Of a stretch of DNA of 64,000 nt, positions 1 through 64,000 are shown piece by piece. The stretch is from positions 16,740,001-16,804,000 of the forward strand of contig NC_086108.1 in assembly GCF_963921235.1 (NCBI RefSeq), written 5' to 3'. The notes beneath the pieces were generated by a model that saw only the letters and a program-made list of their open reading frames with translations, was not told where the DNA came from and made no database searches. Each line of letters opens with the position of its first letter. Positions within the stretch are counted from its first letter, which is position 1. Source of the stretch: Mobula hypostoma. Lineage: Eukaryota. The position numbers and the translations under genes are program-made.

Positions 1-192
1 GCTCTCTCGCTCTCGCACTCTCTCTCTCTCGCGCTTGCTTTCTTGCTCTTGCTCGCTCTCTCTCGCACTTGCTTTCTTGCTCTCACTCTCTCTCGTGCTT
101 GCTTTCTCGCTCTCTTGCTCTCTCCCTCACGGTCACTCTCACTCGCGCTCGCTCTCTCACTCTCCCTCGCGCGTTCTCTCACGCTCGCTCTC
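1..192. repeat. Degenerate (CT)n/(CTCG)n microsatellite
   Basis: Pyrimidine-rich CT/CG dinucleotide tract. ORFs 35..355 and 43..252 are artefacts of it. Confidence 0.9.
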
Positions 193-297
193 AAAAAAAT
201 CAATTTCCAGGACATTGTATATAATTTGCGGGCATCAGGGAGCCACTATTAATTTGTGGGAGACTCCCGGAACTTCCGGGAGAGGTGGGATGTCTGC

Positions 298-2772
298 AAA
301 GTCATCAAATGTTCCTTGTATGATAATTCTTTCATTTCAGGAATCATCCTTGTGAACCTCCTCTGGACCCTCTCCAATGCCAGCACATCTCTTCTAAGAT
401 GAAGAGCCCAAAACTGTACACAATACTCAAGGCGAGGCCTCACCACTGCCTTATAAGCCTCAGTGTCATGTTCTTGTTCTTGTATTGTAGACCTCTTGAA
501 ATGAATGCTAACACTGCATTTGCCTTCCTTACCATCAACTCAATCTGCAAGTTAACCTTCAGGGTGTTCTGCACAAGGACTCCTAAGTCCCTTTGCATCT
601 CAGATTTTTGGACTTTCTCCCCGTTTAGAAAATAGTCCCCACATTTACTTCTACTACCAAAGTGCATGACCGTGCGTATTCCAACATTATATTTCATTTG
701 TCACTTTCTTGCCCATTCTCCTAATCTGCCTAAGTTCATCTGCATCCTACCTGTTTCCTCAGTACTACCTGCCCCGCCACCAATCTTCGTATCATCTGCA
801 AACTTGGCAACAAAGCCTCTGTTTCATCATCTAAATCATTTATATATAGCATAAAAAGAAGTGGTCCCAACACTGGCCCCTGCAGAGAACCAGACAAGGA
901 TCCTTTAATTCCCCCTCGCTGCCTTCTTCCAATCAGCCAATGCTCTAACCACATTCGTAACTTTCCTATAATAACACGGACTCTTAACTTGGTAAGCAGC
1001 ATCACGTGTGACACCTTGTCAAAGGCCTTCTGAAAGTCCAAATATACAACATCCACTGTATCTTTGTACTTTACTTGTAATCTCCTCAAAGAACTCCAAC
1101 AGGTTCATCAGGCAAGATTTCCTCTGAAGAAAACCATGCTGACTTTAAGGGTCTCGGCCTGAAACGTCGACTGTACCTCTTCCTAGAGATGCTGCCTGGC
1201 CTGCTGCGTTCACCAGCAACTTTGGTGTGTGTTGCTTGAATTTCCAGCATCTGCAGAATTCCTGTTGTCTGACTTTGTCCTATCTTGTCCTGTGCCACCA
1301 AGTACCCCATCAGCTCATCTTTAACAACTGGCTCTAACATCTCCCCAATCACTGAGGTCAGGTTAACTGGTCTATAATTTCCTTTCTGCTGCCTTCCTCC
1401 TTTCTTAAAGTGTGGAGTGACATTTGCAATTTTCCACTCCTCTGGCACTATACCAGAGTCCAACGATTTTTGAAAGATCATTGCTAATGCCGCTACCTCT
1501 TCCAGAACCCTAGGGTGCAGTTCATCTGGTCCAGGTAACTTATGTACTTTTAGGTCTTTCAGCTTTTTGAGCACCTTCTCCCTTGTAATAGTAACTGCAC
1601 CCACTTCTCTTCCTTCACACATTACATCATCTGGCAACACTGCTAGTGTCTTCCACAGTGAAGACTGATGCAAAATACTCATTTAGTTCATATGCCATCT
1701 CCTTGTCCCCGTTATTATTTCTCCTGCCTCATTTTCTAGTGGTCCTATATCCACTCTCATCTCTCTTTAATTTTTGACATACTTTAAAAAGCTTTTATTA
1801 TCCACTTTGATATTATTTGCTAGCTCGCTTTCATATTTCATCTTTTCCCTTCTAATGATTCTTTTTAGTTACTCTCTGTAGGTTTTTAAAAACTTCCCAA
1901 TCTATCTTCCCACTAATTTTTGCTTTGTTCTATGCCCTCTCTTTTGTTTTTACATTAGCTTTGACTTCCCTTGTCAGCCACGGTTGTACTATTTTGCCAT
2001 TTGAGTATTTCTTCATTTTTGGAATATGCGTGTCCTGTACCTTCCCAATTTTTCACAGAAATTTATGGCATTGCTGCTCTGCTGACATCCCTGCCAGCAG
2101 TTCCTTCTAACTTACTTTGGCCAACTCCTCTCTCATACCACTGTAATATCCCTTACTCCATCAAAATACTGCTACATCAGACTTTACTTTCTCCCTATCA
2201 AATTTCAAGTTGAAATCAATCATATTGTGATCACTGGTTCCTAAGGGTTCTTTTACCTTAGGCTCACTAATCACCCCCGGTTCATTACACAACAGCCATT
2301 CTAGTATAGATGATCCCCTAGTAGGCTCAACAACAAACTGCTCTAAAAAACCACCTCTTCAGCATTCAACAGACTCATTCTCTTGAGATCCATTACCAAC
2401 CTGGTTTTCCCAATCGACCTGCATGTTAAAATCTCCCATGACTATCATAACATTGCCCTTTTCACACGTCTTTTCTATTTCCTGCTGTAATCTGTGGTCC
2501 ACCTCCCAGCAACTGTTGGGAAGCCTGTATATAACTGCCATCAGGGTCCTCTTACCCTTGCAATTTCTTAACTCAACCCACAAAGATTCAACATCTTCCA
2601 ATCCCATGTCAAATCTTTCTACTGATTTGATGCCATTCTTTGCCAATAGAGCCACGCCTCCCCCTCTGCCTACCTTCCCATCCCTCCAAGACAATGTGTA
2701 ACCTTGGACATTCAGCTCCCAACTACAGCCATCCTTCAGCCACCATTCAGTGATGGCCACAACATCATACCT
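298..2772 (-). mobile_element. CR1-clade LINE, degraded ORF2 (APE endonuclease + RT)
   Basis: Minus-strand fragments YDVVAITE..GGGVALL..MGDFN (APE), PGPDELHPRVL..GNYRPV, VYLDFQKAFDKV and VRPRLEYCVQFW (RT and C-terminus), with frameshifts. Confidence 0.92.
1147..1268 (+). mobile_element. Penelope-like pseudo-LTR fragment, 5'-truncated inside the hammerhead motif
   Basis: Matches the pLTR end at 25961-26082. Flanked by TSD CTGACTTT (1139-1146, 1269-1276) inside the CR1. Confidence 0.88.
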
Positions 2773-2972
2773 GGTCACAAACATCATCACAGTTGTAAAG
2801 CACACAAACTAGCTTTGCTTCCAAATAATCTACTCCAGTATGGGTATAAAGCCAACCAATTCCCAATGTTTAATGTTCTCTTCAGTTACCTACCCTTAAT
2901 TTTTACTGTAGCTAATGGAAGGTAACTGATACCATTATCAAACAGCACTTATTCACCAAAAACTTGTTCACC

Positions 2973-3130
2973 AATCATCATCATCATCAGATGCCATGCC
3001 CTGTTTGAGCTTTGACTGCCATGGCCCAAACACTCCTGTTTCGGGTCAAGTGGATCAATTCATTGGTATTCATTTCCAGTTCTCTGGCTGCTGTCTCCAT
3101 CTTCATTTGTCTTTGCCTTCCTGTTGCTCA
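2973..3130 (-). mobile_element. RTE-like LINE 3' end
   Basis: Minus strand reads ..GRQRQMKMETAARELEMNTNELIHLTRNRSVWAMAVKAQTGHGI* followed by a (TGA)n tail. Confidence 0.55.
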
Positions 3131-4271
3131 ATGCTCAATTTAAATCCCACAAATACCAATTAGCTTCTGATCTCAATGCCACCTTCGCCCAAGTTTAACA
3201 CGACTGAATAAACATTTCTCAGCATCTTCTCAATGTAACTACAAGAGCTCTCAGGACCTGGCTTCCATTTCAAGAATACCTAAATTTAATTGTGTTTTAC
3301 AGTGCACCAGTCTTTGAACTGAGAAATCTTTGTTCAATTTTTGGGCTCTGCTAATATTTAAAAAGTTGTATCAAGGTTCAACAGCAAGTGAAAACAAACA
3401 TGATGAACAACACAAGCATAAAAGCCAACTAGTTTTTCAAAAAGCTAAACAGACTCAAAGCATAGCGTCAGTCTCTTGCAAAAAAACCCCTCCATTTAGA
3501 AATAAATAGCTTAAGGGGATAATTATTCAAATATTGCTGGAAATATATATTATAGTATATTAATTGAGATACAGAACATTGCAGTATGAAAAGACAGTTC
3601 CATCTGAGTTAGTCCATCATTCTAGATAGAGGAAATTGGGTTTAAAAACCAATCCTGAATGCATAGTTCCATTAAAGATCAATAAATCTATTACATCTGA
3701 TATTACACAGTGTGATAAACAACTTCACGAAATGTCCTAAATTTGCTATCGAGCTAGTTTAACCTGTGACATTTTACCCAACAAATGCAATGCATTAATC
3801 GCTTAGACATAGACCACCTTCAACATGGCCATATATTTACCTTATTTTCAGTGTTGCTTCTTTATTCGCATCCTGACAGGCGATTAAAATTGTGATTTTT
3901 CACTGCTACCCTGTCTGAATGTCTTTTGTTTCTTAGTGATCAGTACAAAACTCTGTGTGAACAGAGTGCAGTATTGCACTGATACCACTCTCCTTTAACT
4001 TTTGTACTAGTATTTAGTCATTTTGTAAAGTGACGTTGTATACCAGGCCTTTTGGCCTTTCAAACTGTGGTAGGTCTTTGAAAGAACTAGCTATTAGTTT
4101 CACTTGCCTGTTCTTCCTCTATGATGTTGGAAATACTTCTATTACAAAGCTATCACATCCGGTTTCCAAAGCCTTTTGGTAGTGCATTGGAAATCAGGTC
4201 AACTTGCTAGGTAAAATATTTGCTGACTTTATTCTATCGCCTGTCGACAGAATGGATCAGCTTCTTATAAA

Positions 4272-6045
4272 TATGAGAAAGTCTGCAGATGCTGGAAAGC
4301 CAAAGCAACACATACAAAATGCTGGAAGAACTCAACAGGTCGGACAGCATCTCGGAAAATGAATAGGCAGTTGATGTTCCGGGCTGAAACCCTTCTTCAG
4401 GACTGAAAAGGAAGAGGGAAGGGGTCAGACTAAAAAGGTGGGGGGAAGGGAAGAAGTATAGCTAGAAGATGATAGGTGGCGGCATGTGGGTAGGAAAGGT
4501 AAAAAGCTAGTGAAGAAGGAACCTGAGAGGAGAGTGGACCACAGGAGAAAGGGAAAGAGGAAGGGATCCAGGGGGAACTGATAGGTAGGTGAGAAGAGAT
4601 AAAAAGCCAGAGGGGAAGGGGAAGGGATTTTTTTTAAACCGGAAGGAAAAATCAATATTCATGTTATCAGGTTGGAGGCAACCCAGGCGGAATATAAGGT
4701 GGTTCTCCTCCACCCTGAGGGTGGCCTCACCTTGGTCTAAAGGCTGATTTATACTTCTATGTAGGCTCTACACCATAGCTGACGCCGTTGTGAGCATTTA
4801 TACTTGTGCGTTGGTGTGTCTGCGTCGCTCTGCAATTCACCGCCAAAATGCTAGTTGGCGGTGGGGTTTCTATGCCACTGTGTTGAGTTTCTTTGTGTAC
4901 TTCAAACAATGGCGACTGAAACTGAGCGCATCATGTTGGAGTTGGAGCTAATAAATGTTGAACAAGAGTTACTTTTATTGAAATTACTGCAACGCAGAAA
5001 AGAGAATAGACGTTGGAGGAGATGGTGTGTACGACCATTGAACGGATTGAGGCAGAAGGAGGGTGAATTTTCTGTGCTTGTCCGGCCACTGAGAGACATG
5101 GACAACGAAATGCATTTCAAATATTTTCGGATGTCGGCAGGTAGATTTGATGATTTGACGAAGCAACCGGAAATGTGATGCTACCAAGTGGACCAATCAC
5201 AGTTGTTGCAGTCTGCGCCGCCGCGATGCGTAGTTACATTTTTGGGGAGGTGCGTGTCAGGCTACGGATTAAGGTACACGGCTACACCATACCTACGGTG
5301 TAGATTCGACGCAGAAATATAAATTGGCCTTGGGGGTGGACATTTCAGAATGGGAATGGGTATTAAAATGTTTGGTCACTGGCAAGTTCCATTATTGTTG
5401 GATGGAGTGGAGATGTTCGATGAAGCAATCCCCAAATTTACACCAGGTCTCACCAACATAGAGGAGGCCGCATCAGGAACAGTGGACACAACAGACGACC
5501 CCAGCAGATTTGCAGGTGGTGTTACCCACTAGGAAAGACTGTTTGGGGCTCTGAATGGAGGAGGAGGAGGAGGTGAATGGGCAGCTGTAGCACCTAGGCT
5601 GCTTGCAGAGATAAGTGCTGGGAGGGAGATTAGCAGGGAGGACAATTAGATTAGGGAATCACATAGGGAACAATCACTATGGAAAGCGAGAGGATTGGGG
5701 TGGGGAGTATAGCTATGTTTAGTAATGGAATCCCTCTGGAGATGGCAGAAGTTGCGGAGGATGATGTGTTGGATGACGTGTTAGGCTCATGAGTTAATAG
5801 GTAAGGACAAGAGGAACTCACTGTTAAAACGGCAGGAAGATCGGGATGAGCGCAAATGATCAGGAAATAGAGAAGATGCAGGTGAGGGCAACATTAATAG
5901 TGGAATAGTGGAATATTCTCTAATGTCCTGGAAAGGAAAGCCACATCCTGGGAACAAATGTGACAAAGGTGAAGGAACTGAGAAAAGGGAATAGCATTTT
6001 TATAAGAAATAGGGCAGGAAGGGGTCCAGTCAAGATAACCATGAG
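4272..6045 (-). mobile_element. Old Penelope-like element (GIY-YIG end + pLTR), interrupted by a Harbinger element
   Basis: EENHLIFRLGCLQPDNMNIDFS matches the PLE C-terminus. pLTR with a decayed hammerhead (agtcCTGAAGAagggtttcagcccGGAAcatcaact) at about 4369-4404. Confidence 0.85.
4741..5330 (+). mobile_element. Non-autonomous PIF/Harbinger transposon with N-terminal transposase remnant
   Basis: TIRs AGGCTGATTTATACTTCT / AGAAATATAAATTGGCCT, preceded by TAA. ORF 4855-5178 contains RRWCVRPLN..GEF..LV..LR..D...F.YFRMS...FDDL, typical of Harbinger transposase N-termini. Confidence 0.8.
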
Positions 6046-6514
6046 AATTGGAGAATAAAGGCTTCTCTTGCCTTCAAAGCCTCCAGGCCAAAGATTTTTG
6101 TCATTTCTGTATTGTCCCCTACTGATTCCATTGTTTTTCTAATTTAGCCGTCAATATGCTGTTTTGTATAGTCCCTATGATATGAAATAAAGCTGGGACT
6201 TTCAGATCAGGAGAGTTCAAGAATATTTCCTTCCTTGACAAAACCTAAAGCATCAGCAACCAGCTTCACCAGAGGTGCAAAACTGATGATTCCATTTTGT
6301 CACTAGGCCTTCAGGATCACAAAACATGGTCCACGGCCTCCATGATCCAAACCCCAATAAAGAAATAGCTGAGAGCACATAATGCAAAAGCTATGGGACC
6401 AGGTAATACTTTGACTATAACACAAACACCTAAACTCCAGAACTAAGCTGCTCCAGTATAATTACTCATTGGCAGCTACTTGGAACTTCTCCAGTTATGA
6501 CCGATTCATAAAAA

Positions 6515-7912
6515 ATGATTCAAGATTGTTTAAAGTCATTTCCAGTACACAAGTGTAAAAGAGAATGAAATAATTGGTACTCCGGATCTGATGCAGCACA
6601 AAAAAAAAACAAAGTAAAATTAAGAGCACAATAATAAAAATTACATTAAATATAAATACATAAGATATCTTATATACATAAATTGATTGTATGTACATAA
6701 AGTGATACTAGGCATAGGAGTGTCTGTAGAACATAGAACATACAATAGTACAGCACAGTACAGGCCCTTCGGCCCAAAATGTTGTGCCGACCCTTAAACC
6801 CTGCCTCCCATATAACCTCCCACCTTAGGTTCCTCCATATACCTGTCTAGTAGTCTCTTAAATTTCACTAGTGTATCCGCCTCCACCACTGACTCAGGCA
6901 GTGCATTCCATGCACCAACCACTCTCTGAGTAAAAAACCTTCCTCTAATATCCCCCTTGAACTTCCCACCCCTTACCTTAAAGCCATGTCCTCTTGTATT
7001 GAGCAGTGGTGCCCTGGGGAAGAGGCGCTGGCTATCCACTTTATCTATTCCTCTTAATATCTTGTATATCTCTATCATGTCTCCTCTCATCCTCCTCTTC
7101 TCCAGAGAGTAAAGCCCTAGCTCCCTTAATCTCTGATCATAATGCATACTCTCTAAACCAGGTAGCATCCTGGTAAATCTCCTCTGTACCCTTTCCAATG
7201 CTTCCACATCCTTCCTATAGTGAGGCGACCAGAACTGGACACAGTACTCCAAGTGTGGCCTAACCAGAGTTTTATAGAGCTGCATCATCACCCCGCGACT
7301 GTACCTAAGGTGAATGACTGGAAATAATAAAGTACTGGTGGTCAGGGTCGTGGAGGGCTGAGTCAGTGGAAGGTGTTGATCAGCCTTACTGCTTGGGGGA
7401 AGTAACTGTTTCTGAGCCTGGTGATCCTGGTGTGGATACTACGTAGCCTCCTCCCTGATGGGAGTGGCACAAACAGTCCTTGAGCAGGATGGGTGGGATC
7501 CTTCATGATGTTACTGGCCCTTTTCCAGCACCTTTCTGTATATAAGTCTTTGATGGCAGGTAGGCTGGTGACAGTGATGCATTGGGCAGTTTTGACCACC
7601 TGTTGTAGAGTCTTCCTGTCTACCGTAGTGCAGTTTCCATACCATGCAGTGATATAAAATGTTTTCTACTGCACATCTGTAGAGAATGGCATGAATATGG
7701 ATGTGCATAGTCCAGCTCTCTTCAGTAACCTCAAAAAGCAGAGACATTGGTGAGCTTTCCTGATTGTGTAGGATGTGTTCTGGGACCATAAGTTGTGCAC
7801 TCCCAGGAGTTTGAAACTGCTCGCAGTTTCCACTGCAGTGTGCTGATGTAAAGCAGGTATGAGTGGTGTGAGTTCTCTTAAATTAAGTCAATAATCATCT
7901 CCTTTGTCTTTT
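6515..7912 (-). mobile_element. Rex1/Babar-like LINE 3' part, interrupted by CR1
   Basis: YRCAVENIL and KRASNIMKDPTHPAQGLFVPLPSGRRLRSIHTRITRLRNSYFPQAVRLIN, the characteristic Rex1 C-terminus. Confidence 0.85.
6729..7298 (-). mobile_element. CR1 LINE 3' fragment (fairly young)
   Basis: Open ORF 6794-7291 LYKTLVRPHLEYCVQFWSP..FFTQRVVGAWNALP. (TGTTCTA)n tail. Short duplication CTGTA at 6724-28 and 7299-7303. Confidence 0.9.
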
Positions 7913-8715
7913 TGGGGGGCAGAGACAGAGATACAGAGTCACAGAGACAGTGAGAGGGAGAAAGAGAAAGAGAGAGAGAAAGATAAAAAGAGGCAAAGAC
8001 ATAGAAGTCAGAGTGGATGTGTGAAGTGTGATGGAAAACTCATGGCCAATCCTGGTAACTAAATAGAGGTACTCTGAAAATGGTCACCTAATCTGTGCTT
8101 GTAGGGGACATCATATCTTGAGCACCAAAATTAACACATTAAAGTACAAGTCATGTCAGATTGGTTGTTATGTTGAACAATGCACTTTAACACTGCATTG
8201 TTCAACGTAATAGCCAGTTTAGTCAGTCGAAGGAGACTACCGATAGAAGAGAATTAATTAGGCCTCCATTCAAGGAGGGTTTAGAATGGGGGTGATACAA
8301 AAGGATTAGATGTTCACAACAATATGAGGTGATCAGAAAAATGAAAACAAGGTAGTGGAACTAAATAAGAGAAAAAAGAAAGAATAGAATAAAGATAAAT
8401 TCTTGGAATAAAGATAGCTGAAGCATGAGGTCTACCAGGATAGTCTTTTTTATAGATCTTGGAAAATTAATACAAATGGGTTGTGCAAGATTATGAGGCT
8501 GTAGGGTGTGGTGGGAAGATCTCGGGAGGAAATGAAGTCAATGACCATCATTCTTCGGAGGTCTGCAAGCATTGTTGTTGAAGGTATAAACTGAGTTTGC
8601 AGGAACAATGGCGAGTAGACAGAATAGTTGCCCAGATGGAGAGGTACAATCACCTAGAGGAGATTCAGTTATTAATTCCAGAGGGCAGAACATGACAGCA
8701 AGTATATAACAAGGG

Positions 8716-10032
8716 TCCACGTCTCACATCTCACATGCGTACAGGAAGATGAAGAATTCCAATGCACGCAGGAGTCTGATCTTGTACTTCATGGTGATGT
8801 TGCTGTCCTTCCATATTGTCTTGAGTTTGGATAGTGTAATCATCGTCTGTGCGATTCTTGCCAGAACTTCTGGCCTTGCTCCTTCATCACAGATGATTTA
8901 CCCCCAGGTATTTAAACTGCAGCACTGACTCAAGTTTCTGACCATGGACTGAGATGGCACCGTTGGCATTTGCCATGAGCTTGGTTTTCTCAGCACTTAT
9001 TTCCATTCCAAACTTTGTGGAGGCTCTGTCAAGATGGCTGACCAGGTTGGCCAGTTCATCCTCTTTTCCTGCAAGTCCATCAATATCTTAGGTTTGTGAT
9101 GTTCCTCCCTCCGATGTTGACTGTGTCCACATGATCTTCAAAGGCAACACTCATGATTCGTTCCAGGAAGATGTTGAAGAGAGAGGGGGAGAGGAGGCAG
9201 CCCTGACGGACTCCTACAGAGGTATGGAACCACTCCCTGATGGTGCCCTGCATGAGTACTGTACTGGTTGCCTTGGCGTAAAGCTGATGGATTGTATGAA
9301 TCAGCTTCTGCCCCTTGTTGAATTTCTTCATGGTGGCCCATAAGACATCATGCCAGACTCTGTCAAATGCCTTCTTGAAGTCTATGAAGACATGGTAGAA
9401 CTCTCTCTGGTGCTGAAGGTGCTTCTCACAAAGGATGCGGAGGCTGAAAGTCTGCTCAGTGGTGCTTCTGCCCTTACGGAAGCCTGCTTGTTCCTCGGAA
9501 ATGATGTCTTCTGCCTGAGGTCTCAGTCTGTTCAAGACGACTCTGAGCATTACCTTGTTTACATGGTTGATCAAACTGATGGTACGGTAATTCTGGCAAA
9601 GTTAGACTCTCACAGCAGAGCCACAGAGGAAGATACAGGCATTGGAAATGAGATGCTATCGCAACATCTTGGGCATCTCATACTTGGACCGCATCACAAA
9701 CGAGCAGGTCCGCAAGACCATCTAGCGCCACATTGGCCCCCATTTTAAGACCTTCTCACAGCGGTGAAGAAAAGAAAGCTGAGATGGTATGGCCACATAA
9801 CAAGATCCAGCAGCCTTGCAAAGACCATTCTACAAGGAACTGTGGAGGGAAAAGAAGGAGAGGTAGACAGAGGAAAAGATGGATGGACAACATTAAAGAA
9901 TGGACAGGGAAAACATTTGCGGTGACCCAGGCTCTGGCACACAACCGCGACATATGGAATAGATTGGTGCAAAGCTTGTCATGACAGCGCCCCGACGACT
10001 CCACCAGGAGTTAAGGAAGGAAGGAAGGAAGG
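8716..10032. mobile_element. RTE-clade LINE with 5' inversion (8716-~9602 minus; ~9605-10032 plus)
   Basis: Minus RT: EEQAGFRKGRSTTEQ..FIDFKKAFDRVWH..GVRQGCLLSP. Plus C-terminus: KRKLRWYGH..QGTVEGKRRRGRQRKRW. (GGAA)n tail. TSD ATAYAACAAGGG at 8704-8715 and 10033-10044. Confidence 0.88.
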
Positions 10033-10044
10033 ATACAACAAGGG

Positions 10045-11745
10045 AATTCAAAGCTGAATGTCATCGATTTCAATGCAAGGACTATCATTCTCAATGTTAA
10101 TTTAAGCTCAAAGCTTTAATTAACATAGGATTTGTAATATTGTTGTCATTAATGAAACATGTTTGAAGGAATGGCAAGCTAGTAACTCAGATTCTTAGAG
10201 CATAGAATTTTCAGGCAAGGCAGAGGAGTGAGTAAAAAGGGAAGAAGCATTTCATTGTTATATAGAGATTGCATTACTTCAGTGCTGAGGGAGGATATTT
10301 TAGAAAGTTCCTTAAATACAAGGTATGTTAAAATTAGAAACAAAAAATATGTTGTCACTATGCTAGAGGTGTATTACAGACCTCTCAACAGTTAATAGGA
10401 GATAGAGGAAAAGACAAACAGATATACAATAGAGATAGCGCTATTGTACTGAGGGATTTCAGTTTCTCAAGTATTAATTGGGATGCCTTAGCAAGGCTCA
10501 GAAGGGACAGAATTTTTAAAGTGTGTGCAGGAGAGCTTTTTGATACAGTATGTAGATAGACCAATGAGGGATGGAGCATTACTGGACGTTAAGCCAGGAC
10601 ATTATAGGCCAGGTACCCTGACTTCAATGGTTGGGAAGATGTTGTAATCCATTATTAAAAATGAGGTTTTGGACTGCCTGGAGGCACACAATAAAATAGG
10701 CCGTGGTCAGCATGTTTTCCTTAAAGGAAAATCTTGTCTGACACAATCTGTCGGAATCCTTTGAAGAAATAACAGTCAAGATAGCCAAAGAAGAGTCAGT
10801 GGATGTTGTTTACTTGAGTTTCCAGGAGGCCTTTGATAAAGTGTTGCACATGAGTCTGCTTAACAAAATAAAAGCCCATGATTAAGATACATAGAAGATT
10901 GGCTGTCTGGCAGGAGGCAAAGTATGGGAATAGACCGGGCATTTTACGGTTGGCTGCTGGTGACTAGTGGTGTTCCACAGAGACCGGTGTTGGGACTGCT
11001 TCTTTTCATGTCATACGTCAATAATTTGGATGATGAAATTGATGGCTTTGTGGCCAAGTTTGTGGACAATATGAAAATAGGTGGAAGGGCAGGTAGTGTT
11101 AAGGACACAGGGAGTCTGCAAAAGGACGGACAGATTAGGAAAATGTTCAAAGAAATGGCAGATGGAACATAGTGTATGGAAGTGTATGATCATGCACTTT
11201 TGTTATAAGGAATAAAGGCATAGACTAAATAGTCTAAATGGGGAGAAAATTCAGAAATCACAGTGGTACTTGGGAGTCCTCGTGCAGGATTCCCTGAAGG
11301 TTAACTTGCAGGTTCAGTTGGTGGTAAGGAAGGCAAATTCAATGTTAACATTCATTTCAAGAGGACTAGAATGTGAAGGCAAGGACCTAATGCTGAGGCA
11401 TTGGTCAGACCGTATGTGAAGTATTGTGAACAGTTTTGGTTTTCTTTTCTGAAAAAGGAAGTGCTGATATTGGAGTGGGGCCTGAGGAGGTTCACAGGAA
11501 TGTTCCCAAGAATGAAAGGATTAATGTATGAGGAGCATCTGATGGCGCTGGGCCTGTATTCATTGGAATTCAGAAGAATGAGGAGGAATCTCATTGAAAC
11601 CTATCAAATATTGAAATGCCAAAACAGAGTGAATGTTGAAAAGATGTCTTCTATGGATCAGAGGGCACAGCCTCAGAATAGAAGGCCGTCCTTTTAGAAC
11701 AGAGATAAGGAAGAATTTCTTTTGTCAGAGGGTGGTGAATCTAAC
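10045..11745 (+). mobile_element. Degraded CR1 LINE (continues the older segment about 8200-8715)
   Basis: VTSGVPQRPVLGLLLF..KFVDNMKIGG and VRPYVKYCEQFW motifs. Many stops and deletions. Confidence 0.8.
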
Positions 11746-11962
11746 AAAGATTAGAATGAGATGATTAAGAATATAAAAGAAGCACGATTTGGATAGAGAA
11801 ATAAAGCTAAACTGCTTCAGTTCAAAAACCACATGGACACAAATTTGAAGTGTTGGCTAAAATAATATGAAGAGTATTTTTAATGCAACATGAATTTGAA
11901 ATGTTCTGTTTTATAGGTAGATGAATACAAATTCAAAGTAGTATTGAAAAAAGAATTAGATA

Positions 11963-13531
11963 CAGTGCCTATAAAAAGTATTCTTCCCCTCCTTGGAAGT
12001 TTTCATGTTTTATTGTTTTATAACACTAAATCACAGTGGATTTAGTTTGGCTCTTTTTGACACTGATAAACAGAAAAAGACTCTTTCACGTCAAAGTGAA
12101 AACAGATCTCTACAAAGTGATCTAAATTGATTACAAATATAAAACACAAACTAACTGATGCATAAGTATTCACACACCAAGTCATCACTGGTGCAAACAA
12201 TTGGTTTTAGAAGTCACATAATTAGTTAACCGGTGATCACCTGTGTGCAGTCAAGGTATTTCAATGGATTGTAGTAAAAATATACCTGTATCTAGAAGGT
12301 CCAACTGCTAGTGAGTCAGTATCCTGGCAAAAAACTACACCATGATGACAAAAGGACACTCCAAGCAACTCCACAAGAAGGTTACTGAAAAGCAGAAGTC
12401 AGGAGATGGAGACAAGAAAATTTCCAAATCTGAATATGCCTTGGAGTACAGTCAAGTCAATCATCAAGAAATGGAAGGAATATGGCACACCTGCATATCT
12501 GCCTGCAGTAGGCCGTCCTCAAAAATTGAGTGACTGTGCAAGAAGCAGACTAGTGAGGGAGGCCACCAAGATACCTATGACAACTCTGGAGGAGTCACAA
12601 GCTTCAGTAGCTGAGATGGGACAAATTGTGCATACAACTGTTTACCGGGTAGTTCATCATTTGCAGCTTTATGGGAGAATGGCAAAGAGAAAGCAACTGT
12701 TGAATAAAAAATACATGAAATCTCGGCTAGAATTTGCTAGAAGGCATGTGGGAGATTCAGAAGTCAGCTGGAAGAAGGTTCTATGGTCTAATGAAACCAT
12801 AATGAAGGTTCTTTGGCCATCAGACTAAATGATAAGTTTGGTGTAAGCCAAATACTGCACATCATCAAAAACACACCATCCCGACCATGAAGCATGGTGG
12901 GGTTGCATCATGCTGTGGGGATGCTTCACTGCAGCAAGCCCTGGAAGACTTGTGAAGGTAGAGGGTAAAATGAATGCAGCAAAATGCAGGGAAAACCTGA
13001 TGCAGTCTGCAAGAGAACTGTTTTGGGAGATTAGTTTTCAAGCAAGACAATGACCCCAAGCATAAAGCCAAAGCTACATAGGAATGGCTTAAAAACAACA
13101 AAATTGATGTCCTGGAGCAGCCAAATCAGAGTCCAGACCTCAATCCAAATGACAAATTGTGGCTGGACTTGAAAAGACCTATTTACTCATGATCCCTGTG
13201 CAATCTGACAGAGTTTGCGCAGTTTTGCAAAGATGAATGGGGCAAAATTGCAGTGTCCAGATGTGCAGAGCTGATCGAGACCTACCCACACAGACTCAAG
13301 GCTGTAATTGCCGGTGAGTAGGTGAGTAATAATGCAATCAACTATCTTGTGTTTAATAATTGTAATAAATTTAGACCAATTTGGCGAAATTTGTTTTTAC
13401 TTTGACATGAAAGAATCTTTTTCTGTTGATCAGTGTCAAAAGAGCCTAATTAAATCCACTGTGATTCAATGTTGTAAAACAATAAAACATGCAAACTTCT
13501 AAGGGTGGGTGAATACTTTTTACAGGCGCTG
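11963..13531 (+). mobile_element. Tc1-family DNA transposon with decayed transposase
   Basis: TA-flanked long TIRs CAGTGCCTATAAAAAGTATTC / GAATACTTTTTACAGGCGCTG. Fragments STVKSIIKKWKEYG..GRPQKL, WKKVLWSNE, KHGG, QDNDPKH. Confidence 0.93.
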
Positions 13532-14395
13532 TAAATTAAGACAGTTGTGATATGGAGAAACAACAGGGCCATGTGGTCAACTGGATGCCCTTTGAGAGGG
13601 ATAGGTTTATATTTGATGGGCCTTGTCTCCTTTTATGCGAAAGTATTCTATGAACTCGACATAGATTTTCTATGAAATTGGAAAGAGAATAGATTATCAA
13701 AATTTTCATGTTTAATACAATTAAAGGACTTCCTCTGATGCACTGAGATAAACTATTTCCTCTAAGGAACATAGCATTAAGATTTTAGCTAGGCCAGTCT
13801 GGGTGACATTAAAGAATATTTCCTTACAGAATAGGTAAGGTAAATCTGGAACTGCACTTAAAAACAATTGCAGCCATGGGTCAAAGAAAAATTTCCTAAC
13901 TGAGACTTTTCCCCTATTTTCTTGGTAATAAGGGAAATAAACCAAGGGACACATGTGGGGTTAATGCAAAGGTCCCAACTCCACACACCCACCCCCCCCC
14001 CCACCAATCTAACAGGTTTGAGGGACTGTGTGCCTAGATTTCTTCCTTCATGTTGTTAACTGGGGAACACGGGAAATAAGCAATGGATGGTTTTGAACCT
14101 GCAGTTACAGTTGTTATAGTTTCATTGCCTTAATGTCATCCTTGACTGGCAATCCGATCGACCTGATGAAAGATTAAATATTACTGTATACAATGGTTCT
14201 TTTGCAGCTTGCATGCCTAATCAAGATAATCTCTTATACTCACATTCATTACTGTCTGCTCATCATCAGAAGTAGTACACAGCCAAAAAAGGAGCATAAC
14301 TTATGCAGCTTTAAAATCACAGCTGCAACAAACGTCAATTTATTTAACAATCACAGGATATTTTATTGTCAGCAGACTTGGCGGTCTTCCCTTAC

Positions 14396-14616
14396 CTGGT
14401 AATTTTGGAGTAGGATCAGGCTGAGGTAGAACTCACTGAAGGCTAACTTCAGGTCACGAATGTTCCTATGATGCACACGTTCCTTATGGGAGAGAGGGAA
14501 CACAATCCTCCGCTGCCGCAAGTTAGAGAATGCATTGCGGTCCATCTGCACTTCAAGTGTTGACTGCAGCTCGTTCTGGAGTGTAGCAAATCTGCGCTGA
14601 GCTTCAGCAAGTTTTT
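14396..14616 (-). CDS. XPR1: XPR1 internal coding exon (equivalent to human exon 4), SPX domain
   Basis: Translates (E)[73 protein letters not shown]. Acceptor ttacAG, donor GTaagg. 221 bp, joins in frame to the 40680-40781 exon (G|AA = Glu). Confidence 0.97.
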
Positions 14617-14899
14617 CTGTAAGTCAGATAAATGATCGCATTAGCACATCACTTCTAAAATCAAGCTCTTTACTTCAGATCCCCTATTTGTGTGAACGGC
14701 AACCCTCTATTCAGACACACAGCAGCAGGAACAAGTTTGGCGAAGGTTCAAAGAAGCACTTGATCATGCCACTAGAAGAGATTTCCATTTGCACATGACA
14801 TTAAAGGAAGCCAGTGAAGCCACTGAGTTTATGCTCCCTTTTAGAGATAAACTTTCTCACCTACCTATCAACTTCACTCTGATTGACAGTTACCTGTCA

Positions 14900-15082
14900 A
14901 TTAAAGGGTAATTTACAGTGGCCAATTAATTGGCGCATCTTTGAGATGTGGAAGAAAATGGAGGACCTGCGATAAACCCACATGGTTATAGTTTGAATGA
15001 ACAAACTCTATGTGATAGCACTGAAGGACAGAATTGAAACTGGTGCGCTGGGGCTGTGAAGCGGTGCTATGCCACTGTTCTG
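14900..15082 (-). mobile_element. tRNA-derived V-SINE/HE1-like SINE, degraded
   Basis: Minus strand has a B-box-like GTTTCAATTC followed by a V-SINE-like core (GAGTTTG..TTC....CCATGTGGGTTT..CAGGT.CTCC.TTTTCTTCCACATC). Confidence 0.55.
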
Positions 15083-15379
15083 TTGGAAGGGAAGGAGAAC
15101 CTCAGGAATAGTACATTCAACAGAGATGTAGGCCTGAACAAACATTAATAGCTATGAACTCAAGAATCTTCAGGCCCTGTTGAACTTCATTCCAGTGCCT
15201 CAAAAGAATGGTCTGTCAGTGGTTGATGCATTGGTTTTAATCTTCCAAACTCCCCCAAGTTCAGCAAAATTTTCATTACACTGGAATTGTCATAATTTTT
15301 TTTGGAAATTGATGCTGCCTGACTTGCTGAGCTCCTCCAGCATTTTGTGTGTGTTGGTCTAGATTTTGCTCGTGCTGTT

Positions 15380-16228
15380 CTGGTGGTGGAGGTGGGGGGT
15401 TGAAACTAGAGTTGTATGAGGTTGGGAATCCAAGTACCAAGGCAGCCAGTGGAGTGATTGTGGGGAAAGCAGATGTTAAACCTATACACAGACAGGAACC
15501 AAAAGGTTGAGCATGGTAGGACTAACGTTCTGAGTTGCTTCTAATTCAATACAAGGAATACTATATTTAAGGCAAATAAGCTTACAACAGCATGGATCAG
15601 CATATGAAATTATGATATTGTTGCCATTAGTGAGACTTGGTTGAAGGTGGAACAGGACTGGCAGCTCAGTGTTCTGTGGTACTGTTGTTTTAGGCATGAT
15701 AGAGGAGGAGGTATTAAAGGGGGAGAAAGGGGATTACTAGTCAGGGAAATTGCCATGGCAGTGTTCAGAGTGGAGTCATTCAGATAATGCTATATGGGTG
15801 GAATTGAAGAATAATAAAGGGATGACCATGTTTGTGGAATTACATTATAAACCACACAATAGACGGATTTAGAGGACAATTCTAAGAGCTTCTGCAAATC
15901 CTTTAAGAGCAAAAGAATAGCAAGGGACAAAATTGGTCCATTTGAAGATCAGCATGGTCATCAATGGATGGAGCTGAAAAAATACTTGCTGTCTTGAGGC
16001 AAATTAGGGTGGATAAATCCCCAAGGACTCACAAGGTGTCCCCTCGGACCCTGGCAGAGGTATTTAAAACAACCTTAATCACAGATGTTGTGTCAAGAGG
16101 ACTGGAGGATAGCTAACATTGTTCTGTTGTTCAGGAAAACTCTTAAGAATAGCTGGGAAATTATAGGTTGGTGGGCCAGACATCAGTAGGAGGTAAATTA
16201 CTAGAGGTATTCTAAGGAACAGAATATA
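15380..16228 (+). mobile_element. Degraded CR1 fragments
   Basis: APE-like YDIVAISETW and DKSPR / GNYRLV remnants. Confidence 0.6.
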
Positions 16229-16549
16229 CAGTGGATTCCAGTTAATTGGGATACATTATGACCAGTACCTTATGGCCCAATTCAGCGGCTGCCCCAATTA
16301 GCTGAAGTTGCGTGGAAATAATTCAAAAGGTATACACGAAGAGTAGGGGTCCCAGAAGAAATCCCTGAGGCACACCACTGGTCACCCACCTCCAAGCAGA
16401 AAATGACCCATCTACAACCATGCTTTGTCTTCTGTGGGCAAGCCAGTTCTGATCCACAAAGCAATGTCCCCTTGGATCCCATGCCTCCTTACTTTCTTAA
16501 TAAGCCTTGCATGGGGTACCTTATCAAATGCCTTGCTGAAATCCATATA

Positions 16550-18035
16550 CAGTGGCATGCGAAAGTTTGGGCATCCCTGGTCAAAATTTCTGTTACTGTG
16601 AATAGTTAAGTGAGTAGAAGATGCACTGATCTCTAAAAGTTATAAAGTTAAAGTTGAAACATTCTTTTCAACATTTTAAGCAAGATTAGTGTATTATTTT
16701 TGTTTTGTACAATATTAGAGTGAAAAAAGGAAAGGAGCACCATACAAAAGTATGGGCACCCCAAGACATTTGAGCCCTCAGATAACTTTTACCAAGGTCT
16801 CAGACCTTAATTAGCTTGTTAGGGCTATGGCTTGTTCATAGCCATTGTTAGGAAAGACCAGGTGATGCAAATTTTAAAGCTTTATAAATACCCTGACTCC
16901 TCAAACTTTGACCCAACAATCAGCAGCCATGGGCTCCTCTATGCAGCTGCCTAGCACTCTGAAGATTAAAATAAATGATGCCCACAAAGCAGAAGGCTAT
17001 AAGAAGATAGCAAAGAGTTTTCAGGTAGCTGCTTCCTCAGTTTGTAATGACCTTCAGGAAGATTTAACAGACTCTGGAGTGCTGGTGCACTGTTCTACTG
17101 TGCAGTGACACCTGCACAAATATGACCTTCACAGAAGAGTCATCAGAAGAAAACCTTTCTTGCGTCCTCACCACAAAATTCAGCGACAGAAGTTTGCAAA
17201 GGAACATCTAAACAAGCCTGATGCATTTTGGAAACAAGTTCTGTGGACTGATGAAGTTAAAATAGAACTTTTTGGCCACAATGAGCAAAAGTATGTTTGG
17301 AGAAAAAAGGGTGCAGAATTTCATGAAAAGAACACGTCTCCATCTGTTAAGGATGGGGGTAGATCGATTATGCTTTGGGTTTGTGTTGCAGCTAGTGGCA
17401 TGGGGAACATTTCACTGGTAGAGGGAAGAATGAATTCAATTAAATACCAGCAAATTCTGGAAGCAAACATTACACCGTCTGTAAAAGAGCTGAAGATGAA
17501 AAGAGGATGGTTCTACAACAGGATAATGATCCTAAACACACCTCAAAATCCACAATGGACTACTTCACGAGGTGCAAGCTGAAGGTTTTGCTATGGACCT
17601 CACAGTCCCCCAACCAAAACTTCATTGAAAATCTGTGGATAGACCTCAAAAGAGCAGTACATGCAAGACGGCCCAAGAATCTCACAGAACTAGAAGCCTT
17701 TTGCAAGGAAGAATGGGTGAAAATCCACCAAACAAGAATTGAAAGACTCTTAGCTGGCTACAGGAAGCGTTTACAAGCTGTGATACTTGCCAATGGGGGT
17801 GTTACTAAGTACTGACCATGCAGGGTGCCCAAACTTTTGCTTCAGGCCCTTTTCCTTTTTTGTTATTTTGAAACTGTAAAAGATGGAAATAAAAAAGTAA
17901 TCTTGCTTGAAATATTAAAGAAATGTGTCATCTTTAACTTTATGCCTATTGAAAATCAGGTCATCTTTTACTCGCTTAGCTATTGACAGTAACAGAAATT
18001 TTGACCAGTGATGCCCAAACTTTTGCATGCCACTG
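16550..18035 (+). mobile_element. Tc1-family DNA transposon, internally deleted and frameshifted
   Basis: TA-flanked TIRs CAGTGGCATGCGAAAGTTTGGGCATC / GATGCCCAAACTTTTGCATGCCACTG. DDE motifs VLWTDEVKIELFG, LQQDNDPKH, IENLWIDLKRAV. Confidence 0.94.
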
Positions 18036-18096
18036 TACACTACGTTTACTGCTCTACCTTCATCAATGTGTTTAGTCACATCCTCAAAAAATTCAA

Positions 18097-20087
18097 CACT
18101 CACAACACGCTGGAGAAACTCAGCAAGTCGGGCAGCATCCGTGGAAACGATGAGTCGACGTTTCCGGCCGGAACCCTTCATCAGGACTGAAGAGGGAAAG
18201 GGCAGAGGCCCTATAAAGAAGGTGGGGGAGGGTTGGAAGTAGAAGGCTGGTAGATTCAGTTGAAAAACCAGCAATTTGAAAGACAAAGGGGTGGGGGAGG
18301 GGAAGTAGGGAGGTGATAGGCAGCTGGGGGAGGGGGCAGAGTGAAATAGGGATAGAGGAAGGGAGGGGGAGGGAATTACCGGAAGTTGGAGAATTCTAAG
18401 GTCATACCAAGGGGCTGGAGATTATCTGCACGGTTTATGAGGTGTTGCTCCTCCAACCTGAGTTTAGCCTCATCATGGCAGTAGAGGAGGCCATGTATGG
18501 ACATATCTGAATGGGAATGGGAAGCAGAGTTGAAGTGGGTGGCTACCGGGAGATCCTGTCTGTTGTGGCGGATGGAGCGGAGGTGCTCGACGAAGCGGTC
18601 CCCCAATTTGCGTCGGGTTTCACCGATGTAGAGGAGGCCGCACTGGGAGCACCGGATGCAATAGATGACCCCAACAGACTCACAAGTGAAGTGTTGCCTC
18701 ACCTGGAAGGACTGTTTGGGGCCCTGAATGGTGGCAAGAGAGGAGGTGTAGGGACAGGTGTAGCACTTACGCTTACAGGGATAAGTGCTGGGTGGGAGAT
18801 CCGTGGGGAGGGATGTGTGGATAAGGGAGTCGCGGAGGGACGTGTGGATAAGGGAGTCACGGAGGGACCGATCCCTGCGGAAAGCAGAGAGGGGTGGAGA
18901 GGGAAAGATGTGCTTATGTGCTTAGTGGTGGGGTCCTGTTGAAGGCGGCGGAAGTTGCGGAGGATAATGTGCTGGATCCGGGGGCTGGTGGAGCGGTAGG
19001 TGAGGACAAGGGGAACTCTGTCCCTGTTGTGGTGGCGGGAGGATAGGGTGAAGGCCGAAGTGCAGGAAATGGAGGCTATGCGGGTGAGGGCATCATTGAT
19101 GACAGCAGAAGGGAAACCACGATCCTAAAGAAAGAGGACATTTGAAATGTCCTGGAACGGAAAGTCTCATCCTGGGAGCAGATGCGGTGGAGACAGAGGA
19201 ACTTGGAATAGCGAATGGCATTTTTGCATGTGGCGGGGTGGGAAGAGGTATAGTCGAGGTAGTTATGAGAGTCAGTGGGCTTGTAGAAGACGTCAGCGGA
19301 CAGTCTGTCTCCAGAGATGGAGACCGAGAAATCGAGAAAGGGGAGAGAGGTGTCCGCGATAGACCAAGTGAATTTGAGGGCTGGGTGGAAGTTTGAAGTA
19401 AAGTCGATGAAATTGACGAGCTCAGCATGGATGCAGGAAGCAGCACCAATGTAGTCGTCAATGTACCGAAGGAAAATTTGGGGAGCAGTACCAGAATAGG
19501 TTTGGAGCACAGACTGTTCCACATAACCAACAAAGAGGCAGGCATAGCTGGGGCCCATGCGAGTTCCCATAGCTACACCCTTAGTCTGAAGAAAGTGGAA
19601 AGAGCCAAAAGAGAAGTTATTAAGTGTGAGAACCAGTTCCGCCAACGGGAGGAGGGTAGTGGTGGTGGGGAACTGGTGAGGTCTATTATCCAGGAAGTAG
19701 CAGAGGGCTCTGAGGCCTTCTTGATGGGGAATGGAGATGTATAAGGATTGTACATCCATAGTAAAAATGAAGCCGGGGAACTGGAAGTTATTGAAGAGGT
19801 GGAGGGCATGGGATGTATCCTGGATGTAGGTGGGGAGGGACTGAACTATGGGTGACGAAATGGAGTCCAGGTAGGCAGATACAAGTTCGGTGGGACAGGA
19901 GCAGCAGGAACTATGGGTCTACCTGGACAGTCAAGCTTGTGTATCTTGGGGAGGAGGTAAAACCGAGCGGCACGAGCTTAGTGGCTGAGGATGGTTATGG
20001 TGCGGGAAACAATGGTCTGATGTTTTTGGTGGGGTCCTGTTCCAGGGGTAAGTTACTGATCCCAGCATCTGCAGATTATTTTGTGTT
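18097..20087 (-). mobile_element. Penelope-like element (second subfamily), RT + GIY-YIG, with inverted terminal tail
   Basis: ORF 19076-19759 MDVQSLY..GVAMGTRMGPSYA..RYIDD. ORF 18376-18702 GVIYCIRCSQCGLLYIGET. TSD CTCAAAAAATTCAA at 18083-18096 and 20088-20101. Confidence 0.93.
18153..18188 (-). ncRNA. Minimal type I hammerhead ribozyme motif (PLE pLTR)
   Basis: AGUC-CUGAUGA-AGGGUUCCGGCCG-GAAA-CG-UC^GACU. Core intact, stem II weakened. Confidence 0.7.
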
Positions 20088-23000
20088 CTCAAAAAATTCA
20101 ATTCAGGCTCGTAAGGCACAACCTGTCTTTTACAAAGCCATGCCACCTAATCCTAATCATATTATGCCTCTCCAAATGTTCATAAATCCTGCCTCTCAGG
20201 ATCTTATCCATCAACTTACCAACCACTGAAGTACGACTCACTGGTCTCTAATTTCCGAGGCTACCTCTATTCCCTTTCTTGAATAATGGAACAACATCCG
20301 CAACCCTCCAATCTTCCGTAACCTCTCCCGTTCCCATTGATAATGCAAAGATCATTTCCAGAGGCTCAGCAATCTCCTCCCTTGCCTCCCACAGTAGCCT
20401 GGGGTACATCTTGTCTGGTCCTCGTGACTTATCCAACTTGATGCTTTCCAAAAGCTCCAGCACATCCTCTTCCTTAATACCGACATGCTCAAGCTTTTCA
20501 GTCCGCTGTGCATCATCCCTAAAATTGCCCAGATCCTTTTCTGTAGTGAATACTGAAGCAAAGTATTCATTAAGTACCTCTGCTAGCTCCTCCGGTTCGA
20601 TAAACACTTTTCCACTGTCACACTTGATTGGTCCTATTCTCTCATGTTTTATCCTCTTGCTCTTCACATACTTGTAGAATACCTTGGGGTTTTCCTTAAT
20701 TCTGCTTGCCAAGTCTTTCTCATGGCCTCTTCTGGCTCTCCTAATTTCATTCTTTCATTCCTTCCTGCTAGCCTTATAATTTTCTAGATGTCTATCACTA
20801 CCTAGTTTTTTGAACCTTTTGTAAGCTCTTTTCTTCTTGACAAGATTTACAACAGCCTTTGTACACCATAATTCCTGTACCCTACTATCCTTTCCCTGTT
20901 TCACTGGAACATACCTATGCAGAACTCCATGCAAATGTCCCCTGAACATTTGCCACATTTCTTCCGTACATTTCTCTGAGAACATCTGTTTCCAATTTAT
21001 GCTTCCAACTTCCTGCCTGATAACCTCATATTTCCCCTTACTCCAATTAAACGCTTTCCTAACTTGCCTGGTCCTCTCCCTCTCCAATACTATGGTAAAG
21101 GAGATAGAATTGTGATTACTGAGTGATCTGACACCTGACCAGGTTCATTTCCCAATACCAGATCAAGTACATCCTCACCTCTTGTAGGCTTATCTGCATA
21201 TTGTGTCAAGAAACCTTCCTGAACACACCTAACAAACTCCACCCCATCTAAACCCCTTGCTCTAGGGAGATGCCAATCAATATTTGGGAAATTAAAATCT
21301 CCCACCACACCACGACAACCCTGTTATTATTACACCTTTCCAGAATCTGTCTCCCAGTATGCTCTTCGATGTCCCTGTTACTATTGGGTGGTCTATAAAA
21401 AAACACCCAGTAGAGTTACTCACCCCTTCCACTTCCACCCACAGAGACTCCGTAGACAATCCCTCCATGATGTCCACCTTTTCTGCAGCCATGACACTAT
21501 CTCTGATCAACAGTGCCACGCCCCCACCTCTTTTGCCTCCCTCCCTGTCCTTTCTGAAACATCGAAAGCCTGGCACTTGAAGTAACCATTCCTGTCCCTG
21601 AACCATCCAAGTCTCTGTAATGGCCACAACATCATAGCTCCAAGTACTGCCTTCTATTGGTTAACCAATCCACTATCCATGCCAATACAATCCTCCAACT
21701 CCATGTATCCGTATCTTATTTAAGTCTCTTGTGCGGCACCTTATCGAACACCTTCTGGAAGTATACAACATCCACCTGTTCCCCTCTATCCACAGCACTC
21801 ATTATGTCCTCAAAAAACTCCAGTAAGTTTGTCAAACAGGACCTGCCCTTTCTGAATCCATGCTGCGTCTGTCTCATGGAACCACTCCTTTCTAAAAGTT
21901 TCGCTATTTCTTCCTTTATGACAGCTTGAAGCATTAAATCTACAAGAGTGGACTGAAAATCCATATAGATAAGTTCATTAACTTGCAGCATTTGATGGCT
22001 AGGAGAATATTCTTAGCACAAAGAATTGAAAATGAGCAGCTACAGATTTCTGGTGTTAACACTGATAACCAACGTGTATTAGTCTGACTGGTTGCATATT
22101 ACCAAATATCAGCAGAATACTAATGCTGGAACCAGCAGTTCAACAATTGATATTTAGACCCACTTAGGAAGAACAGCCAATGTAAGAGTCAGCAAGCTGT
22201 AGAGGCACAGACTACACTTGCAAAGAAAGCAGACTTCCTACAAGGGAAGTTAATAGGACTAAATACTGGAAGTAACATTATCTGAAGTAACTGAATTAAT
22301 TCAAAAGGCACACTATACATTCACTGCACTATACATTTTTACAACTCATTTTTAAACACCTGTACAAAGAATATTTTACTTCAATTGTCAATGGTTCAGA
22401 TTATTTCTACTGATGTTATTTTCAGCAAATTTCAAAGTTCCTCAGAGCCAGTTTTATCCAACCCAATATTACCTGGGAATGAAATTAGAAATATTTCCTT
22501 TTGAATTTTATTCCACTTTAGACTATTAAAGAAGAGAACATTATACCTGAGAGCAAAAACCACTTACATAACAATGATAGAAAGCAATAGTTCAGTGCTT
22601 ATCTAGTGGTATAGTGGTATCAGTCTCAGATACAATGTTAGATCTGCTTCATTAATCGATTTTATCCTAAGTGTCAGCAGGCAATACCATTGGCTTAAAC
22701 TCCATTTTTCAAAAGGGAGGCATAAAATTTGTCAGTATTTTCACTTAAGATGCATATCCAGTGGCCCATTGTTGTAAATGAGTATTGGCATCAGAAATGC
22801 TATCCTGACTCTAGAATCCTCCTTTTTTAATGCAACCTTGAAGGAAGCTTGAAGATATTCAACCAAGTGAATGTAAAAGATCAGCATGCACTTCTGGCCA
22901 AATGTTACCACTCAGCATTCACCAATTCAATAGACATTCCATTGCTGTTCATGTGTACAAACTGGCTGCTACTCAGTAAAGGTGACTGGACTCTAAAAGT

Positions 23001-23782
23001 TCCCTTGATTTCACGTTTCTCCTTTGTGAGGTTGATGAACAAATGCTTCCAGCCTCAGACACATGCCACCACTGGCAAAGGAGTAACATGTACAAACATG
23101 TCATATAAACCTACTGACCTGGGTAGCATTTGAAAATCATCTGATTTAATTTTTTTACCAGAAGAGCCAATCCAACCCCTCTGCCCCCTATAATCCAGTT
23201 ATGACCTACTGAAGGCTACCTTAAGAGCGAATAAAAAACTATTCCAACTGAAGTTACAGATGGAATGGGATGCATGCCAGCTCTGGCAGGGTTTGCAGGT
23301 CGTTACTTTGTACAATACAAAACCTAACAACATGAATGGATTCACTCTCAGATGAGCTCAACACCTTTTATGCATGCTTTGAAAGGGAGAATAAAACTAA
23401 CCAATGAAAATCCCTGCAGCATCGGTTGGCCCTGTGATCTCAGTCTTGGAGGTTGATATCAGAACATCTTTCAAGAGGATGAACTCTCTCTGAAGTCAGG
23501 CCCTTTAATCTCCCATTGTGGCAGTGGGAGGCTTCCATCTGCTTCAAAAGGGCAACAATCATACCAGTGCCAAAAGAGAGCAACGATTATTGTCAAGTTG
23601 CACTTACATCTAATGTGATGAAATGCTTTGAGGGGTTGGTCATGGCCAGAATCAAATTCTGCCTAAGCAAGTACCTGAACCTGCTGTGATTTGCCAAGGC
23701 CACAATAGGTTAACAGAGGATACAATTTCATGGGCTCTCTACTTGGCTTTGGATCACCTGGACAATAACAACATCTACATCA

Positions 23783-25675
23783 ACCGTCTCGACTTCACCG
23801 CACCTTGTCCCCATTCACCTCACTCCTTCGGAACGCTCTGCTCTCCACTCCCTCCGCACTAATCCTAACCTTATTATTAAACCCGCTGATAAGGGGGGGT
23901 GCTGTTGTAGTCTGGCGTACTGACCTCTACCTTGCCGAGGCGCAGCGACAACTCGCGGATACCTCCTCTTATTTACCCCTTGATCGTGACCCCACTAAGG
24001 AGCACCAGGCCACTGTCTCCCACATTATCACCGACTTTATCCGCTCAGGGGATCTCCCATCCACTGCTACCAACCTTATAGTTCCCACACCCCGCACTTC
24101 CCGTTTCTACCTCCTACCCAAGATCCACAAACCTGCCTGTCCTGGCCGACCTATTGTCTCAGCTTGCTCCTGCCCCACCGAACTCGTTTCTGCATACCTC
24201 GACACTGTTTTATCACCCCTTGTTCAATCCCTTCCGACCTATGTCGTGACACTTCTCACGCTCTTAAACTTTTCGATGATTTTAAGTTCCCTGGCCCCCA
24301 CCGCTTTATTTTCACCATGGATGTCCAGTCCTTATATACTTCCATCCCCCATCAGGAAGGTCTCAAAGCTCTACGCTTCTTTTTGGATTCCAGACCTAAT
24401 CAGTTCCCCTCTACCACCACTCTGCTCCGTCTAGCAGAATTAGTCCTTACTCTTAATAATTTCTCCTTTTGCTCCTCCCATTTCCTCCAAACTAAAGGTG
24501 TAGCTATGGGCACCCGTATGGGTCCTAGCTATGCCTGCCTTTTTGTTGGGTTTGTGGAACAATCTATGTTCCGTGCCTATTCTGGTATCTGTCCCCCACT
24601 TTTCCTTCGCTACATCGACGACTGCATTGGCGCTGCTTCCTGCACGCATGCAGAACTCATTGACTTTATTAACTTTGCCTCCAACTTTCACCCTGCCCTC
24701 AAGTTTACCTGGTCCATTTCCGACACCTCCCTCCCCTTTCTAGATCTTTCTGTCTCTGTCTCTGGAGACAGTTTATCCACTGATGTCTACTATAAGCCTA
24801 CTGACTCTCACAGCTATCTGGACTATTCCTCTTCTCACCCTGTCTCTTGCAAAAACGCCATCCCCTTCTCGCAATTCCTCCGTCTCCGCCGCATCTGCTC
24901 TCAGGATGAGGCTTTTCATTCTAGGACGAGGGAGATGTCTTCATTTTTTAAAGAAAGGGGCTTCCCTTCCTCCACTATCAACTCTGCTCTTAAACGCATC
25001 TCCCCCATTTCACGTACATCTGCTCTCACTCCATCCTCCCACCACCCCACTAGGAATAGGGTTCCCCTGGTCCTCACCTACCACCCCACCAGCCTCCGGG
25101 TCCAACATATTATTCTCCGTAACTTCCGCCACCTCCAAGGGGATCCCACCACGAAGCACATCTTTCCCTCCCCCCCCCCTGCATTCCGCAGGGATCGCTC
25201 CCTACACAACTCCCTTGTCCATTCGTCCCCCCCATCCCTCCCCACTGATCTCCCTCCTGGCACTTATCCGTGTAAGCGGAACAAGTGCTACACATGCCCT
25301 TACACTTCCTCCCTTACCACCATTCAGGGCCCCAAACAGTCCTTCCAGGTGAGGCATCACTTCACCTGTGAGTCGACTGGGGTGATATACTGCGTCCGGT
25401 GCTCCCGATGTGGCCTTTTGTATATTGGTGAGACCCGACGCAGACTGGGAGACCGCTTTGCTGAACATCTACGCTCTGTCCGCCAGAGAAAGCAGGATCT
25501 CCCAATGGCCACACATTTTAATTCCACATCCCATTCCCATTCTGACATGTCTATCCACGGCCTCCTCTACTGTAAAGATGAAGCCACACTCAGGTTGGAG
25601 GAACAATACCTTATATTCCGTCTGGGTAGCCTCCAACCTGATGGCATGAACATCGACTTCTCTAACTTCCGCTAA
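23783..25675 (+). pseudogene. PLE RT/GIY-YIG ORF with two frameshifts (G-run about 23895; about 24244)
   Basis: Homology moves from ORF 23805..24434 (to ..SLPTYV) into ORF 24164..25675 (RDTSHAL..NIDFSNFR*). The downstream ~475 codons are open. Confidence 0.9.
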
Positions 25676-25950
25676 GGCCCCACCTCCCCCTCGTACCCCA
25701 TCTGTTACTCATTTTTATGCACACATTCTTTCTCTCACTCTCCTTTTTCTCCCTCTGTCCCTCTGAATATACCTCTTGCCCATCCTCTGGGTCACCCCCC
25801 CCTCCTGTCTCATGATCCTCTCGTATCCCCTTTTGCCTATCACCTGTCCAGCTCTCGGCTCTATCCCTCCCCCTCCTGTCTTCTCCTATCATTTTGCATC
25901 TCCCCCTCCCCCTCCAGCTTTCAAATCCCTTACTCACTCTTCCTTCAGTT

Positions 25951-25986
25951 AGTCCTGACGAAGGGTCTCGGCCTGAAACGTCGACT
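25951..25986 (+). ncRNA. Minimal type I hammerhead ribozyme (PLE pLTR)
   Basis: Stem I AGUC/GACU, core CUGACGA, stem II (A)GGGU-CUCG-GCCU, then GAAA-CG-UC with palindromic ACGU. Predicted cleavage after C25982. Confidence 0.85.
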
Positions 25987-27796
25987 GCGCCTCTTCCTAT
26001 AGATGCTGCTTGGCCTGCTGCGTTCACCAGCAACCTTGATGTATGTTGCTTGAATTTCCAGCATCTGCAGAATTCCTGTTGTTTTTATCTACATCACGGT
26101 TCTGTTTACTGATTACAGCTCAGCATTCAACACAATCACACAAGCTCCAAAACCCAGACCTCTGTACCTCCCTTTGCAACTGGATCCTTGACTTCCTCAT
26201 TGGGAGACCACAGTCGGTGCAGATCAGAAATACCACCTCCTCCTTGCTGGGAATCAATACTGGCACACCTCAAGGATATGTACTTAGTCCACTGCTCTAC
26301 TCTCCCCACACCCAGAACTGGGTGGTCAGGCACAGCTCAAACACCATCTATAAATTTGCTTATGACACAACTACTGTCGGCAGAACTACTGTGATGCAGA
26401 GGCGCAGAGGACTGATATCGATCAGCTGGATGAATGCTGTAGCAACAACCTTGCACTCAATATCAGTGAGACCAAGGAACTTTTTGTGGTCTTCAAGAAG
26501 TCCTCATCGAGGGATCGGCAGTGAAAAGGACAAGCAGTTACAAATTCCTGGGTGTCAACATCTTGGAAGATCCATCCTGGTGTTAACTATTGATGCAATT
26601 ACAAAGAATATATGACAGCAACAGCTCAGCTTCATTAGGAGTTTGAGGAGACTTGGTATGTCATCTAAGACTTTCACAAATTTCTTTGGAGGTAACGTGG
26701 AGAAACTTACAACTGGTTACACCACTGTCTGGTATGGCCAGCTCCATAACGGTATGAGCCTCCCCAGTACTGAGGACAGTTTCAAAAGATGATGCCTCAA
26801 AAAGGCGACATCCATCATTATGGACCTCCATCGCCCAGGATGTGCCCTCTTCTCACTTCTACCATCAAGGAGGAGAATCAAATGCCTGAAGGCACACATG
26901 CAAAGTTTCAGGATCAGCTTCTTCCCCTCCACCATCAGATTTCTGAATGGACAATGAACCCACGTACACTACTTCACTATTTTTTGCTCTCTTTTTGCAC
27001 TATTTATTCAAATATAAATATATAGGTATTTTATTGTAATTTATTATTATTGTGTATTGCTGTCACAAAACAATAATTTTCACAACATACTGTATGCCAG
27101 TGATATTAAATCTGATTCTGATTCGCATTCTGCCCACCTGCCTGTCTTTTCAATAGGATGTGTTTCCTTAGAATGATTCTTTGAAAAATTCAATCAAATT
27201 AGTCATACAGGATCCACAGTATTCTCCCTAGCTTTCTCATCAATCTGCTTTTCTATGTTCTATAATACCTTTTCCTACCTTCTTTAATACTTTTCCTTGA
27301 CAGGAGCTGAGCATTCATCTTCTCTACATGCATATATACTGGATTTTAAACAATTAAACAATTTCTGCTCAGTCATGAGATCCCAAAATCTTAATGCAAT
27401 ATGTACTGCATCATTTCCAGATGCTTTTGTCCAATCAGTTATTTCTTCTTTGTGATCTGAAGACAGCACCTACGAGTATTCTGTTTACCTTAGCACGGCA
27501 TCATTGCTGAGCCAAATGTCTTCACCCAGTGCCCAAATGTGTCTCTTCCTTTTCACGGGCAGTTCCTCAGAATGGAAGATGATTTATTTCTACTCCAGTT
27601 CAGAGGAATGCTGAATGCCTATGTATCAATTCTTTTAACATGTTTTTTTAAACAGGAAAGTGAAATGCATGTTTTTTTATCTATCCACCAAAAATTTCCT
27701 GAAATTTGGACAATTTTATCCTTTAAACTTTAAAGGAAGTAGTTCAGAACATTAGAGTCAGAGTTATAGAACACTACAACTCAGAAACAGGCCCTT

Positions 27797-27963
27797 TGGG
27801 GTGGCAACCTTGTCATTTCTTTAGCATTTGTTTTTTTTTGACAAGGCTGAGTTGCTAGCTTGATGTTCAAACCAGCACGGATAGAAAGTGTGCAAGGAGC
27901 CGGTTGGGTTCAAACCTGTGACCACTTGCCTTGAAACCCAGTGCGGATGCCACTACGCCACGG
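27797..27963 (-). mobile_element. tRNA-derived SINE inserted in a CR1 tail fragment (about 27745-28030)
   Basis: A-box-like TGGCGTAGTGG and B-box-like GGTTTGAACCC on the minus strand, with an A-rich 3' part. Confidence 0.6.
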
Positions 27964-29624
27964 TGCTAGACTATTAATCTGCCTAGTCCCAGCAACCTGC
28001 ATCGGTAGCCCTCCATGCCCCTCCCACTGTAGCATGGGTAATATTACAGGAACACAAATCATAAAAACTCTGGGATAGAAATTTGACGCTGCTAACCAAT
28101 TCTCCATTCGGTCTGGTACCTCATTGTAAATTAGATTCCTTGGAATGCACATCCGCTATCACCTGAGAAACTCAGTATCCCAAATGGAGCATCCCGAATT
28201 CTGCATCTGCTTCATCATACAGAATGCCTACTATCAGTTATAACATCAACTATCTTGTCTCCTTCAAGCTGAAAAGTGCATAGGAAAGGGAATCATGACT
28301 GTTTTCCCATTTAAGTCTAAATACTTAAGCTGATTTTAACACAGTTGTTGCCCCCAGCTGAGATCAGTTTAATATATGCAAGCATTATCTTCTACCATAT
28401 ATTCAGTTACCACCAGGAGGAGTCCTACTCTTCTAGCTTTACTTATGGTATCTTTCACTTTGAAGTGCCTCTTGCACTGTATTAGTTTCAACAAAAAAAA
28501 TTTACTTTTCAAGGGATTGTATTATGTAGTAAATAAATACTCAAATAAGTATATTTGTTGAAGCTACTTTTTGTTGTGCATTTACACAGTGTTTAAACAA
28601 AACATTAAGGAAACCTTTAACAGAAATACAAGGGTTTATTATTTGGGCCAATAATATAGGAGTATAACCTGTCATAATGCAAAATTGAAGAAAACTGTGT
28701 CCTGTAGTCCATGTTCATAAAACATAGAACATAGAACATTACAGCACATTACAGGCCCTTCAGCCCACAATGTTGTGCTGATCATATAACCTACTCTAGA
28801 AACTGCCTAGAATCACCCTATCGCATAGCCCTCTGTTTTTCTAAGCTCCATGTACCTATCTAAGAGTCTCTTAAAAGACCCTATTGTATCTGCCTCCGCC
28901 ACCATCGCCAGCAGTGTATTCCATACACCCACCACTCTCTATGTGAAAAGCTTACCCCTGACATCTCTTCTGTACCTACTTCCAAGCACCTTAAGACTAT
29001 GCCCCCTCATGTTAGCCATTTCAGCCCTGGAAAAAAGCCTCTGGCTATCCACACGATCAATGCCTCTCATCATTTTATACACCTCTATCAGGTTACCTCT
29101 CATCCTCCGTTGCGCCAAGGAGGAAGGGCCAAGTTCACTCAACATATTCGCATAAGGCACGCTCTCCAATTCAGGCAACATCCTTGCAAATCTCCTCTGC
29201 ACTCCTTCTACAAACATCTGTATATTATTCACATCTTTCCTGTTGTGAGGTGACCAGAAATGAACACAGTACTCCAAGTGGGGTCTGACCAAGGTCTTGT
29301 ATAGCTGTAACATTATCTCACAGCTTTTGAACTCAATCTGTCTTCAAATTTGACCTACCAAAATGAACCACTTCACATTTATCTGGGTTAAACTCCACCT
29401 GCCCTTCTCAGTTCAGTTCTGCATCCTATTGATGTCCTGCTGTAACCTCTGACAACTCTCCAGACAATCAACACCAACTTCTGTGTCATCAGCAAACCTA
29501 CTAACCCACCCTCCTACTTCTTCATCTAGGTCATTTATAAAAATCACAAAGAGGGGTCCTAGAACTGATCCCTGCAGAACACCACTGGTCACCAACCTCC
29601 ATGCAGAATACGACCCATCCACAA

Positions 29625-30869
29625 CAGCGGTCCCCAACCACCGGGCCGCGGACTAGTACCGGGCCGCAAAGCATGTGCTACTGGGCTACAAAGCATGTGT
29701 TACCGGGCCGCGAGGAAACAATATGATTTGGCAATATGAGTCAGCTGCACCTTTCCTCATTCCCTGTCACGGCCTCCGTTGAGCTTGAACGCGCGAGGTC
29801 ATTACCCGCGTGTCATCCATGTCAGCGCGGGAAGAAGATCAACTCCTTAAGCTTGCAAATGATGGCGGGCTGAAAAGTATGTTTGACATAACATCTCTGC
29901 CGGCATTCTGGATCAAAGTCAAGGCTAAATATCCTGAGATAGCCATGAAAGCACTGAAAACGTTGCTTCCATTTCTAACATATCTCTGCAATGAATGCAA
30001 CGAAAACTAAATTGCGGAATAGATTGGACATAAGGAACCCCCTTCGAGTATCGCTGTCTCCCATCACCCCTCAATGGGATTGTCTTGTTTCAGGAAAACA
30101 AGCCCAAGGCTCCCACTGATTCAGCGATATTGGTGTGTTGCAATGACTTTATATGTTCATAGGGGAAAATATGTGCTGTGTGTTTAATATCCAAATGTTA
30201 CTTAAAATGTTATGATGATATTGACTTTTAAGTGACTTATATAACCATATAAAAATTACAGCATGGAAACAGGCTATCTCTGCCCTTCTAGTCCGTGCCA
30301 AATGCTACTCTCACCTAGTCCCACCAACCTGCGCTCAGCCCATAACCCTCCATTCCTTTCCTGTCCATACACCTATCCAATTTTTCTTTAAATGATAATA
30401 TTGAACCTGCCTCTACCACTTCTACTGGAAGTTCGTTCAACACTTACTTCAAGCTCCCCTGTCCTCCCCTGATAATGGACTTATCACTATATTCATGCGA
30501 GGAAAATATGCGTTGTATGTTTAATATTAAATTCATTAGATAAACCCTTTTAGAAACAAAATTGAGTGTATTAGCCACTTATCACCTATATTCCGGTCAT
30601 GATTAACACCCACCCCCCCCCCCACCTGCACAGAATCGCCAAAAATGATTTGTAGAAAAAAATCGGCACGTACACGCATGCACACTAGTGCCCGCGCAAG
30701 GCTTTATGGTCATGGTAGTCTTTCTGGGGTAAACACAATGTATTTGACTGCTACTCTTGTCCGTTGGCAACCCTACCACCCCCCCTCCGCCCGCCCGAGT
30801 CGGCCGGTCTGCAAAAATATTGTCAAGAATAAACCTGGTCCGCATTGCTAAAAAGGTTGGGGACCCCTG
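29625..30869 (+). mobile_element. Non-autonomous hAT (Charlie/Buster-like) element 1
   Basis: TIRs CAGCGGTCCCCAACC / GGTTGGGGACCCCTG and 8-bp TSD ATCYACAA. hATC dimerisation remnant SLPAFWIKVKAKYPEIAMKALKTLLPF..KQAQGSH*. Confidence 0.92.
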
Positions 30870-30877
30870 ATCTACAA

Positions 30878-31874
30878 CAGCGGTCCCCAACCACTGGGCC
30901 GCAGACCGGTACCAGGCCGCAAAGCATGTTCTACTGGTCCATGAGGAAACGATACCAGTCAGCTGCACCTTTCCTCATTCCCTGTCACGCACTGTTGAAC
31001 TTGAACATAGGGTTGCCAACTGTCCTGTATTTGCCGGGACATCCCGTTTACTGGGCTAAATTGGTTTGTCCCATACGGGACTGCTCTCGTCCTGTATTTC
31101 AGCGGTCCCCAACCACTGGGCTGCGGACTGGTACCAGGCTGCAAAGCATGTGTACCGGGAAGTGAGCAAGCGATATGGGTCAGCTGCACCTTTCCTCATT
31201 CCCTGTCACGCACTGTTGAACTTGAACATACGGTTGGCAACTGTCCCGTATTTGCTGGGACATTCCGTATATTGGGCTAAATTGGTTTGTCCCATACGGG
31301 ACCGTCCTTGTCCCGTATTTCCACCACTAAGGTAGAGCGTTCCTATGAAACATTTCGTGCTGAAATGGCATGAGCAAAGAAGCAATTACTATTAATTTAT
31401 ATGGGAAAAACATTTGAACATTCCCAGACCCAAAAAATAAGCTACCAAATCATACCAACTAACATATAAAACCAAAAATAAATAATACTAACATATAGTA
31501 AAAACAGGAATGATATGATAAATACACAGCCTATATAAAGTAGAAATCATGTATGTACAGTACAGTCGGGAAGATGAAGGCAAAACTAATTTGTGGGGGG
31601 GGGGAAGTCACCACATACGCGCATGTGCACACAGGTGCCCATGCAAGGCTTCATGGTCATGGTAGTCTTTCCTGGGGTAAAGTGTCCCAGGATTTGACTG
31701 CTACTTTCGTCCCTTATTTGGGAGTGAGAAAGTTGGCAACCCTAACTGTAAAAGACATGTTGAGGTGAGTTTAACCCTATTTGAACACGCACCCCCCCCC
31801 CAAGGTCGGCTGGTCCGCAAGAATATTGTCAATATTGAACCGGTCCACAATGCAAAAAAGGTTGGGGACCCCTG
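30878..31874 (+). mobile_element. Non-autonomous hAT element 2 (composite, duplicated left end)
   Basis: Same TIRs. ATCTACAA at 30870-77 and 31875-82. About 220-bp direct repeat at 30878-31099 / 31100-31320. Confidence 0.9.
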
Positions 31875-33699
31875 ATCTACAAACATCCTTTGTCTTCTGT
31901 AAACAAGACAATTCTGGATCCACAAAACAAGATCTCCTTGGATCCTATGCCTCCTTACTTTCTGAAGGAGTCTTGCATGGGGACCCTTATCAAATGCCTT
32001 ACTGAAATCCATATACACTACATCCACTGCTCTACCTTCATCAATGTGTTTTGTTACATCCTCAAATTATTCAATCAGGTTCATAAGGCAAAATCTTCCC
32101 TTGACAAAGCCATGCTGACTATCTCTAATCAGATGCGTCTCTCCAAATGTTCATAGATCCTGCCTCTCAGGATCATTTCCAACAACTTGTCCACCATTGA
32201 AGTAAGACTCACTGGTCTATAATTCCTGGGTTATCTCTACTCCCTTTCTTGAACAAGGGAACAACATTTGCAACCCTCCAATGCTCCAGTACTTCTCCCG
32301 TCCCTATTGATGATGCAAAGATCATCGCCAGAGGCTCAGCAATCTCCTCCCTCGCTTTCCACAGGAGCCTGGGGTAAATCTCGTCTGATACTGACGACTT
32401 ATCTAACTTAATGCTTTTCAAATTCTCCAGCACATCCTCTTCCTTAACGTCTATAAGCTCAAGCGTTTCAGTCCATTGTTTCAGTCCACAATAGTCAAGG
32501 TCCTTTTCCCTGGTGAATACTGAAGCAAAGTATTCATTAAGTACCTCCGCTACCTCCTCCGACTCTATGCACACATTTCCACTATCGCACCTGATTGGTC
32601 CTATTCTCACACAGCTCATCCTCTTGCTCTTCACATACTTGTACGATGCCTTGGGGTTTTCCTTAATCCTGCTCACCAAGGCCTTCTCATGGCCCCTTCT
32701 AGCTCACCTAATTTCATTAAACTCCTTCCAGGCAACCTTGTAATTTTCTAGAACTCTATCAGTACCTATTTTCTTCAACCTTTTGTCAACTTTTCTTCTT
32801 AACTAGAGTTTCTACATCCTTTGTACACCATGGTTCTTTTACCCTACCATCCTTTCCCTGCCTCAATGGACCATACCTATGCAGAACACCATGTCACATT
32901 TCTGCTGTGCATTTCCCTGAGAACATCTGCTCCCAATTTATGCTCCCACATTCCTGCCTAATAGCATCATATTTCCCCCACCCCAAGTAAATGTTTTCCC
33001 AAATTGTCTGCTCCTAGCCTTCTCCCACCACAACAATCCTATTATTACTGCACAGTTCTAGAATCTGCCTCCCTATCTGATCCTCGATAACCCTGTTACT
33101 AGTGGGTGGGGAGCTTTAAACAACACCCAGTTGAGTTATTGCCCCCTTCCTGTTTCTGACTTCCACTCATACTGACTCAGTAGATAATCCCTCCCTGACT
33201 TCCTCCTTTTCTGCAGCCACTATCCCTGATTAGCAATGCCACACCCCCACTTCTTTTGCCTCCCTCCCTGTCCTTCTTGAAACATCTAAAGCCTGGCACA
33301 CTCAGCAGCCATTCCTGCCCGAGACATCCAAGTCTCTGTAATGGCCATAATGTCATAGTTCCATGTATTCATCCACGCTCTAAGTTCATCCACCTTGTTT
33401 ATGATACTCCTTGCATTAAAATAGATACATCTCAAACCATCTGGCTGAGTGCATCTTTGCTCTACCATGTGCCTATCCTTCCTCACTAACTCCCTACACG
33501 CTGTCTCTACTTGTCCACCAACCACCCCATCCTCTGCCCCTCCACCTTGCTTCCTACCGCTGAAAATCTAGTTTAAACCCTCCCTAATAACATTTGCAGG
33601 CCTTACACCAGGAAATTGGTTCCCCTTGGATTCAAGTGCAACCCATCCTTTTTGTACAGATCACACCTGTCCCAGAAGAGGTCCCAATGATTCAGAAAT

Positions 33700-35773
33700 A
33701 GTTTGGCAAAAGAATAAATCAAGGAAGGTAGTGCACCCGTGGCTGACAAGAGAAATTAGGGATAGTATCAATTCCAAAGAAGTAGCATACAAATTAGCCA
33801 GAGAAAGTGGCTCACCTGAGGACTGGGAGAAATTCAGAGTTCAGCGGAGGAGGACAAAGGGCTTAATTAGGAAGGGGAAAAAAGATTATGAGAGAAAACT
33901 GGCAGAGAACATAAAAACGGACTGTAAAAGCTTTTATAGATATGTAAAAAGGAAAAGACTGATAAAGACAAATGTAGGTCCCCTGCAAACAGAAACAGGT
34001 GAATTGATTATGGGGAGCAAGGACATGGCAGACCAATTGAATAATTACTTTGGTTCTGTCTTCACTAAGGAGGACATAAATAATCTTCCAGAAATAGTAA
34101 GGGACAAAGGGTCCAGTGAGATGGAGGAACTGAGCGAAATACATGTTAGTAGGGAAGTGGTGTTAGGTAAATTGAAGGGATTGAAGGCAGATAAATCCCC
34201 AGGGCCAGATGGTCTGCATCCCAGAGTGCTTAAGGAAGTAGCCCAAGAAATAGTGGATGCATTAGTGATAATTTTTCAAAACTCGTTAGATTCTGGACTA
34301 GTTCCTGAGGATTGGAGGGTGGCTAATGTAACCCCACTTTTTAAAAAAGGAGGGAGAGAGAAACCGGGGAATTATAGGCCGGTTAGCCTAACGTCGGTGG
34401 TGGGGAAACTGCTGGAGTCAGTTATCAAGGATGTGATAACAGCACATTTGGAAAGCGGTGAAATGATTGGACAAAGTCAGCATGCATTTGTGAAAGGAAA
34501 ATCATGTCTGACGAATCTCATAGAATTTTTTGAGGATGTAACTAGTAGAGTGGATAGGGGAGAACCAGTGGATGTGGTATATTTGGATTTTCAAAAGGCT
34601 TTTGACAAGGTCCCACACAGGAGATTAGTGTGCAAACTTAAAGCACACGGTATTGGGGGTAAGGTATTGGTGTGGGTGGAGAATTGGTTAGCAGACAGGA
34701 AGCAAAGAGTGGGAATAAACGGGACCTTTTCAGAATGGCAGGCAGTGACTAGTGGGGTACCGCAAGGCTCAGTGCTGGGACCCCAGTTGTTTACAATATA
34801 TATTAATGACTTGGATGAGGGAATTAAATGCAGCATCTCCAAGTTTGCGGATGACACGAAGCTGGGTGGCAGTGTTAGCAGTGAGGAGGATGCTAAGAGG
34901 ATGCAGGGTGACTTGGATAGGTTGGGTGAGTGGGCAAACTCATGGCAGATGCAATTTAATGTGGATAAATGTGAAGTTATCCACTTTGGTGGCAAAAATA
35001 GGAAAACAGATTATTATCTGAATGGTGGCCGATTAGGAAAAGGGGAGGTGCAACGAGACCTGGGTGTCATTATACACCAGTCATTGAAAGTGGGCATGCA
35101 GGTACAGCAGGCGGTGAAAAAGGCGAACGGTATGCTGGCATTTATAGCGAGAGGATTCGAGTACAGGAGCAGGGAGGTACTACTGCAGTTGTACAAGGCC
35201 TTGGTGAGACCACACCTGGAGTATTGTGTGCAGTTTTGGTCCCCTAATCTGAGGAAAGACATCTTTGCCATAGAGGGAGTACAAAGAAGGTTCACCAGAT
35301 TGATTCCTGGGATGGCAGGTCTTTCATATGAAGAAAGACTGGATGAACTGGGCTTGTACTCGTTGGAATTTAGAAGATTGAGGGGGGATCTGATTGAAAC
35401 GTATAAGATCCTAAAGGGATTGGACAGGCTAGATGCGGGAAGATTGTTCCCGACGTTGGGGAGGTCCAGAACGAGGGGCCACAGTTTGAGGATAGAGGGG
35501 AAGCCTTTTAGGACCGAGATTAGGAAAAACTTCTTCACACAGAGAGTGGTGAATCTGTGGAATTCTCTGCCACAGCAAACTGTTGAGGCCAGTTCATTAG
35601 CTATGTTTAAAAGGAAGTTAGATATGGCCCTTGTGGCTACAGGGGTCAGGGGGTATGGAGGGAAGGCTGGGTTCTGAGTTGGATGATCAGCCATGATCAT
35701 AATAAATGGCGGTGCAGGCTCGAAGGGCCGAATGGCCTACTCCTGCACCTATTTTCTATGTTTCTATGTTTCT
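33700..35773 (+). mobile_element. Young 5'-truncated CR1 LINE with uninterrupted RT reading frame (stop at 35677)
   Basis: About 660 codons without a stop: KSPGPDGLHPRVLKE, YLDFQKAFDKVPH, GVPQGSVLGP, KFADDTKL. (CTATGTTT)n tail. AAAT duplicated at 33696-99 / 35774-77. Confidence 0.96.
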
Positions 35774-36194
35774 AAATCTGAATCCCTGCCCCCTGCTCCA
35801 ATCCTTCAGCCATGCATTTATCCACCATCTCATTCTATTCCTATACTCACTGTCGTGTGGCACAGGCAGCAATCCCAAGATTACTGCCCTTGAGGTCCTG
35901 CTTCTTAGCTTCCTTCCTAACTCCCTGTATTCTGCTTTCAGGACCTCCTCCCCTTTTCTCCCTATATCATTGGTATCATTATGTAGCACGACCCTAGTCG
36001 CTCACCCTCCATCCAGGATATTGTGGACGCGTTCAGAAACATCACAAACCCTGGCACCTGGGATAGGCAAACTACCATCCGTGTTTCTTTCTAGTGCCCA
36101 CAAAATAGCTATATGTCCCTCTAACTATAGTGTCCCCTATTAATACTGCCATCCAGTTCCATTCCCTACCCTTCTGAGGCACAGGCCAGACTCC

Positions 36195-36970
36195 TCAGCT
36201 CCACTCCCCGCCCTTCTCCCCGTAAACTTTGATGCCATGTCCAATCAAGAACCTATCAAGCTCTGCCTTAAATACACCCAACGACCTGGCCTCCACAGCT
36301 GCCGGTGGTAATAAATTCTGCAAATTCACCACCCCCTGGCTGAAGAAATTACTCCTCATCTCTGTTTTAAATGTGTGTCCCCCTATCCTGAGGCTGTGCC
36401 CTCTCGTCCTAGATTCCCCTACCATGGGAAACATCCTTTCCACATCTACTCTGTCTGGGCCTTTCAACATGCGAAAGCTTTCAATGAGATTCCCCCTCAT
36501 TCCAGTCAGTACAGACCCAGAGCTATCAAACGTTCCTCATATGATAACCCTTTCATTCCCAGAATCATCATTGTGAACCTCTTCTGAACTCTCTCCAATG
36601 TCAGCACATCTTTTCTTAGATGAGGAGCCCAAAACTGTTCACAATACAAGGTGAGGCCTCAGCATCACAGCCTTGCTCTTGTATTCTAGACCTCTTGAAA
36701 TGAATTGCATTTGCCTTCCTCAACATCAATACTACCTGCAAGTTAACTTTTAGGTTGTTCTACACAAGGACTCCCAAGTCCCTTTGCATCTCAAATTTTT
36801 GGATTTTCTTTCTGTTTAGAAAATAATCTGCACATTTATTTCTACTACCAAAGTGCATTATCATGCATTTTCCAACATTATATTTCATTTGCCACTCTCA
36901 CCCATTTTCTAATCTGTCTCAATCCTTCTGCAGCCTACCTCTTTCCTCAACACTATCTCCCCCTCCACCT
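36195..36970 (-). mobile_element. CR1 LINE 3' fragment
   Basis: MRGNLIE..RTRGHSLRI..FFSQGVVNLQNLLP. Confidence 0.85.
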
Positions 36971-37719
36971 GTGCTGACTAATCTGTGTTAGTTTGCACAA
37001 TGACATGATCTACTAAGTATAGTTAATGGCAAGAAAAGACTTGCACATTTAATGATTTTTATGAACCTCAGTGCATCGTGGTTGTGTATCCACATAATCC
37101 AAACTCCTATTGAGTAATAAAATAAATAACCAGATCAAGTGAACATCCCCATGACCATGATGCAACCATTAAATTTTGCATCAATAAATGATAGCTTATA
37201 CTGTAATACTCAACGAGGTATAAGCAGCAGCCACGCTATAGCTAAGTATATTATTTTTTACATAGCTTGATTTACTTATTTATTTTATTTTTTTCTTTCT
37301 ATATTTTCATGTATTGCATTGTACTACTGCTGCTATGTTAACAAATTTCACGACACATGCTGGTAAAAATAAACCTGATTCTGAACTCACAGGATAATAG
37401 AAAGAAGCATGTAGAAAATTATGGAAGGAATTTTTCTGAGTCAGGCAAAGATCCAGAATTGTTAATGGCTGAAGGAATCTGGAAGGCTCCCAGGGATGTA
37501 CTAAATAATTATTTAGCATTTAAATTCATACTTGAAGACAATACTGTTCACATTTAGTGACAATGTTAATAATTATCAATCAATGTTTTAGATGGAATTA
37601 CTAACTTTAAAACTGATAGGGCAACCAGGCTAAATGATATCCACATGGGTGTCCTTGGGAACCTCCTTGTCTGAATTATAACAGCTTAATTCAAGGTGGA
37701 ATAGCTCATAACATTTTTT

Positions 37720-39640
37720 AATACTTCTTGGGGAAGTTTAAACTAGTTTGTCAGGGAGATGGGAATCAGAGTGATAAGGTAGAGGATAGAACATTTAGTG
37801 TGAAGGCAGAGGCAGTGTGTAGATAGACTGTGAGGTATAAGAGGTAGTGGATAGGACATAATTCCAATCAATTGGATGGGTTGAAATTTATCTATTTTAA
37901 TACATTAAGTATCAGGAACAAGAGTAATGAACTTAGAGCATGGGTCAACATATGAAACTACAACATTTTGGCCATTGCAGAGACTTGGCCGTCACAGGGG
38001 AAGGAATGGAGGTAAAAGAGATGTGAGAGTGGCATGCTAATAAGGGACAGTATCACAGCTGCAGAAACAGAGGACTTTGTGGATAGATCATCTACTCAGT
38101 CAGTGTGGGTGGAAGTCAGAATGAGGAAGGGAGCAAACACTCTATTGGATATCTTCTATAGACAGCCCCCCCATCAATAGTAGCAGAGAAATGGAGGAGC
38201 AAATTGGGAGGCAGATTTTGGAAAGGCGCAAAGTAACAGAGTTGCTGTCATGATTGATTTCAGCTTTTCTAATATTAATTGGCACCTTGCTAGTGAAAAA
38301 GTTTAGTTGGGGTAGAATTTGTTAGGTGTGTCCAGGAAAGATACCTGATAAAATATGTAGACAGGCTGACTAGAGAAGAAGCCATACCGGATCAGGTACT
38401 TGGCAATGAACCTGGTCAGGTGACAGATCTCTTGGTAGCTGAGCAGGTTGGAGACAGTGACCACAACTCTGTGACCTTTACCATAACCTTGGACAGAGAT
38501 AGGAGCAGATTGTATGGGAAAGCATTTAATTGGGGGGGTGGAATAGTGAATTATGAAGCCATTAGGCAGGTACTTGGGAGCATAAACTGGGAATACATGT
38601 ACTCAGGGAAATACACAATGGAAATATAGAGCTTGTTTAGGGACCACTTTCATGGGGTTCTGGATTAGTTTGTTCAATTCAGTCAGGAAAGTATGGTAGG
38701 ATGAAAGAACTATGGTTGAGATTGACACTAGATAGAACGTCTTGTCAAGAGGAAGAAAGAAGCATACTTAGGGGTTTAGAGAGTAGGATCAGACAGGGCT
38801 CTGAAGAGTTATAAGGTAACCAGGAAGGAGCTTAAGAATGGACTTAGGAGAGCTCGAAGGAAACATGAGAAGGCCTGGGTGAGTAGGAGTAAGAAAATCC
38901 CCAAAGTGTTCTACACATACGTGAAGAATAGGATGATGACTAGAGTGTAGGATCAATCAGGGATAAAAGAGGAAACGTGTGCTTGGAGTTGGAGGAGGGA
39001 GTGAAGGTCATTAATGAATACTTTATTTCGGTATTCACTAGTGAGAAGAATTTTGATGAATATGAAGACTGTAAAATAGGCTGATGTGTTGGAACATGTT
39101 GACGTTAGGAAAGAAGATATGCCAAAACTTTTGAAAATCATTAGGATAGATAAGCCCTCGGGGCCAGATAGGATATATCCCATATTACTGTGGGAAATGA
39201 GGGAAGAGGTTGCTGTACCTTTGGCAATGATCTTTGTATTCTCACTGGCTACAGGAATAGTACCAGATAATTAGAGAGTGGCAAATAATATTGCTTTGTT
39301 TAAGACTGATAACAGGTATAATCATGGAACTATAGACTTGTGATTTTTACATCAGTGGTGGGCAATTTATTGGAAAAGATTCTTTAAGACAGGATTTATG
39401 AGCATTTGGAGAAGCCCAATCTGTTTAGGGATAATCAGCATGGCTTTGTGAGGGGCACTTTGTGCCTCATGAGCCTGAATAAAGTTTTTGAGGAAGTCAC
39501 AAAACAAATTGATGAAGGTAGAGCAGTGGATGTGCTGTATATGGATTTTAGAAAGGTACTTGACAAAGTTCCTCATGACAGGCTCATTCAGAAAGTCAGA
39601 AGGAATGGCCTCCAGGCAAACATGGCTGTATGGATTCTAT
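37720..39640 (+). mobile_element. Degraded CR1 LINE (APE to RT)
   Basis: VGDSDHNSV, DKPSGPDRIYP, NQHGFVRG..MDFRKVLDKVPH. Confidence 0.85.
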
Positions 39641-39699
39641 TCTGGGTCCAATTCATTGATGAAGAAGACATGCCAGTGACTCTACTTAATTAGGTATAT

Positions 39700-40130
39700 A
39701 GTGAGATTTAGTACATCACCAAAGACTCTTGCAAATTTCTACAGATGTACAGTGGAGAGCATTGTGATTGGTTGCATCACCCCCGATATGGAGGTTCTAA
39801 TGTGTAGGATTGAAAGACGTTGCAGAGGATTGTAGACTCAGCCAGTTCCATCACAGCACAACCCTTCCTGCCATCGAGGACATCTTTGCGAGGTGGTGCC
39901 TCAAGAAGGTAGCCTCCATCATTAAGGACTGTTACCATCCAGGATATGCCCTCTTCTCGTTGCTATCATTGGGAAGGATTGAGACCCACTCTCAATATTT
40001 TAGGAACAGCTTTCTCCCCTCCACTACCAGATTTGTGATAGTAACTTTTGACTTGAACTGTAATGCTGCTACAAAACAATAAAATTCATGGCATACTCTA
40101 TGTCAGTGATAATATACCTAATTCTGACGG
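39700..40130 (+). mobile_element. Rex1-like 3' fragment
   Basis: LPAIEDIF..CLKKVASIIKD.YHPG..FRNSFLPST. Confidence 0.75.
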
Positions 40131-40236
40131 TATTTCGTGGAATTCAATTATAGAAGAGACAGACCTGGTTTTGGTTGGGGCAGAGATCACTTTGTAAAGA
40201 AATTGAATTCTGTATAGAACCTGGATCATTCTCGAG

Positions 40237-40316
40237 CAGGGGTTCCCAACCTGGGGTCCATGGACCCCTCGGTTAATGGTAGGGGTGCATGGCATAAAAA
40301 AAGTTGGGAATCCCTG
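40237..40316. mobile_element. 80-bp hAT-type MITE
   Basis: TIRs CAGGGGTTCCCAAC / GTTGGGAATCCCTG. The flanking 8-mers match only partly. Confidence 0.7.
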
Positions 40317-40679
40317 TTCCAGCGAGTCAGAAAGGAATTTCCCATATACCCCTCTTAAATTTTGCCAAAGAATGTAATTGCTTTTTACTCTCTACCAAAA
40401 AATCATCTAATTTTCAGTGATAAATGATACACAATGTTCCACAATATTATGACAGCGGATGGATGCTCCTTACCTACCCATCTAGCTTATATTCTATGGT
40501 TTTTCATAATAATCCTAGCAGTAAACTGATGTAAGGGGAGACATAAACTAGTAAGTTGTAGGGAAATTACAGGAATAAAATACTATTGGTAATTTGCAAT
40601 TATTTCTAATTTTTTGCAGATTACACGAAGACAAAACCACGTTATCCCAAACAGATTTTCTTTCTACATCAAATGTTAC

Positions 40680-40781
40680 CTGAATAGAATGTATTGATTT
40701 TGGCAAGTTCCTTTTCGCAGAACTGGAAGAATTTCTCTTCAAACCTGGCATAATATCTTTTAACGGTATCTTCATCTGTAA
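40680..40781 (-). CDS. XPR1: XPR1 internal coding exon (equivalent to human exon 3), SPX domain
   Basis: Translates (V)[33 protein letters not shown](E), near-identical to vertebrate XPR1. Acceptor ccacAG at 40782-83, donor GTaaca at 40679-78. 102 bp, phase 1-1. Confidence 0.96.
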
Positions 40782-41124
40782 CTGTGGATGTAAATAGAAA
40801 AATATTACTGATATTCCAGGTTAATTTAGATATTTTAGACCTGACTTGTGTAAATATTTGCTTAGATTCAACATGCACCTATAAGCAAAATATAAGCTGT
40901 TGATGAAAGTTGGCTCACATTGTACCTTTTCAACTTTTGTTCAGGTGTAATACAACTGTAATTGTATCATCCTTTTTTACACCAAATCAGATAACATTAC
41001 TTATTACAGTGTTTTCCTTTTGTACCTTCTAATGGGAAACAATCAATATTTGAAGATGGCACAGCTGAGTTATTTTAACTGCTTTACTTCTCATCAAATT
41101 AGAAAAGCTCTATTTAAGTTAGTT

Positions 41125-41220
41125 ATAAAGTCTGCAAATGCTGGAAATCCAAAGCAATGCACACAATCTATTTCTACAGACGTTGCCTGATCTGCTGGGT
41201 TCCTCTGGCATTTTGTGTGT
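41125..41220. mobile_element. Old inverted PLE pLTR mini-insertion
   Basis: Minus-oriented tail (TCTGCAAATGCTGGAAATCC) joined to a plus-oriented pLTR piece ending GCATTTTGTGTGT. Confidence 0.65.
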
Positions 41221-41549
41221 ATTATTTGGGTTAGTGCCCAAATTATTTGCCTAAAATGTTTACTGTGATTCTAAGCACCATGGTCCAATCATATTTCAAT
41301 GAAGAAAACGCTCATCATACGCAGAGATTATTTTTGCAACTACAGTTGTAAAATTAACTGGATTCTCCTATGAGCAGAACTACTTTCTCCATAAAATACC
41401 TCGTCCAGCTTATTCATTATTTGATAGACTTGTCATCTCCAATTTTTCTCTCTAGTGAACTGGTGAAAAGCTGCAAAATGTGGTACACTTTGTCCAGTAT
41501 TTCATTGTTCTTTTAAGAGTAGAGAAGCAAAACTCTCCACAGTGTGCCA

Positions 41550-42060
41550 GGTACATTTGTTCAAGTTTATTGTCATTTGACTATACATATAGATAACCAA
41601 ATGAAACACGGTCCTCTGGACCATGGTGCATCCACAAGACTGTTATGTTTTGTAACTCCAAAAACTAATTGAAAGAAAAACACAAGAGCCAGGAACTTGT
41701 CTTTCAGCCAGGTGCTCACATATGATATGGTGGCATAATGACGTATACCATTCACATACTTTTACATATAAACCGTAATGAATTATGTAAACAACAAAGA
41801 ATGTTTAATCAAACAATTTTTTGTTATATTATTCAAATATTACCAAAATATTAAAAACACCAAACAAACTCACACAGCACATAAAACAAAATATTACAAT
41901 AAATAAATAAAATTTAATTCAAACTACATGTAGTGCGCTGCACAGGCACACAGTACACAGCTCACTGTCCTAGTGAAGAAAGGTGGCAGCGTATTCATTA
42001 GTCTTGTAGCCTGAGGGAAGAAACTGTTATCCAGTCTGGTAGTCCTAATCCTGACGTTAC
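41550..42060 (-). mobile_element. Rex1-like 3' end
   Basis: GCCTGAGGGAAGAAACTGTTATCCAGTCTGG (reverse of RL.NSFFPQA) plus an AT-rich 3' UTR. Confidence 0.55.
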
Positions 42061-42975
42061 ACGGGAACTAGCATATTGTTAGTGGCTTCTCATGCATTGT
42101 TCACTTCCACTTCTAGATTCCTTAACTCATGTACTCCATTTTTATCTGCACCCGAGTTAGTGATATATTATTTTTCCAGCAAGTAAATTTATTGATGCTA
42201 TTCAATTCCACAGTATCCAAAATTTCTATTCCACATTTTCAAACACAAAAATTTTAAAAGAAAAAACAATTAATTAGATCAACTTGCTAAAAAACCACTT
42301 CTATTATATCGAAACTACATTTAGTTCTAGAAACTTTTAATACATTTAAATAAAGAGTGCATCAATGCAACTGCTCTAACCCTCTCTAAAGGAACAAAGC
42401 TAATTGTGCACGTCAAGTCAGTTAACTATTGATTAAAATACTGAGCTTAAAGATATTAGCAAGAGGAACATAAAGCAGTTATCCAAACAGAGTGAGCCAA
42501 TGTGAACATGTAAACTTCTATTTATATCTCAATGGGAATTTTTGCTTATAAATTCTATGCTGTTGTTCTTGACACTGTAAATTGTTCCCATTGTGTTGGT
42601 ATGTGGTAACATCTGGTGAGGGACGGGGTGGAGGTGGGGGAACTGATGTGAATGTGGGGAGAATAAAAAATGGTGTGGTTGTAAATGGGTGTTTACTGGT
42701 TAGATCTAACTCTAACCCTATGGCAAAGGGTTGTTTCTGTGGTCATGTAGAAAGTTTTTGACACACTGGCCTTCAGGCTATTGAGTACAGAAGTCAGGAT
42801 GTTACATGTTGTTGACTATATCAAAGGGGGGTGATGAATCAGTGTACAAGAGGGACAGAGGGAGAAAAAGGAGAGAGAGAAAAAAAATTAATAATGATAA
42901 ATAAATAAATAACATCTGGGGTAGGAAGGGGAGGTGGGGCATTAACGGAAGTTAGAGAAGTCAATGTTCATACTA

Positions 42976-43140
42976 TCAGGCCCTTTTCCTTTTTTTTGTT
43001 ATTTTGAAACTGTAAAAGATGGAAATAAAAAAGTAATCTTGCTTAAAATATTAAAGAAATGTGTCATCTTTAACTTTATGCCTTTTGGAAATCAGGTCAT
43101 CTTTTACTCGTTTAGCTATTCACAGTAACAGAAATTTTGA
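42976..43140 (+). mobile_element. Tc1 right-TIR fragment of the 16550-18035 family
   Basis: Near-identical to 17842-18004. Confidence 0.85.
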
Positions 43141-43444
43141 GCGATATGTAACTACATCGATATGTTGGGACCAGGTTAGATCCTCAGAGATCTTGACACC
43201 CAGGAATTTGAAACTGCTCACTCTCTCCATTTCTGATCCTTCTACGAGGATTGGTGGTAAGACAGGCAACAAAGCAGCAATGTGGCTTCCATTGCAGCGA
43301 GGACCAGGCCTCAAGCTACGGGCTTGCCTGGCTGCTGCCGTCCAGGTGATAAGACACTGGTGACAGTGTAGTGTGGCACCATACTTGGTTGGGAGCTGGC
43401 ATCTTCCATCAGTGCTGCCCTCTAGTGTTTGAAGAAATGAAGAA

Positions 43445-44200
43445 GAATGGAAAAGGTAAACTATTTTCAAAATGGAGCGAAAATACAAAATCTGAGGTGC
43501 AAAGAGATTTGGGAGTCCTTGTGCAGGATTCCCTAATGTTAGTTTGTAGGTTGTGTCTGTGGTAAGGAAGGCCAATGTGATGTTAGCATTCATTTCACGA
43601 TGACTAGAATATAAAAGCAAGGATTTAATGATGAGACTTTATAAAGCACTGGTGAGACCTCACTTAGAGTATTGTGAGCAGTTTTGGGTTCCTTATCTTA
43701 GAAAGGATGTGCTGAAACTGGAAAGGGTTCAAAGGAGGTTCACAAAATTGATTCTAGGATTGAACGGTTTGTCATATGAAGAGCATTTGATGGTTCTGGG
43801 TCTGTATTCACTAGAATCCCTAAGAATGAGGAGTGACCTAATTAAAACTTATTGAATAGTGAAAGGCTTGATAGAGTGGATGTGGAGAGGATGTTTCCTA
43901 TAGTAGGAGAGTCTAAGACTAGAGGACACAGCCTCAGAAGAGAGGGGTGTCCTATTAAAACAGAGATGAGGAGGAATTTCTTTAGCAAAAGGGTGGTGAA
44001 TCTCTTGAATACATTGCCATAGGCAGCTGTGGAGGCCAATTCTTTATGTATATTTAAGGCAGAGGTTGATAGATTCTTGATTGGTCAGGGCATGAAGGGA
44101 TTGGGACTGAGAGGAAAAATGGATCAGCCATGATGAAATGCTGGAGCAGAATTGATGGGTCAAATGACAATTCTGCTCCTATATCTTATGGTTTTATGGT
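43445..44200 (+). mobile_element. CR1 3' fragment
   Basis: EVQRDLGVLV and LYKALVRPHLEYCEQFW, with a tail TCTTATGGTTTTATGG. Confidence 0.88.
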
Positions 44201-44671
44201 GATGGAGAGAGAACTATCCAGAAAGGGAAGAGTTGGATATGTGAGAGCAAAGTGAAAGTTAGCTGCAAAATTAACGATGTTTTCTGAGTTCTGTACCAAA
44301 GCAGAAAATAGCATTGATGTAGAAGTTAATTTGTATTGGAAAACAATTGGGGAGTGGACCTGAGTAGGACTGAAACTAAATCTATGTCACATATCTCACA
44401 AAACAACAAAGGTAGCTCAGGCCCATGTAGGTGCTTTATCGTTGATCTGCAGAAGTTGTTCAATGTGAGAACAAGTTCAGCTAGGTAAATGTCTATGCTG
44501 TTATAGAGGTACAGGTTTGGCCTTTAATGGAAGAAGAAGCTGATGGCTCTCAGACTGTCCTGAAGTGAGATGGACAGTAAGTCATTTTCTATTTTCCTAC
44601 TTTTATTGGGGACAGACAATATACACAGCCTTCATGCATATAAAAACAAAATAAAAACATACTGAGTAACA

Positions 44672-44812
44672 CTTGGGTGGCACAGTAGTGTAAGTGGTTT
44701 GTGTAACGCGATTGCTGATAGTGAACTCATGGTTTCTTTCAAGTGCTCTGGTTTCCTCCTACATTCCAGAGACGTAAATTGTACAGCAGATGTACACTGG
44801 GCTGGAAGGGCC
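44672..44812 (+). mobile_element. V-SINE/HE1-like fragment
   Basis: GGTGGCACAGTAGTG head and GGTTTC..AAGTGCTCTGGTTTCCTCCTACATTCC core. Confidence 0.5.
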
Positions 44813-45415
44813 AATTTTTTTAGTATATAAAGAACAACACAACCAAAAGGAACATCCAGCAGACAGTTCACAAAATTTCCTTTTTTTACTTCTTTCAAAA
44901 TGATCCGACTGCTAGAGTGTGTGCAATTGGAACCTGCGATTTACATATTGATGCTGTTCTGGGGCTGATTGAGCAACCTGGTGCTTTACTGTCTCTGCCG
45001 GAGTTTGGTGAGGTTTGATGCAGAGCGTGCGACTTGGAAGCCTGGAAGCGGGGTGCGAGCCTGTGATTGTTTTCATTGTTTCTCTTTGATTGATCCATCA
45101 AGGGCATGAGTCCATGATTGCCTCCATTTCTTCTTTTTGCTTGAGGTGTCAAGCAAGGTTGAAATTGACAAAGACGAGACCAGAGAACAGGCAAGTGTTC
45201 ATCGCCACCTGCCTGCATTTGACCAGTCTTCCTCTCCTTCGTGCTAGCTACTATCAGAGGAAAGTGCAGGAGTCTTGGGATCTATGTCAGTAGGATTAAT
45301 TGGCGAGGCTGTGGACTCATTTTGGGGCACTTAGGGGTCAATGTTGGATGTGTTCTTAGATTCTGGTTACTTTTTTTTTGCTGTTTTTGAGGAGTTTTTT
45401 GCTGTTTTTGAGACA

Positions 45416-45610
45416 TCTTCTCCTATCATTTTGGATCTCCCCCTCCCACTTTCAAATCTCTTACTGGCTCTTCCTTCAGTTAGTCCTGACGAAGGGTCTC
45501 GGCCCGAAACATCGACTGTACCTCCTCCTAGAGATGTTGCCTGGCCTGCTGCGTTCACCAGCAACTTTGATGTGTGTTGCTTGAATTTCCAGCAACTACA
45601 GAATTCCTCA
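45416..45610 (+). mobile_element. PLE pLTR fragment containing a hammerhead (45482-45517)
   Basis: AGTCCTGACGAAGGGTCTCGGCCCGAAACATCGACT. A G>A change breaks the ACGU palindrome. Confidence 0.85.
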
Positions 45611-46311
45611 TGATGCAGACTGGGGTGCTTTGGTGAAGAATGGCCCTGTGACCAGATTAGCTAACAGCAGTGTGCTGAACTGAACCAAACTTAATACTAC
45701 TGAACTCTTGGTCTGATGTTGGATATTGTATGTGTTGTTCACTCTATTTTTGCTGTTTGTGCAATTCGTTCTTTTTTCATGCATTGGGTGTTTGGTGACT
45801 TCTTAATCTGGTTCCAAGATATTTCTTTGCTTCATGTCTGTCTGGGGAGGATGAATCTCCAAGTTGTATTCTGTATGCATCATAGACAATAAATATACTT
45901 TGAATCTCTGAAGGGCTTGTTACCGTACTGTATCTGTAATAAAATAAATTGAATACTTTCTAGAATATTTCCACAGATTAAATCATGATTCCCAGAAAGT
46001 GAAAAAACAAATATGACCCACCAAGTTCTGTTACCATTTTCTGAGTTACAGGATTAAGCAGTTTCAGAATTTAAAAACAGCAAAATTTACACTGGATGAC
46101 ATTTCTGCTTCAGATGAAAGTTAAAGATCCAGTATCCAGTTGCACAATTTTGAGACACAACACAGCAGTTTTTCCATTCTAGTGGCCTGAATTTACCCAC
46201 CAAACATTAACACAAACAACAGGAATTCTGCAGATGCTGGAAATTCAAGCAACATACATCAAAGTTGCTGGTGAACGCAGCAGGCCAAGCAGCATCTATA
46301 GGAAGAGGCGC

Positions 46312-46347
46312 AGTCGACATTTCAGGCCGAGACCCTTCGTCAGGACT
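46312..46347 (-). ncRNA. Hammerhead motif, GAAAUGUC variant
   Basis: AGUCCUGACGAAGGGUCUCGGCCUGAAAUGUCGACU on the minus strand. Confidence 0.75.
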
Positions 46348-48445
46348 AACTGAAGGAAGAGTGAGTAAGGGATTTGAGTAAGGGCATACTGACCTCTACC
46401 TTGCTGAGGCGCAGCGACAACTCGCGGATACCTCCTCTTATTTACCCCTCGATCGTGACCCCACTAAGGAGCACCAGGCCATTGTCTCCCACACCATCAC
46501 CGACTTTATCCGCTCAGGGGATCTCCCATCCACTGCTACCAACCTTATAGTTCCCACACCCCGCACTTCCCGTTTCTACCTCCTACCCAAGATCCACAAA
46601 CCTGCCTGTCCTGGCCGACCTATTGTCTCAGCTTGCTCCTGCCCCACCGAACTCGTTTTTCTGCATACCTCGACACTGTTTTATCACCCCTTGTTCAATC
46701 CCTTCCGACCTATGTCGTGACACTTCTCACGCTCTTAAACTTTTCGATGATTTTAAGTTCCCTGGCCCCCACCGCTTTATTTTCACCATGGATGTCCAGT
46801 CCTTATATACTTCCATCCCCCATCAGGAAGGTCTCAAAGCTCTACGCTTCTTTTTGGATTCCAGACCTAATCAGTTCCCCTCTACCACCACTCTGCTCCG
46901 TCTAGCGGAATTAGTCCTTACTCTTAATAATTTCTCCTTTTGCTCCTCCCATTTCCTCCAAACTAAAGGTGTAGCTATGGGCACCCGTATGGGTCCTAGC
47001 TATGCCTGCCTTTTTGTTGGGTTTGTGGAACAATCTATGTTCCGTGCCTATTCTGGTATCTGTCCCCCACTTTTCCTTCGCTACATCGACGACTGCATTG
47101 GCGCTGATTCCTGCACGCATGCAGAACTCGTTGACTTTATTAACTTTGCCTCCAACTTTCACCCTGCCCTCAAGTTTACCTGGTCCATTTCCGACACCTC
47201 CCTCCCCTTTCTAGATCTTTCTGTCTCTGTCTCTGGAGACAGCTTATCCACTGATGTCTACTATAAGCCTACTGACTCTCACAGCTATCTGGACTATTCC
47301 TCTTCTCACCCTGTCTCTTGCAAAAACGCCATCCCCTTCTCGCAATTCCTCCATCTCCGCCGCATCTGCTCTCAGGATGAGGCTTTTCATTCTAGGACGA
47401 GGGAGATGTCTTCATTTTTTAAAGAAAGGGGCTTCCCTTCCTCCACTATCAACTCTGCTCTTAAACGCATCTCCTCCATTTCACGTACATCTGCTCTCAC
47501 TCCATCCTCCCACCACCCCACTAGGAATAGGGTTCCCCTGGTCCTCACCTACCACCCCACCAGCCTCCGGGTCCAACATATTATTCTCCGTAACTTCCGC
47601 CACCTCCAACGGGATCCCACCACTAAGCACATCTTTCCCTCCCCCCTCTCTCTGCATTCCGCAGGGATCGCTCCCTACACAACTCCCTTGTCCATTCGTC
47701 CCCCCCATCCCTCCCCACTGATCTCCCTCCTGGCACTTATCCGTGTAAGCGGAACAAGTGCTACACATGCCCTTACACTTCCTCCCTTACCACCATTCAG
47801 GGCCCCAAACAGTCCTTCCAGGTGAGGCATCACTTCACCTGTGAGTCGACTGGGGTGATATACTGCGTCCGGTGCTCCCGATGTGGCCTTTTATATATTG
47901 GTGAGACCCGACGCAGACTGGGAGACCGCTTTGCTGAACATCTACGCTCTGTCCGCCAGAGAAAGCAGGATCTCCCAGTGGCCACACATTTTAATTCCAC
48001 ATCCCATTCCCATTCTGACATGTCTATCCACGGCCTCCTCTACTGTAAAGATGAAGCCACACTCAGGTTGGAGGAACAACACCTTATATTCCGTCTGGGT
48101 AGCCTCCAACCTGATGGCATGAACATCGACTTCTCTAACTTCCGCTAAGGCCCCACCTCCCCCTCGTACCCCATTTGTTACTCATTTTTTATGCACACAT
48201 TCTTTCTCTCACTCTCCTTTTTCTCCCTCTGTCCCTCTGAATATACCTCTTGCCCATCCTCTGGGTCACCCCCCCTCCTTGTCTTTCTTCCCGGACCTCC
48301 TGTCTCATGATCCTCTCGTATCCCCTTTTGCCTATCACCTGTCCAGGTCTCAGCTCTATCCCTCCCCCTCCTGTCTTCTCCTATCATTTTGCATCTCCCC
48401 CTCCCCCTCCAGCTTTCAAATCCCTTACTCACTCTTCCTTCAGTT

Positions 48446-48481
48446 AGTCCTGACGAAGGGTCTCGGCCTGAAATGTCGACT
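48446..48481 (+). ncRNA. Hammerhead motif, GAAAUGUC variant
   Basis: Identical to the inverted copy at 46312-46347. Confidence 0.75.
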
Positions 48482-49519
48482 GCGCCTCTTCCTATAGATG
48501 CTGCTTGGCCTGCTGCGTTCACCAGCAACTTTGATGTATTAACACAAACAGATTATTTGGTGTAGTGCTTCCTAAATTACAACTATGACTACACTTCAAT
48601 TGCACTTTACTGGTGTTAAAATACTCTGGCATTCTTCTAGGTCATAAAAGGAATAACACAAATCCAAATTGCTGATTTTTATACTGAGCACAAAGGAAGC
48701 CAGAGAAGCGGCTGTTTCTAAGCAAATGTTCAGCACTTGCCTCCATACTGATTCAGTACTGTAAACATCACCATCAGTCTTGTTCACTTCATGAAATGAA
48801 ATCAATTCTTCAAGATAGGTACTAACTGGCATCTTATCCCCTTATATTAATAATTCAGGAAGGTGTTATGATTCGTTGTTTTAGTTTAAAGAGAAGGCGG
48901 AGGATTGTGCAAAATGCATGCTAATTGCTGAAGACGTGAACATTGTTGGTACAGAATATCTATTCTACATCCATTAATTTCAATTGGTAATTCAATGTGT
49001 GAACAGCACGGAGAATTTACAATGTGATATGTACTCTATCATTTAAATGCATGTATTACAACATACTGTCTAATTAACCTAAGTGGCTGATAACCTGCAC
49101 CAGCACATTGGTAATCTTTGCTAGAATTCACAAAGCTGTGCTTTAGAAAATAGAGTACATAGTTACAAAGACGGAATGATTTGAACTTTTAACCTTGAGT
49201 TAGGTCTCAGTCAGGGTGGCAACTGTGTGATTCTTTAAAAATTGATTTATTGGTTATTAGGAGAAAAGTAAACAAATTTCTCCAATCACCAACCAATGAC
49301 CTTTGGTGAAAGGATAACATGAAGAATGACAACAAAAAGATAGCATATTGAAATTATATTCTAGCATAGTTTGGAAAGCACAAAATCAATAACTGTTCTA
49401 AAACACATTAATATCCAAGTGCACATTCGTAATCTGACTTCCCAGAGCAGTCTTGCACATTTAAATCATTCCTTCTCTCCTTTAGGAAGAGCCTGCCAAA
49501 GCAGTGATTAGGAAGTAAA

Positions 49520-49724
49520 TCATGAACACAAGAAAATATGCAAATGATAGAAATCCAAAGCAACACACACAAAATGCTGGAGGAACTCAGCAGGTCAGGC
49601 AGCATCTATGGAAATGAACCAACGGTCGACCTTCCAGGCCGAGGCCCTTCTTCAGAACTGGAAAGTAAGAGGAAAGATGCCAGAATAAAAAGATGGGGAA
49701 GGGGAAGGGGAAGAGGGAGTATGT
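49520..49724 (-). mobile_element. Old solo PLE pLTR
   Basis: Decayed hammerhead (TTCTGAAGAAGGGCCTCGGCCTGGAAGGTCGAC on minus). TSD TGATTAGGAAGTAAA at 49505-19 and 49725-39. Confidence 0.8.
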
Positions 49725-50282
49725 TGATTAGGAAGTAAACAAGTTTTGTTACAAAAAAATAGTACAGCACAGGAACAGGCCTTTGGTTCATAATGTCTGT
49801 ATCGAATAAATTTTAGTAAAATATCATGAATTATTACATCACAGTAAGAAACCATTCATTCTATTGATCAATGCAGCAATTGGAACCTTTTCTCTTTCAA
49901 ATACATACTTTTAAAAGAAATTAAGTATTTTAGAACTTAGAAACAATGATAGCTTGACAATGATAAAAATTTATATGAACAATATGAAACTATTTGTTTG
50001 TTAAAACTCTACACTGATTCAGAAGGTCATAGGCTCAAGTTCTGCATGACAACCTTACCTGTGCTCCAACAGGGAAAATGAAAAGCAAAAAAAAACATTT
50101 TCAAAGTTCTGAACTCAGACGTTTCAAATACCGTTCAGTTTTACTAGCTCTGGCAGAAGTGATGTTTTGCGTTTGAAATGAAATTACATTCTCCATCATT
50201 TTAAAATAAATATACCATTGTGCAGTATGCTTGTAAAACTAGCAGTCAATTTACAAAGAGCAAACTAAAATGAGATAAAGTA

Positions 50283-51610
50283 CAGGTTTCTCCCACTATC
50301 TGAAGGTAGAGCGTTCCTATGGAACAGTTCGTAAGCCGGAATGTCGTAAAGTGAATAAGCAATTACCATTTATTAATATGGGAAAAATTTTTGAGCGTTC
50401 CCAGACACAAAAAATAACCTACAAAATCATGCCAAATAACACATAAAACCTAAAATAACAGTAACATATAGTAAAAGCAAGAATAATATGATAAATACAC
50501 AGCCTATATAAAGTAGAAATACTTTTCTGCAGCGCTGACTAGCACAGCGAAAATCTTGAGGAAGCGCTCTCAGCAGAAACACTCTCTCCAGTGACCTTTA
50601 AGCTATGAAGCTGCCAAATCATACCAAATAACACATAAAAATACACAGCCTATATAAAATAGAAATAATGTATGTACAGTGTAGTTTCACTTACTGGAAT
50701 TGGGAAGACTCCAATAAATTGTAGTTTCATCACATTTAAACACTTGCTTATATGAATAACCACCTGATGCAATCGGCAATCACCTCTGATCTGGGCCAAC
50801 ATTTACGTGCCAGGCGGCACCTAATTAATTAGCTTGTTTATTTCGGCTTTTTTCTTAAAGATGTGCTGGGTGCATTCCGACTACCGCTGCACCACTGCAT
50901 TCTTCACGGCAATGTATCGGTCCGCGGCCCTGAGGTTGGGGACCACTGCTCAAACTATGAAGCTGCCCTCGCCTCCGAAACCGATCAAACCACCCATGAC
51001 GCAACACTTTCATCACCATCGTTCAGTACCTTCTGTGTCAGCTTATTAAAAAGACTGACTGATTTCTCCTTAAGTATAAGAAAACTTAACGGAACACCAC
51101 GCTTTGCACACCCATCAATCCACTCAAGCAATGGACTTTCCATTTTATCTATTATTGGATGCCGACTGAGACCACTTTGCTATGAGCAGAACCAACAGTA
51201 ACATTGGCAGCTTTCAAAATTCTTTCTCTCTGTGCATAAATAGTGCGAATTGTGGACGCAGGCAAGCTCAATGCATGGACAATGTCCTTACTTCATTCAC
51301 CATGATTGAAACACTTAATTATGTCTAGTTTTACGCTAAGTGTAACACCCTTACGAGCTCTTTTAGGCTTTTCCGATACCTTAGAACTCATCTTGCTAAC
51401 GGATGCACAAAATAAATTGAGATAAAGCACGTGTTTAATCAATGACGGCTACAGTGCAGTTCCGGGCGAGGAGCCTGGCTGTTCGGGCGTGCGCTGCCTT
51501 TTCTCGTAACAGTGAAAACACCTTCTGTTAGCGAAAACAGGTAACTAATGTAGGTCTTTTCTAACAGCGAGGTGTCATAAAGCAAACGTTCGGAAAACGT
51601 GGGCCACCTG
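50283..51610 (-). mobile_element. Non-autonomous pogo/Tigger-like element with N-terminal HTH remnant
   Basis: TA|CAGGT...ACCTG|TA ends. Minus frame from ATG 51391: MSSKVSEKPKRARKGVTLSVKLDIIKCFNHGE*SKDIVHALSLPASTIRTIYAQRERIL (CENP-B/psq-type HTH). Confidence 0.8.
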
Positions 51611-51859
51611 TACTAAGACAATCAAGAATGCCTCACTGAATGAGAAGATCGCGGGTGCACCCATCTGAATATGTTTCTATATATAATCTCAGTTGTCACT
51701 TTAAGACAGGCAGACTTAAATTTATGTTAACAGCTTTCATAATATCAAGACACTCCAAACGCATTTTAAAGAACAAAAAGGTATTTAACAAACGTATCAA
51801 ATGAAACATGGCAGCCAATTTGAGCAAAGCAGGCCGTGTCAGAAAAGAGATTTATATTA

Positions 51860-52057
51860 AACACAAGAGATTCTGCAGATCCTGGAAATCCAAAGCAACA
51901 TGCACAAGAGTCTGGAGGAACTCAGGTCAGGCAGCATATATGGAAAAAGAGTAAAAAGTCGCCTTTTAGTTTGAGTCCAGAAGGGTCCGAAATGTTGACT
52001 GTTTATTCTTTTCCATGGATGCTGCCTGACCTGCTGAGTTCCTCCAGCACTTGTGTG
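51860..52057. mobile_element. Old inverted PLE pLTR mini-insertion
   Basis: Minus arm with full tail, junction in a decayed hammerhead (about 51955-52000), plus arm ending CCAGCACTTGTGTG. Confidence 0.75.
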
Positions 52058-53904
52058 CTTCGGGGGCAAATCAAGGTCCTGAAAGGCTCCTTAAAAATGC
52101 AAGTCTTCTTACTTTCTTGCTTCCTTTCATGGATCATAGGCACCTGTCATCACTTGTACAGAAGAGGCAGTTGAACGATGGAGAATAGATAACACAAAAG
52201 AATCCACTCTTCAGGTGATAGTGTTTCAGTGAAAAACTAATCTCCTGAACAGTATCCTTTACTGAATGTTTGAGTATATATTAAAATACCTGGTAAATAC
52301 TTGAAACATGAATTAAGCAGCTCTTGGTACCATGACAAATTTCTATCTGCTTTCTTATTTTCAAGAGGCAATGAAACTAAATATATTTTTACCTGTGGTG
52401 GGGTTGTGGCATAAAGAGTGTATTTTATGTTTTTTATTGCTGGAAATGGGTCAGATAAGGTAAGAAATGAATTCCTGGGTTATGCCTAAAACTATTGTTT
52501 TTGGATATCAACAGCTAAATAAACAACACTTGTGATGTTTATAACTTCACAGTCAGATTACATCAAGAATGATAACCAATGAACTCAAAAAATTACCACA
52601 ATTAATAGATGATGTGAAATAAATGAGAAAAGCAGAACATTAATTTCACCTTCCACTGCTTCAGATGAAATCACTAATAAAGCACAGTCACACAGGAGAT
52701 CTAATAGCCTACCTTTAAGTTATCTTAGAATTTTAATAAGAATTTTAATAAGAATAAAAAAGGCAGTTATTCTCCTCATCATGTATCCAGGGAAGCCATC
52801 CATTAGTTCTTTTCTTTCTTTCCTTATTTCACTGTACCAGAGCAACTCCTCCTCCTTCATATGTCTGTCAACACGCCACTGACTTTTTTTCTTTCTTTTT
52901 GGTAGTAAAATTTAATCAAAGGTAAATTGAAGTCATCAGTTAACCATCATCACCATGAATGCAAAGTGGGAGAAAACATGAACATTCGAGGTCCCGCCAC
53001 TGCCTGCAAGGAGTTTGTACGTCCTCCCCATGACTGCGTGGGTTTCCTCTGGACTTAAAATCAGGGGAGTGCTGGACAGAAGGGCCTGTTCTGCACTGTA
53101 ATTTAACAAATAAATAGATAAACAGACAAACAAACCCACAGAATTATTGAGAGAACTGGCAAGTATTGCAAGGAAGCATCGATCCAGATCCAGAAGGATT
53201 AGAGAGCTGCAAGACAGAAGCACTGACTGCTAGAGTTCGTTGTGTAGTTTTTACTTAACTGATGTCAAATACCTTTGGGAGGCACAATGTGCAGCCTTGC
53301 AGCTCTAGCCACCCTGGTTGAATCCTGATATGTGGTGCTATCTGTGGAAAGGACAAGGATGTGGAATTGATTGCATTTACAACAGTAGCCTCCTGTGGTA
53401 CAACGATTCTATGATTTCATTGTGAGGCCAGTCAACCTATCAATGTATTGGAAACAATCAGATATCATAGCTTATACTGGAAATGCATGAGTTAACTAAG
53501 GAGAGGCAGCACACATTAGTTACTGGTAAAACAAAGTCTGATTAAGCTTATGGAATTATTTAATGAGGCAACAGAAAAACTGGCCAGGATACCAACCTCA
53601 CAGAATTGCCTGCATATGTAGCAGCAGATGTGACAGGCTGCTACATATTCCAACTTGTGGATCAGTTTTAAGTTATCCATTCTTTCCCCAGCCAGTTATA
53701 AATGTTGGAAGACAATTTCATGAATATTGGGAAGAGTATGTTCCACCATATCCCATCTTCAGTTATGCCAGAGTCCAGCAAATGAATATGAAAGATAAGC
53801 CTCAAGCACTTGCAAGCATCTTCAGCCAGAAATAACATGGACGAAATAGGATGCATCCTATAGAGCTGAAAGATGCAATGAAATAAAAGGCAAATCTTTA
53901 ATGT

Positions 53905-54260
53905 TCTCAGCCAGCTCTATCATGGGCACTAGCCTTCCCAGCATTGAGGATACTTTCAAAAGGAAATGCCTCAAAAAGGTGGTATTCATCAATAAGGACA
54001 CCCACCACCCAGGAAACACCCCCTTTTCATTGCTACCATGAAGGTGGTGGTACAGGAGACTGAAGATGCCCACTCAACATTTCAGGAACAACTTCTTCCC
54101 CTCCAACAACAGATTTCTGAATGGTCAAAAAACCGATGAACACTACCTCACTACTATTTTCCTCTCTTTTTGCACTACTCATTTATTTTACACAAACACA
54201 CATATATTTATTGTAATTGTTTTTTTTATCATGTATTGCCATGTACTGTGCCACAAAACA
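53905..54260 (+). mobile_element. Rex1-like 3' fragment
   Basis: LPSIEDTF..CLKK..INKDTHHPG..FRNNFFPS. Confidence 0.75.
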
Positions 54261-54729
54261 AAAAAACAAAGAAACAAAAAAGGTTCCAGCAGAATTTTGT
54301 GACAAAAAAAGCTGCTCTTTAGTTTTAAGAAGACTGCTTTTAAATTAACGTATTTGTTTAGAAGGTCATGTTTTGGTATAAAGACCTGCGCTGCAAGTTA
54401 AATGATGCATCTTCAGTAGCTACGGCAACTTAAATTGTTTTTGTGATCAAGAATTCAAAATCATTTCTATCATTCTATTTTAATCCCCACTGGATTGATT
54501 ATTGAATTCAGAACATATATTCACTGCAAAATCAAATTCAGCAAGAACTTTATGTGAGAAGCCACAAGACTCATTTGGGCATTAGAGCAATGGATTATCC
54601 AATTACAAAGTGAATCAAACTCAACAGGCAACAAGGGGATTGCATTCTGCAAACTGTGAAAGCACACAGTTGCTTGGGAGCTACAAAAATGTCAATTAAT
54701 TTCTGGTGACTGACCTTCATGATTGACAA

Positions 54730-55790
54730 GCAAAATCAGGTTTAATAACACTGGCATATGTCATGAAATTTGCTGTTCTGTAGAAGCAGTACATTGCAAT
54801 ACATAATTAAAACATATAAATTACAATTAAATATATTTATTTTAAATAAAATTAGTAGTGCAGAAAAGAAAAAAGAAAAAAAAAATTAGTTAGGTAATGT
54901 TCATGGGTTCATTGTCCATTTAGAAATCTGATGGCAGAGGGAAGAAATTGTTCTTCAAACGTCTTCAGGCTCCAGTACCTCCTCCTCGAGGCATCGCTTT
55001 TTGAAGATGCCCTCAGTGCTGGGGAGGCTCATCCCCATGATAGAGTGAGTTCACAATTTTCTGCAGCTTCTTCCGATCCTGTGCAGTGCCCCCTCCATAC
55101 CAGATGGTGACGCAACCAGTTAGAATGCTCTCTGCAGTACATTTGTAGAAAATTGCAAGTCTTTGGTGACATACCAAGTCTCTTCGGACTCATAATGAAG
55201 TATGGCCTTTGTTGTGACTTTTGTGATTGTATCAATATGTTGGGCCCAGGATAGATCTTCAGAGATGTTGACACCCAGGAACTTGAAACTGCTCACCCTC
55301 TCCAATGCTGATCCCACAATGAGGACTGGCGTTTGTTCCCTCAACTTCCCATCCTGAAGTCCACATTCAATTCACTGGTCTTACTGATGTCGAGTGCAAG
55401 GTTGTTGTTGTGACACCATTCAACCAATTGATCTATCTCACTGTAAACTCATCTCAATCTGAAATTCTGCCAACAATAACGTCAATCGCAAATATATACT
55501 GTATATGTTGTTTGAGTTGTTGCTAGTCACATAGTTGTGGGTGCAGAGAGAGTAAAGCAGTGGGCTAAGCAACATCCTTATGGTGTGCCAGTATTGTTTA
55601 TCAGCGAGGGGTATATGTTATTTCCAATCCACACAGACTGTGGGCTCCCAATGAGGATGTTAAGGATCCAGTTGCAGAGAATGGTATAGAAGCCCAGATT
55701 TTGGAACATGTTGATTAGAATTGAGGGCATAATTGTGTTGGATGCTGAACTGTAATGAATAACCTACAGCCTAGCATGGGTACTGCTATT
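54730..55790 (-). mobile_element. Rex1-like LINE fragment
   Basis: LERVSSFKFLGVNISEDLSWAQHID, upstream NWIL/TGTP remnants and a 3' UTR. Confidence 0.82.
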
Positions 55791-56040
55791 GTAGGTATAA
55801 CCAATAATGTTGAAAATGTATCAAAATTTTCACATTGGCAGGAGGAATCCAGTTTTCAATTCCATTTTTTATCTACAAGACCCTGCTTAGCATGCAGAAT
55901 GGGCCTCAAAAAATTGCAGGTAAACAAGGAAAGTAATATTGTCTTCTCATTCATCACAGTAATTTGCAAAACTCAGGAGACATAATTTTATCTGGGAGTG
56001 GAGAAGGGATAAGTTAAACCACAAAACTATTTTTAACCCT

Positions 56041-56884
56041 TGTGACGGGGTCCTGAATTACCCCTATAAACTGTGCTTGATTACCCCTATGAACTGTGCT
56101 TCTGAAAAGAGAGAGAGAGAGTTATTCCGACATGGTGTTTCGAAAGAGAGAGAGAGAGACAAAGACTGTTCACAGGTTGTTTATACTTTCTCCAAGGACA
56201 TTGCCTGCTTGTACATTCTTACATAGACAGAGAAGGGCGGAGTTATTTGAATGACAGGTGGTACCCAGTACGGTGAGATAAACAGGAGGTCAGATGATAT
56301 AGACCTCAGACACATGTTTTGGACACTGAATGAGCTTTGTTGTGCCTGCAGAAAAAGTGGGTTTTCGGAGAATCAATCAGGCAGACCGATCAGTGGCTCT
56401 TGCAGTGAAAAGAAAAGGCAGTGACTGGTGGGGAGTTGTCCATGTGTTCACCCTTGCCTGGGTGATAGCTCCACCACAGAAAACTGGTCCCCTTTGTGGA
56501 AGTCACAGTTGGTGACTTTTAAAGGATTTCGGAGGACAACGAGAAGATTGACGGCGTCAGTTCAACTGAAGACTCAAATCTCTCCCTATCTCTCTCTCTC
56601 TCTCTCTCTCTCCATCACTACTCAACTCAATACCACAAACTGAACTGAACTTTATTCATCATCATAAGACTGTACCTTTTTACCCCTAGACTTGAAGAAG
56701 CTTGATTTTCATTTATATTCCACACTTACTTTTATATAATCATTGCTAACCTGTTTGATTTATCTACATTTATATTACTGTATTGCATAGTTTCTAATAA
56801 ATATTATTAGTTAATAGCAATACTGGACTCCAGAGTGTTTTCTATTTCTGCCGGCTCTTTATTCCTGTCACGGGGTACATGACA
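56041..56884. mobile_element. Putative solo LTR
   Basis: Begins TGTGACGGGG and ends ..CACGGGGTACATGACA (TG..CA). Internal short direct repeats, (GA)n/(CT)n tracts and AATAAA. No clean 4-6 bp TSD. Confidence 0.45.
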
Positions 56885-58449
56885 AATTTTTTAACAAGAT
56901 TTTATAGCTATTGTTGTCTTGTGGTTCCTTTCTCGGTTGTCAGCCATCATTCTGAATGACCATCAAGGAGGTGGGACATCTATCACTCATGGCCCAGAGA
57001 TTATGAGGAGGACTCAGCAGGCTGCTTTGCCATCTACTATCCCAGCAGCTGTTCCTCACCAGCATGGTAGGCTGACTGCATAAAACTTCTGCAAGTAGTC
57101 ATTGGGATCAATCATATTTTCTGCCATCTGACAATGTGACATGGATCTGCTGCACTAATCCCTTAGTAAGATGTCCCATTAGGTCTCTCCATTGTCACTG
57201 TATTACTGGAGTGGGTGTCTGGAATAGAGATTGCCAAATGTGCGAAAGGAAGTAACAAAAAAAGTGAAGGAGAATTTGAAGGGATGAAGAAGTACCGACT
57301 GACATTGAAGGTTTGTTTGCCTGAAGGAGATTTCATCAGATACCTATTATTGAGAAGCTGCCTTTACACCGAATTGTTTCTGGTAGAAGTTTACTCATCT
57401 GTACTTTGGCTATCAATATTAGTGTGCGCAAATTTGCACATTAGACAAAGAATCTGAAATGCAAGTATAAGAGGCAAAAAATGGCAATTTGGGAGTACAG
57501 CAAAACTACACCAGAAATCAACACTTTCAATCTAAAAAATCTTTCAGCAAATTCAACAATGGCTAGGAAACTGCAGCTTTTGCATTAGTGAATAAAAACA
57601 TAATTATATCTTACACCTATCCACATCAAGACAGCTTTACAAAATTGTATGTAAAATATGCACAAGGAATAGAATGTAACCTATCTATAATTGATCACTG
57701 CCTACCCAATTGATTTAAAGAGCAGCTATTATTATCTCTAAGCATAATTCCTTCCCTTTTCCAACTTAATAGATAGTCAACATCTTTTGCAGCTTTGAAC
57801 TACAAATTCATGTGACTGCAAAAACTCAGTGAATCAGTGAGGAACCTATTTAACCTGCTGTTTTGAAATTTTGTTTTACTCTTGTCAGGCTTCACTATCT
57901 TCCAGGCTACAATTTTTCTATTAATATGAGACATAATTTGAAATCATAAAATAGACAAGATAGGTGAATACCAATACATATGCCATTCATTACTGTAAGA
58001 CAACAATTCCACTTTTTTGGAAAAACACTAAGGTTAAGTGAATACTTCCGAAGCTCAGCTGTCAAAGCAACAGCTCAAAGCTACTGTCAAACGACCTTGC
58101 TGCAGTGAAGCAAACAAAGGAGAAATGCAAATATAGATGCACATAGAGACCTTAGTTCACTCCCTGCAATTCGACCGAATTGCAGTAAAAAGAAGATCAG
58201 AAAAAAAAGCAAATCCTTTCGGAATGACCACTCCCAGTTGAATTTAGCTTAAGGATTTCACTCAGTGCTGCTGCTATTTTAAACGCTGGGAACAGTAGCA
58301 ACAGATTTTATGAATTTTGTAAAAATTTCTTGAGCAACCTATTTAATGCGCTTTTTTGTAATACAAGTTAAACTAACTAGTTCACATGGCCAACCAATTG
58401 ATACCAACTGCAAAAGATTCTAGATGAAAAAAATCATTATTTAAACAGA

Positions 58450-58638
58450 AACAACAGGAATTCTGCAGATGCTGGAAATTCAAGCAACACACATCAAAGT
58501 TGCTGGTGAACGCAGCAGGCCAGGCAGCATCTCTAGGAAGAGGTACAGTCGACGTTTCAGGCCGAGACCCTGACGAAGGGTTACCTCTTCCTAGAGATGC
58601 TGCCTGGCCTGCTGCATTCACCAGCAACTTTGATGTGT
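58450..58638. mobile_element. Inverted PLE pLTR mini-insertion
   Basis: Minus arm 58450-~58571, plus arm to 58638. TSD ATTATTTAAACAGA at 58436-49 and 58639-52. Confidence 0.92.
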
Positions 58639-60037
58639 ATTATTTAAACAGATATTGTTGACTATTTATCGAAATCAAACCTTTTCTGATGTTCAATTTT
58701 CAACTAATTTCTGGCCTATGACCAATTATTTAATAGCGAGAACAATTTCCTTGTTTCCCTATAGCAGATGACATCAAGAAAGAAAGAAAATAGCTTTTTC
58801 ATGTCTCAGTGAACCATATAAACATTAAAAGCTCAATGTTCAATCTCTGCCTTATGGAAGTTCAAAGTACATTTAATACCAAAGTATGTATACCATAAAC
58901 AACTTTGGGATTCATCTTCTTACAGGTAGCCACAAAACAAAGAAACACAACACTACAAAGACAGTCATTCAATGTGTGAAAAAATAACTTGTGCAAACAA
59001 TAAAAAAGCGAAAAGCAATCCACACAACATGAACTGCAGAATTCCTGAAAGTAAATTCACAGTCATGAAGCTAGTTCAGCTCCGCAGCAGGCCACAGACT
59101 CAGAGCGAGGTTCAATGCTGAGGTGAGTAAAACCTCATGGAGCAGTGAGATGAACACCAGTTTGTCCTCTGCCCTCGGCCTCAAAGCCTTAATCTTTTTA
59201 ATCTGGCTCAGCGTTTCAATCAGCCAAATATCGGTTTGTTATCTGCTCTTGGGACCAGGCCCTGCCACTTTAATCCAGTCCAAAGTTTCAGTCTGGGCTC
59301 AAGTCCACTCTAGCAATGACTGCTGTGGCCATACCTGCATTCTCGATTCTAGTTAACCAAACATTTCAGGTTACCACAAAAAAGCTAGGTTGTACAAACG
59401 GTTCAAAAGCACACCTCTCAGCAGGAAATTGCAGGCTTGCAATTGCAATGATTGTAGTTTTGAAGAAGTATATTTAGTAGAATTGTTAGTAGTTTTGTTA
59501 GCTGCCTGCAAAGTGTCACCTTGTCTCGCCAGTGCCATCTTCTGCTACCGGTAATGTATAGTAGCGGACAGTAGAGAGCTTGGTGTCCTTGGGTTACTGA
59601 GCAGAAATGAGAGAGTGAAAATAGTCATTGTTTCTGCTTTTAGTATTTTTTGGTGATATTTGTTAGATGTCTGCTATGAAATGTAAAACAGATTATATTC
59701 TGTTGTAAAATACATTATATTCTGGTGAGAAAGTCCAATGCATTCCATCCTACCAAAAAGGTCAAAATTCACATTCAAGATACTGGTCAAGCTTTACTTG
59801 AGCAAGATATCAGAGATTGCCCATTGTCAATGTACTTGCCAAGGCACCACATGAAAAACTTACTTTCAAATGAAGTAACCAGTCGGCGATCAAAAAGACA
59901 CAAATGATTCAGTGCAGATTGCTTGGTGTGACTTTTCCTGCCATGGTCTTCAAAATCTTTAAAGAAAAGTCAGTTTCCAAACATTCTAATACCAATAAGT
60001 GGGGGACGCAAAACCAAACAAACTGGAAACCTTGGTA

Positions 60038-62540
60038 CAGGTCCACAGTCCTTTATCCGAAATTCTGAAATCCAAAAAGCTCCAAAAACCGATGTCTTTT
60101 TCGCCAACAGCTGACGTCACTCAGGTGTGACGTGGCAGCACTAGCAGAGCCTGCCAGACATCAGTTGTGGCTCAGTGCTCGTACTGGTTACACGTGCATT
60201 TGCTGTTCGCTGATATTTTGTGTTCACTGTTGACTTTGTGTTTAATTTCACTGTGAAAATGTCAAAAAGAGCTGCAGATACCCCTATGGGTAACAATGAG
60301 AAAAAGAGAAGGAATCTTCTCTATCAATAACGCAGAAAGTGGAGTTATTGCAGAAGCTTGACCGTGGTGTATCTGTGTGGCACCTTACTGAAGAATGGCA
60401 TCGGAACTACCACTGTATATGATTTAAAGAAACAGAAAGACAAGTTACTGAAGTTTTATAGTGAAAGTGATGACCATAAACTAATGAAAAATAGGAAAAC
60501 AATGTATAGGGCAAAAAAGGAAGATCTTGACTGTGTGTTGATTGAATGGATTAGACAAAGAAGAAATGAATGTATGCCGCTGAATGGCATGTTGATCATG
60601 AAACAAGCTAGAATATACCACGAAGAACTGAACGTTGAAGGTGAGTGTCAATATTCGGAGGGTTGGCTGCAGTAATTTAAGAAGCGTCATAGTGTAAAAT
60701 ATCTGAAATTCTGTGGTGAAAAAGCTTCTGCTGATCATGAAGCAGCTGAAAATTACATTGACGAATTTGCCAAGATAGTATCTGATGTAAACCTCAGCCC
60801 TAAACAAATTTACAATGCTGATGAAACAACTTTGTATTGGCGCTATGTTCCTAGAAAAACATTAACAACGGCTGATGAGAGAGCACCAACAGGTTTTAAA
60901 GATGCTAAGGACAGGTTAACTATTCTTGCGTGTGCCAATGCAGCAGGCACACACAAAGTGAAGTTGGCAGTGATTGGAAAAAGCCAACATCCGAGATTTC
61001 TGCAAGGTGTACGCAATTTACCTGTGCATTATTATGCAAACAAGAAAGCATGGGTAACCCGAGAAATGTTTTCTGACTGGTTCAATAACTACTTTGTATC
61101 AGCGGCATGAGCTCATTGCAAGCAAGCTGGACTGGAAAAAAACTGTAACATTTTATTGTTCCTGGACAACTGCTCCACACATCCCCCTGCCGAACTTCTT
61201 GTGAAAAGTCATGTTTTCGCAATTTACTTGCCCCAGTGTGACATCTGTATTACAGCCTTGTGACCAAGGAATTTTACGCTCCATGAAGAGCAAGTGTAAA
61301 GACTACTTTTTTGAATTGTATACTTTCTGCAGTCAACAGAGGAGTAGGAATTCAAGACTTCCTGAAAGAGTTCAATGTTAAGGATGCCATTTACGCAGTT
61401 GCTAATGCTTGAAATGATGTTGATGAATTAACATTAACAAATGCTTGGCAGAGACTTTGGCCTACAATGATGCTTGATGTAAATGAACCTACAGATCAAG
61501 ACTTTGAAGGATTTCGTGTCACTAATGAGATGATGATATCAAACCTCGTAATTTACGCTAAAATGTTATCGAACAAAAGTGTAAATAAGTTAGAGGAAGC
61601 TGACATCGAAGAAATGCCGAACATCGACAATGATGCACCTATTGTGCATTCCTTGAGTGATGGGGAAATTACTGAAAAGGTGTTAAATACAGATAAGCAT
61701 GAAGATAGTAGTGATGACGCTGTCATAGTGAATACAGGTGAAAAAATCCCCATAGTCGATATGGTGAAAATGTGTGATCAATTAATTGCTGGCCTTGAAC
61801 AACATGCATTTATCAGTGAGTAAGAGATTCTGGCAGTTTACTCAGTTAAAGAAAGATTGCTTAGACAACCTATGTTAATGAGACAAATGACACTTGAAGA
61901 AGTCTTTAAAAACGCCATCTGTCGTAGTGCTGCTTCATATCTTGAGAATCCTGTTCCTGGCCTATCAGGTACCTGTAGCGTATTTAGCTTTGTTTGTCAG
62001 GCATAATGCAACTTAACTAGCTTAGTTTGAACCTGTATATGTCCTAGAGCATTTACGTTATTTACCATGTGTTTGATTCCGTTGGTTTGAAGATGTATAT
62101 TTTTACGTTTTATTGAATGTTTAATAAAACTGTAATAGTATTTGTAGCCCTTATTTATCCCACTTAACTATACGTTTTGTGTTTAATTTCATTGTGAAAA
62201 GGTCAAAAAGAGCGTGGATAGGGAAAACCCGTAAGTTCTCTCTCCAGCACTCGTTGTTTGAGCACACAGACTTTTTTTCTTGTCATTATTCCCCAAACAA
62301 CACAGTATAACAACTATTTACATAGCATTTACATTGTATTAGGTATTATAAGTAATCTAGAGATGATTTAAAGTATACGGGAGGATGTGCGTAGGTCCGG
62401 AGCTCTCCCGGGTCCTAAAGTCCACCCGCACAGAGGCAGGTTAATTATCAATATAATTATCAATTTTCTAAAATCCGAAAAATTCTGAATTCCAAAATGC
62501 AACTGGCCCCAAAGATTTCGGATAAGGGATTGTGGACCTG
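60038..62540 (+). mobile_element. Full-length pogo/Tigger DNA transposon with decayed transposase (about 60259-61980)
   Basis: TA-flanked TIRs CAGGTCCACAGTCCTTTATCCGAAAT / ATTTCGGATAAGGGATTGTGGACCTG. MSKRAADTPMGN.., SEGWL, IYNADET, KDRLTILACANAAG, FLDNCSTH, QPCDQG. Stops and frameshifts. Confidence 0.94.
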
Positions 62541-62659
62541 TATTAATTCTTGATCTGTGCTGCTAAACCTTAACATTGGGATCAATGCTTTGTAAGGGGG
62601 AAATAACCTAAGCTTTACTCTTGCCATCACCATTAAGTCCTCTGTTGACTACTGGCCCT

Positions 62660-63440
62660 ACATTCCTCTTTAGAACACCTGGAGAATAAAGATGCATACG
62701 TAAGGTTCCTTTTCATTGACTACAGCTCTGCCTTTAATACCATCGTTCCAAATAAACTGATTCCTAAGCTCCGGAACCTGGACCTTAGCACTCAGATCTG
62801 CAGCTGGATCTCAACTTCCTCACAGACAGTTTTTACGCTGTAAAAATAGGGGGCAAGCTCTCCTCTACAATCACTCTGAGCACCGGTGTCCCACAAGGCT
62901 GTGTACTCAGCCCCCTGCTGTACTCACTGTACATCCATGATTGTGTAGCCAAGTTTCCATCAAACTCAATATATAAGTTTGCTGATGACACAGCAATTGT
63001 AGGCCGTATCTCGGGTAATGATGAATTTGAGTACAGAGAGGAAATTAAGAACCTGGTGGCATGGTGCGAAGACAATAACCTATCCCTCAACGTCAGCAAA
63101 ACAAAGGAATTGGTTGTTGACTTCAGAAGGAGTAGCGGACCGCACGACCCAACTTACATCAGTGGTGTGCAAGTGGAACAGGTCAAAAGCTTTAAGTTCC
63201 TCGGGGTCAATATCACAAATGACCTGGCTTGGTCCAACCAAGCAGAGTTCACTGCCAAGAAGGCCCACCAGCGCCTTTACTTCCTGAGAAAACTAAAGAA
63301 ATTTGGCCTGTCCCCTAAAACCCTCACTAATTTTTATAGATGCACCGTAGAAAGCATTCTTCCAGGGTGCATCACAACCTGGTATGGAAGTTGTTCTGTC
63401 CAAGACCGAAAGAAGCTGCAGAAGATCATGAACATGGTAC
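62660..63440 (+). mobile_element. Rex1/Babar LINE RT fragment
   Basis: [65 protein letters not shown]. Confidence 0.92.
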
Positions 63441-63891
63441 TGATAATTATCTTGAGATTCAATTTCTTTCAGTCATTTACAGGAAAAAATGCCAGCGATT
63501 ACCTGTCAGGATTTGATTCCCACTGCTGTTTGTTAGGAGTTTACACGTTCAGCCTGTGACCACATGGGTATCCTCTCCAAATATGTATGGTCAGGGCCTG
63601 TGTTAGTGCACTGTGGGCATGCTATATTGGTGCTGGAAACATCACAACATTTGTGAGCTGCTTGCAGCACAATCCTAGGGCTATGTTGGTCGTTGACATA
63701 ATATAAAACACTTCACAGTATGTTTCAATGTACATGTGACAAATAAAGCTCATTTATTCAATCTACGGAAAAAGCAGAACAAATTATCTCCACAAACAAC
63801 AGGAATTCTGCAGATGCTGGAAATTCAAGCAACATACATCAAAGTTGCTGGTGAACGCAGCAGGCCAGGCAGCATCTATAGGAAGAGGCGC

Positions 63892-63927
63892 AGTCGACGT
63901 TTCAGGCCGAGACCCTTCGTCAGGACT
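63892..63927 (-). ncRNA. Minimal hammerhead ribozyme
   Basis: Exact reverse complement of the 25951-25986 motif. Confidence 0.85.
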
Positions 63928-63963
63928 AGTCCTGACGAAGGGTCTCGGCCTGAAACGTCGACT
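63928..63963 (+). ncRNA. Minimal hammerhead ribozyme
   Basis: Identical to the 25951-25986 motif. Confidence 0.85.
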
Positions 63964-64000
63964 GCGCCTCTTCCTACAAATTATCTCCACGATAGTTTTC

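What the first reader, a model, noticed from the sequence alone, without database searches (positions are those of the whole stretch)
25951..25986. Family of minimal hammerhead ribozymes in PLE pseudo-LTRs inside XPR1 introns
Seen: the 36-nt motif AGTC CTGACGA AGGGTCTCGGCCT GAAA CG TC GACT, or close variants, at 18153(-), 25951(+), 45482(+), 46312(-), 48446(+), 63892(-) and 63928(+). Decayed or truncated copies lie near 1147, 4369, 49625, 51960 and 58547. Established: CUGANGA/GAAA/NUH is the hammerhead core, and PLE pLTRs are known to carry minimal hammerheads whose stem III is reduced to a palindrome (here ACGU) and which cleave mainly as dimers. Inference: minus-strand copies are transcribed in XPR1 pre-mRNA and could cleave only when two copies pair.
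Basis: partly seen in the sequence, partly recalled or inferred. Interest (0 to 1): 0.7.

Follow-up and report, generated by a model that had tools for sequence, protein, structure and literature searches.

The report
Penelope retrotransposon hammerhead relics in ray
The repeated motif is the already described minimal hammerhead motif at the end of Penelope-type jumping genes, left here as truncated copies in introns of a ray-like fish's XPR1 gene, where it is likely inert, so this is an ordinary example of a known kind.

Summary
The motif is real at all eleven named places and far above chance. It fits the minimal type I hammerhead of Penelope-like elements (PLEs) described by Cervera and De la Peña (2014). 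The focal copy lies about 100 nt inside the 3' end of a 5'-truncated, frameshifted PLE (RT, CX4CxxC linker, GIY-YIG; 23783-26086, 10-bp target duplication). The seven main copies come from five insertions. Two XPR1 exons lie on the minus strand, so the focal motif is antisense to XPR1. None of the six sense copies examined is both intact and free: two have a broken core, one is truncated, one lacks the 10.1-11.1 pair, and two are predicted locked in perfect inverted repeats. No compensatory change was found in stems I or II (0 of 8 pairs, 7 distinct copies). Family-wide variation is mostly CpG decay, including catalytic G12. Cleavage of XPR1 pre-mRNA is not supported. The ribozyme likely served only the parent element's RNA; cleavage is untested. 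The scan reported this kind before, in this and other shark or ray genomes. Two small leads: a predicted blocking hairpin upstream of the core, and junctions clustered at the motif's 5' edge.

The parts
25951..25986 (+). Focal minimal type I hammerhead motif: stem I 4 bp, CUGACGA, one extra A, stem II 4 bp (G10.1-U11.1 wobble) with 4-nt loop, GAA, palindromic ACGU, C17 at 25982. Antisense to XPR1.
25936..25950 (+). Upstream segment predicted to pair with the core and the 5' side of stem II (blocking hairpin) in the young subfamily
23783..26086 (+). 5'-truncated endonuclease-positive Penelope-like element carrying the focal motif in its 3' end; one terminal repeat only
23816..25675 (+). Broken PLE ORF: RT, CX4CxxC linker, GIY-YIG; lacks about the first 185-210 residues of 800-residue relatives; frameshift near 24220-24270
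23773..23782 (.). Left target-site duplication, 10 bp
26087..26096 (.). Right target-site duplication, 10 bp
26045..26084 (+). About 40-nt PLE 'tail': present on this copy and on inverted arms, absent from the 3' ends at 48539 and 58636
   Evidence: PMC8557442 Fig. 2 legend
46214..48540 (.). One insertion: inverted 164-bp arm (46214-46377, minus) plus 5'-truncated PLE (46383-48540, plus), 13-bp target duplication; arms identical over 124 bp
46312..46347 (-). Motif copy, sense to XPR1, C15.2U; predicted fully paired with the 48446 arm
48446..48481 (+). Motif copy, antisense to XPR1, same C15.2U variant
63794..63976 (.). One palindromic insertion, two arms joined at the first base of stem I, 15-bp target duplication
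63892..63927 (-). Intact motif, sense to XPR1, predicted locked in a perfect hairpin (-110.8 kcal/mol, z -16.75)
63928..63963 (+). Intact motif, other arm of the same palindrome
45482..45517 (+). Motif in a 3'-end stub (45416-45608), antisense; G10.1-C11.1 intact, palindrome broken (G16.2A)
18153..18188 (-). Motif at the 3' end of an older PLE (about 18089-20014, 76% identical to the focal copy); sense to XPR1; core letters intact, G10.1.G11.1 mismatch
4369..4404 (-). Decayed motif (A13G, G16.2A, G1.1A) at the 3' end of an old PLE remnant (about 4269-6052)
49624..49659 (-). Decayed motif (A13G, C15.2G) in a 3'-end stub with a 15-bp target duplication
58449..58636 (.). Inverted stub insertion, 14-bp target duplication; minus arm starts at stem II, plus arm internally deleted; no whole motif
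1147..1268 (+). 3'-end stub starting one base before stem II, 8-bp target duplication; first core box missing
51858..52093 (.). Old inverted stub with a deleted motif starting at 51974(+)
40680..40781 (-). XPR1 (SLC53A1-like) coding exon, residues 41-74, AG/GT bounded; exon 3 by recalled human numbering
14396..14616 (-). XPR1 coding exon, residues 75-148, AG/GT bounded; exon 4 by recalled human numbering

Best explanation
The motif is the minimal type I hammerhead carried near the 3' end of an abundant Penelope-like retrotransposon family, and the copies in these XPR1 introns are truncated insertion relics that are likely inert. Shown: each copy lies at the same place in a PLE 3' end, with target duplications, inverted arms and tail typical of PLE insertions. 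Inferred from published work on other PLEs: in the RNA of a complete tandem element, two motifs would pair through ACGU and stem I, probably helped by the element's protein, and cut weakly after C17. Inferred here: most genomic copies were reverse-transcribed from uncut or re-ligated RNA, then decayed neutrally. XPR1 pre-mRNA holds no sense copy that is both intact and free to fold, so it would not be cut.
For: RT and GIY-YIG in one broken ORF (Pfam E 6e-5 and 1e-4, both below the curated cut-offs). 723 relatives, the best named ones from rays and sharks, 95% identity to a Mobula hypostoma protein. CX2-5CxxC linker in 7 of 7 relatives checked and in the window ORF. Shared words of 8-15 bp at the ends of 6 of 12 insertions tested; random flank pairs gave 10 bp or more in 9 of 2000. 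Anatomy matches the min-HHR of PMC4209133: no helix III, extra base between 9 and 10.1, G10.1-C11.1, palindromic 15.2-16.2. 10 of 14 terminal-repeat pieces span the cut site and none starts at 25983 or ends at 25982, in line with uncut RNA being the main substrate for PAc (PMC11167929). In contigs of 4 public runs, 7 of the 10 listed changes inside the motif are CpG-type transitions, and G12A occurs at 2-17% of depth, similar to a loop CpG at 2-9%.
Against: No compensatory base change among 7 distinct copies, covariation score 0.113 against 0.120 shuffled, so the fold rests on likeness to the published consensus, not on local covariation. Rfam did not recognise the motif. Nearest-neighbour folding puts the dimer hammerhead at -9.5 kcal/mol against -28.3 for the cofold minimum, though such models ignore tertiary contacts and protein help. 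In run X20, 68% of depth has A at stem I position 1.4 with no partner change listed (9 rows of that table were not shown). No clade tree was built. Depth sums are not copy numbers. Inertness in vivo is not shown.
Confidence: 0.88

Rival explanations
1. Minus-strand copies pair in XPR1 pre-mRNA and cut it, tuning XPR1 expression or splicing.
For: Six motif-bearing copies examined are sense to XPR1 and inside the gene. 63892 has an intact core. Conserved intronic type I hammerheads exist in amniotes (PMC6155905 passages).
Against: 4369 and 49624 have A13G, 58547 lacks CUGANGA, 18153 has G.G at 10.1-11.1. 63892 folds into a perfect hairpin and all 36 nt of 46312 pair with 48446 in the minimum-energy fold of the 2.3-kb insertion. 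The sense copies with complete core boxes are 17.6 and 28 kb apart. Published min-HHR monomers did not cleave and dimers cleaved weakly (PMC4209133). The two young insertions differ by only 25 substitutions in 2132 bp, so they are recent, not ancient conserved elements.
Confidence: 0.03
2. The motif is a hammerhead-shaped sequence that no longer cuts even in active elements of this family; it is kept as a protein-binding or folding signal, or is a passenger.
For: Young copies have a G10.1-U11.1 wobble and a core (GACG) that can pair with CGUC, giving an inactive rod as monomer minimum. No compensatory change. In PAc, ribozyme mutants did not affect insertion in vitro and no reads ended at the cut site. 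Naiad PLEs thrive without hammerheads (PMC8557442).
Against: The core boxes and stems are kept between subfamilies whose bodies are only 66-76% identical, while N7 and loop II vary. PAc's motif does cleave when the element's protein is added.
Confidence: 0.25
3. The short copies form a separate non-autonomous retrozyme or SINE family moving as small circular RNAs.
For: Most copies are 120-200-bp pieces without ORF. Animal retrozymes are proposed derivatives of PLE terminal repeats and were found in the one cartilaginous fish sampled (bioRxiv 10.64898/2026.07.22.740005).
Against: No direct tandem of motif-bearing units among the window copies. Pieces share the PLE 3' end and differ in 5' start, the pattern of 5' truncation. 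Four copies are still joined to PLE ORF sequence.
Confidence: 0.06

Closest known systems
Minimal hammerheads (min-HHR) in terminal repeats of metazoan PLEs (Cervera and De la Peña 2014, PMC4209133)
   Same: Type I topology, no helix III, palindromic 15.2-16.2, extra base between 9 and 10.1, stem I of 4-5 bp, mostly single dispersed copies from truncated PLEs, some pairs on opposite strands.
   Different: Host is a cartilaginous fish, not named in the text I read or in supplementary file 2 (file 1 could not be searched). Stem II is 4 bp rather than the 7-8 bp of the Schistosoma motifs. Young copies have a G-U wobble at 10.1-11.1.
Neptune/Nematis-type C-terminal EN+ PLEs (Craig et al. 2021, PMC8557442)
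   Same: RT followed by CX2-5CxxC linker and GIY-YIG with internal CxxC; 5' truncation, inverted 5'-truncated arm, 30-40-bp tail at one end.
   Different: No complete copy in the window; Neptune versus Nematis not resolved because no tree with named references was possible.
PAc hammerhead of the anole Poseidon element (Frangieh et al. 2024, PMC11167929)
   Same: Motif in the terminal repeat upstream of the tail; genomic copies keep the uncut junction.
   Different: PAc is Penelope/Poseidon, a clade without the Zn-finger linker, and its ORF starts inside the ribozyme; the ORF start of this family is not in the window.
Non-LTR retrozymes (Li et al. 2026, bioRxiv 10.64898/2026.07.22.740005)
   Same: Type I hammerhead related to PLE terminal repeats.
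   Different: Retrozymes are direct tandem repeats with a ribozyme in each unit; none is seen here.
Conserved intronic hammerheads of amniotes, RECK and others (PMC6155905 passages)
   Same: Type I hammerhead inside a host intron.
   Different: Those are conserved single loci; these are recent, repeated, decaying transposon ends, with the best free copy antisense to the gene.

Membership tests
PLE minimal hammerhead (min-HHR) | Core boxes CUGANGA and GAAA, then UH | tested here: met
   Intact in 7 of the 9 full-length copies aligned; A13G in 4369 and 49624
PLE minimal hammerhead (min-HHR) | No helix III; palindromic 15.2-16.2 | tested here: met
   ACGU in 4 of 9 copies; CpG-type changes in 4, C15.2G in 1
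PLE minimal hammerhead (min-HHR) | Extra base between 9 and 10.1; G10.1-C11.1 pair | tested here: met
   Extra A in 9 of 9. G-C in 2, G-U in 4, G.G in 1 of 7 distinct copies; C11.1 holds 20-76% of depth in 4 runs
PLE minimal hammerhead (min-HHR) | Stems I and II supported by covariation | tested here: inconclusive
   94.6% of cells paired but 0 of 8 pairs with a two-sided change; only 7 related copies
PLE minimal hammerhead (min-HHR) | Located in the terminal repeat of a PLE | tested here: met
   About 280 nt after the GIY-YIG stop and 100 nt before the element end; joined to ORF sequence in 4 copies
PLE minimal hammerhead (min-HHR) | Weak self-cleavage as dimer or with element protein | not testable with these tools
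   Needs in vitro assay; public runs were contigs only
EN+ Penelope-like element | One ORF with RT then C-terminal GIY-YIG | tested here: met
   Pfam hits below curated cut-offs, strong match to 800-residue relatives
EN+ Penelope-like element | 5' truncation, inverted arm, tail at one end, target duplication | tested here: met
Neptune or Nematis clade | CX2-5CxxC linker between RT and EN | tested here: met
   Window ORF and 7 of 7 relatives; definition
Neptune clade specifically | RT phylogeny with named Neptune elements | not tested
   No named reference sequences were obtained
Rfam hammerhead families | Match to a covariance model | tested here: not met
   No hammerhead hit at E up to 1 in the window
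Non-LTR retrozyme | Direct tandem units each with a ribozyme | tested here: not met
   None among window copies; whole genome not available
Domesticated intronic hammerhead | Sense to the host gene, intact and free to fold | tested here: not met
   0 of 6 sense copies
Domesticated intronic hammerhead | Conserved at the orthologous position across species | not testable with these tools
   No vertebrate genomes searchable

The most novel reading that the evidence does not exclude
The young PLE family carries a switchable hammerhead: 15 nt just upstream pair with the core and keep the 3' copy off, while a transcript starting within about 5 nt of stem I would fold the ribozyme; the same structure would stall or redirect reverse transcription, which is why insertion junctions cluster at the motif's 5' edge and not at the cut site. 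Basis: P(core paired upstream) 0.84 and 0.82 in 25951 and 45482, reached by 1 and 6 of 300 shuffles, with stems I and II at 0.6-0.9 when only 5 upstream bases are kept; 3 of 6 young insertions have a junction at 25950-25962; 4 of 4 opposite-strand joints in public contigs have one side at 25952-25959. Against: 3 older copies show no excess over shuffles (238, 153, 186 of 300), the two young copies are one lineage, and self-complementary sequence can make such joints as artefacts.
Probability: 0.12. Interest if true: 0.5.

Novelty: new member of a known kind. Interest (0 to 1): 0.12.

Why it matters
As it stands it matters little: it extends a known PLE motif to a ray-like host and shows that introns there are littered with its relics. 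The role of PLE hammerheads is still open (PMC8557442, PMC11167929), and a very abundant young family offers many copies for counting where insertions start and end relative to the cut site. If the blocking hairpin and the junction cluster held genome-wide, they would give a testable account of what the motif does in transposition.

Tried and rejected
Whole genome: none held, so no genome-wide counts or orthologous-site checks. Outside copies for covariation: a loose pattern in viral contigs gave 55 loci, 0 of 55 with similarity to the terminal repeat; a stricter pattern gave 0 in metagenome and 0 in prokaryote genome contigs; the PLE protein found no confirmed locus in metagenome or viral contigs. 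Rfam: only a chance-level mir-2131 hit on the inverted stub at 51927-52029. Expression: no RNA holder listed among 23 runs, all kept as contigs, so no ends or strand could be read; this is no evidence either way. A second laying on 53 bases listed no variant rows. Other XPR1 exons: tblastn with 3 shark and ray proteins found only residues 41-74 and 75-148; best match for the first 17 residues of the three neighbouring exons was 7 of 17, so they lie outside the window. The first exon-2 check failed through an indexing slip and was repeated. No target duplication found for 4 of 12 insertions, and only 6-7 bp for 2. A conserved blocking hairpin across all subfamilies was rejected. Truncation at the cut site was rejected for the window's 14 pieces (BLAST ends are blurred for old copies). 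Look-up of earlier findings by sequence gave nothing.

Full report
Observation. The 36-mer is at 25951-25986(+). The core pattern gave 10 matches against 1.61 expected; a stricter one gave 3 against 0.00. Rfam listed no hammerhead family at E up to 1.

Anatomy. The focal motif reads as stem I (AGUC/GACU), CUGACGA, one extra A, stem II (GGGU/GCCU, loop CUCG), GAA, ACGU, C17 at 25982. This matches the min-HHR of Cervera and De la Peña, who list the extra base between 9 and 10.1, the G10.1-C11.1 pair and the palindromic 15.2-16.2 as recurring features (PMC4209133; parts 1-2 of 4 of the text read; supplementary file 2 searched, file 1 not searchable). The young copies have U at 11.1; C holds 20, 29, 40 and 76% of depth in four public runs.

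The carrier. The motif lies about 280 nt after the stop of an ORF with RT and GIY-YIG matches (both under Pfam's cut-offs) and about 100 nt before the element's end. The protein has 723 relatives, led by Mobula hypostoma (95%), Hypanus, Rhincodon and Chiloscyllium entries. It carries the CX2-5CxxC linker that marks Neptune and Nematis and is absent from Penelope/Poseidon (PMC8557442, passages only). The focal element spans 23783-26086 between 10-bp duplications, lacks about 185-210 N-terminal residues and has a frameshift. It has one terminal repeat and no partner motif. A 97.7% identical copy at 46383-48539 has an inverted 164-bp arm at its 5' side; the two arms are identical over 124 bp and share C15.2U. 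The insertions at 63794-63976 and 58449-58636 are inverted stubs with 15- and 14-bp duplications. 3' ends fall at about 26043 or 26084, the 40-nt tail described for PLEs.

Host gene. Two exons on the minus strand match XPR1 residues 41-74 (100%) and 75-148 (98.6%) of a Mobula birostris protein, with AG/GT ends. No other exon is in the window, so all copies are intronic if the gene continues on both sides, which is inferred. The host is most likely a ray close to Mobula. The focal motif is antisense to XPR1.

Could XPR1 pre-mRNA be cut? Six motif-bearing sense copies were examined. 4369 and 49624 have A13G; 58547 begins at stem II; 18153 has a G.G mismatch at 10.1-11.1. 63892 is intact but folds into a perfect hairpin with 63928 (-110.8 kcal/mol, z -16.75). 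All 36 bases of 46312 pair with 48446 in the predicted fold of the insertion. In 150-nt flanking context, stem I probability was 0.00 and stem II at most 0.08 for 9 of 9 copies. Published metazoan min-HHR monomers did not cleave and dimers cleaved weakly; 1 of 9 Xenopus retrozyme dimers cleaved (bioRxiv 10.64898/2026.07.22.740005, parts 1-3 of 5 read; supplements not seen). The host-regulation idea is therefore unsupported.

Selection. Among 7 distinct copies 94.6% of stem cells pair, but 0 of 8 pairs show a two-sided change and the covariation score equals shuffles. The sample is small and related, so this is inconclusive for the fold, but it gives no support. Core boxes and stems persist between subfamilies whose bodies are 66-76% identical, which suggests selection on the parent elements. 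Thousands of contigs per run carry the repeat (7067, 4935, 92 and 15942 laid). Of 10 listed changes inside the motif, 7 are CpG-type transitions, including catalytic G12 (role from PMC6155905 passages) at 2-17% of depth, against 2-9% for a loop CpG. Nine rows of that table were not shown and depth is not copy number. The pattern fits neutral decay after insertion. In run X20, 68% of depth has A at stem I position 1.4 with no partner change listed.

Mechanism. Shown: PLE origin, position, truncation, strand and damage of each copy. Inferred from other PLEs: a complete tandem element makes RNA with two motifs that pair through ACGU and stem I and cut weakly after C17, probably with help from the element's protein, as for PAc, where the ribozyme cut only with protein, mutants still inserted, and uncut RNA was the main substrate (PMC11167929, parts 1-2 of 4 read). 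Consistent with that, 10 of 14 terminal-repeat pieces here span the cut site and none begins at 25983 or ends at 25982. Folding models disfavour the dimer hammerhead (-9.5 against -28.3 kcal/mol) but ignore tertiary contacts.

Side leads. In the two young-lineage copies tested, 15 upstream bases pair with the core more than shuffled flanks do (1 and 6 of 300), and removing them lets stems I and II form; three older copies show no such excess. Three of six young insertions have a junction at 25950-25962, and 4 of 4 opposite-strand joints among 12 listed joints in public contigs have one side at 25952-25959. Both are weak and open to artefact.

Novelty. The motif class, its carrier and its dimer model are in print. 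Five searches of the held library (listings only, apart from the papers named) showed no paper devoted to ray or shark PLE hammerheads, although the 2026 preprint sampled one cartilaginous fish; Repbase and subscription journals were not searchable. Earlier notes of this scan reached the same reading in this genome and in other shark or ray genomes; these are unchecked AI notes and not independent support. Verdict: real, a new member of a known kind, likely inert at this locus; interest 0.12.

Noticed in passing
window 25950-25962 equivalents: insertions at 1147, 58570, 63927: Three of six young insertions have their 5' or inversion junction within 13 nt at the 5' edge of the motif; opposite-strand joints in public contigs fall at 25952-25959.
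   Followed up: partly
window 25936-25966 and 45467-45497: Upstream bases are predicted to pair with the catalytic core in the young subfamily, beyond shuffled controls; not so in three older copies.
   Followed up: partly
window 24245-25672: After ray and shark entries (62-95%), the next named relatives of the PLE protein are from a coral and molluscs at 46-52%; no bony fish is named among the best 120. Many rows are unnamed. Patchy retention or horizontal transfer not tested.
   Followed up: no
window 23330-23772 and 26097-26615: The focal PLE appears to sit inside a decayed LINE RT whose right part resembles, by eye, the RT at 62789-63559 (RVT_1 plus ALKBH8_N).
   Followed up: no
window 33572-35677 (+): Open 701-codon LINE-type RT frame (RVT_1 E 2e-33), a well-preserved retrotransposon piece; CR1-like by recall only.
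   Followed up: no
window 17109-17815 (+) and 60676-61110 (+): DNA transposon remnants: Tc3-type HTH and DDE_1 matches.
   Followed up: no
window 44198-44592 (-) and 42849-42980 (-): Further decayed PLE ORF pieces with no motif found nearby.
   Followed up: no
window 63928-63976 (+): The right arm of the palindromic insertion stops at the equivalent of 25999, short of both usual 3' ends.
   Followed up: no
window 41125-41231 and 15308-15365: PLE 3'-end stubs too short to contain the motif, one of them inverted.
   Followed up: partly

Follow-up and report, generated by a model that had tools for sequence, protein, structure and literature searches.

Inverted copies of a Penelope-like element in Mobula hypostoma join a tailed end to an end about 38 nt shorter

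A Penelope-like element and its copies in the window

The window (the whole 64-kb stretch of Mobula hypostoma DNA that was analysed) contains inverted and non-inverted copies of one repeat. Element positions are counted from the last T of the tail (..TGTTT), which is coordinate zero; an end at -9 or later is called L (tailed) and an end at -52 to -24 is called S (shorter). The features are as follows.

46206..46218, plus strand: left TSD copy of insertion A, 13 nt
46219..46377, minus strand: tailed (L) arm of insertion A, 159 nt, element -5 to -163
46248..46269, minus strand: hairpin predicted for the young subfamily, without covariation, stem -55..-50 / -39..-34
46312..46347, minus strand: minimal hammerhead-like motif in the L arm of insertion A, found by eye, no Rfam match
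46378..46382: head-to-head junction insert of insertion A, 5 nt
46383..48537, plus strand: tail-less (S) arm of insertion A, 2155 nt, -2174 to -42 (-40 with microhomology)
46551..48148, plus strand: ORF, 5'-truncated and frameshifted, with RT, CX4CxxC linker and GIY-YIG endonuclease
48446..48481, plus strand: minimal hammerhead-like motif in the S arm of insertion A, first base at -133
48538..48550, plus strand: right TSD copy of insertion A, 13 nt
18097..20087: insertion B, older subfamily, TSD 14 nt at 18083-18096 / 20088-20101
58450..58638: insertion C, TSD 14 nt at 58436-58449 / 58639-58652; L arm 58450-58571 (minus), S arm 58584-58638 (plus)
63794..63975: insertion D, TSD 15 nt; L arm 63794-63927 (minus), second arm ending at -86
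41124..41222: old inverted L/S copy, decayed TSD with 11 of 13 positions matching (41111-41123 / 41223-41235)
51858..52057: old inverted L/S copy, no TSD found
23783..26086, plus strand: non-inverted L-ended copy of the young family, 10-nt TSD, which served as the reference

At the four places where an earlier note on this DNA had put TSD-bounded insertions (A to D), we found TSDs of 13, 14, 14, and 15 nt, respectively, enclosing arms that are opposite and outward-pointing. The same note had listed two older copies, at 41125 and 51860, as lacking a clean TSD; the latter has none, and the former has the decayed TSD given above. The tail is kept on one arm in all six inverted copies. The tail-less arm ends at -42 to -40 in A, at -39 to -36 in B, at -40 in C and, by eye, at about -40 in both older copies, D being the exception (-86); the statement that five of the six second arms stop about 40 nt short is correct for the window, and as a fixed point is not confirmed in the wider sample. 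The L arm of insertion A shares microhomology of up to 6 nt with its TSD, and 124 nt are identical between the two arms of this insertion. Insertion B has a long S arm on the minus strand and a tail-only L arm of ~30 nt on the plus strand, the two being without overlap, and both arms of insertion D have their 5' start at about -133. Further non-inverted copies of the same element lie at 1147-1271, 4270-4419, 45416-45608, 49520-49724, and 15308-15366 (four L-ended, one S-ended).

Pfam matches follow the order RVT_1 then GIY-YIG in the ORF; RVT_1 (E-values of 5e-6 to 9e-5) falls short of its curated cut-off, and GIY-YIG passes its own. In the copy at 24164 both RT and GIY-YIG lie within one 503-aa frame. 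The translation contains CKRNKCYTC (a CX4CxxC linker) between RT and endonuclease, and a CX2-5CxxC linker at this place is a Neptune/Nematis trait (PMC8557442). The tandem unit measures 3497 nt and shows the partial-tandem/pLTR organisation of EN+ Penelope-like elements, and 5'-truncated copies occur inverted with a 30-40-nt tail at one end (median L-S offset of 38 nt). Judged from its sequence, the repeat is an abundant RT plus GIY-YIG Penelope-like element with a linker of the Neptune/Nematis type, and vertebrate occurrence (bioRxiv 2026.07.22.740005) would favour Neptune over Nematis. A sequence search of the ORF against solved structures returned no match. The minimal hammerhead-like core (CUGANGA/GAAA) at 48446-48481 was spotted by eye and is a putative ribozyme; an Rfam search of the 64-kb window returned no family at the gathering score, hammerhead included.

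Pairing and position of the two ends

The source genome (3.48 Gb, 200 contigs) was surveyed through 160 stretches of 10 kb spaced evenly over 14 contigs (the even sample), to which were added 30 loci picked by the tail, 30 picked by the 5' part of the ORF, and 20 longer stretches around the latter 30. The even sample gave 378 arms by profile, 87 of which were assigned to 58 TSD-bounded records. Its 34 TSD-bounded inverted copies comprised 31 that join L to S, two that join L to an earlier end, and one that joins S to an end at -11, which is probably a diverged L, with no L/L and no S/S copy. Nearly all of these inverted copies join the tailed end with an end ~38 nt shorter, and under independent choice of ends the probability of 31 L/S copies is 0.5^31 = 5e-10. 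When TSDs were ignored, 59 adjacent head-to-head pairs (versus three tail-to-tail neighbours) consisted of 47 L/S, eight L plus other, three S/S, and one other, with no L/L pair against 12.8 expected; none of the three S/S pairs has a TSD, and one of them is a nested insertion. A looser scan gave a TSD score of at least 10 in 50 of 188 real arm pairs versus 5 of 588 random pairs, and inspection of those 50 by eye (tail-selected loci and window included) assigned 44 to L/S and four to L plus other, leaving two doubtful. The filtered TSD scan missed six older L/S copies (L034, L055, L079, L096, L166, L184), misfiled L150 as simple, and returned some simple-S rows that are false or have a tiny L arm (L055, L082, L170). 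Simple (single-arm) copies with their own TSD numbered 14 S-ended and 17 L-ended (even sample: 11 and 5, some rows doubtful). Since S-ended simple copies have a TSD of their own, S is likely a priming site.

End positions were compiled from 50 L/S insertions (31 from the even sample, nine tail-selected, seven long, and three in the window), in which S ends span -51 to -32 (median -38, sd 4.1 nt) and L ends span -5 to +8 (sd 3.3). Uniformly distributed arm ends, which the earlier note had named as evidence against its proposal, were not what we found: the ends of 185 strong arm matches in the even sample fell at -9 or later in 114, at -47 to -24 in 60, between these in nine, and earlier in two. 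Its breakpoint at the 3' edge of a hairpin loop (loop -49 to -40; 3' strand -39 to -34) turned out to be a zone with an sd of 4 nt rather than a fixed point. S ends compatible with -42 to -39 numbered 10 of 50 (5 of 31 in the even-sample subset), and 34 of 50 (23 of 31) lie at -38 or later, which places them within the 3' stem strand or past it; the window examples sit on the early side of the zone. Among the loose ends listed from short-read contigs of two organisms, the best supported were at 0 and at -33 to -35, chance extension included.

The case for a site defined by this structure is weak as well. The pairs of the hairpin, which is without covariation, have probabilities of 0.86-0.96 in the young subfamily and of at most 0.08 for its register in three other subfamilies, and other subfamilies fold differently yet use the same zone. 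The claim that the arrangement holds across subfamilies stands for the S zone, which is the same in every subfamily with data, and not for the hairpin as written, which is confined to the young subfamily. A consensus fold of 28 copies lacks the hairpin and shows no compensatory pair, and the terminal 147 nt fold no better than shuffled sequences (z = -0.43). Structure may nonetheless help to set the S site. A 9-bp stem between the region around -85 and the tail (element -88 to -18), which requires the tail, was predicted in every sampled subfamily, with one-sided changes present and no compensatory ones.

In 19 of the 30 loci picked by the 5' part of the ORF, the terminal repeat, tail included, leads without interruption into the beginning of the ORF; the remaining loci are truncated further downstream. 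This read-through and the L scatter of -5 to +8 leave without support the idea that one arm was primed at the RNA end, which is also at odds with the Anolis element PAc, where both start sites are internal in vitro (PMC11167929). Some transcripts may have their 3' ends at L. The L and S zones are both U/G-rich. In a single case, a tandem junction (L230:4386; G000:C9 near 16031400), a cDNA that had stopped at -569 is joined to a new copy starting at -34, indicating a template jump that also landed in the S zone.

Target site and relation of the arms

The TSD of L/S copies measures 14 nt in 26 of 48 and 13-15 nt in 38 of 48 (mean 14.0 nt), and that of simple copies is shorter and broader (mean 13.1 nt; n = 31, P = 0.003). 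A common motif lies outside both nicks, with A at -8, -7, -6, and -3 in 58, 61, 51, and 60 of 100 half-sites, respectively (background 0.29), and T at -6 in 5 of 100. No difference was visible between L-side and S-side half-sites, and a like motif on both sides fits two equivalent nicks. Microhomology to the target averaged 1.23 at L (n = 43; null 0.64) and 1.45 at S (n = 42; null 0.59). At their 5' junctions, simple copies often begin with brief stretches copied again from the TSD or its surroundings (L011, L105, L112, L229), a pattern reminiscent of templated end joining.

We then compared the two arms within elements. At subfamily-diagnostic sites, the arms of 31 young elements agree in 201 of 216 cases (non-CpG sites: 148 of 161), versus 0.56-0.57 for shuffled arms (maximum 0.79 in 3000 shuffles); 13 non-CpG sites are discordant, and some elements have several discordant sites (L010, 4 of 14). 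Such shared variants could also result if one arm had converted the other, or if a single source locus had supplied two RNAs. Partner arms were no closer to one another than to whichever other copy was nearest (15 of 34, P = 0.07). Arm lengths are coupled, with 25 elements having both arms short, 12 both long, and two mixed (n = 39, P = 2e-8), in a test that omitted seven complex and four unparsed elements, two of which (B and L039) are long-S/short-L. Of 46 elements, 15 have an S arm that extends further 5' than the L arm, 14 show the opposite, and in 17 the two are equal within 20 nt. Head-to-head junctions (n = 46) showed overlaps of at least 2 nt in 21, near-blunt joints in 12, and inserts in 13.

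The arms overlap on the template in 45 of 46 parsed elements, insertion B of the window being an additional non-overlapping case, which bears out the proposal that most insertions copy one sequence twice. In L1 twin priming, an inversion within a single TSD arises when the other DNA end also primes on the RNA; it does so at variable positions upstream of the cDNA made first, and the arms are therefore adjacent. The Mobula element is alike in that a second end would prime and the inversion lies within one TSD; it differs in that the second priming would take place in a defined zone 38 nt from the first, the sequence is copied twice, the arms overlap instead of being adjacent, and there is no poly(A) tail.

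Short arms have their 5' starts at -137 to -127 in 20 of 54 cases, a hot spot at the first bases of stem I of the hammerhead-like motif. Cleavage at the predicted hammerhead cut was rejected as the source of 5' ends, as 3 of 54 short arms start at -106 to -96. These bases match an initiator-like YYANWYY, and a transcription start at -137 to -127 would be our guess. One arm of another element (L016:1275-2162) contains 266-nt units (-133 to +133) repeated head to tail, as if copied from a small RNA circle, or by repeated jumps on an RNA, made up of the hammerhead-like motif, tail, and ORF start; splicing was dropped as the source of the +133 to -133 junction, there being no GT after +133.

Priming at both target ends, rival explanations, and known systems

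Our preferred reading, which we hold with a probability of roughly 0.6, is that a dimer nicks the two strands about 14 nt apart and that a single RNA serves as template for both 3' ends, which prime within it at two internal zones separated by about 38 nt. The earlier note's proposal that both ends of the target prime draws support from the L/S pairing, the narrow range of the TSD, and the symmetric motif, as well as from microhomology at both ends and from the fact that either arm may be the longer. We infer the dimer, the single RNA, and the steps below from the end products, in which the two priming events have no readable order. Points against our reading are the 13 discordant sites, partner arms that are no closer to one another than to other copies, the three adjacent S/S pairs, the share of arms in the even sample that could be tied to a TSD-bounded record (87 of 378), and PAc start sites that do not differ between strands in vitro. 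Each subunit would contribute one GIY-YIG domain and nick one strand, leaving 3' overhangs, and one RT site would sit on the L zone and the other on the S zone, with the exact start base set partly by 1-6 nt of pairing with the U/G-rich RNA. The two antisense cDNAs would be joined head to head via microhomology or small inserts and then filled in, and failed extension at one end would yield a simple L-ended or S-ended copy. Where both arms are short, the pair of sites close to the 5' end of the RNA (about -133) would have been used, and where they are long, the pair in the downstream repeat copy. A more detailed version, which we put forward tentatively and rate at somewhat below even odds, has two RT sites loading in tandem 38 nt apart on the single RNA and a symmetric cut with a 14-nt stagger; both ends would be extended at once, with the trailing RT displacing the leading cDNA, so that the tail would be the footprint that separates the RTs, and double priming would as a rule yield the inverted pLTR.

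Alternatively, each subunit of an asymmetric dimer might carry its own RNA molecule, one placed at L and the other at S, so that the two ends prime on separate templates; we regard this as unlikely while granting it more weight than any other rival. Two RNAs would explain the pairing, the TSD, and the symmetric motif equally well and need no strand displacement, and several discordant sites in some elements (L010) and arm starts that are often far apart would suit them; the concordance of 148/161 versus 0.57 and the short-short coupling, however, demand that both RNAs be of the same source and length class. An improbable alternative is self-priming, close to a hypothesis in print (PMC3846280), in which the 3' end of a single cDNA snaps back and copies itself and S marks a stop or a resolution by the endonuclease. 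Near-palindromic junctions, the arm starts that coincide within 20 nt in 17 of 46 elements, and high arm identity are what it would produce. Yet in the 15 of 46 elements whose S arm reaches further 5', the tail is on the L arm only (A and B in the window), and an S arm that is longer together with a tail found only on L means that neither arm was copied from the other; S-ended copies with no second arm also carry TSDs, and S has microhomology to the target. Fold-back is contradicted as a general route and survives for the palindromic subset only.

We give still less credence to a true RNA 3' end for one primer combined with a hairpin-loop fixed point for the other. The sharper L peak, the good prediction of the hairpin in the young subfamily (0.86-0.96), and the start of PAc in a stem-loop (PMC11167929) speak for this combination, against which stand the read-through in 19 of 30 loci, L ends as late as +8, S ends with an sd of 4 nt mostly in the 3' stem strand, and a hairpin that is missing from the cross-subfamily consensus and whose register is unpaired in three other subfamilies. 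Hardly credible is an assembly artefact or a pair of independent adjacent insertions: although none of the examined short-read contigs spans a whole insertion, a single TSD encloses both arms, and head-to-head neighbours outnumber tail-to-tail ones by 59 to 3. The outer junctions of A and C are all crossed by short-read contigs that match exactly; these reach 15-26 nt (fewer than 31) into the insertion and probably stem from the sample used for the assembly. The left junction of C is present in a second organism. Minus-to-plus joints from other copies are present in the short-read contigs of both organisms. An empty allele, sought in public contigs, was absent among the matches listed.

The feature is real and its architecture is known, with a start-site chemistry known from a sister clade. 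EN+ Penelope-like elements with inverted pLTRs, a 30-40-bp tail, and TSDs are described for Pen2a_Av of Adineta (PMC3846280) and in a general scheme (PMC8557442, Fig. 2), and inverted pLTRs, a one-end tail, TSDs, and paired hammerheads on opposite strands are in print (PMC8557442, PMC3846280, PMC4209133, PMC8969392, bioRxiv 2026.07.22.740005). The Mobula element resembles the Adineta type in its head-to-head arms, one-end tail, TSD, and partial tandems, and has a putative hammerhead motif in the repeat. Its TSD is ~14 nt, versus 8-10 nt in the Adineta-type reports, and a symmetric target motif is found on the Mobula side; these papers describe the tail as optional or often one-sided, whereas the pairing was counted here (31/34, no L/L, no S/S).

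PAc, a Poseidon element of Anolis (Frangieh et al., 2024; PMC11167929), cuts and extends both strands in vitro, and its two internal start sites bracket the tail downstream of the hammerhead; start sites did not differ between the strands in vitro, and a dimer is predicted. The Mobula element appears alike in its two start zones around the tail, with which its read-through and genomic ends agree. In contrast to Penelope/Poseidon (PAc), it has the CX4CxxC linker, and its start zones are U/G-rich in the sense strand with enriched 1-6-nt microhomology, whereas those of PAc are AC-rich. Both the inverted pLTR with a one-sided tail and the two internal starts with two-strand extension in vitro (PAc) are thus already published. 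How the inverted repeats and the tail of PLEs arise is an open question according to PMC8557442. PMC11167929 leaves what follows the first priming event unvalidated, and its main text and supplementary text mention neither inverted copies nor per-molecule pairing of sites. Strict L/S pairing, a symmetric motif at both nicks, and arms that share variants were not found among the titles and abstract openings of the papers listed, nor was double priming on one RNA; subscription work may hold more on each.

The counts turn a known picture into rules that are testable in the existing PAc assay, namely one L plus one S per doubly extended target, a single RNA for both arms, a 14-nt stagger, and a symmetric site. 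If true, they would mean that telomerase's closest relatives retrotranspose by a route distinct from the TPRT of LINEs. For annotation, such copies resemble MITEs or fold-back elements but would be one-off insertion products.

Other repeats are also present in the window. A 701-codon open frame at 33572-35677 belongs to an apparently young RT-type LINE, which we take to be CR1-like, and remnants at 12349-12828, 17109-17815, and 60676-61823 presumably derive, by their motifs, from transposases resembling the Tc1/mariner and pogo/Tigger types.
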